Shown: positions 1 to 64,000 of the stretch, piece by piece | Layout of the letters: every line of letters begins with the position of its first letter | How positions within the stretch are numbered: the first letter of the stretch is position 1 | Position numbers and translations under genes: made by a program | Assembly (NCBI GenBank): GCA_044892505.1 | Contig: CM097884.1 | Span: 47,864,001 to 47,928,000 of the forward strand | DNA from: Schmidtea nova | Lineage: Eukaryota | Reading direction: 5' to 3' | DNA: 64,000 bases | Notes under the pieces: generated by a model | What the model was told of the DNA's origin: nothing | Database searches by the model: none | Seen by the model: the letters and a program-made list of their open reading frames with translations, nothing else

Positions 1-101
1 TACTAAAATACTTTTACTAATTTACAAAAAGTCAATTTAAAATTACTACTAAGATTGTTATAAAAGTTAATTAAATAATTAATAAGTTTTTTATTAAAAT
101 A

Positions 102-512
102 GTTGGATTAATAATTTTCTGAAAAATGTAAATAAATTTGACAAATTATACTTTAATTATTAAACTAACTAAAATATTACATAAATAATTTAGATTATTC
201 TTAATTTAATTACTTTAAAATATTATAAAAATACTTACATAACCAAATTTGACTTCTGTTTCTCCACATACTAAACATTTCATCATACCTAAATTATCTA
301 AATTAATTTGTTGGATTAATTATTTTCTTAAAAATGTAAAATAATTAGACAAATTATACTTTAATTATTAAATTAACTAAAATATTACATAAATAATTTA
401 GGTTATTCTTAAATTAATTACTTTAAAATATTATAAAAATACTTACATAACCAAATTTGACTTCTGTTTCTCCATATACTAAACATTTCATCATATCTAA
501 ATTATCTAAATT
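102..512. repeat. Tandem duplication of a ~208-bp AT-rich unit (102-309, 310-512)
   Basis: GTTGGATTAA starts at 102 and 310; both units continue nearly identically through ACATAACCAAATTTGACTTCTGTTTCTCCA and AAACATTTCATCAT. Confidence 0.85.
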
Positions 513-1028
513 AAAAATACAATTATAATTTAAAAATAAACTTACATTTATCCAACTTCATTTAAAACTAAACATCTTAATAAAAAATAAATTAGTTATT
601 AAAAATTAAAAGATTTCTTACTATTAATTTACTTATTAATTGACTTACTTGATTAATTTATTTTTAAAAAGTGTTTACTTAAAATTTGGATAAAACTAAA
701 TTAATCTTACAAATTAATTTAAACTATAATATAACTTTGAAAATTTTATTTAATCTATAATTTGTAATATAAATTTGAAAATTTTTATTTATTACTTTGC
801 GATTTAACTTATATTAAGATTTTATTTTAGAGTTTGTAATAAATTTTATTTTAACTTTAGATTTAACTTTAGATTTAATTTTCAATTTAGTTTATTTGTC
901 TAATTTTGATGAAAAATAGGAGTCTTTCGTCGAAATTTTAATAAAAGTGGTTCTTGAATGACTAATTAATATCAGTTAAACATGTCGGAGTATGTAAATC
1001 TTGCGTCCAAATGGCTATATCTATGTGC

Positions 1029-1422
1029 TTTATCAAACATTGGGATTTGGGAACCCCGTGTATCAAAGCTGATGGCAGCATCTTATTACATGGACGTCGA
1101 TGAGTCAAAGATGATATTGACATATTATAGTAAATACTTGTTGAATTTTAATGGATGGGATCGTAATTGTACTGTAGTTAATATTTTATATACAAATTAA
1201 TATACACGTGTGATTTATCAAACATAGGGATTAATTTCATCTGATTTGGGAAACATGGAATGCGATGAGTGAAAATGGATAGGCGAATAACGCTATTTTG
1301 GTATGTGATAGGCGAATTGCGTTATCTTATTACATGGGCTACGATGGGTCAAAACTGTTAGAATAAACACTGAGAAGAGCACATATATAGTATAAAGTTT
1401 TAATGGATGGATTCGTAACTGT
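1029..1422. repeat. Degenerate tandem duplication (~140-200 bp units)
   Basis: Shared anchors TTTATCAAACAT (1029, 1214) and TTTAATGGATGG (1147, 1399) with diverged sequence between. Confidence 0.55.
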
Positions 1423-1877
1423 CAGGTAATTTATTAGGTAATTTATGTGTAAATAAGAGGGATTTCTTAGTGAAAACATACCTGTTTAGGGTTTTTGTGC
1501 TTATTTTTTAGTAAACATTTTGTCGTTTTTTAGTGGTATTATGCAACAGTTGACGAGGTTTACACAATCAATTAGACAAATACTTTGATTCAATCATGAA
1601 TACGAATTGTAACAGTTTACATATTTTTCTGAAATATTTCAGATAATTATAATGCAAGTTTACAGTAAAGAAGGATGCATGATGGGTGTATACGATAAAT
1701 GATTGTGACCTGTATAAGACATGTGTGAATTATTCATGATATATCTTTGTTGAAGACTATGCTTATGTGAGTCACTTCATGTTTGTTGTACACGTATTGC
1801 ATACAAATTGTTTTACAAATATCCCGAAATTTTAAAAAATTAACACTGAAATATTTTTAATAAAATCTTTGATAAAA

Positions 1878-1975
1878 AGACAAATTGACTGATTTATTAA
1901 TAATTCACAATACATGTGAAATTATATTTTCCCAACTCCTTCCTCAAAATGATAAGTCGTCAACAGATCAATGCA
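1878..1975. repeat. Dispersed repeat, inverted copy of ~5200-5298
   Basis: CAACTCCTTCCTCAAAATGATAA here is the reverse complement of TTATCATTTTGAGGAAGGAGTTG at ~5217-5240; similarity extends ~100 bp. Confidence 0.7.
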
Positions 1976-2337
1976 ACTTTTTCATCGTTATGTACATGAG
2001 TTCGATCCCAGTTGACATCCACATTCGTAATGATATAATTTCTGGAGCCCAATATATATAATCTTTTAATTGATAAAGCTCTTGGATATTAAAATTTTCA
2101 TCAGATTTTCTAAAAATAAAATTTAAAAAGAAAATAAATAAAATTTATCATTTGATGTTAAATTTGACATTAAATGAATAACAAATGAAATTTATTTATA
2201 CATATTTAATTACTAGATATAATTTAATAAAATATTGAATAAATATGCTCAAAACAATACAGATGGGTTTTTAGTCACAGTATTTAATCACAGTTTTAAA
2301 TACAGTATGAAGCCTTGGCAGATAAAAACCATCACAA

Positions 2338-2415
2338 AAAAGGTTCTGCTAATAATAGTTCTACTAATAAAAGTTCTGCTAATAAATGTTCTGCTAATAA
2401 AGGTTTTGCTAGAAA
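2338..2415. repeat. 15-bp minisatellite (AAAGGTTCTGCTAAT-like, ~5 units)
   Basis: Units seen directly. Confidence 0.7.
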
Positions 2416-2585
2416 GGTTCATTATTCAATTTTAACATATGCGAAACTTTAAAAATGAGCTCAATGAAAATTAATTTTATGAATGAAGAACCAAATGACA
2501 AAGAAAATGGTATATTTTTATTCTCTATTATTATATTAATTTAGTAAATACTAGTTAGAATATTTAAATCTCTTTGAATTAATAG

Positions 2586-2755
2586 ATGAAAAAACAGAAT
2601 AAAATTGGTAAAATATTTTTAATTATTGATTTATTTATGTATTAATTTAGACGATGCAAAAATGAATGAGCAAATGTACGTTCAAACTATGCCTCTTAGT
2701 AATGAAAATATTATGAATGATGGATTTAGACCTGATGTGGTGCTGAATGCTCAAT
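2586..2755 (+). pseudogene. Possible exons of an interrupted host gene
   Basis: 43-nt GT-AG intron 2608-2650, then an open phase-1 exon (DDAKMNEQMYVQTMPLSNENIMNDGFRPDVVLNAQ) ending at GTAAGT. No recognisable domain. Confidence 0.3.
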
Positions 2756-3053
2756 GTAAGTATTGATTAAATTTAATTAATTTGCTTACATTTTGATAAT
2801 TAATTAATTAATTATAAAATTTCTGTAAATAATTTGTAATAATTTAAATAATTTTTACTTTGCGCAAAAAATTAATTTAAACAAATTTCCTTAATATTTC
2901 TTTAATATTTTAAATTTGATTTATATTTTCTAATAATTGATAACATGCCACACACCGGGTCGTCTTTGGAAACACGAGCAATAGTGTCAGTTAACATCTT
3001 TTGCGCAATATGCCCATTTTTCTCCACTATTATGACGTTTTATGAAACCGCAC

Positions 3054-4260
3054 TCAACTCGCAACCAATTTGCTACTGGAATAGTGACCACAAATTGAAA
3101 ATAATTGACGTCTCGACATTTCCTGCCCACTCTTCAAGACAGGAAGCTCACTACCTCTTGTCCAAATCCGATCCATGTTACGCATTGTTATTTGTAATCC
3201 TAAAACTCTTGCATCATCGAACTTCTCTGGATCTTTCACTTCTAACCCATATTTCTGCAAATGATTTATAACATCCGAGACGCAAACTAATGACTGGTCT
3301 ACTATTATGTCGTCTATATAACTATCTGTCGCTTCAGCAATGTCACTTCGTAAACTCGACACCTTTTTTTTAAACACTAGACATAATCTTTGGGGCTACA
3401 TTCAACCCGAATCCCAGTCTAGTCAAATAGTAAAACTTATCGTCATAGCATACCTTTTGATACTTCCAACATTCTTCATCGAAATGCAACTGTAAGTAAG
3501 CATTCTTTAATTCGAGCATAATAACATCTCTACCTATTTTTCGCCATTGTCTCAATGATTCTCCACACACGTCACTTTGCCCAGTGTGACTCTTGACGAA
3601 CTTATTCAATTCTCGGAAATCAATAACAGATCGAACTTTATTCTTGTTCGGCTGATCCACTGCCATTAATGGAATCGTACCACCGACGCTTGATTCGGCC
3701 GGTACAAGCCATCCTCCCTCTATCCAACGCCTCATCTCTGCATCAAACGGTGCTTGAATATCGTTTGCCATCTTATAACAAGCAATCTTGTTCCACAATA
3801 TCGATGGTCCAGACTTCCATTTCCATTTGACGACCCATTTCTTGTCGAATCTAGCTTCGAAATTTTCGTCTATAATATTGATGAAGCTCGGAGAAGAACT
3901 TGCTCCAGTGACACACTTATCACTCAGCACACATACCTTCTCTTTCGAAAAAACGACTCCATCTGTACTAATCAGGAGACCCCCTAATCTTCCAAAAATA
4001 TCCATGCCCAGGATCATATCAATATCGTAGGGTAATTTTTCGAGAACCAGACAATTTACTCGTAAATCTATACCTCTAATCACCAAGTTTACCAATATAT
4101 CACAATAACACGACACAGAGGTTTCATTTGCTATCATCACCTCGTCCGTTCTTCTCAACTGTTTGCTTACCACGAAGCCAAAACAACAGATCTTGAGCAT
4201 CCGGAATCAATCAAAGCATTTACTTCTCTCCCATCCAGGTTAATTGTGATTATTTGCAAC
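3054..4260 (-). pseudogene. pol: Gypsy protease plus reverse transcriptase fragment
   Basis: DSG protease triad, ILGMD motif, RT blocks in ORF 3370-4200 and SYIDDII in ORF 3054-3377 after a frameshift. Confidence 0.88.
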
Positions 4261-4264
4261 GCCA

Positions 4265-4948
4265 TTACTGGTTCAATGGAGTATACACCGGCGTTAGTGT
4301 TACCCCGTTGTCGTTTTTTGAATTCTTATTTGAACATTCTCTAGATATGTGATCGGTGCCGTTACAAGACCAACACCTTGTACCAAACTTCTTAAAACAA
4401 CGTTCAGCTACGTGATCAATCTTATCGCAATGAGTACAACGTTTTACTTTGTTATATACAACGTTGACACATTCAATGTCTTGAGCTCTCGTATTCATCA
4501 TTGCCCGTGTTATCTGAACAATATCCTCCATTGGCATAATATCAATCTTTGGAGTAGCCTGCAAAAATCTGGACACGTCGTTAGGTAGTCCTACGACGTT
4601 CCTAACGGAATTCTCATTCACTCTTGCAAGTTTTGCATGAAATCTTAGATCGGCCAAAAATACATCCACTGATCCTCCAGTCCATCTACAATTTCTCATT
4701 TTTTCGTATTATAAAAACATACTTGGAGAAAAAGCTTTTTCCAATGCATCCTCGATTGCTTCAAAACTAGCCTTGTCCTTTTCTGATAAATGTTCGTAGA
4801 CGGCATATGCATCACCTTTCAAAAGAATAGGCATAAAAACTTCTATAGTTTCTATCTTCAACATCTTTACAATTGACTTGAGTCGAGCAAACCAGCTTGC
4901 AACATTGCCGGTTCCATCAAATTTTTCCAGATATTTCAAAACTTCCAT
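4265..4948 (-). pseudogene. gag: Gypsy gag, frameshifted near 4700
   Basis: ORFs 4709-4948 and 4265-4699 join into a capsid-like region plus knuckles CTHCDKIDHVAERC and CWSCNGTDHISREC. Confidence 0.85.
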
Positions 4949-5946
4949 TGATGGCCGGATAGCTTGTAGTAAAAATAATTAACAAATTTTGGAATATTTA
5001 TTATATAAAATCAACTGCTTCTAAAATTTTAAAATCTATTTCAATTACAATCTATATTAAAACAACTGAAATTAAATTAAACAATAATTAAATATAATAA
5101 TAACAATAATAATAATTAAATTAAGCACAATAGCAGAACATTTGGTAACACAACCTATTTGTGATGGTTTTTGAGCTCAAAAGTTTATTAAACCAATGTA
5201 TTGATCGATATAAGATTTATCATTTTGAGGAAGGAGTTGAGAAAATATCATTTCACATGTAATGTGGATAATTAATAAATCAGTCAGCAAATTGGTTATG
5301 TAATAATTACGTAATATATAATTCCAGCATTATATAAAAGTATTATAAAATAATAAGCATTCATAACATATATTGTATTACGTAATGATTATATTAAATA
5401 TAGAGTATTGCATAATAATCACGTACATTATGAAGTATTACACAATACATAAAGTATTATGTAATTTGGGATATTGGTAGGGCGCTATAAAATTATTACG
5501 GATACACATATACAGTTTAGGGGTAAATGGCTTGTGCTAGACCACTTACTATCATGAAAAATTATAATTTAAGGACAATTTAAGGTCAAATAAAGTAGGT
5601 CATGTATGAAAATATTTAATTTAAAGACAAATTAAGTAGGTCATATAATAATAATAATAATTAACAACAAACGCATAAAATAAAATAAAAGAATATTATA
5701 TTTTTAAGATTAATTTATTTAAATTTAAAAATTTTTTATCGATATAAATTTTTTGACTATAATAGAATTTAAAATATATATTTTATTTTAAAAATTAATA
5801 CTAATTTGTTCGAAAAAATCGATTTATTTGATTTATATTTGAATGTGAGATTGGGTAGCACCTGATGAAGAGAATTAAGTTCTCGAAATATATTGTGCAA
5901 AATATATATTTGGATTGGCGTTTGTTGTTAATTATTTTAGTGTCAT

Positions 5947-6356
5947 NNNNNNNNNNNNNNNNNNNNNNNNNNNNNNNNNNNNNNNNNNNNNNNNNNNNNN
6001 NNNNNNNNNNNNNNNNNNNNNNNNNNNNNNNNNNNNNNNNNNNNNNNNNNNNNNNNNNNNNNNNNNNNNNNNNNNNNNNNNNNNNNNNNNNNNNNNNNNN
6101 NNNNNNNNNNNNNNNNNNNNNNNNNNNNNNNNNNNNNNNNNNNNNNNNNNNNNNNNNNNNNNNNNNNNNNNNNNNNNNNNNNNNNNNNNNNNNNNNNNNN
6201 NNNNNNNNNNNNNNNNNNNNNNNNNNNNNNNNNNNNNNNNNNNNNNNNNNNNNNNNNNNNNNNNNNNNNNNNNNNNNNNNNNNNNNNNNNNNNNNNNNNN
6301 NNNNNNNNNNNNNNNNNNNNNNNNNNNNNNNNNNNNNNNNNNNNNNNNNNNNNNNN
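5947..6356. other. Assembly gap (Ns)
   Basis: Run of N. Confidence 1.
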
Positions 6357-6564
6357 TCTCAAAGGTCAAAATCCTTAATAAATATTTCACTTATATTATA
6401 ACAAAGAAAACGCATTTTATAGAAATTAACATCTTTTATTAAAAATAATCTAAAATTCGTCTGATTGCAGCTCATTTGGATCTGGATCTGGAAAATCATC
6501 AGGATCATCATCATCTGGATTATCATCTAGTTCATCAATAATGACATTGATTCCTAAATAATGT

Positions 6565-7085
6565 CCGAAAGCGAAACTTTTATTTTTCCCCACCCATTGA
6601 CGTTTCTCATCATTGTTACTTAATGATGTTTTATAATTTTTAAAAGTAAACAACTGATGATTTTTAGTTCTTTTCCGTGTTTGAGGTACATTAAAAACGC
6701 GATTATTTTTATAACAATAAATATAAGATATATGTTTTGTTTCAGTTCCAGGCAATGAAATCCCTTAGGATTTATTACTTTCCTCGTCACCTAAAAGACT
6801 ATAGCATTTTGGACGCAAGAAAACCCATTCCCTATATCCAAGACCCTTACTTTCATTTTTAAACTTATCTATCACAAAGTCAAAGTTTCTTGAATATAGG
6901 GGATAGTTAGGATCGTAGTTTGAAGTATCCAGAAGACAATCAGATATCATAGCTGTTAAAAGATTACTTAATTTACAATTTTTAATTTCAAGAAAGAAAG
7001 AGTCAGTGTTGCCAGCAACAATGTCAATCTTACAATTAAAAAGTTCACTATATTTTTGTAATTCTAGATATTGAAGTTGATACAT
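6565..7085 (-). pseudogene. Protein-primed DNA polymerase B, C-terminal fragment
   Basis: AGNTDSFF (YxDTDS motif), LLDTSNYDPNYPLYS, KFKNE, FLRPKCYSL, then SLSNNDEKR...AFGHY, typical of Polinton pPolB; frameshift near 6760. Confidence 0.88.
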
Positions 7086-7162
7086 CCGTGGTTAAGATAG
7101 ATCTAGAACCGTTTGACCGATATAACTATGTCTTTCTAAACAAATCAAATCTTTATTCAATT

Positions 7163-7460
7163 TTATTCATCTTTATTGCAATGTTGATCTAGTTGATGTT
7201 TCGCAATTTCATAACTTTTATTAAAATTATTGATTATAAATAGACGACTGCATGTTCTATTTTCAATTCTTTTGTAATCAATCTTACATTGACTATAAAA
7301 TGGAAATGTGTTGTACACAAATGTAAAATATTGTAATGCAACTTCCCAATTACCATCTAAATAAATTAGATTTTGAAGATTGACCATGAATTTATTGGCT
7401 TGATTATCTGGATGTATTAGTGGACAGCTATTACTTGGTAATATAGTATAAAAATTCACT
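7163..7460 (-). pseudogene. Polinton minor capsid (penton-like) protein, N-terminal fragment
   Basis: FYTILPSNSCPLIHPDNQANKF...IYLDGNWEVAL matches the FYxxLPSN...WEVxL start of Polinton minor capsid proteins; paralogous to 28980 and 30691. Confidence 0.8.
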
Positions 7461-8435
7461 TTACTAAATCTTTTGATGATATCCATGATGAGTTTTGATA
7501 TCCATGCCACTTTACATAGTATTGTTTATCCTTACCCACCGTTTTAGTTTTTAGTATTTTCTGAATTCTAAATACAGTTGGTGGCGGAATAACTTGTAGT
7601 TCTTGCTCATAAAATTTCCCACTGACTTCATTATTGTCAGAGTCAGAAATAACATACATTACAGGATATTGACTAGTATTAATTTTCGATATTTGAAATA
7701 ACTTATCACTCCAATTACTAACAAAATTCTTTATGAATGGCGAAGCACTAATTTTACTAATTTGAACATGATCAATAATTTTATATTTCGGTTTCTTTAA
7801 TGTTTTTACTTGACGAGAAATCTTTCCAGTATTTTCTGATGAAACATCAACAGGTCTCAATCCATTTATACCTAGATGTGGAGAATGATAATAACTATGA
7901 ATTATTTTCGGCAATACATTGACCCATGTTTTATTACCCTGGTATACAAAATACTTTTTGAGATGATCTCGTAATGTTCGATTAAATCGTTTAGCATGAG
8001 GTGTTTTGAATTGAGTGAATACAGAGTAATAATTAATCCCGGCCAAAACTTCTTTAACTTTATTATTGTAAAATTCTTTACCTAAATTTATAATTAAAAA
8101 TGTATATAATATTTTATATTCTTACCCAAATCAGTTTGTAAATTCTTGGGATGTCCATCTGCAAATAATGTTTTGATTGCTATTGCCATTTTTATTTTAT
8201 TGCCATTTCATGAGCTGACTTTTTTTGATTGGAACAGTACGTGAAAATCTACTGAAGACATCGATACATGTCAAAATATATTTATATCCCTGGTTAGTTT
8301 TTGAATATGGAATCATTTCCATCAAATTCATTTGCCAAAAATCATTAATACCATATGTTTTAGATTCTCTTGTTGGAAATCTTTTCAACATTGATTTGTT
8401 TAGACTGTATGCTAGTTGACCTGATAACCACTTTT
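7456..8435 (-). pseudogene. Polinton retroviral-type integrase with chromodomain, split by a 44-nt intron (8082-8125)
   Basis: WQMNLMEM, YILTCIDVFSRF, LQTDLG^KEFYN, FNRTL, GKFYEQELQ, QYYVKWHGY. Frameshift near 8210; N-terminus truncated. Confidence 0.92.
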
Positions 8436-8886
8436 AATAATTATTTTTGTCACCAGTTTTTATTAAAGAAATAATTTGTACAAATACGATACTAATGCAA
8501 TACTAATGCAATGTGAATGCATGAAAATTACAGAAATGAGTCATGCATGTACACATATAAGTCACAGAGGTTATTTGCAACACACACACACTTATATGTA
8601 GGTAATGAATCATGACGCACACCAATATGCAGTACAGATGCATGAATTTGATTGGTTACATCGACATTTTTAACCTTATAAATACGAAGGCGAAACAAGA
8701 CAATTTCATAATTTCTTTTAAAATGCAATCAAATAAATCAGTTTTTGGAACATTATCGAATGTATTAAAAGAAACTAGCCCTATTAAGACTGAAAAAAAC
8801 AATTATATCAATAAAGCCATCTCAACTGAAAAAAAGATTCTTCTGTCATAGCCAATAAAATCAAGAATGACGTTAAGCCAGTTCAA

Positions 8887-9186
8887 ATGTACCACGACTT
8901 TAAAATATATTTCTTGGTAGACGAAATACCATTTAGATTCTCTTATCCGGTCAAGCTATCAAAATCATTATATACAAACCTAATCGGTCATCTGAATAAA
9001 GAAGATGTTATTGTAGTAAATAAAGTTTTATCGAAAATCAATAAAAATTTATTCTGCAAAGAAACTATATTTATTAACAATCGAAACACTCGTTTTCATG
9101 ACGCGTTCCAATCAATTGATTTCAGGGATAATGAACAATGGTTTATAAATATTACAATTCAAGGTTACAATTCAAAGTTTACTTGA
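8887..9186 (+). CDS. Hypothetical protein inside Polinton copy 1 (with 8612-8851, possibly one disrupted accessory gene)
   Basis: 99-aa open frame between the integrase and the terminal repeat; no recognisable motif. Confidence 0.3.
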   Translation: MYHDFKIYFLVDEIPFRFSYPVKLSKSLYTNLIGHLNKEDVIVVNKVLSKINKNLFCKETIFINNRNTRFHDAFQSIDFRDNEQWFINITIQGYNSKFT

Positions 9187-9275
9187 GATTTTTAACTTGT
9201 GTATTTTTAATAAATGTTTAGAATTATTCGGTGTTTTTATTTAGTACTATTTTGACCTGTGAGAGTTTTTAAGAT

Positions 9276-9291
9276 TATTATAATTATTATA

Positions 9292-9360
<69 letters not shown>
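9276..9360. repeat. (ATT)n microsatellite at the inner edge of the Polinton terminal repeat
   Basis: Seen directly; mirrored by (TAA)n at ~5645-5661. Confidence 0.95.
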
Positions 9361-9361
<1 letters not shown>

Positions 9362-10310
9362 GACCTAGTTAATTTAACTTTAAATATTTTTTTTGCATAT
9401 GACCTACTTAATTTGTCTTTAAATTAAATTTTTTCATATATGACCTACTTTATTTGATTTTAATTATATAATTTTTCATATATAAAGTACCTAATTTGTC
9501 TTTTAATATTTAATTTTTCATATATGACCTACTTAATTTTGCAGTAAATAAAAATATTTTCATATAAAAAGTACTTACTTTGTCTTTAAATATTTAATTT
9601 TTCATATATGACCTACTTTATTTAAACTAAATATTTTCATATGACCTACTTTTTTTACCTTAAATAAAATATGTTCATTTATGATCTATTTATTTGACCT
9701 TAAATTGTCCTTAAATTATTTTAAATTAAATAATTATTTTTTCATAATAAAGTACTAAATTTGACTTTAATAATATCTAATTTTTCATATACAAAGTACC
9801 TGATTTGACTTTAAATAAAAATATTTTTATATATAAAGTACTTAATTTTGCCTTAAATAAAAATATTTTCATAAATGACCTACTTAATTTGATAATAAAT
9901 ATTTAATTTCTCATATATGACTTACTTTATTTGGCATTAAATTGTCTTTAAATTATAATATTTTAATTTTTCATATATGACCTACTTATTTTAAATTAAA
10001 TAATAATATTTGCATATATGACCTACTTAATTTTACTTTAAATATTTAATTTTCATATATAAAGTATCTAATCTGACTTTAAATAAAATATTTAAATATA
10101 TGACCTACTTTATTTGACCTTAAATTCACCTTTAAAAATGACCCTAAAATCTCCTTAAATCGACCTTGACCTACTTTTTTACCTTAAAGTGTCCTAAAAC
10201 CATAAATTTGACCTTAAATTCACCTAAAAGTGTCCTCTAACGAAAGTTTTGACCTTTAATTCACCTTAAGCGAAAAATTTGACCTTAAAATGACCTTAAT
10301 TTGATCTACA
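9355..10310. repeat. Subterminal tandem array (~35-45 bp units, core ATATGACCTACTT) of the Polinton TIR
   Basis: Many imperfect units; an inverted partial copy at 5560-5665. Confidence 0.8.
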
Positions 10311-10444
10311 TAAAAAATAAAATTTTCTAGGGGGGCCTTGACCTATATATGACGGGGATACATCCTACTACTACTTAATCATCATTATTAATATTGTATG
10401 ATCATTGTCGTGATGATTATTACTACTAATTTTTAGTATTATTT

Positions 10445-13400
10445 TGGTGGGTTGTTGATCGTCAATATGACCTTGACGTTGCTATGGCTCTCATCAACAA
10501 CTCAACACATAAAACATTGAAATAACCATCTTGTTGCTCGTCACAATGTAACGTTGGTAATGCAACAAATGGGTGGGTATTCGCAATCAGTGAGCGTCGT
10601 CAATACGAAACTATGATTGACCGAATATCTCCTGGGTCCAAGGGCTACCGATAGAAGGTTTAATGCCAATTTTGTCCCTTCTTCAACGATTTATCTATAA
10701 GCATTCAAAAAATTTTATCGGAAATTCTACATAAATATTTTACATAACTATAAATTTATTATTGTATACAAGTAAATCATTCTAAGCATCAAGACACTAA
10801 CAAAACCTTAAATTTTTGCAAATATTATAATTTATGTTAATTATTAATTAGAGCATTCTAAAATAAAATTTTAATTTACATTTAAAGTAAAAATAAAAAT
10901 AAAAACTTTAATTTCTTAATTTACAAAAAATAATCTGATCTCTAATTTAGGGTTTTTCATTATTTTTAAATCTATGATTAATTTCTTCGGTTTAAATTAC
11001 CGACCAAATTCCATTTGTTTAAGTTTTTATTTGACCTAGAACAAATTCAAATGCCAACTAAATTCTCAAAATATCAGCTCGGAAAATGCCTACGAACCCA
11101 ACAAATCGTGCTCCAATATTCCATAAAAGCCCCAAAAAAAGGTTAATTTATCAACTAAAATTGATAAAATAATTTATTATTCTTATAGCATCCAAACACG
11201 ACAACCGGGAAGAACGGCTCTAAACCACTCTCAATCTGAATCACTCAATTTCAAGAAAACATCCGAATCGACAAACGTTCACTCTCCCATTCAAATTCCT
11301 CTGTCACCTCACTGGAATAATTTGGATATGAACGCATCAGTCTCACATGAATGAACTCACAACTCTATGAACTTTTTGTATTAAAATCCCTCTTCTCTAT
11401 GTGATGTTTAATAAAATAATTTTTTCCTTTTTTTTATTTTAATTAGTCGTTTGATTTTGTTTTCAGTAATATATGTTTTTTCTGAATGTTGTTAAAACCT
11501 TATAACAGATGAAGATAGATGATGTGGCTGAGAAATTTTTCGACAACCAACAAAAAAAATTTAGAGGTAGGATGCCGTAGGTGAAGGTAGTGATGAGTGC
11601 TAGGAAGTATATTATGGGAAGGTAGATTTCTGATTATAGTAATAAGGTGAGGCTTGTGAATAAAAGGTTTTGTGAATTTCGATGGGAATTTTGCATGAAT
11701 GTGAATTAATGATGGTAATATTCAGGGGAATTTGCGAGTTGGTATGTCGTGTTTTATGATGAAATTTTTATATGGCATGTGGTATGTTGTGATGATGGTA
11801 TGATTGTGTATAATATTATTATAGGTTTGACTGATTTCATTGTTACAGTGTTTGTGTGCGGTTATATGGTGGGTGACTGAAAACAATGGAGTGCTTGTGA
11901 GTGTGATTGGACGTGCGATGCCAACTAACTTGTCTGAGTGTAATTTTCGGTATGGTTTGCCTGTGTGTATATAATTGTTGAATGCTATTGAATGATACTG
12001 TGTATGTGTGTATATTGTATTTTATATGTATGTTACTGTATTATCAGTATGGGTGATGCTATTGAATGGTATTGGTGTGATGAATTGCAAATTTGAATTT
12101 GTATGTGGTTTTAGGGGGTATTTTATAAAATAATACATAAAATATTTTCAAAATTTAAATGATAACAATAATTTTTTAATAATTTTTATAAATTTTTAAA
12201 TTTATAATTTTATGAAAATAATAAAATTTCTAAATTTTTATAATATACATTTTCAGATTCGAATTTTTTTAATTTAAGAATATAGATATTAATCGTAAAT
12301 ATTTTCTATGAAATTTCGAAATTTTAGATTTTATAAAATGATAAAATTTTTAATATAATAATAATATTTTCGATTTATAATTTTTATGGGTTTCGATATA
12401 ATTTTTGATTTAAAAATTCTTTGTAATTTTATAAAATGACAAAATATTTTATATAATAACAATATTTTCGATTGGTAATTTTTATGGGGTTCGATATAAT
12501 TTTTGATTTACAAATTCTTAGGAAAATTTTTTGGTTCACAATTTTTCATTATAAAATTTTTGCAATATAATAAAAAGTAAATTTTTATTTTTTGATCAAA
12601 ACGAAATCCACATAATAATAAATTTTTATCCACAAATTTCGCAATCCAAATAAGAATTCAATCTAAAAAGTTTTATATACTGAATAAAAATAAAAGTAAA
12701 ATAAGTTATAAATTCTTCAAAGAATATTTTTCGACATCGAGTAAAGTGAATTTAAGTTTCGTTCGAGCATGAATTTCCCAACCAAAGTGCGCGCGAATTT
12801 TTCGGGACACTTCACTTAGGAACTTCAGGCTCCCGAAAACAAGGTTCACTGGAGAAAATTATTTAGATAATGAATGAGGTTCAATTCAGATCAATCAATA
12901 CTTGTCTTCATAATTCGTTTCATTTCGTGATCATTATATCAACTTTGAGCATTGTTTCAACGATTCTCTTTTCAATATCGGTTGTTAATATTCTGGATCT
13001 TGGATAAGGAGAAAAATCATAGCGAAAGTGAAGGCGAAGGAGGAGTAAAATGTTCTTGCACAAATTAAATTTTTATAATGGAAAAGACATTACTGGAGAA
13101 AATCATCTTTACGTTTATATGTGGTATCAAATTTTAATTATGAATATGTTAGAATTATAAATTCAGATAAACTACATTATTATAAATCAAATATCATAAG
13201 TATAACAATTTGCCCTTGGTCAAGCCACTGTTCCCCAGTTGGGATGAAGTGATCATGGATGTTTGGGCTATTCACCTGGACTCGGAAATATGGGCTGATC
13301 GATTACGAATCGAACCAGCGATCCGCTCAGGCTACTTCCACCCGATCGGCACAAGGCCAGAAACAGGCTTCAGGGGGTACGGAAGCAAAAAAATTATTTG

Positions 13401-14521
13401 TTTATTTAATAACTTTTATTTGGACTACTAAAATTTTTCAATTATGAGAATTTGTGATAAAAAAAAATAAATAAAAAAATTCATTAGATGAAATCCTATA
13501 TAATATTTTCATTATCAATATACAAATAATAAATCCCAAATAATAACAGTAAAAAATAACTAAATGAATCAAATAAAAACGGTGTCGACATGGGATGTCC
13601 AAAGGGCATGATTTTTTGGACCTCCCATACCGATAACGCATATATAATAAGATAAATATAACATAAAAATAAAATGAGGAAATCCTTACGCTCAGTGCGG
13701 CTTCCTAATGGGTTTTTCGGAAACAAAAATTGATTTTCTTGATTTTTTCGGTAAATTCTTGATGGGTCCGTTAACTGCGGCTCTCCTGATTAATTTTTTC
13801 TTTTTCAAATTGAAATTGAAATTCTGTAGATTTAGAAATACCAAAAATCTCAACCAAATAAAAAAAATTTCCACAAAAATTCTGATTATTGCCATTTTGA
13901 TGGCGGTATATATACCATCGATTTTGCGTTACCTTCACTAGTGTAATAAAACAAATTGTTCTAGAATTTTCTTTTTAATTTTTCTAAATTAATTCTAATG
14001 ATTTTCCAAAAATTAAATCCATATTTTTGTGTAATAATTTTTTATAAAACACAATTAATTTATTTTAATTCAAAATTTTTATTTTTGAATCGAAATTTGT
14101 TCGATTTGATTTAATTTACGATATTTCGATCAATATTAGTTCTTTTTATTGTTAATGTGAAATATTTTGATAAAATCACAATTTTCTGCTAAAATTTGGT
14201 TAAATATTTTCTGTACTGAGGTTTTATAACACAATTCTGTTCTTTATGGGCTTTTCAATGGGTTTTCCGCCTATTCTAACTTTCAAACGTTCTTCTTTTG
14301 ACGATTTTTAATTTTTCTCGAGATTTCAGTGTAAGGACTTGCAAATTTACAGCTAGCGCGTACTCTACTGGTTGATGTGTTTTGAGTCCACTTAACCTTT
14401 TGGTGTTTTCCACTTAATCGCTTGGATTTTTAATGGATGTTTGGGTTAAAACTGAATCTTGGGCGCTCTCTACCTATGGGGTTATCGCTTTATTAAAACA
14501 ATTTGTAGTTTTTGCCCAACA
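10445..14521 (-). mobile_element. Giant solo-LTR-like unit A1 (4077 bp)
   Basis: Ends TGGTGGG...CCCAACA, ATTT on both sides (10441-10444, 14522-14525), colinear with 51176-54920 in conserved blocks. Confidence 0.75.
11086..11354 (+). CDS. Putative two-exon 73-aa ORF inside unit A1 (intron 11142-11188)
   Basis: Splicing a 47-nt GT-AG intron gives an open frame MPTNPTNRAPIFHKSPKK...SHE*; a similar arrangement lies at the equivalent offset in A2. Confidence 0.3.
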
Positions 14522-14533
14522 ATTTCCAGCCTT

Positions 14534-14539
14534 TATATA

Positions 14540-14602
<63 letters not shown>
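14534..14602. repeat. (TA)n microsatellite
   Basis: Seen directly. Confidence 0.95.
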
Positions 14603-14607
<5 letters not shown>

Positions 14608-15289
14608 TTATCAGTTTTTCAACAATTGACATAATATTATATTGATATTATGGTCCGTATGGATACCCCTGTCGAAGATTCTGTTAATTTTAGGATTGAT
14701 TATATTTATACATGTAGATTCGAGGACGAATTTCAAATAAGGGAGGAAACATGTTGGATTGTTAAAATAATCAGAAACATAAATTTAAAATGCACAGATC
14801 TAAGCGCAAATCAATAAAAATACGCAAACAGGAAAAATAGTTTATTAGTAAAAATAAATTGACGAATTGAAAGGTGTCTAAGGAAAAAGCCGCAAATCCA
14901 CTTAGCGGAAACTCCCAATTTAATAAATCAGTTGACAGATCCATTAAAGCGACAAGGCACTATATAAGCGAAGAGCAATTTACCGACATTTAGTTGAAGC
15001 AAAACGTAAATATTTGAGTGAGATTTTGAACGGACAAAAAGGAAGCTTAAACGGTAATTACAAGTTAGAGTGCCGATTTACCAATTTTCTCTGCGTTCCG
15101 AAAAAAGAGATCTTCCAATGGGTTTTCTACCCTTACGCAAGAGTGCATATAACAGTTATAACTTTCGGTGATTGATATTTTTGTGATTGAATTGGAGAAA
15201 TAAAAATTATTGTGTTGGGTCTAATTTATTGTTGTGAAAGAAAGAACACGGCAGTCCGATACCAACCGACTATTCATTAATAACCCAAC

Positions 15290-16000
15290 AATAGTAACAT
15301 ATGAGTCATTGTGTCTTTGTCTAAGGGGGGCGGTTTTCTTCGAAAAAATATTTTTTTTAAAAATCTATGCCAAAAATCTGTATATAGTAACATATGAGTC
15401 ATCGAGTTTTCGTCTAGAGGGGTCTTTTAAAATTTTTGAAAAAGTTATTTGTTAAACAGATTTAGAAAAACTTAGAAAATGTCTTTGTATAGAGGAGGGG
15501 GGGGGTTGGCTAAAGAATATTTTCATGGGTGTAGATGCAAATGTCTTTGTTTTCTATATTAAATGATGAGTCATCGAGGGCTCACAACTTTTTTGATTGG
15601 TGTAGATGCAAACACGCACAATGTGACTGGTTTTTATTTGTGTGAAATTGACAAAAAACGTTGAAATTCCTTTGTTTTCTTAACCTTTACCTACTTTTCG
15701 ACTAATCAGAACAAAGTAAAAGCCAGTGAGTCATCGCGGGTTCACAATATTTTGTGGGAGGATGTTATCATCTGCAAAAATGAATTATCGATAGCAAGCA
15801 ACTTTTTCGATGGGTGTAGATGCAAACACACAATATGACTGATTTTTATGAATGTGAAATTTGAAAAAAAAACCGGAAAAAACCCTTGGTTTTCTTGACA
15901 ATGACCGGATCAAATCTTGATCGGGTCAATAAAGTCGATCAAAAGAATGACTTTTGGGTGGATGTTATCATCTGCAAAAATGAGTCATCAGGATTCACTT
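15290..16000. repeat. Degenerate tandem repeats with GAGTCATCG and GGTGTAGATGCAAA anchors
   Basis: Anchors recur several times with variable spacing. Confidence 0.5.
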
Positions 16001-16241
16001 CTACATACTATAGCATAGTTACTAAAGTGAACATTTGGAAGGATTGTTATTATTTCATTTCATATAACAGGGATGCTCAAACTGCGGCTCTTTAACATTC
16101 TTTTGTGGTTCAATAGTTTAATATGTAAATGAAATTTTATGAATTTTTTTTCACAACGCCTACGTTATTGTAATTAAGCTTAAATTTTTCATAAATAATT
16201 TTAAAAAGATATTTTTAAAAAATGCTTTTAGTCATTAATTA

Positions 16242-17565
16242 TTAGGTTGTCCAGAATAAAATCTCCGAATAATATATAATAATTTTAATTCATCATAACA
16301 TTTTTTATATAAAACATATTTCTTTATTTTAAAGTTCATTAGAAAGCGCTTTTTTTGAACTCAAATATTAACTACTAACAATTTAATTACTGAAACTTTC
16401 ATTTTCAAATAGAAATGTAGAATTTAGAAAATCATTATTTGAGAATTTTTTATTTATATGAGTGTAAATCTAAGAACAATTTATTTGAGGCGAAGAGGAA
16501 TATTAATAACGCTTTTGGGAGCGATACAGTTAATGAAAGAACTATTAGGCGTTGGTTTAAAAATTCTGATCACGGAGAAATTGATCTCGAAAATATGCCT
16601 CGTGGTAGACCCAATATCAAGCTGTTGGGAGAAGATTTACGTGAAGCTGTTGCTCAAAAATCAACAAAATCTGTTCGAGAACTTGCAATAAACCTGTTTG
16701 CCTCAATAATAACCGTTTATCACAATATAAAGACAATTAGTATAGTCAAAAAGCTTCAAAAATTGGTCTGACATGAATTGACTGAATTTCAGAAATTAAA
16801 CAAATTACAAACTTGCTTATCTCTTCAAGCATAACATTGAAAGTCATCTTTTCTTAATAATATTATTACCTGCAATAAAAATGGATTCAATATGATAATT
16901 TAAAGTGATCAGGAGAATGGTTGGATAAACATCAATGCCCAAATCAGTTTCCAAAGCCGGAAATACACCAAAAGAAAGTTATGCCCTCAGCCTGATGGTC
17001 TAAGTATGGTGTAATACATTATTGTTTTCTGAAAATGGGTAAAACAATCAATTCTGAAAGATACTGTGTAGAACTAGAAAAAATGCATGAAAAACTCACC
17101 ATTAGTCACCTTGCAATTGTTAATATAAAAGGTCAAATTATCCTGCATCATAACGCCAGACCTCATGTATCGAAAGTCACTGTAAAAAATTACACGACTT
17201 AGGATTTGAAGTTTTACCGCATCCACCTTATTTCCACCTTATTTCCACCTTATTTCCACCTTATTTCCACCTTATTTCCACCTTATTTCCACCTTATTTC
17301 CACCTTATTTCCACCTTATTTCCACTTATTTAGACATTTAAGTCTTTATATCAATAGCAGAAAATTCAAAGATTTGGAGGAGATAAAATCGACAGTTATC
17401 ACTTTCTTGGACTTCAGACATGAAACTTTTTTAAAGAAGGTATAGAAAAGCTCCCGCAACGATGGCAAGAGTGTATTAATGTTTATGGGTCATATTTTGA
17501 TAAAATAATAAATGTTTAAATATATTTGTATCCATTTTGCGGACATTCCATTCCCGACAACCTAA
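16242..17565 (+). mobile_element. Decayed mariner transposon (~1.3 kb)
   Basis: TIRs TTAGGTTGTC / GACAACCTAA with TA on both sides. Transposase remnants RNINNAFG, TIRRWF, HELTE, HQKKVM, LHHNARPH, HPPY, FHLF; many stops. Confidence 0.93.
17223..17331. repeat. 11-bp tandem repeat (CCACCTTATTT)x9 plus one variant, inside the mariner transposase
   Basis: Units counted directly. Confidence 0.95.
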
Positions 17566-18054
17566 TAATTATGATAATAAAAATAAATTTAGATTATAAT
17601 TAAAAATCTTGTGACTCTACAGTGTTTTACGATTTTCAAACATGGTTCACCATGCATAAAGCTTTGAGCACCCTGTCATGCACTGCAGAAATCAAAATAT
17701 ATTTCCCATTCAAATAAATTTTTTGATTAAAAACAAGTAAAATCAATAAAATAAACTGATGTTGTCTTAGCAACGCAAATAATGCAATGCAAAAGGCCAG
17801 CTATTGCCAAAAGCGTTTTAGAGTGTTTAACACGCTTTAATATTAATTTGTCACAGAAAATAATTGTATTTATTAATATTCCATGCTCAATTTCTAGTTC
17901 AATTATTTAAATGGTTTTGCAGAAATTTGTAGACGTCATTAAACTTTTTTAGTTTTAATTAATAATTGAACTCTAGTGACATTAATTATGATTATAGATA
18001 TAGTAAAATGCTGTTAAATGAACTTTGAAAAACTTTAGAAAGGTCTCATTGATA

Positions 18055-18323
18055 NNNNNNNNNNNNNNNNNNNNNNNNNNNNNNNNNNNNNNNNNNNNNN
18101 NNNNNNNNNNNNNNNNNNNNNNNNNNNNNNNNNNNNNNNNNNNNNNNNNNNNNNNNNNNNNNNNNNNNNNNNNNNNNNNNNNNNNNNNNNNNNNNNNNNN
18201 NNNNNNNNNNNNNNNNNNNNNNNNNNNNNNNNNNNNNNNNNNNNNNNNNNNNNNNNNNNNNNNNNNNNNNNNNNNNNNNNNNNNNNNNNNNNNNNNNNNN
18301 NNNNNNNNNNNNNNNNNNNNNNN
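18055..18323. other. Assembly gap (Ns)
   Basis: Run of N. Confidence 1.
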
Positions 18324-18771
18324 AATTTTATTACGATTCGGACGTTTTGTTAGTTGTAACAACTTTTTATTTGAGCTGATCTATCTAGTTTTAGAAAGGT
18401 TTTATCGGCCCCCGTAGGAAGGGAAATATGTTATTCATTAAAACTATTGGGGTTGTCTTAAATTGGTGCAAAATAAGGTGAAATGCACAGAAAAATAACA
18501 ATTTACAAAAATTGAAAAAAATTTTAAATCAGTAATTTTTCGACTGAAATGGGTATGAGCAGATGGCATGTAATGAGGCGAATACGAGTATAATAATAAA
18601 AAATCAATTTGGGGTCACTAGAAAAGGATATTAAGAAAATAAAAATTAATTAAAAATAACATAAACTTTAATTGCCTAATGGAAAACTCGAACTGACAAC
18701 AAAATAAATAATTAAATTCTTTCCTAAACCAGCACAATAGCCAGCTATAGAGTAAACATAAATTTGTTGGG

Positions 18772-19235
18772 AGGTAAGTGCCGGTTTTGATACTATTTTG
18801 AATTTTTAATACTATTTTGAATTTTTAATACTATTTTGAATTATTAAAAATTATTATTAATTATTAATTATTATTAATTATTATTAATTATTAATTATTA
18901 TTAATTAACTATTAATTAATTATTAATTAATTATTAATTAATTAATAATTATTAATTTATTAATTAATTATTAATTTATTAATTATTAATTAATTATTAA
19001 TTAATTATTAATTAATTAATTATTAATTTATTATTAATTTATTAATTATTAATTTTTATTAATTATTATTAATTATTATTAATTATTATTATTATTAATT
19101 ATTAATTATTATTAATTATTAATTATTAATTATTATTAATTATTAAAAATTTTGAATTATTAAAAATTAAAAATAGTATTAAAAATTCAAAATAGTATTA
19201 AAAATTCAAAATAGTATCAAAACCGGCACTTACCT
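18772..19235. mobile_element. Foldback MITE (464 bp) with ~66-bp TIRs and 6-bp TSD GTTGGG
   Basis: AGGTAAGTGCCGGTTTTGATACTATTTTG... is exactly inverted at the right end; GTTGGG at 18766-18771 and 19236-19241; interior almost purely A/T. Confidence 0.9.
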
Positions 19236-20221
19236 GTTGGGATTATACATGATCGTGTAAAATAGGAGAAATGAAAAATGTACAAAATTAATAAAACATT
19301 AAATTCAAATTTCAAAAAGGGTAAAAATTCATTTTTACCGGGGTATAAAGTGGCAATCGATGGCAAATTGAAGGTTGAAAATGAATAATAATTTTAAATT
19401 AATTAAGGGTCCCTGGGAGGGTATAGAACAACAATACGAATTAATTAATTAATTGATCTCATTAATAATCTAATTTGATTCACCAATTATTATGGAAAGA
19501 AACACAAATTGTCAGATTGATCAAGCCTAAATATTGCTTGTCGAAGTCAGAATTAGAAACTCGTAGTAGTAAGGAATTGGTATAACAAAAGTTAAGTATA
19601 AGAAAGAATAAAGTATAAGGAGAGTAAGATAGTGAAACTTAATCGTCAATCAAATTTTACGTTATCTAGTTGTATCCTTTAAATTATCTATTCTAAAATC
19701 TATTTGAATCGAAGGGTTTAAGAGAATTTGTTATTTGTCAAATAGTTTTAATTTGTTGAATCTTTGTTATTATCTAAAAGACACAAAAAGTCAAAACAAA
19801 AATTAATTCCCATCGAAACTAATAACCCAATAAATTAATAAGGAAAAGTTGGTGAGTTAAAAGAGAGATGTCGCCTGGCCGGTTATAATTGTTTTTAGAT
19901 AATTTGCGCTTGAATAGTTCCATTTGATTATTAGATTATCTAGAAAGAGACAGCGAGAACCATATATAAAGAATTACAATATTTTTCATTTTGCCAGTTG
20001 ATCGAAGAAAGAAAATCAAAATATTTGTAAAAGCGGTGTAGAGTTATAGCACCCCTTTGAGTTATCTAACTTGTCATAAATTTAAAGAAGTTCTGATCAA
20101 ATCCAAAAGTGTTGTTACGATATTGTTGAGAATTCTTTAGAGTTTTAAATAAATTTACTGTTTTGGGTGTCTTTATTTAATTAGCATAAAAATTCAGGTT
20201 TTGATATCAACTTTACTGAAG

Positions 20222-23200
20222 TGTTAGGCCAGCCAAATAGGGCCTGAATGCATATTAATGATAATTAATAAGTATATAAATTAAATAAATAAGGATGAAT
20301 TACCCTTAGTTAGAAAGAGATCTGCGAAATAAAACAAATTAATAAAAGCAAAGGTAAATAATAAGAGAATATTTTAACAGTAAGTACCTGCGAGTTATCA
20401 TTGAGAGCAGGGAGGGTGAGATATCTGAAAATAAATACATTTAAATTATAAAAAGCACGAATAATAAAAGTACATAAATGTAATAATCACATGTAAAATT
20501 ATATTAAGAATAAAAATACCTAAATGAAACATGAACAATTAATTGCAAAACAAACAATTACCCGAGAACGCAAGCCACCTGCGAAAGGGAAAACGAATAA
20601 AATAAAATAAATATTTTATAAAAAAACTTGCCCAATGGGAATGGAAGCAATTCCTGAAAAGGGAAGTGAAATAAATTATAAATGGATTAGAAAATAAATA
20701 AATATCTATCAATTAGCTTATGAATAAAGCCCTCTGATTGGCTGATTGAAATCCCGGATTAGTATAAAAACAGGCGTTCAATTCAGTATCATATACCTTT
20801 TTACACTATATTTTTTAGAGATTTCATTGTGATATTTTGCGATTTGCGATTAATTGTATAACAGTGTAATCAATTTCAATAAAGGTATATATTAAATTGT
20901 GTTTGTTTTATTATTTGATTATAGTATTATTATCGGTTAACCTCTCATTTTCCTAATATCATTAAGAGCACATCGTGATGGTCTTGCAACCTAATGGGCG
21001 AAAATTGCCTTCTCGTTCCGACTTTTTTTAGAAAAAGGGCGATAGGTCGACCCGGTGCTAAATACAGGGAGGGGTCCACATAGGATATTCGATATGTTTG
21101 TTTCATTAAATTGTTTATAAATGATAAATTTGGTCCCACCTGCGTAGTATCAAAGAACGTGAGCAACCCTAGGGCATTTGTTTGTTGACAGACGTTTAAA
21201 TCATTGTGAAAAGATAGGACCCCACATATATAGAGCATTTGATGCCGCAGTCATATGGCTGACAATAAGCATAAAGAATTCGTTTGATCGATTTTGTGAT
21301 ATTATCATGAAATGGATTTCCACATGCAACGTACAACAGAATGTTAAGAATTATTGATACAAACCATAGTGTAAGGATTTTAGATAAGTATGTTTGTATA
21401 AACACATGACAGTGATGGATAGAATATTGGCTAGCAACGCCTGTAATTTTCATGGCGATCGGAGTTTGATCTGACAAGGACTATAGTGGTTCCGCACAGG
21501 AGGGATAGCGCGGCGGAGAATTTATAATTAAAAATTACAGAGTATTGGGAAAGTTTAGTAAGCACAGCGGAAGTCACAGATGTAGATCGTACATACCATG
21601 GCAATTCTAGCGAAACCTAGGCATCAACTGCACATTTGAAATAGCGCCAGCACTCATGTTAATGGAGGTAATTTGAAAAAGGAATTGGGACTTCCTCTGA
21701 AATAAAGTCAATTGTGTTAAATTACCGTAGTGTCATTTTGAGAGAAATCATAAGAAAAGGGACAAAAGCTGAATGCTCAGAATTCGATTGAGTTGTTTAC
21801 TGAGTAATATCAAGAGATTACCAAATCGGCAACGTCGAATAATTGTCATTCGCCTGAATAAACAAAATTTCAATGCTAATATATAACCGGCGAACACACC
21901 GTGGTAGAATAAATTCAAACAATATAGTTTCGACATTTTTAGTTTTGTAAAATAAATCAGACTGTCAACATGTACTATAATTCAAAGGACACACCCCAAT
22001 TAACCTCCTTTATTTGGCGGTAGGGTGAATGTTTAATTTATTTTATTTTAATACAACAAAATTTTGGAAACTTTAACAAATGGATTAGCTAAAAACCATA
22101 CGAAGAGTACAACAGATCCAACAAATAGTCTATTTTCGAAATGGAAGAATCGACAGGCCGGCTCTCTGACCACTCAAGGACCTGCCATCAAATGTCCTCG
22201 ACGACGTCAACCACCACTTGTAGATGTGGCGAAATCAGTTTAAATCACCAGTCTCATTCGGGATATGGGAAAGAAAAGGCGAGGAGATATGGTATGAAGG
22301 TGAACCTTGATGGTCTTCCACCGAGATGAAACCCGATGTCCCCAAATGGTTCATAGTCATTCGAGACTAATCAAACGTGACACGATGGCTCGTATTTTTC
22401 CACAACATTAAAACCCAAGAGCTCAACACCCTCGGATTCATCTTATTGGAGAGACCTCAACTCTTGGTTACTGGGAAACTCCATGGATAGTCCAACTTAC
22501 CATTCAAGTTCAGAAAGAATAAAGAAAGCTTTCGAAGTGGGCAACCCAAATCCGAATTCATGAGATATTCCTCTACAAGGGTTATCTCTGATGGAAGCTC
22601 AACCCAATGATATATGCTGCAGATGGAATCGCTACAGCGAAAGCCGAATATACGCAAGATTGGATCTGCGACTGGAGATACAACGAGCCGGAGTCTATTA
22701 GTGATTCAAGTATAAATTGACAACCAATAACATTCCTGTGATTTGTGTGTTGTTTATCTTAGTTGTTAATCTACTTTTGATAGCTACGTGACGAAGTTTT
22801 GATGTTTGAGTTTGATCGATGGTGATGTGGTTGGTTCATATTTTCCAAATTGATTGGTTTGCTTGATCGAATGTGTGCCAGGTATACGAAGTTAATAAAC
22901 CAGGTTTTTTGCGATTACCTGAGGTATAGTAGGTGCTGAGGACAGAATAGACTAAATTTTAGAGTAGTGATGATTGACACGTAACATGTATATTTTTATG
23001 TCGTAGATGCAACGGAATTTAAAAAAGACTTAAGAATTGCAACAGCAGATTTCCAGACTTGGAGTCACGAATAAATCTTTAACTAGGAGGGTTGCTCATC
23101 TAAGGCGACTGAATGAGGACCTATACCAAATTGGTTCTCCCCATCAGCAATCCAAATTGCAATGCAAGAATGGACAGGTTGAATCCAGCCACAATTGAGT

Positions 23201-23913
23201 AGGGAACGGAATTGTCGGCGACCCGACTAGAATTAAATCAGTGCCTTAGAACAGTTTATAACGCAAGATCTCGCAAATCAAATTCGGGCAATCACGTTGG
23301 AGAAATGGACGAACAGAAGATTATGTTCAAGTGATACCCAAACGGAACTTGCATTCGATAACGATGTGGATCCTTCTATGAGTACGGAAAGCAACCAGCA
23401 CGTGAACGTTAGGGACAGAAAATGAAAAACGAAACAGGTTGGGAGCGAAACGGAGACGAGAACGCCTAGCATTCGAGGAACGGCTCAATATTCAATTAGA
23501 TTTACTGAGTGGGGTGACAGAAAGGCAATTTCTGGATCTGATCGAACGTGAGATGTTGAATAAATAAACATGTATTTTCAAACTGTGTTCAGTGTATGAT
23601 TTCAATGAGTTATAAATGATTTGTGTTGTTTGATGAAGTTATTTTACTAAATGGTAATTTTAGATAATTATTTCATATAAAGGGACAAGTGTACGACGAA
23701 GAAAGGTCTTCTATCGACCGAACGAACCAGTATGGGCAAGAGGGGAATAGTAACTACCTAGGTTGCTCACCTGCCCTTTTGACATACACCGGTTGGTACA
23801 GTTCAGGCATGAAGTACAATTAGGGGTATCTCACGGGCACCATTACGGGGTTTAGAATTTTATGTGGGTGGAGTTGCCTTAATACAAACATCAATAAACC
23901 ACCACACCCAACA
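20222..23913 (+). mobile_element. Giant solo-LTR-like unit B (3692 bp)
   Basis: gaag|TGTTAGG...CCCAACA|gaag (perfect 4-bp TSD). Carries the shared motif at 23707-23770, CCAAT/TATA-like boxes at ~20737-20770 and decayed ORFs. Confidence 0.65.
20737..20770 (+). promoter_or_regulatory. Candidate Pol II promoter of unit B (inverted CCAAT plus TATAAAA)
   Basis: ATTGG at 20737 and TATAAAAA at 20763, ~540 nt from the unit start; a TATA-like palindrome lies ~610 nt from the equivalent end of A1 and A2. Confidence 0.35.
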
Positions 23914-25753
23914 GAAGTAACCTAACAAACATATAACAAACAAATCTTCTTAAATTTCCAATAGTTACATTATTTGTAATAGTTATTGAATTTCTATATT
24001 TGCAACAGCCATCATACATTATTCCAACGGTTCTATCCTCTTTCTCCCATCTAGTATACCCGTAAATGCCTCACTGGACACATTCACATTGGTAATGCAT
24101 ATTGATTGTCGACGGGCTTAGTTGGTAGTGAGCGTGTTTCTTGCACTTTACCTCCAAACCGTGCCTCCTGATTATCTGTGTTAATAGAAGACATGAAATA
24201 TCGCTATGGGAACCCTGCCTTGCGCTTTCTGTAACCTCTCAAGACGACACTGTTAATTATCCGTTAAAATCGGTTCATTTCGCTGTCCCGTACATTATTC
24301 ATTAAAAGCCATTAGAGGGTATGAAAGCAAAATTATTTATTTATTTAATAACCCGACACTCATACTGGGGCATTTAAATTTTTTGGGATTTCAGAAAAAT
24401 GTTCAAATAAAACTGTGTTAATATAAAATAATATATATAAAATAATATAAAATACAAACCATATAAAACTTAAAAATTTAAATTGAGACTAAAACTAATT
24501 AAAAATTAATTAAAATTAAAAATCAATATTTTGAGGGTGGAAGAGGTATGATAGAGTAGCAAATAAAACGCTCAAGATAAATATATTAAATATAATTTGG
24601 CGAGGGTCCCAAAGTTAAGGTATTTTAAAAATAAAAGTAATTAAATATTTGAGAAAAATTAGATAACCATTCTTGTTCAATAATAACAATTCTTGGGAAC
24701 CACCACTGACAACATACATAGTCCAAAAAATTCAATTTATTTTTGGGATTTAAACAATAGTTAGATGTGAAACAAAACGCTCTATAAAAGGAGATACCAA
24801 AATACGACAAGCGCCAGAAAATAATAGAGAATTAAGAAGCAAACAGAGTCAGAACTTGTTATTGAATTAATGATTGAGAATTTTAAAAAGAAGAATTGTT
24901 CCTTCCCAAAGCATTATCAAATAGTTCATATTTATTAAATTTATCCATATTTATTGACTGTCAATATCGATTAGTTTTACGATTGAGTAATTGTATTCGC
25001 GTAATTTGATAAAAATGACACGCACAGTTAGCTAATTAATTCCTATCTGTAACATTTAAATATAAAACCAACACTTCCATACAAAAGTGGTTTATAGTGA
25101 GTAAGGAGAAGTGAGCGCTCTGACACAAGCCAATTATCTCTAACCTATGTAATAATTTTCCAGTGACCCCTCTGAGATTTTTTGGAGGGGTTTACAAAAA
25201 TTATGTGAAACTACATTGCTGTTATCACTTTATATATTATAAAATACGTTATATTCAGAATTTTATTATGTAACCGATGATTTAATAATTTTATGCTTTA
25301 ATCGATGCCGAAATGCTTAATTTTTTTTAATTTAATTTTTCAAGTTTTTGCAAAAAGTATAAAATGTATTAATTTTTTCGAAATTTAAAAAAACTTTATG
25401 GAGAATTTAAAGCCCACCGACAATTTACAAGTAAAAAGGGTCGATTCCCACAAAAATGGTCGGAATTCAATAATTTTTATACCAATCTACTGAGAATGAA
25501 ATGGAGAACAAAAAAAGATTTTAAAAATTAAAAAATGAAAGTTTTGTCTCATCCATTATAATTTTACACTTTAAAACATTACTCCTGCAATTTCCAAAAA
25601 GTAAAGATTGGTCAGAATTCAATAATTTATATACCAAAATACTCACAATTTACCGATCAACAACAAGAAATTCATAAAAATTATAAAAAACAACAAAAAC
25701 ACAAAGTACTTTAAAAATAAATCTTTATTCAAGAAAATCTAGTTTTTCGACAA

Positions 25754-26136
25754 TTACTTTGTATTGTAGAGGTCACCATAATATGCCTTTCGCATTTCGG
25801 CCACCAAAATATGCACTGATTGTTGTCGTTTGAAGTCATGACAGAAAACGCATCTATTGGTACATAAAACTTTCATTGAGTCTTTACATACCACACAATT
25901 TTCGAAGCAATTTTCGACGGCAGCCCCAAGCACAATATCTTAGTTCATTTCGAGCAGCTCTTCAATATTGATCCCCGTGTATTGGTATATTTTGTGTACC
26001 AACAATTGAAGGGCACAATAATCTAGATAACATTTAACATTTGGGTTAAGTACTTGAATCTTTTTGAAAACTACTTCGAACTAAATAATAAATTAATATA
26101 AAAATAAAAATAAAAAATTCTCTTACTTTTAGACAT
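25754..26136 (-). pseudogene. Small Cys-rich (zinc-binding-like) gene with a 46-nt intron, next to Polinton copy 2
   Basis: GTAAG...TTAG intron 26081-26126; exon reads FEVVFKKIQVLNP...CFENCVVCKDSMKVLCTNRCVFCHDFK with one internal stop. Confidence 0.45.
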
Positions 26137-26170
26137 TTTCAAATTTTTACAATCAAGGAATAACAATTAA

Positions 26171-26611
26171 TTAAATGTATTTAATTAATGTATTTATTTC
26201 AATAAAAATATTTTCCACATAATTTTTAAAATCCAAAGTTTTTATTCCAAGCATAACAACTTTGCTGCTTGTAAATATGTTGACACATATTGAATCAAAT
26301 TTATTTAGGTGTAATGAGCGGGATATTTCCTGTTCGAACCAGCAACGAAATTTCTTTTGCAATTAGTATAGATTAATAAATTTGCCGACATCAACCGTCG
26401 CAGTAATTGATTGAATCTCTAAATTTTAATCTTGAATTTAAAATCGTCCGGCTTCAATGGTTGTTTGCAACCCATTACCCGACACTTGCCAGATCTAAAA
26501 ACGATGATGAGGTACTTGCCGCTTTCCTCTGTAACTTTTTTGCGGTTTGCCACTAGGAAATATCATGTCGGGAACTAAACATTTACCTTTATAATTGATG
26601 TTGCTAAATAT
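26171..26611 (-). pseudogene. Divergent TATA-binding-protein-fold gene (two TBP repeats), disrupted
   Basis: Repeat 1 FSNINYKG...LIIVFRSGKCRVMGCK; repeat 2 IQSITATVDVGKFINL...FEQEISRSL...VNIFTSSKVVMLG; two frameshifts and one stop. Confidence 0.7.
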
Positions 26612-26689
26612 TTTTAAATAATTAAACAAATATAAACAATACTAATAATTAATTAATTAATTAAGAAATGGAATTAAGAAATGATGCCG

Positions 26690-27260
26690 TTTATCAAAAG
26701 GTTGGCCCATTGGGAGTGGGAAAACATTATTTGTATGTTCATTATTACAATCTAACATGTTTAAATAGATATTCAATAACATTTATTGGCACAAGGGAGT
26801 CGATGAAGAAAATGCATTGACTCAAGATCAGTTTTGTAAATTATAAATAACCATTATAAAATGGTTTGATAAAAATTGATCATCTAGATTACAAGTTGAT
26901 GTTATAATTATCGATGATTTGCATCAGGAAGCCAATAAAGAAAAGAATTTCAACAATTTATTTACAAATATAAGTAGACACTTGGGTGTTACAGTTATTT
27001 ACATTACTCAAAATTTATTCCATCAAGGTGGTAGTTATAGAACCCGAAATTTAAATGTACAATACTTGGTTATATTCAAAAATCTTTGAGATGTAACAAC
27101 TATTTATTTTATTGTAAGACATCCTTACCTTAATGATAGAAAATGTTTACTTGATTCATTTCAAGACGCAACTAAAATTCCACACGGATATTTTTTTTCG
27201 ACTATACACAACAATGTCCTGATGATTTTCGTATAAGACCTGACATTTTCAATAAAAAGG
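26690..27260 (+). pseudogene. A32-like genome-packaging ATPase
   Basis: Walker A GSGKT at ~26713-26727; Walker B IIIDDL; LFTNISRHLGVTVIYITQNLFHQG; RNLNVQYLVIFKN. Confidence 0.9.
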
Positions 27261-27479
27261 TATAACAGTTTATAAACAAAAATGAAATTGTAAAATTAAT
27301 TTATTAAAATGTCATTAAAAAACGTCATTGTTCAACCCGTTATTGGTAAACCTGATAAACAACAAGAAATATTAAACAAGGTTAAATAGATGTCATTAAA
27401 GAAGATTTCATTAAAAAAAGAAGACACAAATCAAGAAATCGATAAAAAGAAGAAGAAATGAATTACATTATAAGCAAAA

Positions 27480-27790
27480 CAAAGTTGCAAAAATTTGATA
27501 ATAATTAAAATTGAACGCAGTGTACCTTATTTTAATGCCTTGATAAAGGCATTAATAAACGTATGACAATTTTACAGGCTTTTCCCCCATTTGTTATTGA
27601 TGATTTTCTTGAAGTTATTGTTAATGTAATTTGTGGTAATGTAAATATTAGTAAAGCCAAAAAATATCTTTAATCTCTCATCAATACTAAAAATCGTGAT
27701 CTTCTATGTAGAGTTATTTATAAACAAAATGGTGGTTTCTTATGTACATTAATTTCAATAGTATTATCAGCTATAAGTGCATTTCATTGT
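27480..27790 (+). pseudogene. Small conserved Polinton protein upstream of the integrase (core-protein-like)
   Basis: EVIVNVICGNV and YKQNGGFLCTLISIVLSAI resemble the QxGGFL-hydrophobic motif of small Polinton proteins. Confidence 0.6.
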
Positions 27791-27886
27791 TAAATTCATA
27801 AATTGGTGCTAAAGTTTCAATAGATATTAACATCTTGTTGTGACAATGAAGGAAATATTATCCAAAAAGAGCAAACCAAAAATAAA

Positions 27887-28973
27887 TTGAAAAAGATTTG
27901 GACAAACCCAAAAGATCCTGGTTGGTTTGCTGGGGTAAATAAAATTTTAAAAAGAGTAAATAATTCAAAGAAAGATACACAAAAATGGTTATCTGATCAA
28001 TTGGCATATAGTTTAAATAAACCAATGTTTAAAAGATTTCCTACACGAAGTTATAAAACAATTGGTGTTGATGATTTATGGCAAATGGATTTAATGGAAA
28101 TGATACCTTTTTCAAAATTGAATAAAGAAAACAAGTATATTTTGATTGTTATTGATGTATTTAGGCGCTATGCACGTGCAGCTCCAGCAAAATCTAAATC
28201 TGCAAATGAAATGGCTGAAGCTATAAAAAACTTTATTTGTAGATGGGCAACCTCAAAATTTGCAAACTGATTTGGATAAGATTTTAATTTAATTTTAATT
28301 AATTTTAATTTAATTTTAATTTAATTTTAATTAATTTTAATTTTATTCTAGGTAAAGAATTTCATAATAGTAAAGTTAAAGAAATTATCAAGGTTATTAA
28401 TCATTACTTGGTATTTTCATAATTCAATGCAGCTGTTGTTGAAAAATTCAATCGAACTCTGAGAGATAAATTGAAAAGATACTTTTTTTTAAGGAAATAA
28501 ATACATGTTTTGCGTAAATTGATTTATAGTAATAATTATTCTCAACGTAAAAAAATACAGGGAAAGTGACCAATTGATGTTTATCCTACAAATAATATGA
28601 ATAGATAGTTATCTGAACAAATAAAATCAATAACTAAAAAACCGAAATACAGAGTAGGGGATCATATTAGAATCAGTAAAATCAATGGATTCCCTTTTAG
28701 AATTTTGACAATAATTGGAGCGATGAAGTTTATCAAATTTTGAAAATCTATAAAAATCAGAAACCGGTCATGTATTTTATTACCGATTCTGAAAAAAAAT
28801 GATATCAGTGGAAAATTCTATGAACAAGAGTTACAAGTCATTCCAGTCCCATCAGTATTCAGAATTCAAAAGATTTAAAAACCAAAAATGATTGGAAATA
28901 TAAACAATATTATGTTCAACGGCATGGATATGAAAAACCAACTTGGATATCTAGAAACCAATTGATTAAATAA
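27887..28973 (+). pseudogene. Polinton integrase with chromodomain, with a degenerate intron at 28276-28351
   Basis: LWQMDLMEM, YILIVIDVF, QTDLG^KEFHN, VVEKFNRTLRD, GKFYEQELQ; clearly homologous to 7456-8435. Confidence 0.92.
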
Positions 28974-28979
28974 ATATTA

Positions 28980-30697
28980 TGAAAGAAAACTAGTTTTCTA
29001 TGATTTTGCCTATTAATGCGTGTTCTCTTATTTATTTTAATAATGAAGCTAGTAATTATAATGTAGAATTTCAAGATCCGATTTATTTAAAAAATAATGA
29101 CGATATGAAAGTTTCTTTGATTGAATTTACTTTTGTGTATAATTTGTTCCCGTATTATAGTAATTCTTTTATTCAAATTGTAAAAGAAATTTAAGAAATC
29201 AATTATTTGAGAATCAAAAATGTAAGTAATGTATTCGAAGTTTTAAATTCTCAACCTAGTTCAGATACTGATGTATTTATTGAAAAATATGAAAATTTAT
29301 TGTTTGTTTGCCCACATGTTCCATTTAAAATTATATTTCCAGATCTCGAACATGTAAAATGTTATGGATTGGATAGTTAAACAATTATTAGTGAAAATGA
29401 TCATTGTCGATTAAAATTATTAATAATAATAATTATTGTGAATAGTTAAGGTCAATTAAGGGTTATGTTGTGATGAAATTTATTTATGATAAAGTATATG
29501 TTATTTATTAGTATATATTATTTATGTAGTGATTGTTTGTATTGGAAAAATGAAGGGCCCAGCCGAGTCACCAGTAAAAGTGTGTCGGGACAACTTGGGT
29601 GTATGTTGTGTACGTGCTTGTGGGTGTGAGTGTGTGCTTGCCTGTGTAAGAATGCAGAATCACAATTTTTATTATAAATAACAACTTTTAATTTAAATAA
29701 CAACTTTTATTATAAATAACAACACGTACTCGCGATTTTGCTGGGGATTAATATTTCATTCGTTAAATAAAAATCTTTTTCTTTTTGATTTCAATCGGTT
29801 GATAATTTGTTTTTGTATCTTCGAGAATTTTATAATTCGTTTCTTTAATTATTTTTTCTATTTGTCTTGGTTAATTGTCACTTTAATAATTCGTTAATTT
29901 CATATTTTCATTTCATATCTCCACTCTTTCATAATAATCGATTTCTTTTATTTTTGCGTTTGCAATTTCTATCGTCTGATACTTTTATGAAACTTTTACT
30001 GATATTTTCTTTAATAAATTCTTTATAGGCTTCTTTAAAACTGGCTAAATTAATTTAGTAAGCTGAAGGCATCTTTTAAAATCATTTAAATTTTTTTAAT
30101 CAATTTTCTTTAATTTTTCAAATTCATATAGTAATTTATATTACTATAGGAATTGATTTTTTATTTTCATAATTTTAATTTATTATGTTATTTTTTTAAG
30201 TTTTAAGTTAACCATAAAAAAGTGATAATAATAAACACAAGCATCACACAAAACACAAATAATTAACAACTAAAGGGATTACTATGTTCCCAAAACACAA
30301 TTTATCATAAAAATTGACATTTACTATAATAGATTATGACATTAAGACCGTTAATTATCATTATTTTCAAAAAGAATTATTCATTACGACATTACCTAAA
30401 TTGAAAGGATATTTAATGAAAATAAATCTATCTCCATTCAAAGAAATGAAACTTGTCAATAATGAATTGGTTATTGGCGATGTACGAGTTCCCCTGCTAA
30501 AATGAATTTGGATAAAAAAAATATGACTAGGGTGAAGTTGTATAAATTGAAATAAAAAACCCAATGTATTTGCCAATTTCAACATCAACTATAAACAACA
30601 TTGAAATCAATATTCGTGATGACAGTGGAAAATTAATTAAATTTTTAAAAGAAACAAACTTACATTTGACTCAGCATTTTCGTAAAATAAATGAATA
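28980..30697 (+). pseudogene. Minor capsid/penton-like gene 1, interrupted by unrelated sequence (~29520-30300)
   Basis: N-terminus ILPINAC...VSLIEFTFVYN; C-terminus VIGDVRVPLLK...IEINIRDDSGK...HFRKINE*. Confidence 0.72.
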
Positions 30698-31703
30698 AAA
30701 AAGATTTTTATGTTAATTTACCAAGTAATTCTTGCCCATTGACCCATCCTAATAAAAAAGCTGGAATATTTAATGTGGAATATCAAAATCCAATATATTT
30801 GGATGGTAGTTAAGAAGTTGCTCTTATGGAGTTTACTTTTGTGTACAATGAATTTCCATTTTATAATAGTTCAAGAATAAAATTTACTAGAAGCAATTTA
30901 CATTCCAGTTATGAATATTTCAATTTTAACAAAGAAAAGAATGAATATGAAATTAGTCACGATTCTAATTATTATTTGATGTACATTGACGGCCATATTT
31001 TAAGTGTAAATTTTAAATATTTTCCATTTCAAATAATATTCGATAGTGTTGAACAATCTCAAAAATTATGATTTAAAGAAAAAGCTGTGAATTTTGATAA
31101 TGAATTAAATAAAATCGTAATTAATAATAAAGAATTTGTTGATACTATACGATTTACTATAACTTATAATTACTCGGTTGAATAAACTGATAAATTTAAA
31201 GAAGATTTGATAATAAATGGTCTTACTCAATTATCGGATCAAATTGAGAGTTTTTATCCTCATCCATTTAAATTGATTGATATTAAAGAAAGAAAATTAA
31301 CTAAATTAATTCTTGAAGATGATATCAATTGTGTTAAATTTAGTAGAAATTTGACCAATTCATTAGTATTAGTAGATCAAGAATTTATAGAGAAAATTAT
31401 TGATGGCTTATATTATCCACAAGTCCTATATTTTCATCTGCAAATTTTCATCTATATGGATATAATTCAACCAATTCTTGTTAGTGACATGTCAGTTCCC
31501 CTATTGAAATGTATTTGGGTTGAAAAACATAGAAATGAAGATTAAGTACAAATTGTTGTGAAAATACAATGTACTTGCCTGTCAGTTCCACATATATAAA
31601 CAATATAGAAATCAATATTCATGACGACACTGGAAAAATAGTTAAATTTACAAAAGAAGGCAAGACTTACTTGACATTACATTTCCATAAAATAAATGAA
31701 TAA
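30691..31703 (+). pseudogene. Minor capsid/penton-like gene 2
   Basis: FYVNLPSNSCP...EVALMEFTFVYN...YMDIIQPILVSDMSVPLLK...IEINIHDDTGK...HFHKINE*; internal stops. Confidence 0.8.
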
Positions 31704-31990
31704 TACAAATATTATCAGTTTCTATAGCAACATTCAATCAGGTCGAGAATTAGCATATCTTGTAGATAAACAGTATAGTACTGGTTGGTTGAAAACAATA
31801 GGAAGATTTGCATTACCAATTCTCAGACATTGGAAATTTCGGTATGAAAACTGCCAATGGCGTGTTAAATAGTAATTCAAAATTTTTACCTGCACTAAAG
31901 TCCAGTGCCATTTCTGAAATTAAAGGTTGGTTACCCGATGTAATTCATCATTTGCCACAAGTTTTTAATAGTGACTGATTTGTTTAACGA
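31696..31990 (+). pseudogene. Small Polinton virion/core-like protein
   Basis: IQSGRELAY...QYSTGWLKTIGRFALPILR resembles the QxGxG...RxAxPxL proteins found upstream of Polinton major capsid genes. Confidence 0.55.
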
Positions 31991-32050
31991 AAATAAAATT
32001 AAACGAAATGGCAGAATTCTTAAGCGTAAAAAAATATGAAAAAACATCGA

Positions 32051-32636
32051 CCCGGCCTACCAAAGGTCTCCAGTCAGTAGTTATTTACATATTGCAGCTT
32101 ATAATGATCATGTGCAGTACAAATATGAACAGCAATAGGAACAAATGTCACCAACACCTTCAACATGCTGCATGCGCACATGTACACATACGCACTCACA
32201 CACAGACATTTACAGAATATGACTTCTCACACCAGGCACACATCAGTGATATCAGTGAGTCATGTTAATGAAGGATTGTCACTTTCTTAGAATTTGACTA
32301 CTCACACTAAAAGCACAACAGTGATAACAGTGAGTTCGCAAAAAGACTCCCATTGCCCGTAACGCCTTCGAACTGGAAACACATCTGCATGAGGAAGGGT
32401 CACACATCTCCACTGATTCACTGGCAAAAGTGGTCGATACAAGGCCTAAACGAGTGCGCCTTGTTATCCAGATGAAAGGTAATATAATGAAGTACTAACC
32501 CTCTCAGCACTACAGACATTCAGTATTCGTGTGTGTTTGTGACATTTGTTCCCCTTCCTGTTCATTAGAAGCGGTTCATTATAAACAGCAATATGTAAAT
32601 AACTGCCTGACTGGAGACTTTTGGTAGGCCGGGGTA
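32051..32636 (+). mobile_element. Internally deleted Tc1 derivative of the 43887-45331 family
   Basis: Same TIRs (CCCGGCCTACCAAA...TTTGGTAGGCCGGGGTA); left part matches ~43890-44160, right part ~45041-45331. Confidence 0.92.
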
Positions 32637-32676
32637 TAAACAAAAGAATGAAAAGATATGGAACAATATTTGAAAA

Positions 32677-33480
32677 ATGATTAACGCAAAATCTGAATTA
32701 TGTGTTTTGAACAGACCATCTCTACAAGAAGTGATTGAACAAGGTGCATTTGAAGATTTTTACCAAACAAATTTCAATACAGATCCTGGAACATCATCTA
32801 TTCAATTTTACATCAACGGATCTCAGACTGAATATTTAGATTTGAATGATATTTAACTATCTCTTCAGGTCAAAGTTGTAAACAAATCTAGTGAAAATTT
32901 GCGAATGGATGCTGATGTTACTCCCAATAATTTCTTTTTCAAACTCTTTTAAAAGAAGCTGTATAAATGTTTAATTCTACAAAGGTTGAAGGAGGAAATG
33001 ATACATTTACACACAAAGCCATGATTGAAACTATTTTCAACTACAATAATGATACAAAACACACATCTTTAACTCCAATGGGATAAAATGAACATGACCT
33101 TACTAGAAAACATGGATTGCAAAATCAAAGCCATTTTCAATTTGTTCTCAATTACATTTCTATTTCATGGAAGAACCCAAGTATTTATTACCAGATTTTA
33201 GTGTTCAAATTAAATTGACAAGATTAAACCTAGCCTATAGTTTAACATGCACAAAAATTGAACCTAAAATTGAATTATTAGAGGCAAAATTAATGGTTAG
33301 AAGAGTTCGAGTTGAACCATCAGTTTTGGCTGGGCATCAAATTGGACTTGGTACAAGAAATGCAATTTATCCAATAAAAAATATGGAAGTTGTAGAATTT
33401 TCATTGCCAATGGGTTCTTCATCATTTTAAAATGAACAAATCTTTGATTAGGGGCCATTACCAAACTTTATTCTTGTTGC
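32677..33480 (+). pseudogene. Polinton major capsid (double jelly-roll) protein, 3'-truncated
   Basis: AKSELCVL, EYLDLND, KAMIETIFNY, YLLPDFSVQIKLTR, AKLMVRRVRVEPSVL, AIYPIKNMEV. Confidence 0.88.
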
Positions 33481-33489
33481 AATAAAATT

Positions 33490-34330
33490 AAAAAAAGATC
33501 ATTTCGTCATATCCAAGGCCAGTCTTTTTGAATATAACGAATGATTTTTATCATAATTAGAAGTTTCCAATAATTTATCTCTGGTCATTGCTGGTAATAA
33601 TTATTTTAAATACAAATTGTTTTGTGGTTAGCAGAGTTTATTAAAATATAATAATAAGTTAACAATGTTAAGCCTTCTCCGCAATGTTTATTTAAATGAA
33701 ATAATAAAAAGATCATGATCACTCCAATATGAAATTCTTTCCAATTGACTTCCTGCTTCTTTCTCAATATTTTCTTTCTCCTGAATTCTGGAGAAAAGAA
33801 AATATTGACCGAATACTGAAAATTATAAATAATGTAAATATTTATACGAATATTAAATTATTTATATTATCATAGTTTAAATTAAGTAAATGAACCGACT
33901 CATACGTACCCGCATCGCAACAAGATGGAAATACTAACAGCAAGTTAACAACCCAGAAGGTCAAGAAAATAAACAACAACAAAAAATCATTTTAATACAT
34001 GCAGTGATTTTTCTCCTTGACTGAGAATACATTGATCGTTGAATAACATTTATCGAACATAATTTGAAAAAAATGAACCAATAAACTTATGAATGTGCAA
34101 ACTATCAAACTTGCATACTTTCTATGAATAGAATTATACCGTATCTCCGAAAATTTGACCAGCGATGTTCTCCGAATATTTTTCTTCTCAACTGGTGAGA
34201 GATGTTGATCTTTTGTTAACAAAATCTTTAATATTTTCAGAAAGAATTTTTATTCTCAAGAGTGTTAAAAATAATGAAAATGACATATATATATACCATT
34301 TTCACATCATTTAATTCAAGTGATGCATTG
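33490..34330 (-). pseudogene. pPolB remnants, convergent with the capsid gene
   Basis: LLPAMTRDKLLETSNYDKNHSLYSK at ~33500-33610 aligns with LLTAMISDCLLDTSNYDPNYPLYSR of copy 1; weaker motif-B-like sequence at ~34100-34300. Confidence 0.55.
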
Positions 34331-37300
34331 AAACTAACTTTTCTAGAAGGCTTTTCTATTTTATTTAATTTATTTTAAAAAAATAATTATTTTATTTTTA
34401 CCAAAATAAATTTATATTTATACATAAAGTTTTATTCATTACCTTAATAAAATTTATTTTTATCAAAACTTTGTATTTTTCATGAATTTTTACTACTTTA
34501 GTCACTACTTTAAACATTTACTACTTTAAAAGTTTTTACTACTTTAATATGTTCTTTTTGAATGTTCTTTCTATTTAATTTAATTTGATTTACAAGTTAA
34601 ATATTTTATTTTTACTAAAGTAAGTTTACATTTATAAATAAAATTTTATTCATTACTTTAATAAATTTTATTTTTATCAAAATTTTAAATTTTACTTAAA
34701 TATTAACTACTTTAATTTTAATTTTTACAATTTACTTTTACATTTTTCAGATTTAAGTTATCAAAATTAAGATAATTAATCATAAAATTCTTTGAATTTT
34801 TCTAATTCTTCAATGAATTTTCTGTTAATTTTTTTTAATGTTTTTTGAGGTTACTTCTTGCTCTTGTTCAATTTAAATTTTACTTTTGTTTCAATTAATT
34901 TTTTTCTGTGTTTCTTATTACTTTTGTTTATCTGGTGTTTAGTATTTAAGATATTTAAGTATACTTCTTACGCGATCTCTACTGGCTTTCCTCACTCATT
35001 TCCAAATTTATTAAATTTAGTTTTTGCCCAACTAAATGTCTTTTTCAAAGAGTATCTTTGTAAGTTTTATTATTTTTCTAAAAGTCTATAGATAAAAATT
35101 TAAAAAAGTAATAAATAAAGTACAAAATTAATTAAAAATTGAAAAAATAAAACTCAATATTTTGAGGAGGAAATGAGTATAAGCAGTTGACAACTACAAA
35201 GATAATAATTTAAAATCGTGGGGTTCATAGAAAAAGATATAGGAAAACATAAATTAATTTTAAAAAAACAAATAAACTTAATTGCTGAATGGAAACCCCG
35301 AGAAGTAATAATAATTAACGGATAAATTTGAGCTCAGAGCGGTGTGTTGGTGTGTATGAGCTGTTACGAAATTATTGTTGGTCTCTAGGGATTTCTAAAA
35401 CCCACGCCCCATCATAAATGTTAAACTACTTCAGTCGTCTACCCATAGTTCCTCCTTGGCAAACTAAATGGTACTGTACACGGTGGCGAGAATCTAGTGA
35501 GCAGATGAGGTTTGTTTCCAAAACTGCTCCTCACTATATTCTCTCTTTCGGGTTCCTGCTGCCGATAGAAGGACTTACACACATACTTATTTTATGGTCC
35601 TTTCGCATGATTATTGTCTAGCTTTCTATTCGCCTTATTTATTCCCCCAACATATCTAAACAATCATCTCTTAATTTTCTCTTTATCTCGCTATTCTATA
35701 TTGGTTCTAACAGGTAGAATTTTAATAAAATCACTTGCTAAATTATCCGATGTGAAAGTAAGTTGTTAAAATTATGAAATGTTAAGTTATGATTTTTCAG
35801 CGTCTGTTTATACTAATTCCAAATGACGCCTACGCATCCTGTTTGTTAAATAGGAATAATAATACTTTAATTTATATTTTTATTTTAAAATTTAATTTAT
35901 TTAATTTGATAAATGATTATTTCGGCTCCTTGCGATTAGATCGATTTTTGTCACTTTCCGAAATTAACACAGTACTTTCATCAGGATCAATAGGTACCTC
36001 AGATTCAGACATACGCATACCAACATTATCAGATTTCAAAATAAACTTATCCACGGTCACTTTTGTCATTTTCTCAAGAAAAGATTTAAAGTAACCCTTT
36101 TTAAGTAATAACTCAACCAAGACATCAATACTTTTTACTGAATTATCAAACGTAGAAGATAGTGACCAAAACTAGTATATAAAGGGCGCTCAAGTCAGTA
36201 GCATTACCACTTTTATAAACATTTTCGTTTAGGAGCATTTTTCTGAAAACCAAACCAATATTATTTTTGTAGTAGCGATTTAGCAGCGTACATTATCATC
36301 CGAACAGCAATTCTAACCAATGACACTTGAGCCATTTTTATCATTCCATTGACAACTCTTGATCAGCTTTTGAGCATCTTAGTTATGAAATTCTTATTTG
36401 GAAGATATTGCAAGTAAAATTGTATTCTTTAAATAAATTTTTTGTTATGAACCACGGTATTTTCATTTTGTCTAAAAATTTAAATTCATGTTGGTAGTAA
36501 GTTGCCTGAGAGTCTGGACGGCTCTAGGAGTTGCTGACTCTCTCGGTAGTTTCGCCCTCCATTTCACACCTCTAGTGTGGGATGGATGGATGGACTATTG
36601 CATGGCAAGTCGGTAAAAAGTTCAAACAGTGAGTGGCTGCGAATGTCGGAATGCCGAGATACCAGTAGTTCCCCGGGTTGAACAATTCTCGATACGGAGA
36701 TGAATTTATTTGTATCAGGATTTTCCCCTGTTTAATCGAGTTCCAGCGCAAAAGGTGAATTTTTATACCAGTAGTTTCCACGGTTTAATCCAATTGTCAG
36801 AGTAGAAAATAAAGGATTTTTCTTGGCAGTGCCCCGGTGGAATCAATTGTCGGCGTAAAAAGTGAATATCGGTAGTTCCCTGTTTAAACCAAATAACCAG
36901 ATAATCCAGATAATTTCCCTGTTTTTACAAATCGCTTTTCCATTCAACAAAACTTTCGTCAGGTTCCATTTTCTGTTAAATAAAGGTAGTGTTTAAATCG
37001 ATTCCCAGTCTCAGAACTTATTTCAGTAAATTCATAAATATGTCATGCACTTACAAAAATTGCTAGAACCGATTAAGCTGGAGCATTTTTCGTAAAAATC
37101 AATTTGTAACTCCCATAATACAACCCGAGCGTGAATTCCAAAATCCCCGAACAATTTATTACGGATTATTCTCTCGAGGTATTCATGCCACAGCTCTCCT
37201 AAACACCCATCGTGACAGTGCGTGAAGTTAGTGAACCTAGGTATAGATGAGAGTAATTACGCTTCACTCGAGCACACCACCAGGTAATGACGTCATCGAA

Positions 37301-39018
37301 TTTCATTCAAGTGCTGGCTAGTAGCAAGAAAGCTCCAAGAGATGTGTAGTGAGATGGGATAGTAGAATCAACTGCAGTAAGGAGAGAAATAGAATAATGA
37401 ATTTGTTATTAATGTCACTGAGAGTTGAATTGAAGAAGTGAGGTCTCCATGAGTAATTAAAATGTTTTCCTATCTAATATTTCGGTAGTGTAGGACGAGT
37501 ATGAGGAAGTAGAATGAAAGATTTTGCTAATGGATTTTTCATTAGAGCTAATCATCTAACTCAGTGAACTCGGGATAAACACTAATTGCGGAGAGTGAAG
37601 TGCGGAGAAGGTAGCCTCATGAGATTTTTCATTGTGTTAATTGAATTCTGAGTGATCAGTCATGAGTGCATTACGCTAAGTGTCAACAACTAAATCAATT
37701 TAAATTTTCCCCTCTGCAAAAGGATTGAAATAGAATATTTTACCCCCAAAGAGAATTTAATGGAGAAGCCTGCCCTACTTTAGAGTAAATTTGCAAGCCA
37801 ACCTGGCTTAAGGGGAAATTTACATTGAGCCAAACTCGTTATCCCTAATTGCGTCGACCTCAGAACATTAAAATATGAAATGTTGACATGAATGTAAATA
37901 AACGAGTAGCAATGCTAGAGATTGATGATCAAGAATTTCAGGGCATAAAATAGACTATAGACGATTAAATTATTGGTTATGGGTTCCTCTATTACCCACG
38001 TGGCTGATATGAATGGGGAATATAACGTTGGAATATTAACTAACTCAAGAGTATAGGAATGTTTAGGTCGAAGGGGTGAAGGCGAATAAAAGTTTTATTC
38101 GGGTTATAACAAATGAAGGCCCAACATAAACTTTTTTTATGTACATTTAAAATTATCTGTTTTAGGCCTACGATGAACAACGAATACTTCTGGTTCCAGG
38201 AATTGAGAGGAGAGCACACTTTAACAATTCCAACCAACTCTACACAGAAATTTTATGACAATCATTTGATATTGGTCATGCAACTCAAGAATGTTGCGAC
38301 CAAATTGATCAGAGAGATTTTCGACGAGCACCATGCAGCATTCACAAATACCGGGACCGTCCCTTCGTTTAGCCATTCCCGGGATAGCCCCGATGAAATA
38401 ATATGGCATGGGAGTTGAGAATGGCCCATCAATGTCGATAGAGAATACTCGAATGACCTGCCGAAATACTTCGCCGAGTCACCCACCGATGTAACCGAAC
38501 GATCCAGTTTTGAGGCACAATCCCGCAGGACGAATTTCGAAGTATGGGGCATTTGGTGTTCAGCCCTTCTCCATCTGCCTGACCCACAGACTCTCCTTTC
38601 AGCCCCTAGGAAACCCAATGAATACAATTGTAGACATTTGTGATTTTGCTATATACTTGACTTAATTTGGTATTAATTGTTCATTGTCTAGTTATTTAAA
38701 ATATTAATTATTTGTTTCTTGCGTTTTAGTTAATTACCTTTGTTTTAAATATACGTAGTTGTGTAGTATACTTTATTAGTTAGTAATTCGTAATAGTAGC
38801 TTTCTTATTGGAATTAGAATGAGATTGCTGTTGGTTATATAGGTTTTCGAGCTAGGAGTCAAGTCGGAAAAAGTGTACATGTTAGTTACGTCCAGAATTA
38901 AGGGGCGAGGTAACCCGAGTTGGTTTAAGATAGTTTAAAAATCTATAAATCGTTATACTAAAATGTTTTGAATATTTAGTCATCCGAAACGTATTAGATC
39001 ACTATAGAGCAAGAAGCC

Positions 39019-39465
39019 ATGGGAAAGTTGAAGCGCAGGATTCTTAATTTAGAAAGTAATTATTTCTCGCCAGCCGAAATGAAAGCGACAAAAGATAAAT
39101 TATCTCGTGCCATCAGGGTCATCGAAGACCAAAGAATTGAATTAGAGGCCATCAAAATAGGGTTAAGTAATTGTCGAAAGTTAATTACTCAACGATTTAT
39201 AGCTGAAAATCTGAAGAACCTGCTTAGGTCAATGGCATTATCTAATTGGTTTCCAGTATCATACCAGATTGAGGAGAGTACGAGTAGCATGACCAAGGAG
39301 ATAAATTTAACGACAAGGAAAAGATGGAAGACCCATGGACAACGTCGCATTCGTGCAAAGCAACGCTTAGAGGAAGAAAAGACGAAACCATCAAAAAACG
39401 GAAAAATGACATCCTTTGCAATTGATGCATTAAATAAAACTGTTGTAATTGTAATATATGATTAA
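39019..39465 (+). CDS. 148-aa basic coiled-coil hypothetical protein carried by unit D
   Basis: Intact ATG-initiated ORF, heptad-like N-terminal half, R/K-rich C-terminal half. Confidence 0.45.
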   Translation: MGKLKRRILNLESNYFSPAEMKATKDKLSRAIRVIEDQRIELEAIKIGLSNCRKLITQRFIAENLKNLLRSMALSNWFPVSYQIEESTSSMTKEINLTTRKRWKTHGQRRIRAKQRLEEEKTKPSKNGKMTSFAIDALNKTVVIVIYD

Positions 39466-39466
39466 A

Positions 39467-39471
<5 letters not shown>

Positions 39472-39536
<65 letters not shown>

Positions 39537-39537
39537 A
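39472..39537. repeat. (TA)n(TG)n microsatellite
   Basis: Seen directly. Confidence 0.95.
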
Positions 39538-41240
39538 TTGCACAAATGAAATCATTGTTTTGTTTGAGTGTTGAATTTTATATTTTGCTTGATTTAAAAT
39601 AGTAACTGAAAGTGTTTTTCCGACGAATCAAAGAATAAGAATAGTATAGCGAATTTACAGTTTACACCCAAAATTAAAAACCAGCGCAAGGGTGAGAGTG
39701 GGAAATAACATGACCTTTTATCGGTCCAGTAGAACCCGTACAAGAATCGAATCGAGAGTAGTTCTTGTAAAGGAGCTCACCTGTCGATTCGCAGTCGTCT
39801 GTCATGCACAGAACCAATGTAAATAAATATGGTATTTACGGGTGCATGGGCAGTAAGGGTTTATGTGCGTGTTGTGACCCTAGAAAGAAAGAGTATTTGA
39901 GAGGAGAGATGAGTATTTGTAATTTCGAACAACAACACGACCAACATTCCTTTCTATCGTTTTCTCCCTAACTCGACCGAATTATGAAATTCGGTTCATG
40001 ACTGCTATTTGCACTTAAGTATTTTATAATCTTTTGCGTTATTTTACTGCTTAATGCTCTATCGTGCGCTTTGAATTCGTTTCTTTTTGTGCCAATTTAA
40101 TTTTTGGTGCGTTTGAACAAAATTTATTTTCTTTTCTACCAGTACTACAGGTGAATCAATTTGATCATTTTAAGAAAAAAGCGACGGTAAAAAGGAAATG
40201 ACAGGAATTGTTCTAAATTATTCAGGAGATTTCCTATTCAGCTCCTAATTTAATTAATTTATTTGTAAAAAGTTGCAAGTTGATTGCAAAATTAAAAACA
40301 AAAAAGAATTATGAAATAAAGGAAATTTTGTCAGTGTAAAGAAACTATCAAAACAAATATGAATTGCTGATGTCGAACAGTCACGGTAACTAATATCAAG
40401 AATTTAATAAAACAATACACGAATTTCTAATTAATTAATTTTCAATCATAAAACTTATTTTCAATTTTCATTATCCTCATTTCTTTTCAGACAATAATCC
40501 TTAATTTGATTTTAATAATAATATTAATAATGAAAATAATAATAATAATAATTGAGAGATGTTTAAAAATACTCTAAATATTTTTATAAAATTATTTTAA
40601 TGAAAAAAGTATTTTGTAAAGAGAACATCTCGTTTAAAATTAAAATAATTATCAAGTAAAGATTTTAATTAGAATATTTAACATCAAATTTACAATAAGA
40701 AGTTTTATTAAAGTTTTTGTTAAATAATTAGGTTTATTAAAATATAGCTGAAATTAATTTAAAATCGTATGTTGAATATATGAATGAATGTTTAAAAATT
40801 CTGTCACGAAAAATTACATATTTATTTGAATCTTCTAACGTTGTTTAAAAAATTGTGGTAAAAATACAGTCTTTGAAATTTTGTTAATTTAATTATTAAT
40901 TTAATGATCGATGCAATTAACACCTGAAGTTCGGGAAAAGATGATACTAACAATAATAATAAGTGCTAGTTTTGAAAATTTTAGTTAAATATAAAATAGG
41001 ATATCGATCGATTGTCTGGAGAGAAATGAAATAGATGTTCCAATTAAATTTAATAAAAAAATAAAACTTAAAACTAATAAAATTTAATAAAAATCTTGGC
41101 AAAATTGTCAATTGTCTGAAAAATCAATAACTTAAAATGAATGCTCTAAAGTTAATTCCTACAAAGAAGATTAAAATAGAAGAGAAAATATAAGTGAAAG
41201 TGTAAAATCTAAAATATCAGGCAAGAGTCACTGTTGAAAG

Positions 41241-43031
41241 CTAATTGATTTGCTGAAGAGCTATGTTAAATTTAAGAACGTCTATCAACTTCATTCCATA
41301 TTCACTTTTCAGATTTCCGTATAGAAAATCTGGAGATTTTGAATTCAAGTCTACCATTGACATAATCAACCGACCATCAAACGAAGAGAATTTAATTTTA
41401 AGATGTTCTAAATTGTGTTTCACCAGCCATTTTTCAACGTCTTTAGTGGTCCATTTGTTAATTTCCGAACAAGTATCAATTGTAATTGCGTTAGCGTCTC
41501 GACTTTCTAAATGTGTTGCTTCGTTTGCAATGGCAGTTTTCGGCACAATTAAAGCTTCAGTGTCATTCATGAAAAGCGTTATGTTATTTAAAAGTCCAGA
41601 AAAAGACTCGTTGAAGTTTCGTCGGTCACTGAATTCATAATACGTCTTGCTACCCATTATGATTCCCAGCCAACTCATTGGTTTATATTTAAATTCGACA
41701 ATTAAAGGAACAATTGGTTTCTTTAAGGAAAAGGCATATTCGGCTTCAGTGCGACAATTAGGACTTGTTCGATATGATTCCGATATCGCCATTACAAAGA
41801 TTTGAGAGTTCTCAATGCCGTCTGCCATGGCTTCAAGGGTAGAACCTTTCATCTGGTCTACATCGATCCAGACATTAATTTTTGACTTTAACAATTCATC
41901 TCGAATCGACAAAACTGTCGCCTTATTAGCCCAAGAATAGCTGAGAAACACATCGAATTTCCATTTTTCTTTAGCTGCTTTCAACTTCGATATTTGTGCC
42001 GACTTCAGCCTCTGTTTAGATTGACCTTTACTGTCGATAAGCCACGAGATTCCTTCGAAGCATTTTTTAATTTTAGATGACGGATGGCTTTCGAAAGGTC
42101 TTATCAAAGAACTTAACTTAAAGTCGATAATCAAAGTCTGTTTGATTTCTTTATCAAAGCAGAGATTCCACAAAGTCCCGAGACACTTCTCAATGTCATC
42201 ATCGCAACTCGGATTTGCAATTATATCAATTATTAATTGAATGCCATTTTCATTGACAATAGACTTCTTCATGTTGTCATTCGCTGAAAGGCATTTCAGG
42301 CCGTTCACCAGCTCCCAAATAGCGAATCCATTATTGCGTTTTTTTTTGTTTTCCATGGCACTTCTGATTTGACCGATTAGCAAATTAATGGTGTTTTTTC
42401 CTTCTTCAAGCAAATGCAACTCATTTTCCTTTACCAAACAAGCCAATGTCAAAATAGATACCAAACCTATGAAATCCGAATCATTCATGTGAACTAATTC
42501 CACTAGTCCTTCTTTCAAGTCTTGAGACTGAAAGATTCCTTCATAGCCAGGTACTCGAACGACATTGTGGATGATGCTTATAGAGCTTTTCATCACATAA
42601 TAAATGTTTGTACTTTTCAAGTTCTGGATGTAAGGTTTGTGGAGCACATTTGTGATTAACAGCTGAGGTAGTTTTGTGTTGATTATACTATTGGCTATTT
42701 CTTGGGTCGTGTCACAATAGTTCCAGAGACCATTCAAAGCATAATATGTAGAAAACCAAATCGTATCGTTGTTGAAAAATCCAACATCGTTAAATTTACA
42801 AATAACTTCTGCTATAATGTTTACATAATCCAGTCTCATTAATTCAGTAGTTATAGCTTTTAAATGAGTTTTGAGATCAAAATATGATTGAGAAAGATTT
42901 TGAAAAATGTGGTAATCTGAAATCTCAGTTAATGGATCTTTTATTTGACTTATTTTTTCTAGTGTTTCCTTTATGAAGTTCACAGCTTGTTGTGCTGAAA
43001 AAGATTTGTCGTAATATGGCATAGCTGTGGC
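41241..43031 (-). CDS. ARM-repeat / TIR / SAM-like protein (5' end lost in the gap)
   Basis: About 595 uninterrupted codons: ARM-like helices (ALNGLWNY, LKCLSANDNMK, LGTLWNLCFD), TIR (FDVFLSYSW, VWIDVDQM, YRTSPNCRTEAEYA, KPIVPL, WLGII), C-terminal SAM-like WTTKDVEKWL. Confidence 0.9.
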   Translation of the reverse strand, partial: ATAMPYYDKSFSAQQAVNFIKETLEKISQIKDPLTEISDYHIFQNLSQSYFDLKTHLKAITTELMRLDYVNIIAEVICKFNDVGFFNNDTIWFSTYYALNGLWNYCDTTQEIANSIINTKLPQLLITNVLHKPYIQNLKSTNIYYVMKSSISIIHNVVRVPGYEGIFQSQDLKEGLVELVHMNDSDFIGLVSILTLACLVKENELHLLEEGKNTINLLIGQIRSAMENKKKRNNGFAIWELVNGLKCLSANDNMKKSIVNENGIQLIIDIIANPSCDDDIEKCLGTLWNLCFDKEIKQTLIIDFKLSSLIRPFESHPSSKIKKCFEGISWLIDSKGQSKQRLKSAQISKLKAAKEKWKFDVFLSYSWANKATVLSIRDELLKSKINVWIDVDQMKGSTLEAMADGIENSQIFVMAISESYRTSPNCRTEAEYAFSLKKPIVPLIVEFKYKPMSWLGIIMGSKTYYEFSDRRNFNESFSGLLNNITLFMNDTEALIVPKTAIANEATHLESRDANAITIDTCSEINKWTTKDVEKWLVKHNLEHLKIKFSSFDGRLIMSMVDLNSKSPDFLYGNLKSEYGMKLIDVLKFNIALQQIN

Positions 43032-43174
43032 NNNNNNNNNNNNNNNNNNNNNNNNNNNNNNNNNNNNNNNNNNNNNNNNNNNNNNNNNNNNNNNNNNNNN
43101 NNNNNNNNNNNNNNNNNNNNNNNNNNNNNNNNNNNNNNNNNNNNNNNNNNNNNNNNNNNNNNNNNNNNNNNNNN
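43032..43174. other. Assembly gap (Ns)
   Basis: Run of N. Confidence 1.
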
Positions 43175-43886
43175 GAATTTTATTATATAGCAATAATAAA
43201 AAGATAAATTTCCGTCTGTATAAAACGCAATATCAGGAAATAAATAATTAATAATGGCTGTGTCCAAATATCGTGTAACTAATAAAAAAATTATTTTACA
43301 AAATTATTTAATACATTATTTGTTTTAATTTCCTTTGCTGTATACAAACGGAAATTTATAAGCAGAGAAATTTTACGTGACGATTAAGAGACTTTTGTGT
43401 GTAAGTTGGGCAGGTGTAAATAGATCCGGATGTATTTATTATCCATTTATTTAGCTGACACGTGCATCTGGCTGCATGTCACCTCGAATGCTTTACGCAT
43501 TTATTTGCATTCGAATTGAAAATGGTGTATACCATTTATATTCGGCTGTAGTTTCAATTAATAAAACAATTCATTTACAAGGAAATAAATTAGATATTCA
43601 AAGTAAAAGATTAGTCATTAGTTATCGAACTCCAGTCAGTAAATCACACCCATTATTTTTTACGAGTATTTTTCATTTAATCATATAAATAAATGGTGTG
43701 AAATTTGATAGAAGAAAGTTTAAATATGAGTAGAAACTTGAAATTCAAATACCCTTATTAAATAATATTATTGTGTAAATAATTTGATTTTTGATTTATA
43801 TTAAGTGTTATTAACTTTTCATTTTTGACTGCTCAAAGTTTTTTTATCACGATTATTTACCTTTTAATTTAATAGTTCATTGAACA

Positions 43887-45331
43887 TACCTTGGCCTACC
43901 AAAAATCTTCAATCAGACAGTTATTTACATATTGCAGTTTATAATGAACGTCTGCCGTACAAATATGAACAGCAATAGGAACAAATATCACCAACACCTT
44001 CAACGTGCTGCATGCACACATGTACTCACGCACACACAGACACACACAGAATATGACTTCTCACACCAGACACAAAACAGTGATATCAGTGAGTCATGTT
44101 AATGAAGGATTATCACTTTCTTAGAATATGACTACTCACACCAGACACACAACAGTGAGTCATGTTGATGAAGGGTTGTCATTTTCTTAGAATATGGCTG
44201 CTTGGAGAGAACTTACATTCTTTCAGAAAGGCATAATTTACGGATGTTACCTTTGTGGAAAAAATCAGAGTGAAACTGCTGCACTGACTGGCCATCCCAA
44301 AGGAACTATTAACTACTTCCTGAGGAAGTACCGCCAGGAAGAGACACATGTCAACAAGCAACGTTCAGGCCACTCTAAACTTCTGAGCATCCATCCACAA
44401 CCGCAGCTGAAACGACTTGTTTCATCGTCGGTTCCCCTGTCCAAGTTAGTATCCACATTTAACACTGACCCTGTGCATGCCAGCATGTCCACCATTCGTC
44501 GCTCATTATATTGTCATGGTTTCTATGGCAGATACTGCGCAAGGTAGCCTTTGATTACAGAAACAATTCGTCCTCGACGCTTGAAGTGGTGCCGGGAGAA
44601 AAGGAGTTTGACAGCAGAACAATGGCGCTCAGTAATTTGAAGTGATGAATCACGTTTCACTCTTTTCAAATCTAATGGACAGCAATTCTGCTGGCATCGT
44701 GTAGGAGAACGATTTCACCCTGACTGCATTCAGCCAACTGTGAAATATGGAAGAGGCTCCATCATGTTTTGGAGTCTTTTATCAGCTCATGAAACTGGCC
44801 CTCTAGTGAAGTGCAGAAATCACATGACGTCAGTGGAATACCGTGTCATTCTGGAAAATGAGCTTGTTCCCTTTCTCCCAGAAATTGAGGGGATTATTTT
44901 CCAACAGGATAATGCACCAATCCATACTTCGCTCATTATAAAGGAATTCTTTCTGCAACACAGCATCAACGTTTTGGATTGGGTTCCACAAAGCCCTGAT
45001 CTGAATCCTATTGAGTTTCTGTGGGACGTCCTTGGTAGACAAGTTCGCAAAAGGACTTTCATTGCCCGTAACGCCTCCGAACTGGAAACGCATCTGCATG
45101 AGGAATGGTCACACATCTCCACTGATTTACTGGCAAAAGTGGTCGATACAATGCCTAAACGAGTACGCCTTTTTATCCACATGAAAGGTTATATAACGAA
45201 GTACTAATTCTCTCAGCACTACAGACATTCAGCATTCGTGTGTGTTTGTGACATTTGTTCCCATTGCTGCTCATTATAAACTGCAATATGTAAATAACTG
45301 CCTGACTGGAGACTTTTGGTAGGCCGGGGTA
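43887..45331 (+). mobile_element. Tc1-family transposon, full length, transposase with stops (44194-45207)
   Basis: ~50-bp TIRs and a TA on the right. Motifs SDESRF, VKYGRGSIMFW, IFQQDNAPIH, WVPQSPDLNPIE (DD34E type); in-frame stops at ~44545 and ~44638. Confidence 0.95.
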
Positions 45332-46439
45332 TATAATATGGTTGCACAACCTTCTTTCATAGTGGAATAAATTGGTGTTCTATAATTAAGCGGTCTGCCA
45401 TCATTACAATATCAAAAATAAAATGAAGTTTATAAACTTTTATCTAATCAAGTCTCGTTAACTTTCCTTATATCAAGTAATGCGTATTTGATGAATAAAT
45501 TGTGTGTAAGAGAGAATCCGATTCGATAGTCTGATATGATTTGATGATTGTGCATAACTACTCAGATATTCAAACGACTAACCCTCTTCACAATGACAGA
45601 ATAAAACTCTTATACTAAATATTAAATGATTATTAAAACTCCTAATATTGTGATCACGCTAGGTCAAACTAATGCAATAATTATTTTTATACAATCAAAA
45701 CTTTTCCATCTCGGAAATAATGAAAGAACACTTTTGGAAGAAATTAGTAAAAATAATTTACGATTTTACTCATAATTGCAATTAAAAATATATGTATCCA
45801 AGGTTTTATGCCTGTAGATCTAACTGAACGTTACGAAAAAGCAATAAAAATGTTGATAATTGCGTCTGATATTGGTTGTAACTGTTGATATAATTAAAAT
45901 TGGTATTGTTGTCTTGAAAATTCGAAAATATCGGATTCATAGAAAGTTTTAGAGGTAGTTGTTATATTCTAGTGGGAAAATAAGAACTGCCGATAATATT
46001 GTTGTTCTGTTCCCAGAACGTTTTCTCTGCGTTACATGAGATGTGATCAAATGACTGATTGTTAATGGCAAACATTATTATGGAATGTATGATGAAGAAA
46101 TTGTCTTGATGAAATATTCGAAAACGTGTCGAAGGTAAAATGGTTGTTCCGTTATTAAAACAAAGTTAAAAAGAAAAGATTATTTGATTTAATAATACAT
46201 GAATTATTTAATTATTAAATCAATATCATTATTAAATTGGAATGTCTGAGGCACTATATGGTCAATAATAAGTTAATGAATCGTTATCATGATACTGAGC
46301 CGAAGATAGGTGTGATTAGGATAAATATTTTAAAGATTTTGGGACATGTGAATATTAAAAAAAACTAACGTATGTGCCAACAAAAGTTCCTAAGAAATAC
46401 TAGAGAAAATTTCTAAAACAAACATTCAAAAGTTGCAAA

Positions 46440-49400
46440 TATGACATTCAATATCGGTATACCGGTAGATTTTTCAATACCGATACCTGACAATAATTAC
46501 ATGTATATGCCACTATTCAGCTATTTTGTCGCTTGAAATTTAAATGGCTTTCATAAAGTATTTTTCAACAAAATTAAAGTTACAAATTAATTTCCCGTTG
46601 CAAAGCTAAACGAAATGCGCCAATTATGTATGTATAATAAATTATAATACTGAAAATATTTTGGAAAAAATCTAATCTGGTAATTGGTTTGAAAATTTTT
46701 AATATTATTCTAGTTGAAGTTCAACTTCTTAATCATACTGGCATGCTCATTATTTAGTTTATATAATAATAATTACGGTAACTATAGCGTCCAATACCGG
46801 TATACTGGTAGATTTTGATGGGGTACTGTGCTGTAGTTCTTGAATAAAATACAAAATTGTTTAATATCATAATTATATTTTTGTTTCACCTTTGATCTCT
46901 TTTTATTTATATCAATAATTTCCATAATGTTAAGACTATAAATCAAATTTTTTTTAAAAAGTACACAATATTTCGGCACACCATTTATCAATTGTGTATT
47001 TCAAAATACGCATCTGATAAAGGCTGTGCCGGAATATTGGGTTCTTATTAAAAAATTTGATTTATAATATTACCAATATGGAAATTATTGATAAAAATTG
47101 TTTAAATTAAATCTATTAAGTGATCAAAAATTATTTATTTTTATTGTTACGTTTTTATAGTAGGTAAGATTGATTATGCCTTAAAGAGAGTTATTCAAAA
47201 TTATTGCTATTTATATTTTAAATTGTAGTATTAAAAAAGGTCTACCCGAGCCATGGCGTAAACCAAAAAAAAAATTTTAAAAGAAGACATCAAGATAAAA
47301 ACTCTGTGTGGCATTAGTTTTTGCGCGAAAAGTCTGGGAGTGTAGCAAAATGTAAAAAATATGCTAGAGAAATAACACTTGTGGTGAGACGACTAGCGCA
47401 CTCCGTACACATTTAAGGACTTCTCATCAAATAAATTTATTGAAATGGAATTCAGTTTCAGTTTCGTCTTCCATTGCTGTTATTTCGATTACATCTAAAT
47501 TGCTATTTGCTGGATCCAGAACTAAAATTTCAACTTATTTTTCGAAAATCGAAGATGAAGATATTTTGCGGAACGTTTTAACTAAAATGACGGCCACTTA
47601 TGGCTTGCCACTTCGGATTTTATAACTTACATTGAGCTAAGAAAATCACTCATAGCTAGAGATTTCGGAGTTCCAAAATCATCTGAATCCATTAGCTAAA
47701 TCGTTATGAAATATACTACTAAAATTCGAAACTCCCTAATAAATGAATTATCAGAATTTCAACGGCAAGGAAACCAATTTAGCCTTACGTTTAGCGAGTG
47801 GACTTATGTGAAAAATAGACGTTGTTTGAACTTTAATATTTGTTCTCGAAACAGATTTTGGAATTTGGGTTTAGCACGAGTTAATAGATCTTTCCCAGCA
47901 GAAATTTGTGTTAAGCTCATTTATAACACACTGAAAGAACCTACAAATTGATCATGATATCGTATGTAGTATTACGGATGGTATTTCTGTTATGAAGAAA
48001 GTGGGACGATTAATTTCCATTGATCAAATCCTTTGTCTAATCTAGGGCTCCTTAAACTTTATTCATTCAAGACTCCATTTATGATGACAAGTTTTTGGCG
48101 ACCCCATATAAATATAAAAATATTGTATGATGATTTATTGATTATGTAACAATATGCATACATATGAAAAATATAGTTTTAAAATTTGTTTAAAAGCATA
48201 CAAAATGGAAAATTAAAAATTTCACAAAAAGTTGTAAAACTGTTTTTATTATAGTTACAAAACTTATATGCCCTGTTTTTCATCAAAATTGCATTTTTTG
48301 CAATAACATAAATAAAAATTCTGTCACAAATACTCATCTAGATTTTATAAATTCATGTTTTTAAATATTTTACATTAAAATCTCGCGACCCCGGGATTTT
48401 GCTAAGCGACCCCATTTGGGGTCGCGACCCATAGTTTAAGAAGCCCTGGTCAAATTCATGGAATCCAATTGGTTGTGGTTGACGTCTTGTATAAAACAAC
48501 AGTCGTGAACTCAACAGGTGATTTTTTCCGATGAGTTCACCAAATTGTAGAGCTTACTTATTTTTGAAATAGAATTAGAATTAATATTATCAACAGTTTC
48601 TATGTTGTTACCAGTGAAATTGGCTGTAGATATTTTGTGCCGAATAGAGGCTAATCTTCTATCAGCTGATACTACCCTAACGTTTATTCTGAAAAATATG
48701 AAAGTAGAACCATTAAGTAACAATATGAAAATCTCCTTGATTCATATATTAAAAGAAAGACGCACAAATTTATTTTATCTCATACAATATTTTCATAAAA
48801 GAGATCAAACCCAAAGAAATTGGTACAGATATCATATTTGATCGACTAACTAAAATAGCTTTGGTATATTTAATTGTGCATATTATTCAGTAGCTTTCAT
48901 CCGTGCCATCCGAAAGCGAAACCATAATGTGAGAAGACGAAACTTTGAGCATGACATTACAGAAACAGCTGGACATAGTCAAAAAAAATATGAAAATGAA
49001 AATAGCACCAAAAACAAATCAAAACATTAACGATTTGACTAAGATGATCCAAAAAGAAATTTCTATATTTGAGGAAGACGTCACACGTGGTACCAACTTG
49101 AAGTTGGTATACGATTACCTTCTAACTATTCCCCCAACGAGTGTAAAAGCTAAACGGGTTTTCTCTTCTTCTGGAATTTATGTACGCAAATTCGATTTTC
49201 TTTAAAAGACGAAACTTCACACAATTTATGTTTTTGTGGGCTTTTTGTAATTTCAACAAATAATTTTTCTAATTTTAAATGAATTAATTTTTTATATTAT
49301 TTTAACTTAAAAAATAAAGTTTTTGAACCGCTTATTTGTTGTTTTGAATTGTTTTTCGACTATTTTTAAACAACGTTATTAATAAAGGTATTGCTAATAC

Positions 49401-49447
49401 CGGTATTGCTAAGATATAATACCAAAATGCAGGTATCGGATGCCCTA
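46440..49447 (+). mobile_element. Decayed hAT transposon
   Basis: Perfect 8-bp TSD GTTGCAAA (46432-46439, 49448-49455); right TIR TAGGGCATCCGATACC, left TIR degenerate. BED finger (SVWH...C..C...TSALRTHL), FSLTFSEWT, ITDGISVMKKVG, HGIQL, IPPTSV dimerisation motif. Confidence 0.9.
48043..48448. mobile_element. hAT-type MITE nested in the hAT transposase
   Basis: TIRs TAGGGCTCCTTAAACT / AGTTTAAGAAGCCCTG; 8-bp flanks GTCTAATC/GTCAAATT; subterminal GCGACCCC repeats; splits the C-x-x-H motif. Confidence 0.85.
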
Positions 49448-51175
49448 GTTGCAAAAATATAATTTTCTTTAATGTAAATGAAACTTCCGTATCTATAATT
49501 GGAAATATTATTATGCTAAATCAGTTTAGCATTATTAACATCTTTTGTTTAGATCACCTTTGGTCTTTTTCTTTTGTAATTTAGAAATTTTCATTTTTTA
49601 ACCCTTTTGTGAACAATGACATTTATAAACGTCATGCTACTACATGGCTGCAAAATATAAATCATCATTTTCGGATTTTATTTTATAAATAAAAAAATTT
49701 CTTTCAGTCAGCTGTTTTCAAAATTTCTTTGTCTTAAAAAATGCGGAAAATATGGCACATGACATTCTGGAAACAACATTTTTAAAAGTGCGTCCACGAA
49801 AGTGTTAAAGACTATAGATCAGTAAATTTTTTATTGGCACATGAATTTTTGACAGTCCTTTTCAATTGTTATATCAAAATTATATTTATCTTATTTATTA
49901 TATTCTAAACATTCGCACATTTTTTGCCTTCTCAAACGATCCAACAAATCCTACAGCCGTATTTAAATTTACGCATTTAGTCATATATTTTTATATAATA
50001 CAATAAAAAATAAATTTATAATATTAATACATTCTATATTTGATAAGCGAAAGTAATAGATTAAAATATTCATTGTATAAATGTCTTTACAAAATCATAA
50101 ATAATACAAATTTATCTTCTATTTGTACCATTACAATATTCATAAACTAATAAAAGTTAGAATATGAAAAATAAATTTAGAAACTTAAAACTATAGACAT
50201 CTTATTTTATAGAAATGTACAGCGAAAAAATACTGATATTTATCATAAATATATTTAAATATTCTCAAATCTTACATAGTAATTTGCAAATCAGATGCCA
50301 ATGATCAGTTTGTTGATTTTACTGAAAGTTTAAATTGTGATTAATTCAAGAGTTATGACAATCAAAAAGTAAAACATAATTTTCAAATACATTTTGTTAA
50401 TTTATATTTTTATTAATTATGCTAAATTATGTTAAAGTGGCAATATTAATAATTAAGAATATAAATAAACTTTTAAATCATTATGGTATTTTTCAAATAA
50501 ATATAAGAAACCATTTCCTAAAAGATTCTTGCAAAATATTTCGACAGTTTAAATCTAAAAAAGTCATAACAAAAGGGTCTAATAATTAAAATTATTAGTA
50601 AATTTCCAATAGAAGTATGAGTAAATTATCAATAAAAGAAAAAAACTGTATTTGAGTTTTAGAGCAGTCAACTGGTTATGATAGGTTTGGTCTACAATCA
50701 TGTAGGGTTTCTCATTTGAAAGTATCGTGACTGAACAAATAAAGATAAACAACCAAAAAATTTTATTAAACAAAATAGATTGTTGCTGGATGCTGCATTT
50801 CATTAACATGTTTGAACTCCATCTTCTCTTATGTTTTCTTTTTATCTATATGAATGTGCTGCTTGCATTTATTTAAATTCAAATTCTCTAAGTCTCCCTT
50901 GTTATTAAAACAACTGTTTATAAAATGTAGATATTTTTAATTTAATTATATATATTATATAATATTTTTAATTTAATTATATATAAGTTATACATCTTAA
51001 AATTATTAAAAAAAAATATATATATATATATATATGACGAAGGCACTAAAGCATTTTTTATGGTGTTAATAATGAATTCATTAGAGTTTTTTTGGTAATC
51101 GTAATAATTTTTCTGTATTTATATTGTAAATGAGTTTTAATACAAAGTAAAATTAAATACATTATTCGTCATCGT

Positions 51176-54100
51176 TGGTGGGTCGTTGATCGTCAATATG
51201 ACCTTGACGTTACTATGGCTCGCATCAACAACTCAACACATAAAACATTAACATTACCATCTTGTTACCCGTCACTATGTAACGTTGGTACTGTAACAAG
51301 TGGGTGGGTATTCGCAATCAGTGAGCGTCGTCAATACGAAACTATGATTGACCGAATATCTCCTGGGTCCAAGGGCTACCGATAGAAGGTTTATTGCCCA
51401 TTTTGTCCCTTCTTCAATGATTTATCCATAAGCTTTCAATAAAAATTTTATCGGAAATTCAACATAAACACTCTACATAACTATAAATTCATTAATACAT
51501 CCAAATAAATTATTCCGAGCATCAAAAACACTAATATAACCCTATTTTTACCAATATTGCATTTTATGATATTTAATACATAAAATATTATATTTTTATA
51601 GAAAAATTTTTATCCACATTTGAAATTTAAGAAAAATTTTAATTATTACCGTAATTTACTCCAGTTTAGAAATAATAAAAATAAAATTTCCGTTTGTTTA
51701 AAATTTCTAATTTAATCAAAAGGACAAATTTACTCAATTTAAAGTTTATATTAATTTTAAATGTAATTTCCTGAATTTTTCGCTAAATTGATAAATTAAC
51801 TATTACTATAGTTCAGATCAACAAGAAATGGACCTTTCCAGAAACTACGAAACCAGAGGAAAATTCTCCCGCCCCAAACGGGTCAATCCGATTAGAATTC
51901 GAGCTCCTATGAAGCAAAATAGCCCGCTCTACCAACCAAGTAAAATTTCGATTTTTTCAGAATTATAATTTATTTTGATCAATTTTAGAAAATTTCTTGA
52001 AGAGAATATGTGGGAGATGGCCCTTCAAGTACTACAAACCGAAAAAAAAATCCTTGCCGGGGACTCTTACCCCTCAAACTGAATTTTTATCAATAAATCT
52101 TTAGAAAAAAATTTTTTTCGTTTTTACTCTTTTTCATTTGAGTTTTTATTATTTTTATTAAAAATAAACTGTAATGTAAATGGCCTATTTGGCTGGGTAT
52201 ATTAAATTTTATATGGTAGGTTTGAATGATAGAAATTTTTGTATGGTTTTTCTGGATGTATGTTGCCGACTAACATGACTGTGTAGAATCTTCAGTATTG
52301 TTTGCTTGTGTGTATATAACTATTGAATGCTAATAAATGATACGGTGTATGTGTGTATATTGTATTTTAAGTATACGTTGCTTGTGTATTAGTATGGGAA
52401 ATGTTATTGAATGAAATGGATGTAATTTTTTGCAAACAGGGATGCAATATGATTTTTGAGATATCGTGGGGGTATTTATAATATATATATATAAATTATA
52501 TAAAATAATTTTAAAATTAAAATAATAATAATAATTTTTATATTAAAATAATAATAATAATTTTTATAATACAATAAAAAAAATTTCCAATTTTTAAATT
52601 ATAAGTTTCTATAATGCTCTTTATAAATAATTTTATAAAAATATGATCACAAAACTTCCAATTTTTATGATACACATTTCCACAATAATTTATAATTTTA
52701 TGGATATGATAATAAAATTTATAATTTTCATAATATACACTTTTATAATACTTTTTATAAAAATTTTTTAATTTATAATTTTATGAAAGTAATATAATAA
52801 TAAAATTTCCAATTTTTATAATATAAATTTTTATAATACTTTTTATAAGTTTTAAATTTATAATTTTATGAAAATGATATACTAATAAAATTCCCAATTT
52901 TATATTATAAATTTTTATAATGCTTTTTATAATTTTAATAATATAATAATACCATTTTTAATTTTTATAATATGAATTTTTATATTCGAATTTTTATATT
53001 TTAAGTATATATATATATAGTAAAAAGAAAATTTTCCTATAGAATTTTGAAATTTTGGATTTTTTGAAATGATAAAATTTTCATTATAATAATAATATTT
53101 TTGATTTAAAAAATTTTTATGGGTTTCAAATATAAATTTTTAATTATGAATTCTTAGGAATTTTATAAAATAACCAAATCTTTTATAACAATATTCGGAG
53201 AATTTTTGGTTCACAATTATTCATTATAAAAATTTTCCAATATAATAAAAAGTAAATTTTTATTTTTTGAAACGAAATTCACATAATAATAAATTTTTCA
53301 TCCATACATTTCGAAATCTAAATAAGCATTTAATCTAAAAATTTTTTATATGCTAAATAAAAATAAAAAATAAAAATAAGTTATAAATTTTTCAACGAAA
53401 TTTTTTCGACATCGAATAAAGGTAATTTCGGTTTCATTATTATTCCATCGGAGTTGAGCATTAATTCGAACTATTTACTTTTTTAATATCGGTTTTTAAT
53501 ATTCTGGATCTTGGATGAGAAGAAAATTATTGTGAAGGTGAAGGCGAAGGACGAGTAAAATGTTTTTGCATCATCATTTTTCCTAATGGAAAAGACATTG
53601 TTGGAAAGATTTGTCTTTACGTTTTCATGTGGTATTACTTTTCAATATATTAAAATTTATAAATTCGGATAAGCTACATTTATTATAAATAAATATCATT
53701 AATATAACACCTTGCCTTGGGCCAAGCCACTGTTCCCCAGTTGGGATGAAGTGATCTTGGATGGTTAGGCTATTCACCTGATTCGGACAAATGGACTGAT
53801 CGATTTACGTATCGAACCAGCGATCCGCTCAGGCTACTTCCACCCGATCGGCACGAGGCCAGACACAGGCTTCAGAGGGTAAGGAAGTAAAAAAAAAAAT
53901 TATTTAGTTATTTGATAGTTTGAGTTACTAAAATTTTTGTCGGATTATGGGAATTTGTGATATATAAAATAATAATAATAATAAATAAAATAAAACAAAT
54001 TTTTAGATATAATCCTATATTATCAGTAATAAAAGAATACAATAAATGAATTAAATGACATAAAAATAAATAAGAACTGTGTCGACATGGGAGGTCCAAA

Positions 54101-54920
54101 GGGCATGACTCTCGGGCATCCCATGCCGATAACGCATATACAAAATTAAGATAATAATAATAAAAAAAAATAAACCTTACGCTTCGTGTGGTTTCTTCTC
54201 AAAAATTAATAAAGTTTAATAAACAATAATTTTGTAAAATTTCTAGACCGAAAATTTTTCACAAATTCTTTACAAAAATTGTGTTTCTTGCCATTTTGAT
54301 GGCGGTATATATACCGTCGATTTTCGTCACCTTCACTAGTGTAATAAAACAAATTGTTCTAGAACTTTCCATTTAATTTTTCTAAATTAATTCTAATGAT
54401 TTTCCGAAAATTAAATCCATATTTTTGTGTAATAATTTTTTACAAACCACAAATAATTTATTTTAATCCAAAATTTTCATTTTTGAATCGAAATTTGTTC
54501 GATTTAATTTAATTTACGATATTTCAATCAATATTAATTCTTTTTATTGTTAATGTGAAATATTTTGCTAAAATCACAATTTTCGGCTAAAATTCTGTTA
54601 ATTTTTTCTGCATGAAGGTTTTATAACACAATTCCGTTATTTATGGGCATTTTCAATGGGTTTTCCGCCTTATTCTAACTTTTAAACGTTCCTCTTTTGA
54701 TGGTATTTGATTTTTCTCGAGGTTTCAATGTAAGAGCTCTCAGACTCACAGCTAGCGCGTTCTCTACTGGCTGATGTGTTTTGAGTTTACTTCACCTTTT
54801 GTTGTTTTTCACTTAATCGTTTCGATTTTTAATGGATATTTGGGTTAAAACTGAATCTTGCGCGCTCTCTACCTATGGGGTTATCGCTCCGTTAAAACAA
54901 TTTGTGGTTTTTGCCCAACA
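51176..54920 (-). mobile_element. Giant LTR-like unit A2 (3745 bp), probable terminal repeat of the element extending beyond 64000
   Basis: TGGTGGG...CCCAACA ends, colinear with A1, but flanks differ (TCGT vs TAAA); directly abuts a multi-ORF cassette. Confidence 0.72.
51828..52104 (+). CDS. Putative two-exon 75-aa basic ORF inside unit A2 (intron 51940-51988)
   Basis: Removing a 49-nt GT-AG intron gives MDLSRNYETRGKFSRPKRVNPIRIRAPMKQNSP...EFLSINL*. Confidence 0.3.
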
Positions 54921-55255
54921 TAAAATACTCGGGGGCCCGCAAAAATTGCGTCCCGCAATTTCTCAGAGGGGTTAAGAACCAAGACTAATCAAAGGTCAAA
55001 AGGTTGTACATTATACACGAGCTACTTGGTCGTGATCATGCCATTCGCGACAATAAAAATAAAAAGTGATAAAAATTAATAAAAAGTTAATACGTATACA
55101 TTAATATGAGTCTACATCGACTCGCAAGCAAAAAAAAAATTAAATATAATGTAATATATGTGCCTACAGCGGCTAATCAAAGTTCAATATGAGTCTACAA
55201 CGACTCGGATAAAAGTTTTATCAAGTTTATTAAGTTTGTTAAATTATCAAATTTA

Positions 55256-56050
55256 TTATTGAATTGGTTGGATCTTCGACTGGAATAGTTTGAATGACTC
55301 GGTATTGATCAACTGTTTCTTGTCATCTTCTCTTCTGGATTGTTTGGAGATCATGTTGTTCATCATTCTTGTGGCGGTCAAGCCTAACCATATTATACCA
55401 CAGATTCCGATTATTAGCAAAAAGTTAAGGATGATCAGACAGATATCGAGAATTCGTTTGGATGATAGGAGGGATATTCTGCACTTGTCTCGGTCTTGAT
55501 TGTTATCCGGTTTCGATATTTCGTTTATGTGATCGTGGATTTTATTCCTAGATGCCAGGTTTTCGAAATAAGCCTTTCTCAGTTGTTGTGCCGTTTGGTT
55601 TCCTACTTCGGAAATCTGCTGGGATAGGTTATGATGAATTTGCCGGATTTGTTTCAGACATTTCGGACTTGATGAATTTATCGTTAGCTGATCGATTAAC
55701 TTGCCTACATTCATTTTAAGTTCTTTGGTGAGACGTTTTATTGCGTCACGGGTTTCTCGATCACTATCAAAAATATCCTCGAATGTATCTCTGATCACTA
55801 AATCGGCTAATATTATCCTTGCTATTCTCTTGAGACCTGAAATTTCATCATTTTGATTGAAAAGGGTATTCTGAATTTCGACTTTGGCTTGCTCAATCTT
55901 TTCGGATAGTTGTTTGTTGTTAGAGATTTCAAATGGTTCTTTATTATCTGGTTGATTTGGGTTTAATTGGCTTGATTTCTGGGTTTCTTCGAGATGACAA
56001 TAAATTGTTGTGATCATGGCGATTAAGAAAACTTCTCGGTACGATTTCAT
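55256..56050 (-). CDS. 264-aa predicted type I membrane protein (signal peptide, coiled coil, TM)
   Basis: Hydrophobic N-terminus VFLIAMITTIYC, helical ectodomain, TM ILDICLIILNFLLIIGICGIIWLGL, basic tail; intact and intronless. Confidence 0.8.
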   Translation of the reverse strand: MKSYREVFLIAMITTIYCHLEETQKSSQLNPNQPDNKEPFEISNNKQLSEKIEQAKVEIQNTLFNQNDEISGLKRIARIILADLVIRDTFEDIFDSDRETRDAIKRLTKELKMNVGKLIDQLTINSSSPKCLKQIRQIHHNLSQQISEVGNQTAQQLRKAYFENLASRNKIHDHINEISKPDNNQDRDKCRISLLSSKRILDICLIILNFLLIIGICGIIWLGLTATRMMNNMISKQSRREDDKKQLINTESFKLFQSKIQPIQ

Positions 56051-56216
56051 TGTTGATTTTTGTGTTTCTAATAGAAAGAAATTGAATAATGACGATAGAC
56101 AATAATTTTTTTCTATTTACAAGGGCGTTACGAATTTTACAGAGGGTTATGATTTGGATGATGATGAAATATTGTTAAAGATGAGAATGAGTTGTCGAAA
56201 GGGGGATCGAATCGTA

Positions 56217-57041
56217 TTATTGTTTGTAGAAGTAATTCATCTGCACCGAGGTTGTAGATGTCTCAGGATTAGGCTGTTCTGGAACTGGATCTTCAAATAT
56301 TGATCTTAGGAAATTTTCTGACGGGTTGTTGTCCTCATGGGTAATTCGTTTGATTGTATTCGACTGGATTTTCGCTTTCTCTAATTTTATTTTCTCTAAT
56401 CCAATTGATGCAACAATGCTAAGGATCATTATGACTGCGAAAAGACTGATGCCTTGTAGAACGACTGTGATGGCTGCTTCTCGGTCTCTGACGTCTTCGT
56501 TTGTTGATCCTTGTTTAGGGATAATCTCTTTCTGCTTTTCGGATGATATCAATTGTTTTATAATTCTCTCGGTCTGATGAAGTTGCATTTTCAGTTTTTG
56601 ATTTAACTCTTCTGTAAAACTCGATCTTTCTTCGTTAACTTCATCTTTATTATTTAGAGATTTTTCTATTAGCTTGCTCAATTTCTTCAGTTCGGTTGTC
56701 AACTGTTTGAAAGATGATTGGTTTTCTAGTTGTTTCTTTAGTTGAAGATTGTTTCTTTTGGTTAAGGAGATTTGTAGTTGGATTAATTGTTGAGTTTCAT
56801 TTCTCAATTGTTTAAGGATGGTGATTGAATCTTCTCTGGATTTAGGACATTGTTGACATTGTAGTTGGATTTGCTGACACTCCTCATTTCTGATGCTACA
56901 AATTTCTTGATAGCTTACGCAAATGCTATCGGATCTTCTAAATGGATGGCTTGCTTGACATTGACTCAATGCTTCTTCGCTTCGGCAGTTTGTAATTATA
57001 AGTATCATGATGGTTGTTGTGATCCTCATTAGATTGCTCAT
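56217..57041 (-). CDS. 274-aa predicted type I membrane protein (signal peptide, Cys-rich region, coiled coil, TM)
   Basis: ITTTIMILIITNC leader, a cluster of Cys, long heptad region, TM AAITVVLQGISLFAVIMILSIVASIGL. Confidence 0.8.
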   Translation of the reverse strand: MSNLMRITTTIMILIITNCRSEEALSQCQASHPFRRSDSICVSYQEICSIRNEECQQIQLQCQQCPKSREDSITILKQLRNETQQLIQLQISLTKRNNLQLKKQLENQSSFKQLTTELKKLSKLIEKSLNNKDEVNEERSSFTEELNQKLKMQLHQTERIIKQLISSEKQKEIIPKQGSTNEDVRDREAAITVVLQGISLFAVIMILSIVASIGLEKIKLEKAKIQSNTIKRITHEDNNPSENFLRSIFEDPVPEQPNPETSTTSVQMNYFYKQ

Positions 57042-57136
57042 TTTCTATAGATTTATAGATTCAAATTGGTTTAATGATTTTTCAGATTTTCTCTTTTATA
57101 TCTTTACAGGGATATTTACATGAGTTTATATATATT

Positions 57137-57712
57137 TTATTCTTTCGTCTCTTCATTTAACTTTAACGGACTTTCTGGCTTCCAGTTACCCATTTTTACA
57201 ATCTCGTCTGCTTCTTTTCGCCTTTGTTCTTTGAGGACGTAATTTTCTGCCGTTTTGATTTCTACAGCTTTCTTTGCTTTGAACGTATCAAATTTTGCTT
57301 CTATGATTTCACTTTTCAACTTTATTATCTGTTTCTCTCTTTTTATAATCTTTTTCTGTTTGTTCTTCAATGATCGTTGTAATGACTCGATCTTAATTCT
57401 CCTTTTATTATCAGTGTTCTGTTCACTGCTTATTTCCCTTTTGAGTCTGTCAATCTCTTGCTTCTGTCTGTCGCAATATTTTTGAGTGAGACCATTTTGT
57501 TGGCGAAATAGATAATTTTCTCGCTTGATTATTTCCATCGTCTCGCACTTTTGTTCCATTTGTGCGATATATTTTCTCTCTTTGCTCATTACTTCCTTCA
57601 ATTGGTCTATTTGGTCTTGATAATATTGCTCTGTTGCTCTTTTCCATTTTTTGAATCTTTCTTTTGATATCGTTTGTTGTTCTGGTTCTGATCTTTGCTT
57701 CAATAGTCTCAT
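57137..57712 (-). CDS. 191-aa coiled-coil protein
   Basis: Intact K/E/Q-rich ORF in the same orientation as its neighbours. Confidence 0.7.
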   Translation of the reverse strand: MRLLKQRSEPEQQTISKERFKKWKRATEQYYQDQIDQLKEVMSKERKYIAQMEQKCETMEIIKRENYLFRQQNGLTQKYCDRQKQEIDRLKREISSEQNTDNKRRIKIESLQRSLKNKQKKIIKREKQIIKLKSEIIEAKFDTFKAKKAVEIKTAENYVLKEQRRKEADEIVKMGNWKPESPLKLNEETKE

Positions 57713-58002
57713 TTTCTATAATTTGAATTTTCATAACTCTTTTCTACAGTTTTATTAATTTTGTTTTTGTTTTTATCATTTTTATCATTTTTATCATTTT
57801 TATCATTTTCTAATTTTTATTTGTTTTTCATTTTTTTTTTTTTTTTTTTTTTTCTAATTTTTATTGAATTTTTATTTTTTCTGCTTTTTATTTAATTTTT
57901 TGGATATATTTTACAACTTTTTCTTTTTACATTTCTTTACAACGTTTTTCTTTTTACACTACATTTCAATTTCTTTTTACACTTTACATTCACTTTTATT
58001 AT

Positions 58003-59550
58003 TTATACAAACGTCTCTTCAATTTCTCCGAACCCTTCATCTTCGATTTGAGGATTTTCTTGCTCCAAATGTACAGGTTGTATTGGTGTTGGATATAGTG
58101 GCCATAGAATTATTGGAGGTTGATTTTGTAGGCTCTGAACTCTTTCTCGCAAAGTTCTTGAGATTTCTATCTCTTCATCTAGCAAATATGTCATATAATC
58201 GAGTTCTTCACTCAGCTGTTCCTTTTCTATCTCGAGCTCTCTCGTATTTTCCATATTTTTCAACCTTTCAATCTCTCTTTCATAGTTTTGGCGGTTTTCT
58301 TCCAAACTTTGGATAGCCATTTCAATCTCATACTGCGATTGCTGGATCGCTTTCTCACATTCGGCCTTTGTTTCTTCTATCTGCCGTCGCTGGTGTTGAA
58401 TGACAATATCTTTATGAGTATTTGTTCCTCGATATCCGTTGACTTCACGGTTTGCAATAGTCAATTCTCTTGTCAGTTCTTCAATACTTCGATCATCCAT
58501 ATTCTTCTGTTGATCATATTGCCTATTTGCAAATTCCAGATATTTGATACGAGCTTCTTGATTCCTGGTAAATTTCATTCTCCTTTGATTCCATTCGGTT
58601 TTTAATTGAATTTGCCGTCTTAATTCTTTGTTTTCTATCTCTTGCTTTTCTGCATTTTCACACAATTCTGCTTCATTTATTGACATCAGCTTCTTTGGGA
58701 ATTCTCGTAGTTTGTCTCGAGTTCTTTTCCAGGTCTTTTTCCATGTTCTTGCTTGTTCTATTAGCCACTTTATTTGATGCTTTATACTTCTTTCTCTGAA
58801 CTGTCCGCTCGTTTTCAACTGGAATATTTCTTTTCTGAGTTTCTCCGTTTCCTCATGACGTATGTCTGCATACCAATAACATTCCTCTTTCAGAGCCTCG
58901 ATTTGAACGTCTCTCCGTCTTAGTAATTCTTCCTGTAGCATTTTTCTGTGTCGAGCCATTTCCAATAAATCTTGGTGTTCTTGTTTCCATTTTCTAGCCT
59001 CTGCTTTAACTTTTCTAATGATCTTTTCTTGTTCGCTTTCAGGCTGGATTTCTCTCGTTCTCGTTTTAGGTTTCTTTTGAGGTTGTCCTCTCAAGGCAAA
59101 TGCTTCATCTCGACACTTTTCCCATTTCTTTTTCATGGCTTCATATCTATTTCTTTCACTTTCTAGTTGCTGCTGATAGAATCTTATGGAGTTGTCATAC
59201 CTTGTTTCGGTATCTCTTTTATAAGTTTCGAGCTCATCTTTTCTCAATCTTGCTTGATTTTTTAACGGTACCAACTTTCGTTGTTCGTGCTCGAGTTTTC
59301 TCTCCATTTCTTTGTACTCTCGTTTATAATTTTCTAGTTCAGCTTCGATATGCGTCTTATCGTTTATTATCTTTCGCAGTTCCTCGTTTTCCTCTTTTAT
59401 TTTGTTGATCTCTTGGGTTCGTTTTTCAATCATTTTAACGTTCTCTTGGATGGCTTCCATTCTTTGTTCATAATTTCTCATTTGATTTAGTTGCTCTTGT
59501 CTTTTGGCCATCTCCTGATCTAGGATGTCTATCAATTGTTGTATATTCAT
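58003..59550 (-). CDS. 515-aa long coiled-coil protein
   Basis: Long intact E/R/K/Q-rich ORF with a Pro-rich acidic tail. Confidence 0.8.
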   Translation of the reverse strand: MNIQQLIDILDQEMAKRQEQLNQMRNYEQRMEAIQENVKMIEKRTQEINKIKEENEELRKIINDKTHIEAELENYKREYKEMERKLEHEQRKLVPLKNQARLRKDELETYKRDTETRYDNSIRFYQQQLESERNRYEAMKKKWEKCRDEAFALRGQPQKKPKTRTREIQPESEQEKIIRKVKAEARKWKQEHQDLLEMARHRKMLQEELLRRRDVQIEALKEECYWYADIRHEETEKLRKEIFQLKTSGQFRERSIKHQIKWLIEQARTWKKTWKRTRDKLREFPKKLMSINEAELCENAEKQEIENKELRRQIQLKTEWNQRRMKFTRNQEARIKYLEFANRQYDQQKNMDDRSIEELTRELTIANREVNGYRGTNTHKDIVIQHQRRQIEETKAECEKAIQQSQYEIEMAIQSLEENRQNYEREIERLKNMENTRELEIEKEQLSEELDYMTYLLDEEIEISRTLRERVQSLQNQPPIILWPLYPTPIQPVHLEQENPQIEDEGFGEIEETFV

Positions 59551-59687
59551 TCTGAAATAATAATAACATGGGTAATTTCCTTTTGTTTATACATTTTTTG
59601 TTGCTCATGCTTATAAAATAATACTTGTATACATCGATTGAATTTAAAATCTTTACAATTTATTTACAAAGTTGTTTGATTGGATTA

Positions 59688-60115
59688 TTGATCGGCATAA
59701 CGGAGATATAATAAATTTCTGTTTACACTTTCTGTTAACAAAGCTTGTTCGTTTTTCCATTGTGCATAGGCTTGATTCAACATCCTGCTTAATAATTCAC
59801 ATTGCGTTTTCCATGATAACTCTTGTGTCATTGTCTGCTGATAAACCATCGGAGCTGATATTGATTGAGTCTGGCTATTTGTTTGTTGTTGATTTAATAC
59901 GAATGTCGTTGAATTGGGTTCATGGTTTCATCAAATAGTGGAATTTCGACTTGGTATATCAGGTTTCTATCGTCAATTGTTGGATTTTGCGTTTCATTTT
60001 CGATTACTGGGGTTTGTAGTGACCCTTCTCTTTCTCGTATATTGGTATCTCCTGGAAACGTTGGAACAGATGTTTGATAACTTTGACTCTCGTTGTTCGG
60101 ATTCATTTCTGTCAA
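59688..60115 (-). CDS. Small ORF 59894-60115 with a probable frameshifted continuation to 59688
   Basis: A second frame (PNSTTFVLNQQQ...YLRYADQ*) stays open from ~59920 to 59688. Confidence 0.45.
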
Positions 60116-60256
60116 TAATTACACAATATTATCATTTGTTTTTCCCAGTTTTGAGGTATTCATTTTTTGGATTTTTAAATTTTTATTATACAAATATATT
60201 CTACTTTTATAATACAATATAATTTTATACACTATATACACTGTTCCTTCCACTGG

Positions 60257-63200
60257 TTACTCTAACAACTTGCGTTTCGACGACACTCTGATGTTCTCAT
60301 CTGGCTCGTCGGTTAATATGACTTTTATGTCTTCTTGGGTGACTTTTGAACCATTATGTGTTACTATCTGACATACGAGTGTTCTAAACATTTCTTGTGA
60401 TACTTTCTTTTTGTAAACACAGATTTTATATTTTGTTTCTCGTTTTAATCCATTTATTCGGATTTCTCCTCCTTCTGCTCGTTGACATTTGACTGGATTA
60501 TCTCCTTTAATTTGCAATTTGACGCTACTCCAACATGCTTCTTCATTATCTGCTCCTTGTATTAATACTTGTACTGGTTTTCTCTTGTCATCCGCTTCCG
60601 TTCCTTTCAATGCTGACAGCATCAATATCAGTAATATTATGTCTTTTATTCGAGTTTTATGTAGACATGCTGTTCGTTTTTCATAATTTGAAGTTTCTTG
60701 CTTGGGTTCATCACTTTTGTTCCCAATTTCCTCGTTATTGCTTTTTCCATCATCTTTCTCGTCTTTGTCATTGTTTCTGTTGATACTTTCATTGTCATCT
60801 TTCTTTGTTTTGTTGTTGTTATTCTCTTCATCTTCATCGTCAGGCTCATTGTGATCATTAGCACCACCCTCGGTTCTGATTAAAATGTCGTCCTCGACAT
60901 TTATTAATTTTATTATTTCCTCATATCTTTTAGCTATTTCATCTGCTTCGGCTTTTATATTTGCTCTCTTGGTTATTTCATCTTTGGCGTTGTTCCAGCT
61001 TCGGTGAATTCTGCTTTCTTTTATATTTTCTTTCCATATGATGACTTGCTGATATAATTCATGTCTTTTAGATCCAATTCTTTCTTTTTCTTTTTTGTTG
61101 TTCGTAAACCTGAAATCAGGTCTTTGCAGCAATGCTTTAATCGTTTTACACATTTTCCATTTTCTTTTCATGGCTCTTTTCATTATCATATTTTCACCGT
61201 CTTCAAATCTGTCATTGACATTTATCACTCCTTCGTGCGTAACTGGATGTAACCATTTAATCATTTTTGCTGTTGTTTCGTCGGCATCTTTGTTCACTGC
61301 ATTTACTAATGGATTTGGATCTGAACTGAGCACTTCAATATCTTCTTCTGTAGCATTTGACATAATATATTTGACTATTTGATGGTTATTTGCTTGCACT
61401 GCATAAGATAACACCGTTTCATTTTTATCATCTCTTTCTTTAAAACTTGATCCGGTTCTCATCAGTTCTGCTATGAGTTTCTTGGATCCTCCTTTTTCAA
61501 TTGCTATCATCAAGGGTGTTTGATCTTTCCAGTTTTTTGTGTTGGTATGTTGCTTGCACTTTTCCATGAGTTTTATGATTTCAAATATTCTCTGTTCATT
61601 CCCACTTTTTATTGCGTGATATAATGGTATCTCATCTTTAAAACTGGCAATTGTAAAAAGTATTGGTAATCTTTCTTTTATGGTATTCATCGCTTCTGTC
61701 GTTTCATTTCCTTTGGCATATTCCTCAACCATTAAGCTTACTCCTCCCAATATTTCAAATAGATTTTTACTTTTTGACCATTCTGGCATAATTTCTTTGG
61801 TAATCTCAATGATCAATTCCATCTTTTTGCGGTGCTCCATTTTTACATCGTCAACTATCTTAGGTTGTTCAGATATTGTTGTTGGCTGATTTACTTTTCT
61901 GCTCACAGTTAATATACGGTGTAGCCAATCGTCATTTTTATTCTCTCGAAACATACATACTTGTCCTTTTCTGGTCATTTCTTGATTTGATTGTTCTGTC
62001 GCTGTTTCTCTTGTGCAATCCTCTTCAATTTGGTGTTTCAACTTCATCGTATTCAAATCAATTACAGATCCTTTTAACAGTTTTGGTATCAAGTCTGTTC
62101 CAATAATACATGATGCACCCAGTTGTTTTATTACTGTCAAATAAGTTGATATTTTTACTTTTCTGTATTCGATGTCTGTCCATATCTTTCCAACGATATT
62201 GACAGATTCTTTGCTGCATGTTATTACGTCTACTGATGTTTTCTCGATGCATAACCGTAACATTTCTGGTATCATATCGATATCTATTGCTGATATATTT
62301 GCGCCAGTATCAATCATCGCGTCTACTTTTACGCCATTAACTTCGATGTTAATTGTAAGTATTGGTCCAGCTGGAGTTTTCATCATTGCAATTATCGTTG
62401 TTTCGGGATTATCTTCACCTCTTGCTTTTCTGGTCAACTCGCTTCCTGAAATTTTATCAACAGTTAATTTATTACTTGTTTCGATTTGTATCGGGGTTAT
62501 TCCGATTTCTATATCATCATTCAGTGATTCTCCATCATATTTCAAGTGAAATGGTAAGTTAAATGGTAATCTCTCTTTTATCTCTTTGATCTTTGTTGTT
62601 AATGGTACATTCATCTTTATTTCTTCTAAACTCGGAAACTGAATTTTCAATCTGCACATCTGTGGATCATCGCTTGTTTGTTCCAGTTGTTTCCATTTTC
62701 TTATGATGTCATTAAATTGTGTTGAATACCAAGGGCATAAACGTCTGCATTTCTCGATTTCTCTCACTATCAATCTCATGTTTGATATATTTGCACTATT
62801 TTTTATAACCCATTTTAGTAATTCAGTTGTTGTTTCACATTGATTTCCTGCACTCTTGCTTAGGTTACTGATTAATCGTTCGGTCTTTGACGTTTCTGTT
62901 TGTCTTGATCTTTCGAGCTTCGCTGATTTCCTTTTTTCTTCCGACTTTTGATTCATTTTCGTCATTTCTTCTATGGTAATTGTTAACAATCTTTGTGCCA
63001 CTTCTTCTAATTTGATTGTCGTAGATTCATCCCATTTTTCGTCCATGTTACATATGTCATCATCGCTTCTTCTTTCTCTTCTTTTTCGGTTATATTTCTC
63101 CACAAACTTCTTCTTTTCTTCTCCCTCCATATCTTTTACTGAAAATTCATATATATTTCCCTTTCTTTCCATTTCAACGTCTGATAATTCGGTTATCATT

Positions 63201-63319
63201 TCATTTACTTTTTCTTCGATATTCTGTTGTAGTTGCATATTCATTGTTACTACTTCTTTTTCTTCTTCCTGTAAATTATCTTCCGAGTTTGCACTGATAA
63301 ATTTCTGATTCTCCTCCAT
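60257..63319 (-). CDS. 1020-aa multidomain protein: coiled coil, ubiquitin-like, retropepsin-like aspartic protease, ankyrin repeats, acidic linker, hydrophobic segment, FN3-like
   Basis: Protease VNGVKVDAMIDTGANISAI...IIGTDL; ankyrin WKDQTPLMIAIEKG and KNETVLSYAVQANNHQIVKYI; hydrophobic IILLILMLSAL; INGLKRETKYKICV. The UBL and FN3 calls are tentative. Confidence 0.85.
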   Translation of the reverse strand: MEENQKFISANSEDNLQEEEKEVVTMNMQLQQNIEEKVNEMITELSDVEMERKGNIYEFSVKDMEGEEKKKFVEKYNRKRRERRSDDDICNMDEKWDESTTIKLEEVAQRLLTITIEEMTKMNQKSEEKRKSAKLERSRQTETSKTERLISNLSKSAGNQCETTTELLKWVIKNSANISNMRLIVREIEKCRRLCPWYSTQFNDIIRKWKQLEQTSDDPQMCRLKIQFPSLEEIKMNVPLTTKIKEIKERLPFNLPFHLKYDGESLNDDIEIGITPIQIETSNKLTVDKISGSELTRKARGEDNPETTIIAMMKTPAGPILTINIEVNGVKVDAMIDTGANISAIDIDMIPEMLRLCIEKTSVDVITCSKESVNIVGKIWTDIEYRKVKISTYLTVIKQLGASCIIGTDLIPKLLKGSVIDLNTMKLKHQIEEDCTRETATEQSNQEMTRKGQVCMFRENKNDDWLHRILTVSRKVNQPTTISEQPKIVDDVKMEHRKKMELIIEITKEIMPEWSKSKNLFEILGGVSLMVEEYAKGNETTEAMNTIKERLPILFTIASFKDEIPLYHAIKSGNEQRIFEIIKLMEKCKQHTNTKNWKDQTPLMIAIEKGGSKKLIAELMRTGSSFKERDDKNETVLSYAVQANNHQIVKYIMSNATEEDIEVLSSDPNPLVNAVNKDADETTAKMIKWLHPVTHEGVINVNDRFEDGENMIMKRAMKRKWKMCKTIKALLQRPDFRFTNNKKEKERIGSKRHELYQQVIIWKENIKESRIHRSWNNAKDEITKRANIKAEADEIAKRYEEIIKLINVEDDILIRTEGGANDHNEPDDEDEENNNNKTKKDDNESINRNNDKDEKDDGKSNNEEIGNKSDEPKQETSNYEKRTACLHKTRIKDIILLILMLSALKGTEADDKRKPVQVLIQGADNEEACWSSVKLQIKGDNPVKCQRAEGGEIRINGLKRETKYKICVYKKKVSQEMFRTLVCQIVTHNGSKVTQEDIKVILTDEPDENIRVSSKRKLLE

Positions 63320-64000
63320 TTCTTTCTGAAAATCGGCTACAAACTTTCAAATGTTATGGGTTTTACTTCTTTATTTATCAGCTTTATTTCTTTGTAATTT
63401 CCTTTCGTCGTTTTTTAATAGATTTGACTCTTTATCTTTCGACTTTACGAACTTGGTTGGTTTGGTAGTATTATCAATTTGCGTTTAATATCGATTGCTG
63501 ATCTCTCGTTTATCTTCAATTGGATCTTCTTTGATTTATTTTCTTTTACTTCTTTCCTTTTCAATTAGACTTCTTTTTCTTCTTTTCTTCTATATATACC
63601 TCTTCAATAACTGATTGATTTGACTATCTCTTGGCTTGGCTTTGATCTGTTGGACAATCTAAATAAAAATATCGCTTCTTCATCGACGCCATTTACCCCC
63701 CTTTTATTCTGAGCTCAGATTTTAAATTATCTATATCTCGTAATAATTATCTATATGGTCGTATCAATTATCTATACCCTGATAATAATAATAATAATAA
63801 TAACAATAACAATAACTATACTAATACTATAATAACAGTAGGATCCTGTCGACTCGTTTTCATATTCATCTCGGCATTCGAGGTTAAAAAAAAATATCTT
63901 GTTCGTTATCTATTCATGGCCATTATTTTATTTCCTAAGTATTTCTCAATGTCTTTTATCTGCTCTTTTTAACGGTTTGTATTACTACACCTTAAGTATT

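Follow-up and report, generated by a model that had tools for sequence, protein, structure and literature searches.

Does the 44-nt insert that interrupts a Polinton integrase gene in the window (the whole 64-kb stretch of DNA analyzed here) represent a spliceosomal intron, and if so, how did it come to lie in an element whose core genes are generally described as intronless? The original prediction read the insert as a GT-AG intron beside a catalytic Asp of the integrase; its coordinates, its ends, and the restoration of the T-D-L-G-K-E-F motif upon its removal are all confirmed (Table 1). On the minus strand, the junction reads ACT GAT TTG G / GTAAG...TTTAG (8125 to 8082) / GT AAA GAA TTT, and the full junction pattern has one match in the window and none in 100 shuffles. 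Only the first base of the motif's Gly codon precedes the insert. In an alignment with foamy-virus integrase, the Asp two residues upstream of the split Gly, which we take to be the second catalytic Asp of the integrase, coincides with that enzyme's H-S-D-Q-G motif. The AT content of the insert is 91%, versus about 70% in the coding DNA on either side. Removal restores the local motif, but not the whole gene, which is truncated and frameshifted in this copy. Further short introns (43-49 nt) had also been proposed for the window, but the junction rule finds the present insert alone within it.

The Polinton copy in the window is a dead remnant, internally deleted to about 4 kb, with one terminal repeat ending at 10372. 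Its integrase exon 2 matches the chromodomain family PF00385 (E 1e-4) and has 91% amino-acid identity to that of a full-length copy. The next gene, named by gene order and presumably encoding the minor capsid/penton protein, survives as a remnant that adjoins the polymerase-like fragment through the internal deletion. Because this copy is broken, the intron question concerns the family and not the window copy. Other features of the window can be recorded here. Positions 1-27700 form one unit of an about 34-kb tandem segmental duplication (98-99.6% identity) with G000:C3:47824001-47857437, where G000 is the 1.25-Gb genome containing the window; the duplication also doubles the remnant Polinton (L002). 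Very long open frames at 55256-63346 (minus), which encode ankyrin repeats together with an aspartyl protease of retroviral type, resemble the Burro giant LTR retroelements of planarians as these are described in the part of PMC6431247 consulted; the likeness suggests that the host is probably a planarian flatworm. At 41241-43232 (minus), an intronless 663-codon frame encodes a TIR domain (PF13676, E 1.9e-21) in addition to ARM-like repeats.

Table 1. Polinton-related features of the window
Feature	Position	Strand	Remarks
Predicted 44-nt GT-AG phase-1 intron	8082..8125	minus	in integrase Gly codon, T-D-L-G-K-E-F motif
Integrase exon 2: remaining catalytic core and C-terminal chromodomain	7456..8081	minus	open to stop codon
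Integrase exon 1 remnant	8126..8435	minus	about 32 N-terminal codons missing; frameshifted upstream of intron
5' remnant of gene after integrase (likely minor capsid/penton)	7223..7525	minus	
Likely DNA polymerase gene fragment	6472..7159	minus	blastn, 92% identical to full-length copy
Fragment of unnamed Polinton ORF near terminal repeat	8436..9170	plus	
Terminal inverted repeat with minisatellite	9175..10372	none	ends in the family's CTACTACT terminus
Further Polinton copy, decayed, from a different family	26616-33446	plus	
Lengthened 76-nt AT-rich insert of decayed Polinton, same integrase site	28276..28351	plus	acceptor AG present; donor non-canonical

Elsewhere in G000, intact relatives of this copy carry the same insert. 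With the downstream exon as query, a protein search yielded 14,868 candidates; scoring covered 150 of them and returned 30 loci. A GT-AG insert is present in 29 of these 30, and the remaining locus has an insert with an altered acceptor. Four full-length copies examined measure 16.3-17.1 kb and have terminal repeats, AGTAGT ends, and 6-bp target duplications, and open exons flank the intron in both of the two full-length copies with frames listed. The original prediction had been exposed to the finding of intact family members without the insert; full-length members have the intron. The terminal features of a Polinton are present in all six full-length copies examined; for the window copy, only one end was located. 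The retroviral-type DDE integrase of the full-length copies scores over the cut-off with PF00665 and weakly with PF00385 (chromodomain), and matches foamy-virus integrase at E 7e-6. Also over their cut-offs are a packaging ATPase (Pox_A32-type, PF04665, E 3e-6) and an adenovirus-type cysteine protease (Peptidase_C5, PF00770, E 1.6e-5), while the model of the major capsid protein is a double jelly roll (pLDDT 66), for which Foldseek finds the capsids of iridovirus, mavirus, Sputnik, and PBCV-1 as matches (E about 1e-12). The element is a Polinton/Maverick and the gene a Polinton integrase, as originally predicted; the polymerase label comes from motif and gene context only. With capsid, ATPase, and protease present, a Ginger transposon is ruled out. 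Two further points of gene content were observed: a TATA-binding-protein-like ORF (PF00352, E 2.5e-16; L052:1727-2197, minus) lies head to head with the ATPase gene in full-length copies and is also found in five metagenome relatives (loci L126, L135, L136, L143, and L151), and some families have two tandem penton-like genes, not one (L084:1618-3742, L093, L124, L125, L136, and L154).

The abundance of the family allows the insert to be examined as a population. With both exon ends fixed and 36-56 free bases between them, the pattern has 10,527 matches in G000, of which 10,241 (97.3%) remain when GT and AG are required, and reversed controls have none; a separate, similar junction pattern has 10,111 matches, again against none for the reversed pattern. 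A sequencing artefact or the decay of a single copy is ruled out by the 10,000 copies. Among the first 100 listed matches of that similar pattern, the inserts are 40-48 nt long and 79 are not multiples of three. All of 35 distinct introns end in TAG and 34 begin with GTA; the pattern itself imposes the GT and AG, but the adjoining A and T were free. Pairwise identity among the 35 is 70% in the interiors (64% when shuffled) versus 85% for the next 66 exon bases. U2-type GT...AG ends with donor and acceptor consensus are present at the integrase site, and the intron exactly interrupts a frame that relatives have contiguous. Kept GT and AG, divergent interiors, and open exons together form the pattern expected under selection for splicing, and the integrase insert is likely an ordinary intron of an amplified Polinton clade. 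With lengths of 37-48 nt, the Polinton introns lie at the lower end of the size range of nine candidate host introns (45-99 nt), or beneath it; these nine were picked heuristically from 17 myosin loci.

The integrase gene is not the only interrupted one. The protease frame has no usable start; upstream of it stand an ATG and two further bases, followed by 37-47 AT-rich bases in all that begin with GTAAG and end in AG, which puts this insert two bases into the second codon. The pattern has 10,230 matches in G000, and the unspliced frame meets a stop at codon 3 in 13 of the 13 listed. The same intron is found in all seven metagenome loci with a protease (five distinct, with integrases 56-62% identical). 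Database proteases of the clade often have intron-like residues at their start, and the three most distant begin with a plain Met. Protease P0124 (64% identical, on a 507-base contig) has a contiguous start, which may reflect either a transcript already spliced or a relative that has no intron; G000 had no matches to a narrow motif for a protease start without intron, a motif that fits part of the clade only. Integrase junctions in G000 number about 10,500 and protease junctions about 10,200, a density of 8.4 per Mb. Roughly one tenth of the genome may be Polinton DNA, provided that many copies are full length.

A third gene that is probably interrupted is a 1,300-codon polymerase-like frame with motifs that by eye resemble PolB motifs A-C; searches of Pfam, PHROGs, and PDB sequences matched this frame to no polymerase, and its single-sequence fold was unusable. 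In 12 of 13 loci, an AG, taken as a conserved acceptor, occupies the same place in this gene, before a conserved Tyr/Cys/His motif and 19-21 codons ahead of the first Met. Upstream of the frame in one locus (L052:8584-9172, plus) there are three AT-rich GT-AG stretches of 49, 47, and 191 nt, the removal of which yields phase-consistent, stop-free exons; the last of them seems to interrupt a zinc-finger-like motif within a Cys codon, and the upstream exons differ among families. No intron was seen in the capsid, penton-like, and ATPase genes of the full-length copies and loci examined.

An intronless counterpart exists in the same genome. This 14.2-kb palindromic sister family, represented by L104 (G000:C1:17243516-17257751) and L107 (a similar copy near C1:53508088), has two 6.85-kb arms, each with ATPase, integrase, penton-like, and major capsid genes, and one central protease gene; polymerase is absent, and the copies have 6-bp target duplications. 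Its 340-aa integrase is open straight across the intron site, with no insert, while the protease intron is present. The contiguous integrase pattern has 177 matches in G000, mostly from this family (84 of the first 100 listed have a 24-mer of the sister family). The coexistence of these open intronless integrase frames makes complementation in trans conceivable, such that the insert would go unspliced, the interrupted integrase would be dead, and the sister family's integrase would have driven the amplification. We consider this highly improbable. Both integrase exons stay conserved, with open frames, between families whose proteins diverge by 20-30%, and GT and AG are kept while intron interiors drift. 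The terminal sequences, moreover, differ between the intron-bearing families and the sister family, and the sister family has the protease intron too.

Relatives outside the intron-bearing families likewise have the integrase site uninterrupted. Among 120 database relatives, a set biased by intron-blind gene calling, the motif is contiguous in 114; of the remaining six, five begin only beyond the motif and one seems to be chimeric. A DNA-level scan of metagenomes is free of that bias because its search words came from the downstream exon: it found 37 loci, and all 32 that span the site are contiguous, although many come from few data sets and are thus not independent. No integrase relatives were found among viral contigs. 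For a tree restricted to the downstream exon, 83 rows out of 140 were used (21 intron-bearing, 7 intronless from G000, and 55 database proteins), the rows dropped including one intron-bearing row that was too short and five intronless rows from G000. The original prediction had proposed mapping the intron onto the phylogeny, and this mapping places the 21 intron-bearing rows in one clade (100/96) that is surrounded by intronless relatives, the state changing once on the tree. The absence of the insert from the sister family and from 32 of 32 metagenome relatives points to a gain in the intron-bearing lineage, and on these comparisons the integrase intron is derived. Placement of six intronless G000 rows inside the intron clade is not rejected by the AU test (p 0.36), so one gain plus one loss would also fit the sister family; as for precise loss, each of 17 intronless G000 loci is at least as close to another intronless locus as to any intron-bearing family. 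A single gain in the ancestor of the clade is likely, with the sister family either never having had the intron or having lost one. The protease intron is the older of the two, being common to elements at about 50-60% protein identity, and the integrase intron is younger; with the former in distant relatives and the latter in one clade, there are at least two layers of introns.

How the integrase intron arose can be narrowed. Delivery by an introner transposon, as reported in the part of PMC11957031 consulted for dinoflagellate Polinton-like elements, seems very unlikely here: the insert is at one site in every copy and follows the element's own tree, which indicates that it was inherited and not inserted repeatedly, and by eye the integrase, protease, and polymerase introns are alike only in AT richness and splice signals. 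The original prediction had instead suggested intron gain by tandem duplication of an exon segment containing G/GTAA, an origin that would be compatible with host splicing and a single gain. The window family does have GGTAA in both the donor and the start of exon 2, and some intronless copies carry TTAGGTAAG at the site, a ready-made proto-splice site. For each intron, the 5' part was set against the beginning of exon 2 and the 3' part against the last bases of exon 1, ungapped and with splice signals excluded, and none of the 35 distinct introns exceeds shuffles in likeness to its flanking exons at p<0.05 (lowest 0.066, mean z 0.05); moreover, exon 2 starts with GT in only 17 of the 35. The GGTAA likeness arises because the donor consensus meets Gly-Lys codons. 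Since the interiors are nearly saturated, this result denies support to duplication without disproving it, and we regard that origin as doubtful.

We therefore favor, with a probability of about 0.8 and on the strength of sequence comparison, the reading that the inserts in the integrase, protease, and polymerase-like genes are introns spliced by the host, that the integrase intron was gained once in the ancestor of the clade, and that its removal is probably constitutive. The element's genes would be transcribed in the nucleus by the host, and splicing would yield full integrase, protease, and polymerase, while an unspliced integrase message would usually terminate at a stop inside the intron. 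As Polintons are copied as DNA, a spliceable insert would pass to each daughter copy and so be inherited instead of being purged. Regulation like that of the P-element intron was also envisaged in the original prediction. On such a reading, and by analogy with intron 3 of that element, the intron would be retained in some tissues, giving a truncated or decayed product, and spliced in germ or stem cells. In 22 of 23 introns examined, retention would halt translation just past the second catalytic Asp, the introns occur in three enzyme genes and were seen in no capsid, ATPase, or other late-type gene, and the position of the protease intron is kept across about 50% protein divergence. Yet stops are expected anyway in DNA of 90% AT, the 42-nt intron of one family (L084) reads through in frame, and the intronless sister family multiplied too. 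The integrase intron interiors, being barely above shuffles in likeness, display no conserved silencer. Such a switch is accordingly, in our judgment, unlikely. A broader proposal, that all three enzymes depend on splicing while the capsid and packaging genes stay free of introns, with the ancient protease intron acting as a conserved on/off control of virion maturation and the younger integrase intron gating transposition in the clade of about 10,000 copies, is one we would entertain tentatively, as possible but hardly probable.

Host splicing, if it takes place as we propose, has consequences for how such elements are annotated. According to the part of PMC10120064 consulted, prokaryotic gene calling was chosen because endogenous viruses “do not contain introns”; where surveys make this assumption and use prokaryotic gene finders, an intron-bearing clade would be mis-annotated, its integrase, protease, and polymerase-like genes appearing broken. 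Several database proteases of the clade begin with residues derived from the intron. The introns also imply nuclear transcription and use of the host spliceosome. Taken alone, the integrase intron would be a modest finding; its weight comes from its inheritance through ∼10,000 copies, from the control that the intronless sister family provides, and from the older protease intron that distant relatives have as well. Through these copies, the sister family, and the relatives outside the genome, intron gain in a virus-like element is here sampled unusually well, and intron gain, intron loss, and splicing control could be tested with RNA data of an ordinary kind.

Several known systems offer points of comparison. 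Retention of intron 3 in the Drosophila P element truncates the transposase and is regulated, and adenovirus E2B messages have a spliced start exon, such that the first enzyme codons lie on a small upstream exon. The integrase intron is like the former in that retention would truncate the product, and the protease intron like the latter in its predicted small start exon; regulation has been shown in those systems, and no homology is claimed. For Polintons themselves, our search of open-access papers found none on inherited introns in animal core genes. Term look-ups for a spliceosomal intron in Polinton core genes likewise found none in the searched parts of 10.1101/2023.08.22.554363, PMC8502044, PMC11296320, PMC12220804, PMC12721341, PMC4028283, and PMC5718144, and the portion consulted of a report that Mavericks have expanded in planarian genomes (10.64898/2025.12.11.693146) does not mention introns.

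Introns in integrase-type transposase genes are found in Ginger1, the genes of which have one to four canonical introns, some of them conserved in position, according to the pages consulted of PMC2836005; Ginger1 elements, however, are small, move by cut and paste, and lack capsid, ATPase, and polymerase, whereas the elements described here have the Polinton gene set. The dinoflagellate maverick-polinton-like elements likewise have introns of spliceosomal type within Polinton-like elements, but those are mobile introners that mostly entered the proviruses after integration (PMC11957031, in part), whereas the introns here are at fixed sites and inherited, the protease intron being present in distant relatives. 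Closest in gene content are the vertebrate and nematode Polintons, which as far as the consulted portions of PMC8097293 and 10.1101/2022.07.12.499685 describe them have the same retroviral-type chromodomain integrase, packaging ATPase, adenovirus-type protease, double jelly-roll capsid, terminal inverted repeats, and target duplications of 6 bp. Intact vertebrate Mavericks are stated to have ORFs that lack introns, which is said there to agree with Kapitonov and Jurka 2006 (PMC8097293), and nematode Polintons to have intronless core genes, with introns in cargo genes only (10.1101/2022.07.12.499685), which bears out the premise of the original prediction that Polinton core genes are generally described as intronless. 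The present clade departs from that description in its integrase, protease, and polymerase-like genes: where the vertebrate and nematode core genes are intronless, here there are inherited GT-AG introns in about 10,000 copies.

Follow-up and report, generated by a model that had tools for sequence, protein, structure and literature searches.

The 64,000-nt stretch of Schmidtea nova DNA analysed here (the window) carries several copies of a conserved, covarying RNA motif situated at the 3′ end of long terminal repeats (LTRs). We consider it likely, with moderate confidence, that this predicted RNA acts in the 5′ leader of the host element as a platform on which reverse transcription starts. The evidence comprises the position of the motif relative to that of the primer-binding site (PBS), the covariation of its helices, and a nearly invariant block complementary to the primer, tRNA-Pro.

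A conserved motif in the LTRs of Burro-type elements

The motif is real and far beyond chance. Its pattern has 6,914 + 6,821 = 13,735 matches in the AT-rich, 1.25-Gb genome (G000), where the reversed pattern used as a control has 0, and motif family A is the commonest among the matches listed. A covariance model, for which 32 copies from elsewhere than the window were used, was searched against window positions 1-52000 and 53000-64000 and finds all five instances reported by a sequence-only reading of this DNA (E 4e-29 to 4.7e-18). Each was re-located at the coordinates and on the strand given there, 143-166 nt from a TG(T/G)TGG terminus as described, and the weaker sixth instance suspected in the same reading is recovered weakly at 24039-24204 (E 0.002). 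The five units had been counted as separate; those at 10590 and 51321 belong to a single LTR family and do not differ in their core, leaving four independent units. In the unit at 35497 the homologous GTGAGC is not the word first chosen; it is a second, decayed one at 35505-35510, in a family that carries GTGAGC in tandem.

The TG...CA units, which had gone unrecognised, are LTRs of Burro-type giant Ty3/gypsy retrotransposons, assigned by element layout against the published description. Planarian Burro elements have been described with a matching polyprotein layout (PMC6431247, in the part drawn on here). Motif-bearing sister families are elements of 25-30 kb with LTRs of 3-4 kb, and one of them encodes fusion glycoprotein, protease, RT, RNase H, integrase and ankyrin repeats together in a single ORF of ~5,100 codons, in the Burro-type order Gag-fusion protein-PR-RT-RH-IN-ankyrin. 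The family-A element in the window (21 kb) has long ORFs on the minus strand, including one with the protease and ankyrin domains, the only part of this order present in family A; RT and integrase are absent from the two copies examined. LTR pairs were found in 4/4 further elements, one with a truncated 5′ LTR.

The far LTR of the family-A element (minus strand) is followed by 10 nt and then an 18-nt PBS that is exactly complementary to the 3′ end of tRNA-Pro(UGG) as encoded in this genome. For the PBS pattern 3,127 matches were counted, and the spacer from LTR end to PBS measures 6-10 nt across families. Of 106 PBSs, 11 match a tRNA-Pro(AGG) gene instead, and the UGG anticodon is therefore not required. 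Because the ORFs and the PBS lie on the opposite strand, the strand on which the motif was first read is the antisense strand of the element, and its TG(T/G)TGG terminus is the 3′ end of the LTR. No PBS directly follows any of the window's own units, which are listed below together with the domains of unit A.

10445..14521, minus strand: solo LTR of family A, 4,077 bp, with TG...CA ends and a 4-bp flanking duplication (ATTT); homologous to 51176-54921; 3′ (U5) end at 10445
10517..10671, minus strand: predicted structured leader core of unit A, domains I-III (covariance model 82.5 bits, E 3e-20)
10647..10659, minus strand: predicted domain I of unit A, 3-bp stem and 7-nt loop, equal to CC GATAGAA GG on the other strand
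10634..10641, minus strand: block of unit A resembling a primer activation signal (PAS-like block), with complementarity to tRNA-Pro at the T loop and the 5′ strand of the T stem (putative pairing)
10584..10619, minus strand: predicted domain II of unit A, with outer helix, U:CAC internal loop and 7-bp hairpin; the GNRA cap is absent in A and present in other families
10531..10569, minus strand: predicted domain III of unit A, with stem, 8-nt bulge ending in CCAA (10554-10562) and inner stem
10445..10513, minus strand: predicted domain IV (U5 stem) of unit A; the pairing of UUUAUG with the spacer was tested on PBS-bearing copies, and this solo copy is without a PBS
51176..54921, minus strand: 3′ LTR of the 21-kb family-A element, core 51248-51402 (covariance model E 1.3e-21)
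68480-72225 in extended window coordinates, minus strand: 5′ LTR of the same element, beyond the window and with a PBS; the two LTRs are 99.84% identical
54922..54965, minus strand: junction before the family-A 3′ LTR, with a small hairpin, T run, G run and spacer instead of a typical polypurine tract
60257..63346, minus strand: family-A protease and ankyrin ORF; no RT or integrase found
23694..23913, plus strand: unit B, core 23694-23857, LTR 3′ end at 23913, no PBS after it (covariance model E 4.7e-18)
35345..35585, minus strand: unit C, core 35422-35585, LTR 3′ end at 35345, no PBS after it (covariance model E 4e-29)
39701..39946, plus strand: unit D, core 39701-39862 with a GNRA (GUAA) hairpin, LTR 3′ end at 39946, no PBS after it (covariance model E 1.2e-24)
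24039..24204, minus strand: unit E, an old decayed copy (covariance model 18.2 bits, E 0.002) whose PAS-like block is unrecognisable

In three of four elements a conserved hairpin, a T run and a G run stand before the 3′ LTR, where no clear purine tract is seen; the fourth LTR pair matched only over its last 760 bp. cDNA usually extends 2 nt beyond TG...CA. Given a spacer of 6-10 nt on the PBS side and one of 3-7 nt at the 3′ LTR junction, both cDNA ends may here extend well beyond it.

Several further observations concern the surroundings of these units. Four accessory family-A ORFs lie at 55256-59586 (minus strand), with coiled-coil and, in two cases, hydrophobic stretches, and no Pfam family above cut-off. 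A single long ORF at 41241-43232 (minus strand) has ARM-like repeats and a TIR domain, a presumably SARM1-like layout, amid transposon debris. The region 4065-27700, with unit B and solo LTR A in it, recurs ~34 kb upstream (L025-L027) at an identity of 98-99.7%, as a recent tandem duplication or an assembly duplicate. Integrase and chromo domain fragments, which we take to be Polinton-like, occupy 6450-8435 and 27824-33430, partly in inverted copies, and pieces of Tc1/mariner-type transposase occur near 16421 and at 44191-45207. Just outside the 21-kb element, three model matches within 900 bp in both orientations (L022:2780-3656) represent nested or rearranged LTR ends.

A predicted leader structure before the PBS

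On the RNA strand the motif forms the 5′ half of a ~300-nt predicted structure at the LTR 3′ end, before the PBS; the conserved element thus exceeds the 69 nt originally delimited and extends to the end of the LTR. It begins with a hairpin with a 7-nt loop and the block GRACCC(G); then come a hairpin with a GNRA cap, a stem bulged at CCAA and a kissing pair, and last a long stem ending at the PBS. The motif is present in 101/106 distinct PBS-bearing leaders, which were sampled by PBS patterns and come nearly all from one contig; decay, interruption or truncation accounts for the five leaders without it. Between the end of the GCUCAC block and the PBS there are 155-202 nt, and the GRACCC(G) block lies about 210-250 nt before the PBS.

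Domain I is a short stem with the loop UUCUAnC. Domain II runs from an outer helix over the invariant U:CAC internal loop to a hairpin of 7 bp, whose loop is GNRA in 80/80 leaders outside family A, with five different tetraloops; the 21 family-A leaders have another loop. Domain III has a first stem, then an 8-nt bulge with CCAA at its end, then the inner stem, and its loop UAGGG (CAGGG in one family) has a CCCUA kissing partner in 6/7 families, both partners being missing in family A. In domain IV, the predicted partner of UUUAUG is the spacer of 6-10 nt that follows the LTR (duplex z -2.0 to -4.9, 7/7 families), and because these partner bases lie outside the LTR the domain is complete only in the 5′ leader. 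At the centres of loci L294 and L299, two LTR copies lack domain II, with short repeats at the exact limits of the gap, which gives the appearance of a skipped hairpin.

The helices of domains I-III covary strongly, by comparative sequence evidence, while the rest of the LTR is unalignable. In a structure-blind alignment of 39 copies, 85.0% of cells are paired, compared with 67.0% after shuffling and 29-41% with slid partners, and both-sided changes number 182 compared with 61 in shuffles, which ignore kinship. A second alignment of 32 copies gave 84.0% paired cells and 181 both-sided changes. These alignments took 39/45 and 32/34 representatives, the excluded copies being truncated, rearranged or near-duplicate. 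Since the shuffles ignore kinship, branch changes were also counted on a tree, giving 47 pair-to-pair changes, where 500 partner permutations average 3.9 and reach 15 at most. These helix statistics support the original proposal of a conserved cis-acting RNA with covariation. Compensatory change in the 7-nt-loop stem holds up as well, the pair being kept in 6/6 double changes on the tree. The middle hairpins proposed for units A and D are real as complementarities; they are not predicted from the 39-row alignment, and the conserved hairpin is formed by these bases in a different register.

Strand preference was assessed from mismatches and from folding energies. Domain I, the weakest helix (73-76% of cells paired), has mismatches that lean to the other strand (G-U 3, A-C 9). 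The domain II inner stem shows 61 G-U and 12 A-C mismatches, and folding z ranges from -1.7 to -3.6 on the RNA strand against -0.1 to -1.6 on the other, with the RNA strand favoured in 7/7 families. Position, strand, PBS and the covarying helices of domains I-III are, at the level of sequence, established.

The strand on which the motif was first read offers an alternative in the form of antisense transcript signals, with a CATAAA box, a donor CAG/GTGAGC and an acceptor NYAG/ 59-65 nt further on (the slash marking the splice site). CAG/GTGAG is present in 6/7 families, the interval length is constant, and the acceptor AG is kept in all but 2 tabulated top variants, position -4 varying and -3 always being a pyrimidine. 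However, family A has TCA/ at the donor, CATAAA is accounted for by pairing, and the GNRA loop, G-U bias and folding all favour the RNA strand. No LTR copies without exactly this interval were found (7 matches vs 23 in the control); two copies are instead without domain II, at short repeats. We therefore consider an antisense intron very improbable.

A self-cleaving activity was also raised in the sequence-only reading, and the core could in principle be an undescribed ribozyme that processes element RNA. Invariant unpaired bases in several loops are connected by variable helices, as such a molecule might require, and retrozymes carry LTR-borne hammerheads (PMC4918200, in the part drawn on here). 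The search of Rfam nevertheless returned 0 gathering-score matches in the window and, for six leaders at E up to 10, only two unrelated weak matches; the invariant blocks, moreover, have other explanations. The absence from known families that had been anticipated was thus borne out, and the ribozyme option, which gained no positive support, appears extremely improbable. Attempts to fit it by eye to the cores of HDV-like, hairpin, twister, pistol and hatchet ribozymes and of group II domain V, as we take these to be defined, failed.

Conservation starts abruptly at domain I, and this onset speaks for a third alternative, in which the structure controls transcript ends as a TAR-like promoter-proximal RNA or as a poly(A) switch, whose U/GU-rich element the PBS spacer would hide in the 5′ LTR and leave free in the 3′ LTR. 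Domain IV differs between the two LTRs, and AATAAA or CATAAA lies 26-30 nt into the motif in 5/7 families. The hexamer is missing there in the other 2/7, family A included. Copies with a poly(A) tail after the motif gave 9 matches vs 6 in the control, none in motif context among the matches listed, and this alternative leaves GRACCC(G) unexplained; we regard it as distinctly unlikely. The transcript ends themselves, like every function assigned to the structure, are inferred, and the placing of domains I-II within the 5′ leader is putative. In the 1,200 nt upstream in 7 families, no promoter word was common to 5/7. A DRE-like DNA reading of the 7-nt loop, based on what we take to be the DRE motif, was set aside, the sixth loop base varying in multi-copy families.

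Retroviral packaging signals lie mostly 3′ of the PBS, a position that speaks against reading the leader mainly as a Gag-binding, packaging or dimerisation signal in which the GNRA loop, internal loops and kiss mark genomic RNA and the tRNA match is incidental. Family A also lost the GNRA loop and the kiss, yet retains the PAS-like block and domain IV, and spreads. On the other side stand the compact covarying domains with a GNRA loop and a kissing pair, the retention of the structure in a non-autonomous element, and a precedent in Ty1, whose 5′ end is highly structured and binds Gag (PMC4974528, in the part drawn on here). We judge this explanation unlikely.

The seven families are close kin, and agreement across 7/7 families does not represent seven independent events. 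Their proteins are similar (RT 96%, protease 55-75% identical), and BLASTN between the whole LTRs of three families detects only 71 nt of similarity, at the start of one pair. Because the LTRs are unalignable while the proteins are close, selection on the motif is strong, but the clade is young.

Complementarity to the primer tRNA-Pro

The GGGTYC word noted earlier corresponds to GRACCC(G) on the RNA strand. This block could form 7-8 bp with tRNA-Pro gene positions 49-57, at the same place in 7/7 families; what is observed is the complementarity, and the pairing is putative. Shuffled tRNAs did as well anywhere in the leader in 2/150 cases, and when complementarity to tRNA was tested more broadly, along the entire leader, the result did not reach significance (p 0.16). 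Positions 49-57 are the 5′ strand of the T stem together with the T loop, which are set free when the PBS anneals. The first six positions of the block keep complementarity to the tRNA in 100/101 leaders, with A/G and C/U changes only where wobble allows. This PAS-like block is nearly invariant and, for that reason, displays no covariation with the tRNA.

Family A maintains the motif in an element lacking RT and integrase. Searching the LTR elements of G000, we found no motif-bearing family with another primer, and 15 loci of an LTR family with a different PBS gave no covariance-model match. No covariation was seen between the PBS variant and the base after the PAS-like block, nor, by eye, a conserved partner of the block downstream of the PBS. 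Folding of the ensemble without tRNA predicts that the block pairs with the PBS in 5/7 families.

We propose the following sequence of events for the platform reading. Domain IV would pair U5 with the spacer beside the PBS and so present the PBS, while domains II-IV would fold back through the GNRA loop and the UAGGG/CCCUA kiss, bringing GRACCC(G) near it. Before priming, GRACCC(G) is predicted to pair with the PBS and mask it. Once the 3′ 18 nt of tRNA-Pro have annealed and so released its T loop and the 5′ strand of its T stem, the block would capture both, in the manner of the HIV-1 PAS. The CCAA bulge may touch the anticodon loop, a speculative contact of four bases. The model assigns neither a partner nor a role to the 7-nt loop. 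Of the functions first listed for the motif, 'priming signal' agrees with the platform reading; the ribozyme function listed beside it is unsupported.

A bolder version can be put forward only tentatively, and we think it possible but rather unlikely: a folded, tRNA-reading platform that masks its own PBS, grips tRNA-Pro at the 3′ end, T arm and anticodon loop, is locked by the GNRA dock and kissing loop, and would gate reverse transcription as a T-box-like sensor in a giant virus-like retrotransposon. A D-loop contact of CCCUAG with the tRNA was considered and set aside; an internal UAGGG partner exists, and both are lost together in family A.

Two observations on the genome concern the primer and its use. 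The tRNA-Pro(UGG) gene pattern has 902 matches genome-wide, and a long tandem array of these genes with a 308-bp period lies near 459.6 Mb of G000:C1 (L136-L145). A second LTR family (L252, L254-L257, L260-L264 and others) has a similar CA-TAAAT spacer, a different PBS and no model match.

Comparison with known primer-binding leaders

Leader structures and extra primer contacts are already known from retroviruses and from Ty1/Ty3 of yeast; for the PAS model itself the basis is a small number of viruses. With thousands of natural copies in several families, the elements described here support, at the level of covariation, a large leader fold in a gypsy clade of animals. Their PAS-like block matches the tRNA at the position expected, which opens the PAS question to tests in a separate lineage, and the covariance model is a sensitive marker for otherwise unalignable Burro LTRs.

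The Burro/GYPSM1 elements resemble the sister families in their 25-30 kb length, 3-4 kb LTRs, ~5,100-codon polyprotein and fusion glycoprotein before the protease (PMC6431247). That account, in the part drawn on here, covers proteins, and the window's family A differs as a 21-kb derivative without RT or integrase. We did not find the RNA structure or primer of Burro LTRs described in the literature consulted; the original Burro description may mention PBS or LTR features. The strict motif has one match in metagenome contigs (mostly prokaryotic), a bacterial chance match without the hairpin or a covariance-model match, and 0 in viral contigs, where an RT-based locus search also returned 0. RT relatives at 55-61% identity exist (P0013, P0015, P0016, P0018, P0020, P0022 and P0045).

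In avian sarcoma virus, the U5-IR stem closes just before the PBS, as domain IV is predicted to do. Pairing of U5 with the primer T loop is a further likeness to the block described here (PMC3185550, in the part drawn on). The element reported here is much larger and multi-domain, and its stem uses a long spacer outside the LTR. Ty1 and Ty3, with their extended (bipartite) primer contacts and, in Ty1, a 5′ pseudoknot, offer LTR retrotransposon RNAs with extra complementarity to the T and D arms of the primer and a structured 5′ end on which reverse transcription depends (PMC4974528, same limit). The boxes of Ty1 lie 3′ of the PBS in GAG and those of Ty3 at the far RNA end, whereas the block here lies inside the LTR, upstream of a full 18-nt PBS.

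The closest parallel is the PBS-segment of HIV-1 with its PAS, and by analogy the structure appears to work like it, in an architecture that we have not found described. In the parts of the HIV-1 literature drawn on here (PMC11181671, PMC3185550), the PAS pairs with the TpsiC arm and the A-rich loop with the anticodon, and the PAS model is disputed (PMC3185550). T-arm contacts of this kind are untested for HTLV-1 and tRNA-Pro, according to the part of PMC11251516 drawn on here. Both systems have a structured region before an 18-nt PBS and a block complementary to the primer T-stem 5′ strand and T loop, and as the A-rich loop of HIV-1 meets the anticodon, the CCAA bulge could do likewise (PMC11181671, PMC3185550). 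Unlike in HIV-1, the primer here is tRNA-Pro, and the block is separated from the PBS by three domains, at about 210-250 nt upstream, a greater distance than that of the HIV PAS. Its predicted masking partner is the PBS itself, and a GNRA hairpin, a kissing pair and the spacer of 6-10 nt that parts the LTR from the PBS further distinguish this leader, whose proposed function derives from the comparison.

Follow-up and report, generated by a model that had tools for sequence, protein, structure and literature searches.

The 4,077-bp unit at positions 10445-14521 (copy A) of the window, by which we mean the whole 64,000-nucleotide stretch of DNA analysed, is probably a solo LTR left by a giant, Burro-like retroelement of Ty3/Gypsy type, with the colinear unit at 51176-54920 (copy B) being an LTR of a member of a different subfamily. 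Giant multi-kb LTRs are of an already known kind, and a solo LTR is the ordinary product of a known process. What is probably new here lies to the right of copy B: a separate gene for a SUMO-like–protease–ankyrin protein within an array of accessory reading frames, each led by a splice acceptor.

Boundaries and target site of the LTR copies

The two copies and their immediate flanks are as follows.

10441-10444, + strand: left target-site duplication (TSD), ATTT
10445-14521, + strand: LTR copy A, putative solo LTR, 4,077 bp
14522-14525, + strand: right TSD, ATTT
51176-54920, + strand: LTR copy B, 3,745 bp, lacking a TSD and probably still joined to its own element
54930-54939, + strand: G5-CC tract 9 nt after copy B, with a weak 7-nt likeness to the tRNA-Pro primer site of Cer1

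Upon checking against the sequence, the coordinates, the TG…CA ends and the ATTT flanks were exactly as the initial annotation had claimed: copy A starts with TGGTGGG, ends with CCCAACA and has ATTT on either side. The TSD was 4 bp, as claimed, and not 5 bp; this length rests on one case, with two copies (A and B) available. Such a 4-bp flank match is expected by chance with a probability of 0.0085 for random 4-mers of the window, or 0.023 given the frequency of ATTT. The short terminal inverted repeat ascribed to copy A is present at just 6/7 nt. Colinearity with copy B was also confirmed, as self-BLAST blocks stopped at both shared ends. Ungapped identity between the copies was 47/50 and 46/50 nt just inside the two ends and 13/50 and 9/50 nt just outside them; that is, homology running past the proposed ends, which the initial annotation had named as evidence against its reading, was not found for the A/B pair. 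The right flanks of the two copies are unrelated (30/100 and 81/100 shuffles scored as high), and the left-flank match is low-complexity (4/38 control windows scored as high). The TG…CA ends, the sharp boundaries, the 4-bp TSD and an LTR-like promoter layout (described below) together support the solo-LTR reading. A full element would have inserted at a 4-bp staggered cut, duplicating ATTT, and recombination between its two LTRs would then have lost the interior and left copy A as a single LTR.

It is unlikely that copy A looks solo because the assembly merged the two near-identical LTRs of a complete element and omitted its interior. Such a collapse would mimic a solo LTR and retain the TSD, short reads cannot span 4-kb LTRs, and the scaffold is gapped, with 822 N in total in the window. 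However, none of these gaps lies within or at copy A, and solo-LTR formation is generally known to be common, especially with long LTRs. Fractions of 0.49-0.54 of the words of copy A were present in four sequencing runs of one study, for which no RNA run was listed. The exact LTR end motifs had 0 matches in viral contigs and 0 in metagenome contigs. The GC content of the window is 29.6%.

Copy B has the same ends as copy A, and its flanks are TCGT (left) and TAAA (right). The expectation of a 4-bp TSD at other copies failed here, a fact that the initial annotation did not mention and one of the kind that it had itself listed as refuting. We infer that copy B lacks a TSD because internal sequence is probably still attached to it, so that the other half of the TSD would lie outside the window. 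Copy B would thus be one of the LTRs of a giant Gypsy-type element, the interior of which would begin at 54921 and run out of the window. Neither a polypurine tract nor a canonical primer site adjoins copy B on either strand, and no tRNA genes were found in the 64-kb window.

The copies are in direct orientation, and the distance between them is comparable to the size of giant elements, which might suggest that A and B bound a single 44.5-kb element as its two LTRs. This is very improbable. It is contradicted by the flanks, as the outer ones differ (ATTT vs TAAA) and copy A has its own TSD. In addition, a length difference of 332 bp and a replaced segment set the copies apart, the sequence between them holds Polinton, mariner and Tc1 relics as well as a TIR gene, and the scanned ORFs of at least 62 aa (65 of the 116 listed short ORFs) gave no gag-pol match.

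Patchy conservation within the LTR

The internal organization of copy A is as follows.

10445-10745, + strand: conserved 5' terminal block, 93% identical to copy B (ungapped, first 301 bp)
10847-11907, + strand: variable segment not alignable with copy B, putative U3 module swap
12328-12519, + strand: 98-bp tandem repeat, 2 copies in A
13208-13390, + strand: conserved GC-rich block, 52% GC, 92% identical to copy B, ending in a splice-donor-like GT
13891-13965, + strand: putative core promoter and R

The variable segment measures 1,061 bp in A and 674 bp in B and is essentially unalignable; therefore, it appears to have been replaced and not merely to have drifted. Each copy carries its own tandem expansion, the counterpart in B having an 85-bp unit in 2.9 copies (52686-52932). 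The last 649 bp are 91.5% identical without gaps, and the AT-rich repeat block 87.5%. The initial annotation had described GC-rich blocks as conserved and AT-rich spacers as drifted. The first part agrees with the 92% identity of the GC-rich block; the second does not apply throughout, as some AT-rich parts are well kept (94/100 columns in two 3' windows of 14-21% GC). The two LTRs of one insertion begin identical and then decay evenly. A and B diverge in patches, with blocks of 91-93% identity beside an unalignable 1 kb; therefore, different subfamilies are the likelier source than two LTRs of one insertion, and the pattern would fit LTR subfamilies evolving under selection.

The RNA fold signal was nothing unusual, with z-scores of +0.57 for the GC-rich block and -1.79 for the 5' block. 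Searches against Rfam gave 0 matches at the gathering threshold and otherwise chance-level matches only, and the GC-rich block had no Pfam match. That block was considered as a coding exon and rejected because copy B carries a stop codon and indels in the same frame.

At the start of the 3' conserved block, what we take to be a TATA-like motif (13907), an initiator-like A (13937, 30 nt on) and an AATAAA (13945) follow one another, and this layout is kept in copy B (TATA-like at 54306, AATAAA at 54343). On the + strand, this gives a predicted long U3, short R and 550-bp U5. The promoter reading is not unique, since both copies also retain another TATA-like hexamer near 10750.

Several shorter resemblances to the LTR were noted in the window. 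At 24307-24389 (+), approximately 45 nt match the end of the GC-rich block, including the donor-like GT and an AT tract; 0/60 sequences scored as high in both control sets, and this is perhaps a relic of a distant LTR family. A 15-nt match at 35018-35032 was considered as a third LTR end and discarded, since 8/60 Markov controls scored as high (0/60 shuffles did) and the block profiles missed it. Further CCCAAC(A)-TA(AA) junctions resembling the right end of copy B were observed at 35026, 35646 and 38119, where a chance origin is possible.

Accessory genes to the right of copy B

To the right of copy B lie 8 kb of minus-strand ORFs, the nearest of which ends 335 bp from it. Five stop-to-stop ORFs span 6,942 of 8,091 bp.

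55256-56050, - strand: ORF, 264 aa, with a single predicted membrane segment (203-219), YAG 17 nt before the ATG
56217-57041, - strand: ORF, 274 aa, with a single predicted membrane segment (197-213), YAG 3 nt before the ATG
57137-57712, - strand: ORF, 191 aa, 50% E/K/Q/R, coiled-coil-like, YAG 3 nt before the ATG
58003-59550, - strand: ORF, 515 aa, 47% E/K/Q/R, coiled-coil-like, YAG 1 nt before the ATG
59894-60106, - strand: short ORF, 70 aa, perhaps a fragment of a broken gene, YAG 2 nt before the ATG
60257-63319, - strand: ORF, 1,020 aa from the first Met, SUMO-like–retropepsin–ankyrin, YAG 6 nt before the ATG

In the 1,020-aa protein, the SUMO-like stretch lies at approximately 62653-62507, the retropepsin at 62353-62078 and the ankyrin repeats at 61624-61352. 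Pfam searches matched RVP (E 1.7e-5) and Ank_2 (E 6e-11), both above the cut-off. The SUMO-like domain PF11976 was matched below the cut-off (E 7.5e-4) on an excised 83-aa piece before the protease; two PDB matches (E 0.5 and 1.4), one of which is SUMO, cover the same stretch. Atlas matches, all below 0.9 and taken as leads only, were to ubiquitin/SUMO-like clusters (0.81-0.82) and, for the 274-aa ORF, to TNF-receptor-like membrane proteins (0.76-0.82). The 515-aa ORF is Smc-like by composition alone and had no Pfam match. Single-sequence AlphaFold models reached pLDDT values of 34 and 44. A 155-codon coiled-coil-like ORF was also observed elsewhere, at 38998-39465.

No close relative of the 1,020-aa protein was found among 6,684 candidates. 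Another search matched 2 of 2,336 candidates, P0001 and P0002, which were rejected as relatives because they are generic ankyrin proteins. No related locus was found in metagenome contigs (63 candidates) or viral contigs (3 candidates). Among representatives, 149 of the best 150 of 2,309 matched the ankyrin stretch; the remaining one was P0149, a 2,855-aa Gypsy polyprotein.

Within the window, the element of copy B shows a protease only, with no gag, reverse transcriptase (RT), RNase H or integrase. The Ty3/Gypsy-type origin proposed in the initial annotation is nonetheless supported by the position of copy B beside retropepsin-bearing genes with Burro-type domains. As no RT or integrase lies in the window, we infer Gypsy or Burro membership from these accessory domains, and the element of copy B is a putative member of the Burro family. 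We also considered whether the unit might be a non-autonomous DNA transposon, or some other dispersed repeat bounded by TG…CA; a rearrangement would then have removed the TSD of copy B, and the ORF cluster would be an unrelated neighbour. Copy A has no coding link to any retroelement enzyme, no clear primer site is present, and the window is full of unrelated transposon relics, all of which would suit such a repeat. We regard it as improbable, however, because the terminal inverted repeat is so short, both ends of copy B are intact, and the adjacent intact ORF carries a retropepsin together with Burro-type domains.

Splice acceptors in front of the accessory genes

A YAG splice acceptor lies 1-17 nt upstream of 6/6 start codons in the cluster, with the AG ending at 63326, 60109, 59552, 57716, 57045 and 56068 on the minus strand. 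Within 6 nt, a YAG was present upstream of 5/6 cluster ATGs, in comparison with 33/206 other minus-strand ATGs of the region and 271/1,824 ATGs in the first 51 kb. Shuffling of the upstream 40-mers gave p values of approximately 2e-4 for 5/6 or more within 6 nt and 1.6e-3 for 6/6 within 20 nt; these distance thresholds were chosen after looking, and the 70-aa sixth ORF was noticed after the first five. A T-richness-filtered acceptor test (5/5 vs 8/63) was biased by coding context and was replaced.

The gaps between the stop-to-stop frames are 92, 100, 287 and 670 bp, the last of which holds the 70-aa ORF. The gaps of 92 and 100 bp are near the peak of approximately 100 bp for operon gaps in Macrostomum, as given in the accessible text of PMC8629364. 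An AATAAA follows 3/5 long ORFs and is absent from the two shortest gaps. The cluster thus combines the marks of an operon, namely co-oriented genes, short gaps and an acceptor before each ATG, which suggests an operon-like cassette that may be resolved by spliced-leader or common-leader splicing. Because the genes are intronless, tightly packed and acceptor-led, they would probably be carried on a single precursor RNA, with splicing adding a leader to each of them. The leader could be joined in trans, as at the SL1 site of Cer1, or in cis from an upstream donor, and these two modes are indistinguishable from DNA. Upstream of the accessory genes, at 63694-63712 (-), a purine tract ending in G6 is followed by a donor-like GTAAAT and a 22-codon ORF; it is a candidate leader exon end.

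No title in the literature searched describes an acceptor-led array in an LTR element, and the primary Burro paper may describe one; the accessible text of PMC6880638 holds no precedent. One extended proposal is a new giant Gypsy lineage with 4-kb LTRs and six or more accessory genes in an antisense operon, the single precursor of which would be resolved into separate mRNAs by host spliced-leader trans-splicing. We consider this proposal doubtful; if true, the retroelement would combine an operon of the worm style with host-modulating genes like those of viruses. The separate acceptor-led genes permit a direct RNA test of which leader is joined at the six predicted sites.

Orientation of the element

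With U3, R and U5 read on the + strand, copy B would be a 5' LTR, the accessory genes would be antisense and gag-pol would lie beyond 64000. We lean slightly to this orientation over the minus strand because of the promoter layout on the + strand and the G5-CC tract 9 nt after copy B. The same element reversed is a serious, if less probable, contender: copy B would then be the 3' LTR of a minus-strand element, and the ORFs would be sense accessory genes after pol, which, as in complex retroviruses, would depend on spliced subgenomic RNAs for their expression. This contender is a form of the best explanation and leaves the solo-LTR call for copy A unaffected.

Every ORF points to copy B and has an acceptor, as the reversed orientation would predict, and P0149 offers a parallel. 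This polyprotein has RT, RNase H and integrase, a fusion glycoprotein that precedes pol, and three proteases, one of which is an extra copy after the integrase; a membrane-anchored tail also follows the integrase. The post-integrase protease is the best pairwise match to the protease region of the 1,020-aa protein (E 7e-7). However, all three proteases of P0149 score nearly alike (E 7e-7 to 2e-5), and the weak likeness between the C-terminal tails of the two proteins was rejected, as 55/2,000 shuffles scored as high. Moreover, no polypurine tract precedes copy B on the minus strand, and the promoter/polyA layout reads on the + strand. P0149 resembles the element of the 1,020-aa protein in having extra retropepsin domains outside the usual position, and resembles Burro in its giant-element design with a fusion protein before pol. 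It differs in that its identity to the 1,020-aa protein is approximately 24% in the protease region alone, with no ankyrin or SUMO-like match. No locus related to P0149 was found in viral contigs (6 candidates).

Comparison with known giant elements

Giant animal LTR elements, with their many extra domains, have been described mainly from dugesiid planarians. Burro LTRs are near 5 kb. LTRs of 4 kb exceed the default length limits of LTR finders, and such families and their solo LTRs are therefore easily missed. The initial annotation had called a length of about 4 kb far beyond that of typical animal LTRs; the measured 4,077 bp bears out the length, but giant Gypsy elements with multi-kb LTRs have already been described (PMC6431247).

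Burro, a planarian giant Gypsy family, is known and abundant (PMC11410931, PMC13309565, PMC10558129, PMC13238120). According to the accessible text of PMC6431247, Burro elements carry PF11976, ankyrin and Smc motifs, and their interior reaches up to 25 kb in a total of more than 30 kb. The elements in the window share with Burro/GYPSM1 the multi-kb terminal repeats (here 4,077 and 3,745 bp), an AT-rich host genome with Polinton relics, and the SUMO-like PF11976, ankyrin, protease and coiled-coil accessory domains, with PF11976 below the cut-off and the coiled coil assigned by composition here. Accessory ORFs upstream of ORF1 have also been reported for Burro/GYPSM1 (PMC6431247). In Burro, however, these domains sit in one polyprotein with gag and pol, whereas here the SUMO-like, protease and ankyrin domains have a 1,020-aa ORF of their own, with no intervening env and no RT following them. 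The polyprotein of Burro/GYPSM1, of approximately 5,000 aa, also has MATH, BCL2 and BIR motifs and an env in frame between gag and pol, none of which occurs in the 9 kb visible here. Conversely, the two small membrane proteins and the acceptor-led ORFs found here are not mentioned for Burro in the accessible text of PMC6431247.

Ogre, a plant Ty3/Gypsy element of the Tat lineage, has LTRs of 1.9-6.5 kb and 1-2 extra ORFs (PMC6431247). It shares long LTRs and extra ORFs with the element described here, which differs in being an animal element with six accessory ORFs. Cer1 of Caenorhabditis elegans is a Gypsy element with an SL1 trans-spliced subgenomic mRNA and a tRNA-Pro primer site with a G5-CC core; it differs in having a single trans-splice site, no array and a primer site that directly adjoins the LTR (PMC3315495).

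Other elements in the window

The one clear host gene of the window is an ARM-TIR gene at 41241-43028 (-), which has no intron over 595 codons and whose 5' end is lost in an N gap. Its best named matches were mollusc and annelid proteins (32%), and another match reached 45%. The host is an invertebrate animal, and its AT content together with the Polinton relics would suit a triclad flatworm. A hAT-like relic, recognized by eye, and a Tc1 element lie near this gene. A Tc1-type element with a DDE_3 ORF occupies 43886-45333, with an internally deleted copy at 32051-32638, and a mariner relic lies at 16241-17560. Decayed Polinton/Maverick-like relics were observed at 7163-8435 and 26880-33430, in opposite orientation and 68% alike, with matches to integrase, chromodomain and A32-like ATPase. 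A broken small Gypsy-like gag (CCHC) with protease/RT fragments is present at 3370-4708 (-). A stretch at 18765-23913 runs from TGTTGGG to CCCAACA without a TSD and holds a smaller LTR-like unit near 20222-20960 in addition to decayed sequence; it is possibly another nested retroelement. Finally, 18772-19235 is a fold-back element with long inverted arms, an AT microsatellite core and an apparent 6-bp duplication, GTTGGG.

Follow-up and report, generated by a model that had tools for sequence, protein, structure and literature searches.

A decayed gene on the minus strand of a Schmidtea nova contig (26171..26611 of the window, which is the whole stretch of 64,000 nucleotides analysed here) raises the question of whether a protein with a TATA-binding-protein (TBP) fold belongs to the host or to the mobile element around it, and what such a protein would do there. 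The reading we consider probable is that the gene is a broken TBP-fold gene of a Polinton and that the protein made from intact copies serves the element as a late-promoter factor. Measured against the open copies (144 codons), the window copy has lost its start codon (absent at ~26610, where open copies start), shifts frame twice (near 26540 and again near 26420), and is interrupted by one in-frame stop at 26363-26365. The motifs quoted in the preliminary description are present on the minus strand at this place, distributed over two frames, but two of them differ from the family-conserved form as a result of the decay of this copy. The C-terminal piece, with an X at the stop, matched Pfam TBP (PF00352) with 25.2 bits (E 1.5e-5; curated cut-off 22.9), and the N-terminal piece gave a weak match (E 0.033). 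Of the two TBP repeats noted earlier, the N-terminal one is partial, and both of its helices are gone. The window copy is 82% identical to the open copy L019 over 138 compared codons (dN/dS 0.26 for the window pieces); the family retains a functional gene, of which the window copy is a dead version. A 13.7-kb stretch (window 13964-27700), which includes the broken TBP and ATPase genes, recurs ~34 kb upstream (C3:47844001-47857437; L078, L079) with 99.3-99.9% identity. The repeat is either a segmental duplication of recent origin or a duplicate produced by the assembly.

The window's own genome (G000, 1.25 Gb) yielded 16,173 first-look candidates in a search with the TBP-like gene. The best 150 were scored, and the 146-codon frame was uninterrupted in 133 of them, a proportion to be read with the tendency of best matches to favour open copies. 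The open copy L019 (protein P0002, 144 amino acids) served as the query for the follow-up. P0002 reached 50.1 bits against Pfam TBP and matched 35 TBPs among the PDB sequences (best E 1e-11). Its AlphaFold2 model, built from a 17-sequence alignment, has a pLDDT of 93.8 and contains helices only at 81-87 and 129-143, both in the C-lobe. Foldseek returned 44 PDB matches at E<=0.001, with TBP in every row listed. In VIA-align, the model was superimposed on solved TBPs with a Z of 13.0 (144 aligned positions, i.e., all residues; rmsd 2.4 A), and the next fold reached 6.6. The predicted structure shows the 144-residue protein as a two-lobed TBP saddle, so the proposed TBP fold was borne out by both the Pfam search and the model.

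The gene had been described as lying head-to-head with a Polinton packaging ATPase, and this arrangement was found at all 30 ATPase loci fetched from G000. The distance from the expected TBP start to the first ATPase start, previously given as ~80 bp, is 56 bp and corresponds to an AT-rich spacer between the divergent genes (26612..26667). The Polinton copy in the window is truncated and decayed and extends from ~25100 to ~33600. Downstream of the TBP gene lies a decayed small Cys-containing ORF (25754..26130, minus strand, limits approximate) without a Pfam match, which is co-oriented with TBP in all subfamilies inspected. The genes described next are all on the plus strand. The decayed A32-like packaging ATPase (26668..27283, end approximate), an open copy of which scores above the Pox_A32 cut-off, is followed by a decayed, basic (K-rich) putative core-protein gene (27309..27790, end approximate; a related copy matches Adeno_PX) and a decayed rve integrase with chromodomain (27857..28970). 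The next gene (28979..30695), which contains ~0.9 kb of foreign DNA and has no Pfam match, is named first putative minor capsid (penton-like) gene after its position and size. It is followed by a decayed gene tentatively named second putative minor capsid gene (30691..31700), a decayed small conserved ORF (31696..32033; 135 codons in open copies), and a decayed putative major capsid gene (32677..33502) that ends at about two thirds and owes its name to size, position, and conservation. ATPase and integrase are present and pPolB persists as scraps only; neither a protease match nor recognisable element ends were found in the window element.

An AT-rich, intron-like insert splits the integrase gene at ~28277-28351. 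Short AT-rich GT-AG inserts of this kind occur at the same integrase codon in two subfamilies (window 28277-28351; L062 7930-8060; L144 3130-3260), and the integrase ORF of the metagenome relative L089 is continuous. The putative intron points to nuclear Pol II transcripts and differs from the intronless ORFs reported for vertebrate Polintons (PMC8097293). Elsewhere in the window, a further Polinton relic (6537-9168), which belongs to another subfamily and has an internal deletion, carries a pPolB end, a penton-like piece, an integrase, and a small ORF. A long minus-strand ORF (41241-43232) resembles a helical-repeat protein with a C-terminal part that we take to be TIR-like. The strongly strand-skewed region 55256-63346 (minus strand), with long coiled-coil, aspartic-protease-like, and ankyrin-like ORFs, is probably a large retroelement.

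Related copies of the TBP-like gene are located in elements with pPolB, an rve integrase with chromodomain, an A32 ATPase, a PX-like basic protein, and a protease, together with three putative capsid ORFs, two for minor proteins and one for the major protein. Pfam matches were obtained for pPolB, rve integrase, A32 ATPase, and adenain protease; the capsid ORFs, conserved in all lineages, have fitting size and place and no Pfam match at E<=0.1. One related copy (L067/L068) has 1.3-kb inverted terminal repeats of 95% identity; its ends read AGTAG, and the target is duplicated over 6 bp. Three other TBP-bearing places have inverted repeats without clean ends. At another place, a 3.66-kb inverted repeat of 99.3% identity (L063 692-4342 and L064 4188-7847), far beyond the usual length, doubles the pPolB end on both element sides. 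At least five subfamilies are present in G000, with TBP proteins 55-74% identical between subfamilies.

A word-index search returned 12 relatives, and a profile search listed at least 150 clusters at 50% identity, mostly short proteins of the 144-175-amino-acid TBP type. Among 63 metagenome loci, 58 belong to the family (family counts exclude the five weak metagenome matches L138-L142 and L061). A core Polinton gene was found on 33 of these 58 contigs, a core or accessory gene on 48, and a core gene on 17 of the 19 family contigs of at least 4 kb. The gene order varies in the metagenomes: TBP precedes the ATPase on the same strand, follows the capsid-protease block, or lies head-to-head. In a distant TBP-bearing lineage (L124, L125, L128, L131, L135), genes for phospholipase A2-like, KilA-N, and C2H2 zinc-finger proteins were observed; its TBP is longer (165-171 amino acids), and its upstream box is the one described below. 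In IMG/VR, the TBP alignment retrieved one distant TBP, and queries with ATPase, capsid, and pPolB gave no match; the phage records contained none either. The TBP-like gene is real, widespread, and, as the preliminary description had presumed, element-encoded: many copies are dispersed in G000, stand beside a Polinton ATPase wherever this was checked, and have linked relatives outside the genome.

ATPases of TBP-bearing loci range from 32 to 100% identity, and TBP and ATPase distances are correlated (Mantel, rho 0.64, 0/2000 permutations, 19 loci, with one locus counted twice as L048/L074 and a frameshifted ORF at L107). The TBP-like gene is under purifying selection, with a dN/dS between subfamilies of 0.10-0.25 in 8 of 15 pairs (dS was saturated in the other seven); the ATPase values are 0.04-0.08. 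Host TBP and its paralogues are located at other places in G000 (L031-L037, seven of 30 PF00352 loci fetched). Two divergent host paralogues, L033 (C1:473.81 Mb) and L034 (C2:358.71 Mb), have long open frames, are intronless, and are sisters in the tree; F99 and F116 are missing from L033. In a 61-row tree, a branch with 100/99 support separates the 46 family rows from the host TBPs and others of cellular type, which agrees with the earlier view that the gene is not host TBP. The donor cannot be named from this tree, since it is unrooted, covers 165 columns, has long branches, and contains no named giant-virus TBPs. A recently captured host TBP pseudogene, carried along as a functionless passenger, would fit the broken window copy and the existence of intronless host paralogues. 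However, the selection and distribution data refute it and leave it a probability close to nil: most of the best matches are open, dN/dS is low, the family stands apart from host TBPs across the 100/99 branch, and TBP distances follow those of the ATPase.

The amino acid residues may indicate what the protein does. They were counted in 137 family rows of at least 125 amino acids, for a minority of which Polinton linkage was examined, and in 12 canonical rows, with yeast numbering transferred via alignment to an indel-free canonical TBP. The DNA-wedging phenylalanines F116 (131/137), F190 (136/137), and F207 (135/137) are retained, as are N69, P191, and the TFIIB-contact glutamates E186 (125/137) and E188 (135/137). 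Elsewhere among viral TBPs, most of which come with a TFIIB of their own, these two glutamates are only ~40% conserved (PMC7221094). The N-lobe repeat is only partly retained; its strands are present in the P0002 model and both helices are absent, although they persist in part in about one third of the rows. F99 falls in a gap in 136 of 137 rows and was lost with the N-lobe stirrup according to the sequence alignment; without F99, the N-lobe lacks part of its wedge, and the bending of DNA may be different. K138 likewise falls in a gap in 132 of 137 rows; the basic N-lobe cluster of TBP binds TFIIA, TAF1, and Mot1 (PMC7221094). The base-reading face is changed at V71N (92 of 137 rows), V122R (132), T124M (136), N159S/T (137), I194R (102), V203C (101), and L205N (135), and V161T/S is also changed and fixed in the family. 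I194, V203, and L205 are the residues of a yeast altered-specificity TBP mutant that accepts TGTAAA (PMC1636458), and most of the other altered residues are on a published DNA-contact list (PMC12529657, Table 1). With fixed changes at three positions that alter the specificity of yeast TBP, the family offers a natural experiment on DNA reading by TBP. We infer that the altered saddle would have a new DNA specificity, with TFIIB docking kept and regulation lost.

The regions upstream of the virion-module genes were searched by eye and by an unbiased hexamer count (93 non-redundant windows, 70% filter). ATAAAC was the top hexamer, present in 82 of 93 windows versus 9.3 expected in shuffles and 5 on the antisense strand; Fisher p-values for the box are overstated because the upstream windows are mutually related despite the filter. 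The full motif is (T/C)ATAAAC(A/G). ATAAAC was found on the sense strand in 22/22 ATPase and 11/11 major capsid windows, many boxes lie 31-41 nt and some 70-110 nt before the ATG, and 11 of the 93 windows lack the box. In the window, TATAAACA lies upstream of all seven plus-strand element genes. As a candidate late promoter, it is located ~36 nt before the ATPase start (26631..26638), and it recurs 38 nt ahead of the basic core-protein gene (27271..27278), ahead of the integrase (27719..27726), the first (28899..28906) and second (30590..30597) putative minor capsid genes, and the small conserved ORF (31595..31602), and 42 nt ahead of the putative major capsid gene (32635..32642), always on the plus strand. 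Other genes carry the box in 8 of 62 cases (TBP 5/46, pPolB 0/3), and their top hexamer is CCAATC; a canonical TATA is present in 16 of 46 TBP-gene windows. A TAAGA box was not enriched (5/93 virion-module windows), and the herpesvirus late box TATTWAA occurred in 10 of 93 windows versus 82 for ATAAAC. Two other sources of the box were rejected: a polyadenylation signal, as the base before ATAAAC is A in none of 80 aligned boxes, and codon constraint, as boxes lie in each of the three reading frames and in non-coding spacers as well.

Elements without TBP were sought for comparison. Via a distant ATPase, all 30 loci obtained carried TBP, and a PF21738 search revealed one TBP-less Polinton lineage in G000. 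TBP matches are present in four of its 20 stretches; all of them belong to adjoining elements from the first family, and none is inside the lineage's own elements. The box was found in 3 of 47 ORF windows of this lineage, a comparison confounded by phylogeny and gene class, since the control is one lineage in one genome and its windows cover all ORFs of at least 110 codons, not only virion genes. The lineage (L197-L216, e.g., C3:40019000-40038999) has a PF21738 capsid, short inverted ends, and 6-bp duplications; its genes often start directly after a TATAAAA run, and several copies are located inside or adjoining TBP-bearing Polintons.

A host protein (TBP, one of its paralogues, or a forkhead factor) might recognise the box, with the element TBP doing something else. 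ATAAACA matches the forkhead consensus RYAAAYA, the host carries several TBP paralogues, and TATAAAC is one base off TATAAAA, so that host TBP might read it weakly. However, the other forkhead form, GTAAACA, occurs in 1 of 93 windows versus 70 for ATAAACA, canonical TATAAAA was found in two, and the box begins with C in 25. Since the box is also strand-specific, clustered at a TATA-like distance, and conserved across distant metagenome lineages, we regard host-factor reading as unlikely. The matching upstream box backs the suggestion of the preliminary description that the TBP-like protein would be an element-specific transcription factor.

We propose a one-protein late-gene switch that likely uses host TFIIB and Pol II. 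The TBP gene would be read first, from a host-type promoter. Its product would bind and bend the YATAAAC box via the altered saddle and dock host TFIIB through the two retained glutamates (E186, E188), and host Pol II would then transcribe the genes for ATPase, core protein, integrase, protease, and capsid proteins. With its N-lobe helices lost, the protein would be released from control by TFIIA, TFIID, and Mot1. No RNA polymerase match was found in TBP-bearing elements, and none for TFIIB among 56 neighbour ORFs scanned (48 from TBP-bearing loci), a scan that a very divergent TFIIB could escape. G000 contains 14,001 candidates for TBP versus 25 for TFIIB (PF00382), none of which is dispersed like elements. 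The host TFIIB gene is split over exons; TFIIB-like host genes of 299 codons in a single exon are clustered at L224-L228 (C2:71.2-72.8 Mb), with more TFIIB paralogues at L219-L223 and L226.

The same residues could belong to a decoy or repressor that sequesters TFIIB or blocks TATA promoters and so damps host or early viral transcription, a function in keeping with a retained TFIIB stirrup and the loss of F99 and of the N-lobe regulatory surface. A decoy would need neither family-wide fixed base-reading changes nor a matching box ahead of virion genes, and we consider it very unlikely. A DNA-binding role outside transcription, for example in packaging the genome, bending it, or replicating it at the terminal repeats, is, if anything, less likely still. 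TBP-like folds do occur in rolling-circle initiators (Z about 6.5), and the TBP gene often adjoins the ATPase. Nevertheless, such a role is at odds with the retained TFIIB-contact glutamates and with the varying neighbours of the TBP gene between lineages.

Returning to the late-gene switch, we lean, if only slightly, towards a broader statement: a broad clade of animal Polintons may run the smallest known viral late-transcription system, in which a single TBP of 144-175 residues, its saddle rewired to read a YATAAAC box of its own, would recruit host TFIIB and Pol II and be indifferent to TFIIA, TFIID, and Mot1. Polinton particles have not been observed (PMC8097293). A self-encoded TBP with a matching box would offer a direct handle on gene control and particle formation in Polintons, consisting of one small protein and one 7-bp site, and a route to cells with the late genes on. 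If true, viral TBP mimicry extends from herpesviruses and giant viruses to integrating elements of 15-20 kb, and the pair would represent a natural orthogonal TBP-promoter system and a switch between transposon life and virus life.

The elements share pPolB, integrase, ATPase, protease, putative capsids, terminal inverted repeats, AGTAG ends, and the 6-bp target duplication with the Polintons/Mavericks described in PMC8097293. TBP is outside the core genes named there, and the terms TBP and TATA have no match in its main text, in line with the preliminary description, which did not know TBP as a standard Polinton gene. In print, the closest record is a label: 'TBP' stands in figure legends of Starrett et al. 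on MELD viruses with adintovirus-like PolB (PMC8502044, Fig. 5; preprint 10.1101/697771). One or more midsize linear dsDNA viruses with kinship to Polintons were seen to have a TBP-like gene, recorded by a legend abbreviation that names neither the virus nor its kinship to the Polinton TBP family, and the passages on it contain no analysis of promoter, residues, or function. Term searches of PMC10748475, PMC8097293, and PMC12220804 gave nothing relevant, supplementary material of PMC8502044 and of PMC11131425 (one file apiece) contained no TBP match, and the literature within view (figures, subscription papers, Repbase, and preprint supplements lie outside it) contained no description of a Polinton TBP beyond the legend label.

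The Polinton protein is a member of the TBP family and not a canonical TBP. With cellular TBP/TRF and archaeal TBP (PF00352) it shares F116/F190/F207, N69, P191, the E-P-E stirrup, and, in the model, the two-lobed saddle (Z 13). It differs from them in being ~35 residues shorter, in the reduction or loss of the N-lobe helices and stirrup, and in changed base-reading residues at at least seven positions, with ~25% identity in the structural alignment. The TBP-like factors of Nucleocytoviricota have a viral TBP fold as well, and the P0002 model matched viral models in BFVD with E down to 6e-8 at no more than 19% identity. Such viral TBPs are mostly accompanied by a viral RNA polymerase. They mostly occur with a viral TFIIB and have variable stirrup residues (PMC7221094), whereas the stirrup of the Polinton TBP is conserved.

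A close functional parallel may be the TBP mimic of beta- and gammaherpesviruses. ORF24 of KSHV comprises ~750 amino acids, has four phenylalanines, binds Pol II directly, and works with five more viral factors; its model was called incompatible with TFIIB (PMC12529657). In both systems, a nuclear DNA virus or element without its own RNA polymerase has a TBP-fold protein whose saddle is more polar, and its virion genes carry a variant form of the TATA box. Unlike ORF24 with its TATTWAA late box, the Polinton protein has 144-175 amino acids, lacks F99 and a known partner, retains the TFIIB glutamates, and is matched with the box YATAAAC; unlike ORF24, BcRF1, and UL87, it consists of the TBP domain alone, without the Pol II-binding N-terminal domain of the six-factor-complex type. 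By analogy, the Polinton TBP would work like the herpesvirus mimic, with a late box and host Pol II but outside the herpesvirus family, and its system is probably TBP-driven viral late transcription in a new form.

What the first reader, a model, noticed from the sequence alone, without database searches (positions are those of the whole stretch)
51176..64000. Candidate undescribed giant LTR-type element: 3.7-kb terminal repeat plus a virus-like multi-gene cassette
A2 has the family ends but no TSD. It is followed by at least six intronless, largely intact minus-strand ORFs with short AT-rich spacers: a protease-containing polyprotein, coiled-coil proteins and two type I membrane proteins. No RT, RNase H, integrase or zinc knuckle appears in the 9 kb visible. 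The simplest model (inference) is a very large Gypsy-like or endogenous-virus-like element whose solo LTRs are A1, B and D, with pol and the second repeat beyond 64000. Caveat: no canonical polypurine tract or tRNA primer site at 54921.
Basis: partly seen in the sequence, partly recalled or inferred. Interest (0 to 1): 0.9.

Follow-up and report, generated by a model that had tools for sequence, protein, structure and literature searches.

The report
Gene-carrying satellite of giant Burro retrotransposon
This is a 21-kb jumping element that has lost its own copying enzymes and apparently borrows them from a related giant retrotransposon, yet outnumbers it and keeps its own set of conserved genes, several resembling cell-death and immune-signalling regulators.

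Summary
The repeat and ORF cassette are real. The predicted second repeat lies 17.3 kb on (99.84% identical) with the predicted TCGT duplication: a 21,049-bp LTR element read on the minus strand, with a 22-nt tRNA-Pro primer site. It has no gag core, env, RT, RNase H or integrase, so 'pol beyond 64000' is wrong. It is one copy of a large non-autonomous family (1,244 and 1,665 exact probe hits) sharing LTR ends, leader and primer site with an autonomous element of about 28-31 kb (227 RT probe hits) whose domain order matches planarian Burro. None of 20 sampled cassette copies had pol; none of 20 RT copies had the cassette. Cassette ORFs are under purifying selection (pN/pS 0.12-0.44). Sister copies add TRAF-like and BIR-RING (IAP-like) genes, and one window ORF is an intronless relative of an intron-bearing host membrane gene (TNF-receptor likeness is only a lead). 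LTR subtypes interleave between helper and satellite, as co-packaging would give. The kind of element is known; a cargo-bearing satellite of it was not found in the papers I could search, but the primary Burro paper was unavailable. Expression is untested.

The parts
51172..51175 (.). Target-site duplication TCGT (left copy; right copy at window-equivalent 72225-72228)
51176..54920 (-). 3' LTR (A2), 3,745 bp, TG...CA
54921..55255 (-). 3' untranslated region shared with the helper (about 93% over 350 bp); no polypurine tract; a C-run ends 10 nt before the LTR in 44 of 46 matches
55256..56050 (-). ORF264: signal-like N-terminus, helical ectodomain, one TM (aa 203-221); no family; pN/pS 0.44
56217..57041 (-). 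ORF274: signal-like N-terminus, six-cysteine domain, coiled-coil stalk, one TM (aa 193-211), tail; intronless relative of an intron-bearing host gene; TNF-receptor likeness is a lead only; pN/pS 0.18
57137..57712 (-). ORF191: charged coiled-coil-like protein, no family above cut-off; pN/pS 0.15
58003..59550 (-). ORF515: long coiled-coil-like protein, no Pfam hit; pN/pS 0.12
59703..60106 (-). Broken remnant of ORF211 (frameshifted, truncated); this copy lacks the TRAF-like, IAP-like and 482-aa TM genes found at this place in sister copies
60257..63319 (-). ORF1020: collinear in-frame relic of the helper polyprotein (Gag tail, post-MATH segment, protease with DTG, ankyrin region, start of fn3 part), 29-57% aa identity to the helper; pN/pS 0.16-0.30
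63320..64000 (-). 3' end of the 5' leader. It continues beyond the window (window-equivalent coordinates, L001): 21-bp tandem repeat 64196-64511; 160-aa RING-finger ORF (PF13920) 65536-66018, also in the helper leader; primer-binding site 68448-68469, 22 nt complementary to host tRNA-Pro(TGG) plus CCA, 10 nt inside the LTR; 5' LTR 68480-72224, 99.84% identical to A2
10445..14521 (-). A1: diverged solo LTR of the same family with a 4-bp TSD (72-90% identity in blocks)

Best explanation
A recently inserted copy of a non-autonomous satellite family derived from a Burro-type giant Gypsy element. Shown: LTRs, 4-bp TSD, tRNA-Pro primer site, absence of capsid/env/RT/RH/IN, a separate pol-bearing element with the same ends, high copy number, and purifying selection on the cassette. 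Inferred: its LTR-driven RNA is packaged by the helper's Gag and copied and integrated by the helper's RT and integrase; template switching in mixed particles keeps its LTRs and leader in step with the helper's; each cassette ORF is read from a processed mRNA using the acceptor-like AG just before its start codon (cis-splicing from a common leader, or spliced-leader trans-splicing). Least certain: the cargo (RING, ankyrin, IAP-like, TRAF-like, membrane proteins) acts on host cell-death or TNF-type signalling so that cells making the element survive, which would explain why a parasite of a parasite keeps about 8-12 kb of genes intact.
For: Closed element with TSD and 99.84% LTRs. No pol in this copy. 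0 of 20 sampled cassette copies had gag core, env, RT, RH or IN hits in 20 kb (17 of 20 traced through to the leader or 5' LTR); 16 of 20 RT copies ran IN-ankyrin-fn3-UTR-LTR with no cassette and the other 4 were interrupted. 40 of 40 further satellite-type protease copies did not continue into RT, 39 running on into the ankyrin part. Exact 22-mer counts: ORF264 1,244, satellite protease 1,665, helper RT 227, reversed controls 0. Primer site and 3' junction are the same in helper and satellite. In a tree of 3' UTR plus LTR start, both main clades hold helper and satellite rows, and helper monophyly is rejected (p-AU 1.4e-5, 18 vs 8 rows). Three satellite copies carry a RING region 92-95% identical to the helper's, whereas protease and ankyrin DNA are only 75% and 67% identical. 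pN/pS 0.12-0.44 for all ten cassette ORFs. TRAF-like and BIR+RING genes by Pfam and PDB sequence hits. YAG within 20 nt before the start codon in 6 of 6 window ORFs, against 39% of 208 other ATGs and 32% of spacer positions.
Against: No RNA, particle or protein evidence was obtained. On the 3' UTR alone helper monophyly is not rejected (p-AU 0.19), and only 8 satellite rows entered the longer tree. Exact-probe counts miss diverged copies, so the ratio is rough. All sampled copies come from the first 100 listed places, on one contig. pN/pS used only open-frame copies, which are related, so the pairs are not independent; ORF264 is only weakly constrained (0.44, with 6 of 25 full-length hits carrying a stop). 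TRAF and IAP genes are missing from 9 of 20 sampled copies and from the window copy, so they are not needed in cis. The first ATG of the TRAF-like ORF has no acceptor-like AG (its second ATG does). No polypurine tract in helper or satellite, so plus-strand priming is unexplained.
Confidence: 0.8

Rival explanations
1. A true two-component system: the ancestral Burro split into a replication component (gag-env-pol) and an accessory component (cassette), and the helper benefits from or needs the satellite's proteins.
For: Clean separation of pol and cassette in all samples. A BIR motif is reported among the motifs of Burro1, but here BIR was found only in the satellite. Deep coding divergence with exchanged cis elements implies long coexistence. 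All cargo is under purifying selection.
Against: Nothing tests benefit to the helper. The helper keeps its own MATH, ankyrin, fn3-TM and RING parts. Selection on cargo can arise from benefit to the satellite alone. Cargo content varies among copies.
Confidence: 0.25
2. An ordinary recent internal-deletion derivative of an autonomous element whose ORFs are passive baggage.
For: ORF1020 is plainly a deleted polyprotein; modular loss of TRAF, IAP and TM482 continues among copies.
Against: No parent carrying both pol and cassette among 20+20+40 sampled copies or in two other env-bearing families examined. ORF1020 is only 29-57% identical in protein to the helper yet open across several deletion joints and constrained. 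The synonymous rate exceeds the replacement rate in every ORF.
Confidence: 0.08
3. The cassette is an endogenized piece of a DNA or RNA virus that landed between Burro LTRs.
For: Compact intronless ORFs with IAP-, TRAF- and receptor-like genes recall large DNA virus accessory genes (recalled, not tested). ORF264, ORF191, ORF515 and ORF211 have no identified relatives.
Against: No viral replication or capsid domain in the cassette. The only relatives found for ORF274 are two unnamed proteins and an intron-bearing gene in this genome. The largest ORF comes from Burro itself.
Confidence: 0.07

Closest known systems
Burro / GYPSM1 giant Gypsy elements of dugesiid planarians (PMC6431247 section 7, read whole)
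   Same: The helper has Gag, CCHC knuckles, MATH, a mononegavirus-type fusion (env) region between gag and protease, PR-RT-RH-IN and ankyrin repeats, multi-kb LTRs and about 28-31 kb length. The window element shares its LTR ends, leader, primer site, and protease/ankyrin ancestry.
   Different: The window element is 21 kb, lacks gag core, env, RT, RH and IN, and carries a separate run of sense-strand ORFs not found in the helper. The section read mentions accessory ORFs but no non-autonomous partner. No direct sequence comparison with Burro1-4 was possible.
Non-autonomous LTR elements (LARDs, TRIMs, helper-dependent pairs; recalled, with search listings)
   Same: Intact LTRs and primer site, no pol, dependence on an autonomous partner, higher copy number than the partner.
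   Different: Those are usually described as non-coding or keeping only gag (recalled); this one keeps five to ten constrained ORFs but no capsid.
Replication-defective, helper-dependent retroviruses carrying captured host signalling genes (recalled)
   Same: Replication genes replaced by intronless host-derived cargo, moved by a helper with matching cis signals.
   Different: Here the system is endogenous, multi-gene, present in over a thousand genomic copies and long maintained; no effect on host cells has been shown.

Membership tests
LTR retroelement (structure) | Two long direct repeats with TG...CA ends and a short TSD | tested here: met
   3,745-bp LTRs, 99.84% identical, 4-bp TSD; 4-bp TSDs also at 3 of 3 other full copies checked and at A1
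LTR retroelement (structure) | tRNA primer-binding site inside the 5' LTR | tested here: met
   22-nt match to host tRNA-Pro(TGG)+CCA, offset 10 nt in 24 of 25 matches
LTR retroelement (structure) | Polypurine tract before the 3' LTR | tested here: not met
   No purine run next to the LTR; best 12-mer is 10/12 purine and 392 nt away; the helper has the same junction
Autonomous Ty3/Gypsy (window element) | gag and PR-RT-RH-IN | tested here: not met
   Only the protease is present
Autonomous Ty3/Gypsy (helper, L012-L015 and L018-L020) | gag and PR-RT-RH-IN in that order | tested here: met
   Pfam hits in that order
Burro (helper) | Env-like fusion region between gag and protease, with MATH, CCHC knuckles and ankyrin | tested here: met
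   PF24664 E 9.7e-71, MATH, zf-CCHC, Ank_2 against the description
Burro (helper) | SUMO/ubiquitin-like, BCL2-like and dUTPase-like segments | tested here: inconclusive
   No Pfam hit at E 0.05; the paper found some of these with profile-profile searches, which I did not run
Burro (helper) | Sequence relationship to Burro1-4 / GYPSM1 | not testable with these tools
   No Burro sequence was returned by any search; primary paper not held
Burro (window element) | Over 30 kb with the full Gag-Env-Pol polyprotein | tested here: not met
   21,049 bp, polyprotein reduced to 1,020 aa; filed as Burro-derived, not as a Burro
LARD/TRIM (definition recalled) | Non-coding internal region | tested here: not met
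   Five intact window ORFs plus RING160, pN/pS 0.12-0.44
TNF receptor superfamily (ORF274) | Cysteine-rich domain with TNFR fold in a type I membrane protein | tested here: inconclusive
   Topology fits; Atlas neighbours are Grindelwald/TACI/Fn14/BAFF-R clusters but at 0.76-0.83, a level a third of shuffled proteins reach; model shows hairpin then two helices, the order given for Grindelwald, but six cysteines rather than eight; structure and profile searches gave nothing significant
TRAF (sister-copy ORF, not in window copy) | RING, zinc fingers and C-terminal MATH domain | tested here: met
   Pfam (MATH and one RING model over cut-off, zinc finger under it); best PDB hits are TRAF1/5/2/3, E to 3e-25
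IAP (sister-copy ORF, not in window copy) | BIR domain with C-terminal RING | tested here: met
   PF00653 E 5.8e-16 and PF13920 E 1.1e-10

The most novel reading that the evidence does not exclude
A naturally segmented, env-bearing retroelement in an animal: one component carries gag-env-pol, the other a polycistronic accessory segment expressed by splicing or trans-splicing that includes a captured receptor-TRAF-IAP signalling module, the two being co-packaged, exchanging cis elements and depending on each other.
Probability: 0.2. Interest if true: 0.85.

Novelty: new variant of a known kind. Interest (0 to 1): 0.6.

Why it matters
Non-autonomous LTR elements are usually treated as non-coding hitch-hikers. 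This one outnumbers its helper several-fold, occupies on the order of tens of megabases (inferred from over 1,200 probe hits for a 17-25-kb element) and keeps many genes under purifying selection, some plainly related to apoptosis and TNF-pathway regulators. It separates Burro's proposed host-tinkering genes from its replication genes, so that idea (raised in PMC6431247) can be tested by knocking down cargo alone. It also suggests that part of the reported TRAF/MATH expansion in planarians (PMC6109357, passages seen) may be element-borne, which would matter for annotation; I did not test that.

Tried and rejected
Word-indexed protein searches with ORF1020, TM482 and the IAP-like ORF found nothing; these are insensitive, since two of the three have clear Pfam domains. 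ESM Atlas gave only unnamed clusters for ORF264. ORF264 and ORF274 are not detectably related. Fold searches for the ORF274 cysteine domain: no significant match; TACI and BCMA appear among Foldseek rows at E 4-9 mixed with LDL-receptor repeats, which is not evidence. Complex prediction of the TRAF-like MATH domain with the ORF274 tail returned no verdict. No RNA holder was listed among sequencing runs and no reads were laid, so expression is open. The 3' junction folds no better than shuffles (z 0.45). Three RT hits lay 30-35 kb from a cassette hit in matching orientation; two were examined and are nested insertions into LTRs, not single elements; the third was not read. Two other env-bearing Gypsy families (RT 53-54% identical to the helper) had neither the cassette nor these LTRs in the 18-20 kb read. 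Earlier findings of this scan: none returned. Literature searches for a non-autonomous or cargo-bearing Burro partner listed nothing on it, judged from titles and abstract openings.
Full report
Observation. A2 spans 51176-54920 (3,745 bp) and aligns in blocks (72-90%) with A1 at 10445-14521. A search of the own genome with its end scored 40 of 3,123 candidates, all 98-100% identical, most in pairs 16-27 kb apart, including an identical stretch 17.3 kb downstream of A2. That second repeat (L001 5480-9224, window-equivalent 68480-72224) is 99.84% identical to A2 and is followed by TCGT, matching TCGT at 51172-51175. The element is therefore 21,049 bp with a 4-bp TSD. Three other full copies, chosen as close matches and so biased towards young ones, have LTR pairs 99.86-99.89% identical and 4-bp TSDs; A1 is a solo LTR with one too.

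Orientation and cis signals. All long ORFs are on the minus strand. On that strand, 10 nt after the 5' LTR, 22 nt are exactly complementary to the 3' end of a tRNA-Pro(TGG) gene of this genome plus CCA; the exact 22-mer occurs 538 times, and the 10-nt offset holds in 24 of 25 matches in fetched loci. There is no polypurine tract before the 3' LTR; a G/C-rich motif ends 10 nt from the LTR in 44 of 46 matches, and it is the same in pol-bearing copies, so it is a family trait, not damage.

Coding content. The window holds intact ORFs of 1020, 515, 191, 274 and 264 aa and a broken remnant of a 211-aa ORF. The 4.5 kb beyond the window add only a 160-aa RING ORF and simple repeats. There is no gag core, env, RT, RNase H or integrase. 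Sister copies insert further ORFs after ORF1020: a 482-aa single-TM protein, a TRAF-like protein (RING, zinc fingers, MATH; best PDB hits TRAF1/5/2/3) and a BIR+RING IAP-like protein.

The helper. Two of the first five other regions fetched contained a different interior between related LTRs: Gag, CCHC knuckles, MATH, a Monjiviricetes-type fusion region, PR, RT, RH, IN, ankyrin and an fn3/TM part, about 28-31 kb in all. This is the domain order given for planarian Burro in PMC6431247, whose section 7 I read whole; on that basis the host is probably a dugesiid planarian (inference). ORF1020 is a collinear relic of that polyprotein: Gag tail 44%, post-MATH segment 43%, protease region 57%, ankyrin region 47%, fn3 start 29% aa identity, with the protease DTG motif kept in 60 of 61 matches.

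Two separate families. Exact 22-mer counts were 1,244 (ORF264), 1,665 (satellite protease) and 227 (helper RT), with 0 for reversed controls. I took every fifth of the first 100 listed places for ORF264 and for RT (all on contig C1). All 20 cassette copies had ORF1020, 515, 191, 274 and 264, and none had gag core, env, RT, RH or IN hits in 20 kb; 17 were traced to the leader or 5' LTR and 3 were interrupted upstream. TRAF+IAP were present in 11, TM482 in 2, neither in 7. Of 20 RT copies, 16 ran IN-ankyrin-fn3-UTR-LTR, 4 were interrupted, and none had the cassette in the 10 kb read. To look for a closer pol-bearing parent I read 40 satellite-type protease hits picked by eye for lacking an ORF264-probe partner: none continued into RT, and 39 ran into the ankyrin part. 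Two of three cases of RT lying 30-35 kb from a cassette proved to be nested insertions. Two other env-bearing Gypsy families lacked the cassette and these LTRs.

Selection. Pairwise pN/pS over open-frame copies (4-25 per ORF; copies with stops or split hits set aside and counted in the output): ORF264 0.44, ORF274 0.18, ORF191 0.15, ORF515 0.12, ORF1020 parts 0.30/0.25/0.16, RING160 0.29, TM482 0.27, ORF211 0.17, TRAF 0.13, IAP 0.21; the helper's ankyrin and fn3 parts gave 0.18 and 0.34. Variants shared by several copies were more synonymous than singletons in most ORFs, as expected if selection acts on transposing source copies; ORF264 showed little difference and TM482 the reverse, on few copies. 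Copies are related, so these values are descriptive.

Exchange of cis regions. The 3' UTR is about 93% and the leader 83-87% identical between the window copy and the helper, against 65-75% for coding DNA. A tree of 3' UTR plus LTR start (18 helper, 8 satellite rows) has two starred clades, each with both kinds; helper monophyly is rejected (p-AU 1.4e-5). With the 330-bp UTR alone (18 vs 28 rows) the same pattern appears but is not rejected (p-AU 0.19). Satellite copies L033, L043 and L044 carry the helper-type RING region at 92-95%. Template switching in shared particles is the simplest reading (inference); gene conversion is not excluded.

Cargo origin and expression. ORF274's only database relatives were two unnamed proteins (E 2e-8 and 1e-7). 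One of them found a locus in this genome at 67% over its first 52 residues, split by short GT-AG introns and sharing the cysteine domain, so ORF274 looks like an old intronless capture of a host membrane-protein gene. Likeness to single-domain TNF receptors rests on weak Atlas neighbours, topology and secondary-structure order and was not confirmed by structure or profile searches. A YAG lies within 20 nt before the start codon in 6 of 6 window ORFs, in RING160, TM482 and IAP, and before the second but not the first ATG of the TRAF-like ORF; background is 39% of 208 other ATGs and 32% of spacer positions. That points to processed subgenomic mRNAs. Trans-spliced operons with spacers near 100 bp are described in another flatworm (PMC8629364, passages), but no RNA data were obtained here.

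Comparison and novelty. The element works like a helper-dependent LTR element and descends from a Burro-type element, but fails the Burro size and polyprotein tests itself and is not a non-coding LARD/TRIM. Papers seen: PMC6431247 (section 7 whole), passages of PMC11410931, PMC8532177, PMC6109357, PMC8024323 and PMC8629364, and listings only. None of what I saw describes a cargo-bearing non-autonomous Burro partner, but the primary Burro paper and its supplements were not available and may cover such derivatives. Verdict: new variant of a known kind, interest 0.6.

Noticed in passing
G000:C1:459,609,000-459,657,000 (L021-L023): A long tandem array with a 308-bp period containing tRNA-Pro(TGG) genes; the tRNA 3' 22-mer occurs 899 times in the genome. 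It is the tRNA that matches this family's primer site.
   Followed up: partly
window 54921-54940 and window-equivalent 68448-68479: Both ends of the interior have a 10-nt spacer between the LTR and a G/C run (primer site at one end, a non-purine motif at the other), hinting at symmetrical cDNA extensions and non-canonical plus-strand priming.
   Followed up: partly
L134-L137 (G000:C1:5,985,000 and C2:246,277,000): Two further Gypsy families with env before protease in frames of about 3,400 aa, each followed by an unknown 331-483-aa ORF; many copies with long open frames.
   Followed up: partly
L016-L020, L091, L093, L034-L035, L038-L039, L050-L051: Family members are often nested in each other's LTRs or lie in tandem separated by LTR sequence.
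   Followed up: partly
L012 175-726 and L014 6975-7526: One LTR subtype of the helper contains a 184-aa open frame with no Pfam hit above cut-off.
   Followed up: no
window 34300-35032: A stretch ending in the same terminal motifs as A2 but without significant overall alignment; possibly a distant Burro-type LTR end.
   Followed up: partly
window 3373-4206, 7459-8121, 41244-43232, 44641-45204: Other transposon-like frames: a protease-like piece, an integrase/chromodomain-like piece, a long frame crossing a masked stretch, and a DDE-transposase-like piece (the last two judged by eye).
   Followed up: no
L001 1196-1511 (window-equivalent 64196-64511): A 21-bp tandem repeat of variable copy number in the leader, open on the antisense strand, shared with the helper.
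   Followed up: no

Follow-up and report, generated by a model that had tools for sequence, protein, structure and literature searches.

Results

Structure of the element

The window, a stretch of 64,000 nucleotides of Schmidtea nova, carries an open reading frame (ORF) of 1,020 amino acids that is free of internal stops and lies inside an LTR element of 21,049 bp (Table 1). The element has near-identical LTRs of 3,745 bp, a 4-bp target-site duplication (TSD) and a tRNA-Pro primer-binding site (PBS). The 5' LTR is found at extended coordinates 68480-72224, outside the window, and is identical to the 3' LTR in 3,742 of 3,744 aligned bases; because it sits past the window end, the LTR pair was invisible in the preliminary description of this locus. 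The PBS spans 18 nt, starts 10 nt past the LTR and corresponds to the 3' terminus of tRNA-Pro(UGG) from this genome. In the window element and in two copies the LTRs are paired, have TG...CA ends and are flanked by a short TSD; a 4-bp TSD was present in 15 of the 16 additional copies with both ends read, and in 18 of 20 copies the two LTRs agreed to 99.7% or more. No gag, reverse transcriptase (RT), RNase H or integrase was found within the 21-kb element.

Table 1. Features of the element on the minus strand of the window. Positions above 64000 are extended coordinates, beyond the window.
Feature	Position	Strand	Remarks
Target-site duplication, 4 bp	51172-51175		same four bases at both element ends
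3' LTR, 3,745 bp, TG...CA on element strand	51176-54920	-	pairs with 5' LTR
Accessory ORF, 264 aa, predicted signal peptide, coiled coil and transmembrane helix	55256-56050	-	intact in copies B, C, E1 and F1
Accessory ORF, 274 aa, predicted signal peptide, coiled coil and transmembrane helix	56217-57041	-	
Accessory ORF, 191 aa, basic coiled coil	57137-57712	-	
Accessory ORF, 515 aa, coiled coil	58003-59550	-	homolog in sister Burro families
Remnant of 211-aa ORF	59685-60160	-	3.07-kb deletion near 59704
ORF, 1,020 aa	60257-63319	-	in-frame deletion derivative of Burro-type polyprotein
Single FN3-like domain, aa 914-997, four conserved Cys	60329-60580	-	one of parent's four repeats; no membrane anchor after it
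Predicted internal signal peptide, aa ~892-910	60590-60646	-	small residues at -3/-1
Ankyrin-repeat region, aa 490-817	60869-61852	-	Pfam core 61352-61624; parent equivalent comes after integrase
Retropepsin, aa 308-430, IIGTD motif	62030-62398	-	Pfam; 68% identical to helper protease
Ubiquitin/SUMO-like domain (UBL), aa 222-298	62426-62656	-	sub-threshold PF11976 match; conserved in four Burro families
Helical domain, no assigned family, aa 140-221	62657-62902	-	directly precedes UBL in all families
Coiled-coil segment, aa 16-128	62936-63274	-	48% identity, E 5e-21, to parent aa 441-553
5' leader	63320-64000	-	runs past window via RING ORF and PBS to 5' LTR (68480-72224)
RING ORF, 160 aa	65536-66018		in 5' leader
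tRNA-Pro PBS	68452-68469		in 5' leader

Among the accessory ORFs, the one of 515 aa is related to an ORF of family C (32% identity, E 3e-21), and the one of 264 aa had no Pfam match over the cut-off. The deletion in the 211-aa ORF takes out two genes that are present in longer copies, where Pfam identifies a TRAF protein (RING/zf-TRAF/MATH) and an IAP (BIR/RING). Both genes are carried by 12 of the 20 sampled copies; the window copy and the other 8 lack both.

Domains of the open reading frame

The ORF had been described as a chain of ubiquitin-like, retropepsin, ankyrin, internal signal-peptide and FN3-like segments. All five hold: the protease and the ankyrin repeats firmly, the FN3 domain by fold, and the UBL and signal peptide less firmly. 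The protease is matched by Pfam RVP (aa 323-414, E 1.7e-5), and its DTG lies where it had been placed (aa 337-339, 62303-62311) and is preserved in 48 of 48 copies. The retropepsin (A2) motifs are intact at the level of sequence, and self-cleavage of the product by its own putative retropepsin is plausible. The ankyrin repeats are matched by Pfam Ank_2 (aa 566-656, E 5.8e-11).

The ubiquitin-like segment is weakly assigned on a sub-threshold match. Searched alone it gave PF11976 (Rad60-SLD) at E 6.8e-4 and 19.8 bits, under the cut-off of 23.8, and only one of ten homologous segments matched this family, which is the one named (Rad60-SLD/SUMO-like) for Burro elements in the accessible text of PMC6431247. 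A profile of the helical and UBL region searched against the PDB found no ubiquitin, comparison with the atlas scored below 0.8 for ubiquitin clusters, and a single-sequence fold of UBL and protease reached a pLDDT of 35.6. For the helical domain itself, Pfam and PDB searches gave no convincing match.

The hydrophobic stretch peaks over 13 residues (KD 2.39) and has no 19-residue peak, and thus appears signal-peptide-like rather than an anchor, in agreement with the earlier reading. The same motif occurs upstream of the FN3 array in the helper element described below and in sister families, and Env is preceded by a stretch that resembles it. For the segment that follows, an alignment of 18 rows yielded a predicted seven-strand sandwich (pLDDT 79.6). 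With this model, the leading Foldseek rows were FN3 domains and monobodies (best E 0.025, probability 1.0), and the best VIA match was the FN3 of integrin beta4 (Z 7.5, rmsd 2.8, 76 residues aligned), where Z values below 8 are common. A repeat of the parent matches Pfam fn3 (E 1.1e-3), but the window's own segment, searched alone, does not. The scores are individually modest and all point toward FN3, so that the earlier assignment stands as a predicted fold, with its profile match in the parent only.

A probable helper element and the origin of the short form

The same genome contains an element with the same LTR ends that encodes gag, RT, RNase H and integrase in a polyprotein of 4,906 aa. 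This helper shows the layout gag-MATH-SUMO-like-Env-protease-RT-RNase H-integrase-ankyrin in one ORF of ~4,900 aa, and it is assigned to the Burro type of gypsy elements by this domain layout. BCL2-like and dUTPase-like domains have been reported in the Burro polyprotein with HHpred (PMC6431247, accessible text); a Pfam search of the helper at E 0.1 found neither.

The short ORF is collinear with the helper polyprotein in four blocks of 39-57% identity. It lacks gag, MATH, Env, RT, RNase H, integrase, three FN3 repeats and the anchor, through four deletions that are all in frame, lie close to domain borders and together remove ~3,900 residues. The adjacency of UBL and protease is itself a deletion joint, since in the parent the two are separated by ~1,160 residues that comprise the Env region with its flanking parts. 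The parent counterpart of the N-terminal coil directly follows the Gag zinc knuckles. Short form (henceforth satellite) and helper have LTR ends and PBS in common, their leaders are 82-86% identical, and the site before the 3' LTR has no purine run and carries a GC-rich motif common to both. The protease phylogeny proposed earlier places the gypsy helper as sister of the window protease: protease and helical-UBL trees joined the two with 100/100 support against four rows of sister families. We regard it as very probable, for identity and trans-mobilisation taken jointly, that the 1,020-aa ORF encodes a polyprotein shortened by in-frame deletion and belongs to a non-autonomous LTR retrotransposon family whose copies are made by a Burro-type helper in the same genome.

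Copy numbers and LTR exchange

Exact markers occurred 1,495 times for the short form, 1,112 times for the IAP and 185 times for RT (all lower bounds; reversed controls gave 0), a ratio of about eight satellites to one helper. The satellite copies (~1,500) are young and the helper is rarer. Among 73 bounded elements in the first 50 Mb of C1, none combined the RT marker with that of the short form or of the IAP. Elements longer than 30 kb were considered as complete forms with helper and accessory genes and ruled out, the RT marker being present in 0 of 7. There is also a class of 10 kb that shares 97% identity with the helper. The ORF is unbroken in only 10 of 20 sampled copies. In four contig runs from one study it was covered in 30 of 30 bins, the run type being unspecified and the coverage uninformative on expression. 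At 17-25 kb a copy in 1.25 Gb, these lower-bound counts imply that the satellite alone may occupy ~2% of the genome, and it would escape annotation based on RT.

The LTRs have been swapped between helper and satellite forms and are mosaic. In LTR trees of 22 rows the satellite label requires six changes and forms a single clade in 0 of 200 bootstraps; moreover, the window element and a C2 copy have an identical ORF and LTRs that are just 72-81% alike.

Selection and reciprocal gene content

The short ORF is under purifying selection. Its dN/dS against the helper ranges from 0.12 (protease) to 0.47, at dS 1.0-1.5. Among 21 satellite copies 196 synonymous variants were found versus 119.6 expected, and 4 stops versus 21.8 expected; 0 of 2,000 simulations reached the ORF's variant pattern. 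Correction for the mutation spectrum gave a relative dN/dS of 0.5, and the FN3 domain is the least constrained part (0.66-0.70, uncorrected). The same signal is seen in the 211-aa, TRAF, IAP and coiled-coil ORFs, with 128 synonymous variants versus 52.8 expected in the 515-aa ORF.

Loss of genes is reciprocal: the satellite lacks the replication genes and the helper lacks the accessory genes. The satellite retains the RING gene and an accessory block with genes for TRAF, IAP, coiled-coil and membrane proteins. All 20 RT-bearing helper copies whose 3' ends were read (3 whole, 17 as 3' halves), out of at least 185 helpers, are without the block, while all four RT-bearing (autonomous) copies of sister families have one that contains TRAF. 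All 8 satellites compared have an intact RING ORF, and in all 4 helpers compared it is broken or truncated.

Discussion

Relation to known elements

The claim that no element has this architecture holds only in part, as SUMO-like, protease and ankyrin domains have been described in the planarian Burro polyprotein (PMC6431247, accessible text). Compared with Burro1/GYPSM1 in that text, the helper is similar in its single ORF (4,906 versus 4,873 aa) and in having gag, CCHC knuckles, MATH, SUMO-like, an in-frame Env before the protease, RT, RNase H, integrase and ankyrins; the BIR and coiled-coil motifs are here in the satellite, the helper (21-kb internal region) being without such genes. The window element differs in lacking gag, Env, RT, RNase H and integrase. 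Neither a C-terminal module of signal peptide, FN3 array and transmembrane segment nor a non-autonomous partner is mentioned in the text of PMC6431247 that was accessible. Protein searches beyond the genome gave no true relative and no Burro record: three ankyrin proteins came from 3,143 longer candidates, none from 4,102 shorter ones, and three bacterial repeat proteins from a search of representatives were judged spurious. Within the literature searched, whose scope excludes the original Burro paper, supplements and Repbase entries that may already show forms without pol, no non-autonomous Burro and no FN3 in Burro was described; the domains are known, and no publication found describes their division between two complementary genomes.

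In the parts of the reports accessible to us, two other systems are comparable. The mouse IAP 1-delta-1 element (PMC6466679) is likewise non-autonomous, with an in-frame internal deletion that creates a new fusion protein, and outdoes its full-length form; it has one deletion of 1.9 kb and keeps part of Gag, whereas here there are four deletions, dS exceeds 1 and the satellite has genes that the helper lacks. RLG_Cereba and RLG_Quinta of wheat (PMC11302176) form a long-lived autonomous/non-autonomous pair with common LTR ends and PBS, proposed to be mutualistic. However, Quinta provides Gag, which its helper also encodes, whereas the satellite lacks Gag, has genes absent from its helper and takes part in reciprocal loss.

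Proposed mechanism and alternatives

Satellite RNA would be packaged into helper particles, primed by tRNA-Pro and then reverse-transcribed and integrated by helper enzymes, and template switching between satellite and helper RNAs may occur in the process. Its own retropepsin is predicted to split the 1,020-aa product into coil, helical-UBL, protease and ankyrin parts; a single FN3 domain, lacking an anchor, would enter the secretory route after cleavage by host signal peptidase. The satellite may repay the helper with the accessory proteins that the latter lost, and selection may persist through products (ankyrin, extra protease, RING, TRAF, IAP, membrane proteins) that aid any copies active in the same cell, the helper included. 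Such a division of labour is a tentative proposal, with chances somewhat short of even. TRAF and IAP are dispensable in cis, because copies without both have multiplied. Sister families in the same genome could provide the helper with TRAF-type proteins, which counts against a division of labour.

It may also be that the satellite is a pure parasite, a possibility to be taken seriously although we would not favour it outright: translation of the ORF, or co-assembly of its product with helper Gag, would favour packaging of its own RNA, and the helper would gain nothing. The Gag-adjacent origin of the N-terminal coil, the excess of satellites over helpers and the precedent of the 1-delta-1 gag-pol fusion (PMC6466679, accessible text) agree with such a cis advantage, as does the finding that 40 of 47 elements of 12-17 kb have the ORF marker and just 25 of 47 the IAP marker. 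Nevertheless, neither a capsid nor a nucleocapsid domain occurs in the ORF, the selection on the downstream TRAF, IAP and coiled-coil ORFs is not accounted for by co-translational packaging, and a pure parasite offers no reason why the helper lost the accessory block and the RING gene.

That the ORF is a decaying deletion product, with a low dN/dS inherited from an autonomous past, is very unlikely. Half of the sampled copies are broken, and the 10-kb class illustrates that simple deletion products multiply too; yet selection among the satellite copies themselves largely refutes decay, the in-frame deletions near domain borders and the invariant DTG speak against it, and the frame has stayed open across a dS above 1 from the helper.

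Ddi1/DDI2 proteins have the layout UBL-HDD-retropepsin-UBA. A host or domesticated gene of this kind, also with UBL and retropepsin in a single chain and with Ddi1 as the best PDB sequence match of the protease (E 0.015), is refuted as the origin, and scarcely credible, for an intronless, mobile ORF within paired LTRs and TSD, in ~1,500 dispersed copies, whose protease shares 68% identity with a gypsy protease located upstream of RT, whose UBL-protease junction is a deletion joint (a convergent adjacency) and which, as noted earlier, has no HDD or UBA (no Pfam match to either).

Implications

The proposed satellite and its helper explain an odd protein and provide a tractable example of a non-autonomous retroelement that has long retained working genes, which in many copies include predicted regulators of cell death and signalling. 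The Burro polyprotein gains a previously unreported, predicted protein of signal peptide, FN3 array and membrane anchor. More speculatively, and less likely than not, the two would form a two-part genome, in which one LTR unit holds the replication and entry machinery and the other, eight times commoner, a host-control kit (IAP, TRAF, RING ligase, ankyrin, secreted FN3, membrane proteins), co-packaged, LTR-swapping and interdependent like a bipartite virus inside the genome, with the sister families as earlier steps of the split. If the reciprocal loss does amount to mutual dependence, the copies without TRAF and IAP would be cheaters, and the pair would serve as a model, at the genome level, of how multipartite viral genomes arise and of how transposon copies cooperate and cheat.

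The window polyprotein and its parent

Judging by its sequence, the 1,020-aa window polyprotein is a collinear deletion form of the polyprotein of a Burro-type gypsy family of the same genome, which has the same element ends, bears a reverse transcriptase (RT) and is here called the helper. In this 21-kb class one ORF, about 4,900 aa long, has matches to gag, zinc knuckles and MATH, to a viral fusion glycoprotein (E 5e-70), to protease, RT, RNase H and integrase, and to ankyrins, besides a weak one to fn3; by hydropathy its middle reads signal-Env-TM and its end signal-four FN3-TM-tail. The four blocks shared with the window ORF (see table) are 39-57% identical; what is missing, in every case in frame, is gag, MATH and Env, the enzymes RT, RNase H and integrase, three of the FN3 repeats and the anchor. 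Two trees of 6 rows each, one for the protease and one for the ubiquitin-like segment (UBL) with the helical domain just before it, joined window and helper at 100/100; the window row has a long branch in the second. The choice between a Gypsy and a Ddi1 affinity, raised in the preliminary description, is decided for the gypsy helper. UBL and protease became neighbours at a deletion joint, which makes the likeness to Ddi1 convergent, even though the best, weak PDB matches of the protease are to Ddi1 (E 0.015). A 10-kb class, about 97% identical to the helper, retains just the end of the integrase with the ankyrins, the FN3 array and the anchor.

The retropepsin and ankyrin repeats described earlier were both matched in Pfam. 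The FN3-like segment was likewise borne out: with 17 homologous repeats, all from the S. nova genome, as input, the C-terminal segment was predicted to form a seven-strand sandwich (pLDDT 79.6), for which FN3 domains were the best matches in Foldseek (top E 0.025) and VIA (Z 7.5, rmsd 2.8, 76 aligned), as they also were in profile searches of the PDB (E 2.5e-4, 1.9e-3) and, as a lead only, in the atlas (FN3 in 10/10, score 0.87). The proposed UBL stood in part: taken alone it matched PF11976 Rad60-SLD under the cut-off (E 6.8e-4), a match shared by one homologous segment out of 10; neither a single-sequence fold nor a profile search of the PDB returned anything for it. The hydrophobic stretch spans 13 residues, and a 19-residue peak is absent.

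Location of the features (positions in the window or its extension, residues of the window ORF, or contigs C1 and C2 of the genome, G000)
Feature	Location	Remarks
Window ORF	60257-63319 (-)	1,020 aa
Retropepsin	aa 323-414	Pfam, E 1.7e-5
Ankyrin repeats	aa 566-656	Pfam, E 5.8e-11
Collinear block	aa 16-128	helper aa 441-553
Collinear block	aa 140-298	helper aa 1324-1482
Collinear block	aa about 299-439	helper aa 2646-2786
Collinear block	aa about 440-970	helper aa 3810-4355
LTRs of window element	51176-54920; extended 68480-72224	3,745 bp each; 3,742/3,744 aligned bases identical
Solo LTRs of window family	10445-14521; extended 72408-77006	4-bp TSD at each
Open frame, 650 codons	41241-43193 (-)	ARM-like, TIR_2 (E 2e-21), weak SAM matches; start within N stretch
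Fragments of another gypsy element and of Maverick/Polinton-like DNA	3370-8430; about 26600-33450	gypsy: zinc knuckle, protease, chromodomain matches
Copy with identical ORF	G000:C2:106.33-106.36 Mb	inside another element, presumably Maverick/Polinton-like by ORF starts
tRNA-Pro(UGG) tandem array	G000:C1:459.6 Mb	period 308 bp; 899 genome-wide matches
Sister-family element	G000:C1:4620981+	unbroken 3,960-aa ORF
Sister-family element	G000:C1:20147227+	gag and accessory genes alone; internal region 13 kb

A non-autonomous family

The window ORF is carried by an element of 21,049 bp that reaches past the window end, has TG...CA ends with a 4-bp TSD and an 18-nt PBS matching the tRNA-Pro(UGG) genes of this genome at their 3' end, and recurs with the same build in two further copies. 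Besides the 1,020-aa ORF it encodes a 160-aa RING protein and four further ORFs (515, 191, 274 and 264 aa); gag, RT, RNase H and integrase were found nowhere in its 21,049 bp. No polypurine tract was seen before the 3' LTR (54921-54960), where helper and satellite, as we call the non-autonomous family, have a GC-rich, PBS-side-like motif. Another family shares the PBS and has a similar 3' motif; its elements, 11-12 kb long, carry a lone gag ORF of ~900 aa.

The genome contains 2,122 exact matches to a pattern for the LTR-PBS junction and 2,160 to one for the 3' junction. When these were paired over the first 50 Mb of C1, both ends could be set for 73 of 86 elements, of 12-17 kb (47), 19-21 kb (11), 9-11 kb (8) and >30 kb (7). 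At least 40 full-length matches to the window ORF are 97-100% identical (40 scored of 2,352 candidates), and 24-mers specific to the short form, the IAP gene and the helper RT occur at least 1,495, 1,112 and 185 times (reversed controls 0). In 18/20 elements the two LTRs agree to at least 99.7%, and 4-bp TSDs are present in 15/16 with both ends read; thus satellite and helper are both recent insertions.

Purifying selection is seen both against the helper and within the satellite. Against the helper the window ORF has a dS of 1.0-1.5, with dN/dS of 0.12 for the protease, 0.23 for the UBL, 0.24 for ankyrin, 0.34-0.35 for coil and helical and 0.47 for signal and FN3. In 20 additional satellite copies, the first on C1 picked by an exact ORF marker and hence biased to young copies, the ORF is unbroken in 10 and DTG is kept in all. 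Compared with 2,000 simulations preserving the observed mutation spectrum, the satellite copies (21 in this comparison) have an excess of synonymous variants (196 versus 119.6 expected) and a deficit of stops (4 versus 21.8), a result reached in none of the simulations (spectrum-controlled relative dN/dS 0.50); selection thus acts inside the non-autonomous family. For the accessory ORFs the relative values are 0.31 (211-aa), 0.27 (TRAF), 0.38 (IAP) and 0.20 (coiled-coil).

Exchange of LTRs

Trees built from the 450 bases at each end of 22 LTRs (four elements with incompletely read LTRs left out) mix satellite and helper labels: the satellite label requires 6 changes, and the satellite forms one clade in 0/200 bootstrap trees. 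The window copy and the C2 copy have identical ORFs and LTRs just 72-81% alike. Template switching between co-packaged retroviral RNAs yields such mosaics, and we infer that satellite and helper RNAs are co-packaged.

Reciprocal gene content

Longer satellite copies also encode a block of accessory genes 3' of the polyprotein, including the 211-aa ORF, a full TRAF (RING, zinc fingers, MATH) and an IAP (BIR, RING); these three are present in 12/20 sampled copies and were lost from the window copy through a 3.07-kb deletion. The block is found in none of 20 RT-bearing helper copies (3 whole elements, 17 3' halves), the 3' LTR following about 1.2 kb past the ORF in 16 of the 17 halves, and none of the 73 bounded elements combines the RT marker with the short-form or IAP marker. 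The RING ORF of the 5' leader is broken or truncated in 4/4 helpers and intact in 8/8 satellites.

Other places with the same PBS belong in 15/20 cases to sister families, i.e. other Burro-type families. In all four RT-bearing copies read, the RING ORF is intact and a TRAF-containing block lies 3' of the polyprotein, 30-39% identical to that of the satellite, which suggests that the block is ancestral; clear homologs of the IAP or of the 191-, 274- and 264-aa ORFs were not found in these families. One sister-family element (4620981+) has RT, RNase H and integrase deleted in frame from protease to ankyrin, with borders nearly equal to those of the window ORF and a junction seen in 12 places, and retains gag, Env and the accessory block. 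The RT-integrase block of the helper is 78% identical to that of one sister family, far above its flanks (28-48%), suggesting a module swap.

Relation to known systems and proposed mechanism

The helper layout is the one that PMC6431247 gives for planarian Burro1/GYPSM1, a polyprotein of 4,873 aa with a SUMO-like domain (PF11976), in-frame Env, ankyrin, BIR and Smc. The domains and parent layout are known from Burro, and the earlier view that no element has this architecture holds in a narrower sense: no non-autonomous Burro, FN3 module in Burro or reciprocal split was found in the literature searched, outside the first description of Burro with its supplements, which may bear on the point. 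BURRO1 is described as abundant, active and under PIWI control in another planarian (PMC8532177), and non-autonomous partners retain ORFs in IAP 1-delta-1 (PMC6466679) and in wheat Cereba/Quinta, where mutualism was proposed (PMC11302176).

The satellite is very probably mobilised by Gag, RT and integrase of the helper. Its polyprotein is predicted to be cut by its own retropepsin, and signal peptidase would free a single unanchored FN3 domain. As to why the genes are retained, we tentatively favour a benefit shared by every copy active in the cell, which would let the helper drop the accessory block. On a level with it stands a cis advantage of the type known from IAP 1-delta-1 (PMC6466679), which may equally keep the satellite genes. 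Two points speak against mutual dependence: TRAF could be supplied by sister families, and satellite copies that lack TRAF and IAP have multiplied well. Shared benefit and cis advantage can both hold, the former for TRAF and IAP and the latter for the 1,020-aa ORF.
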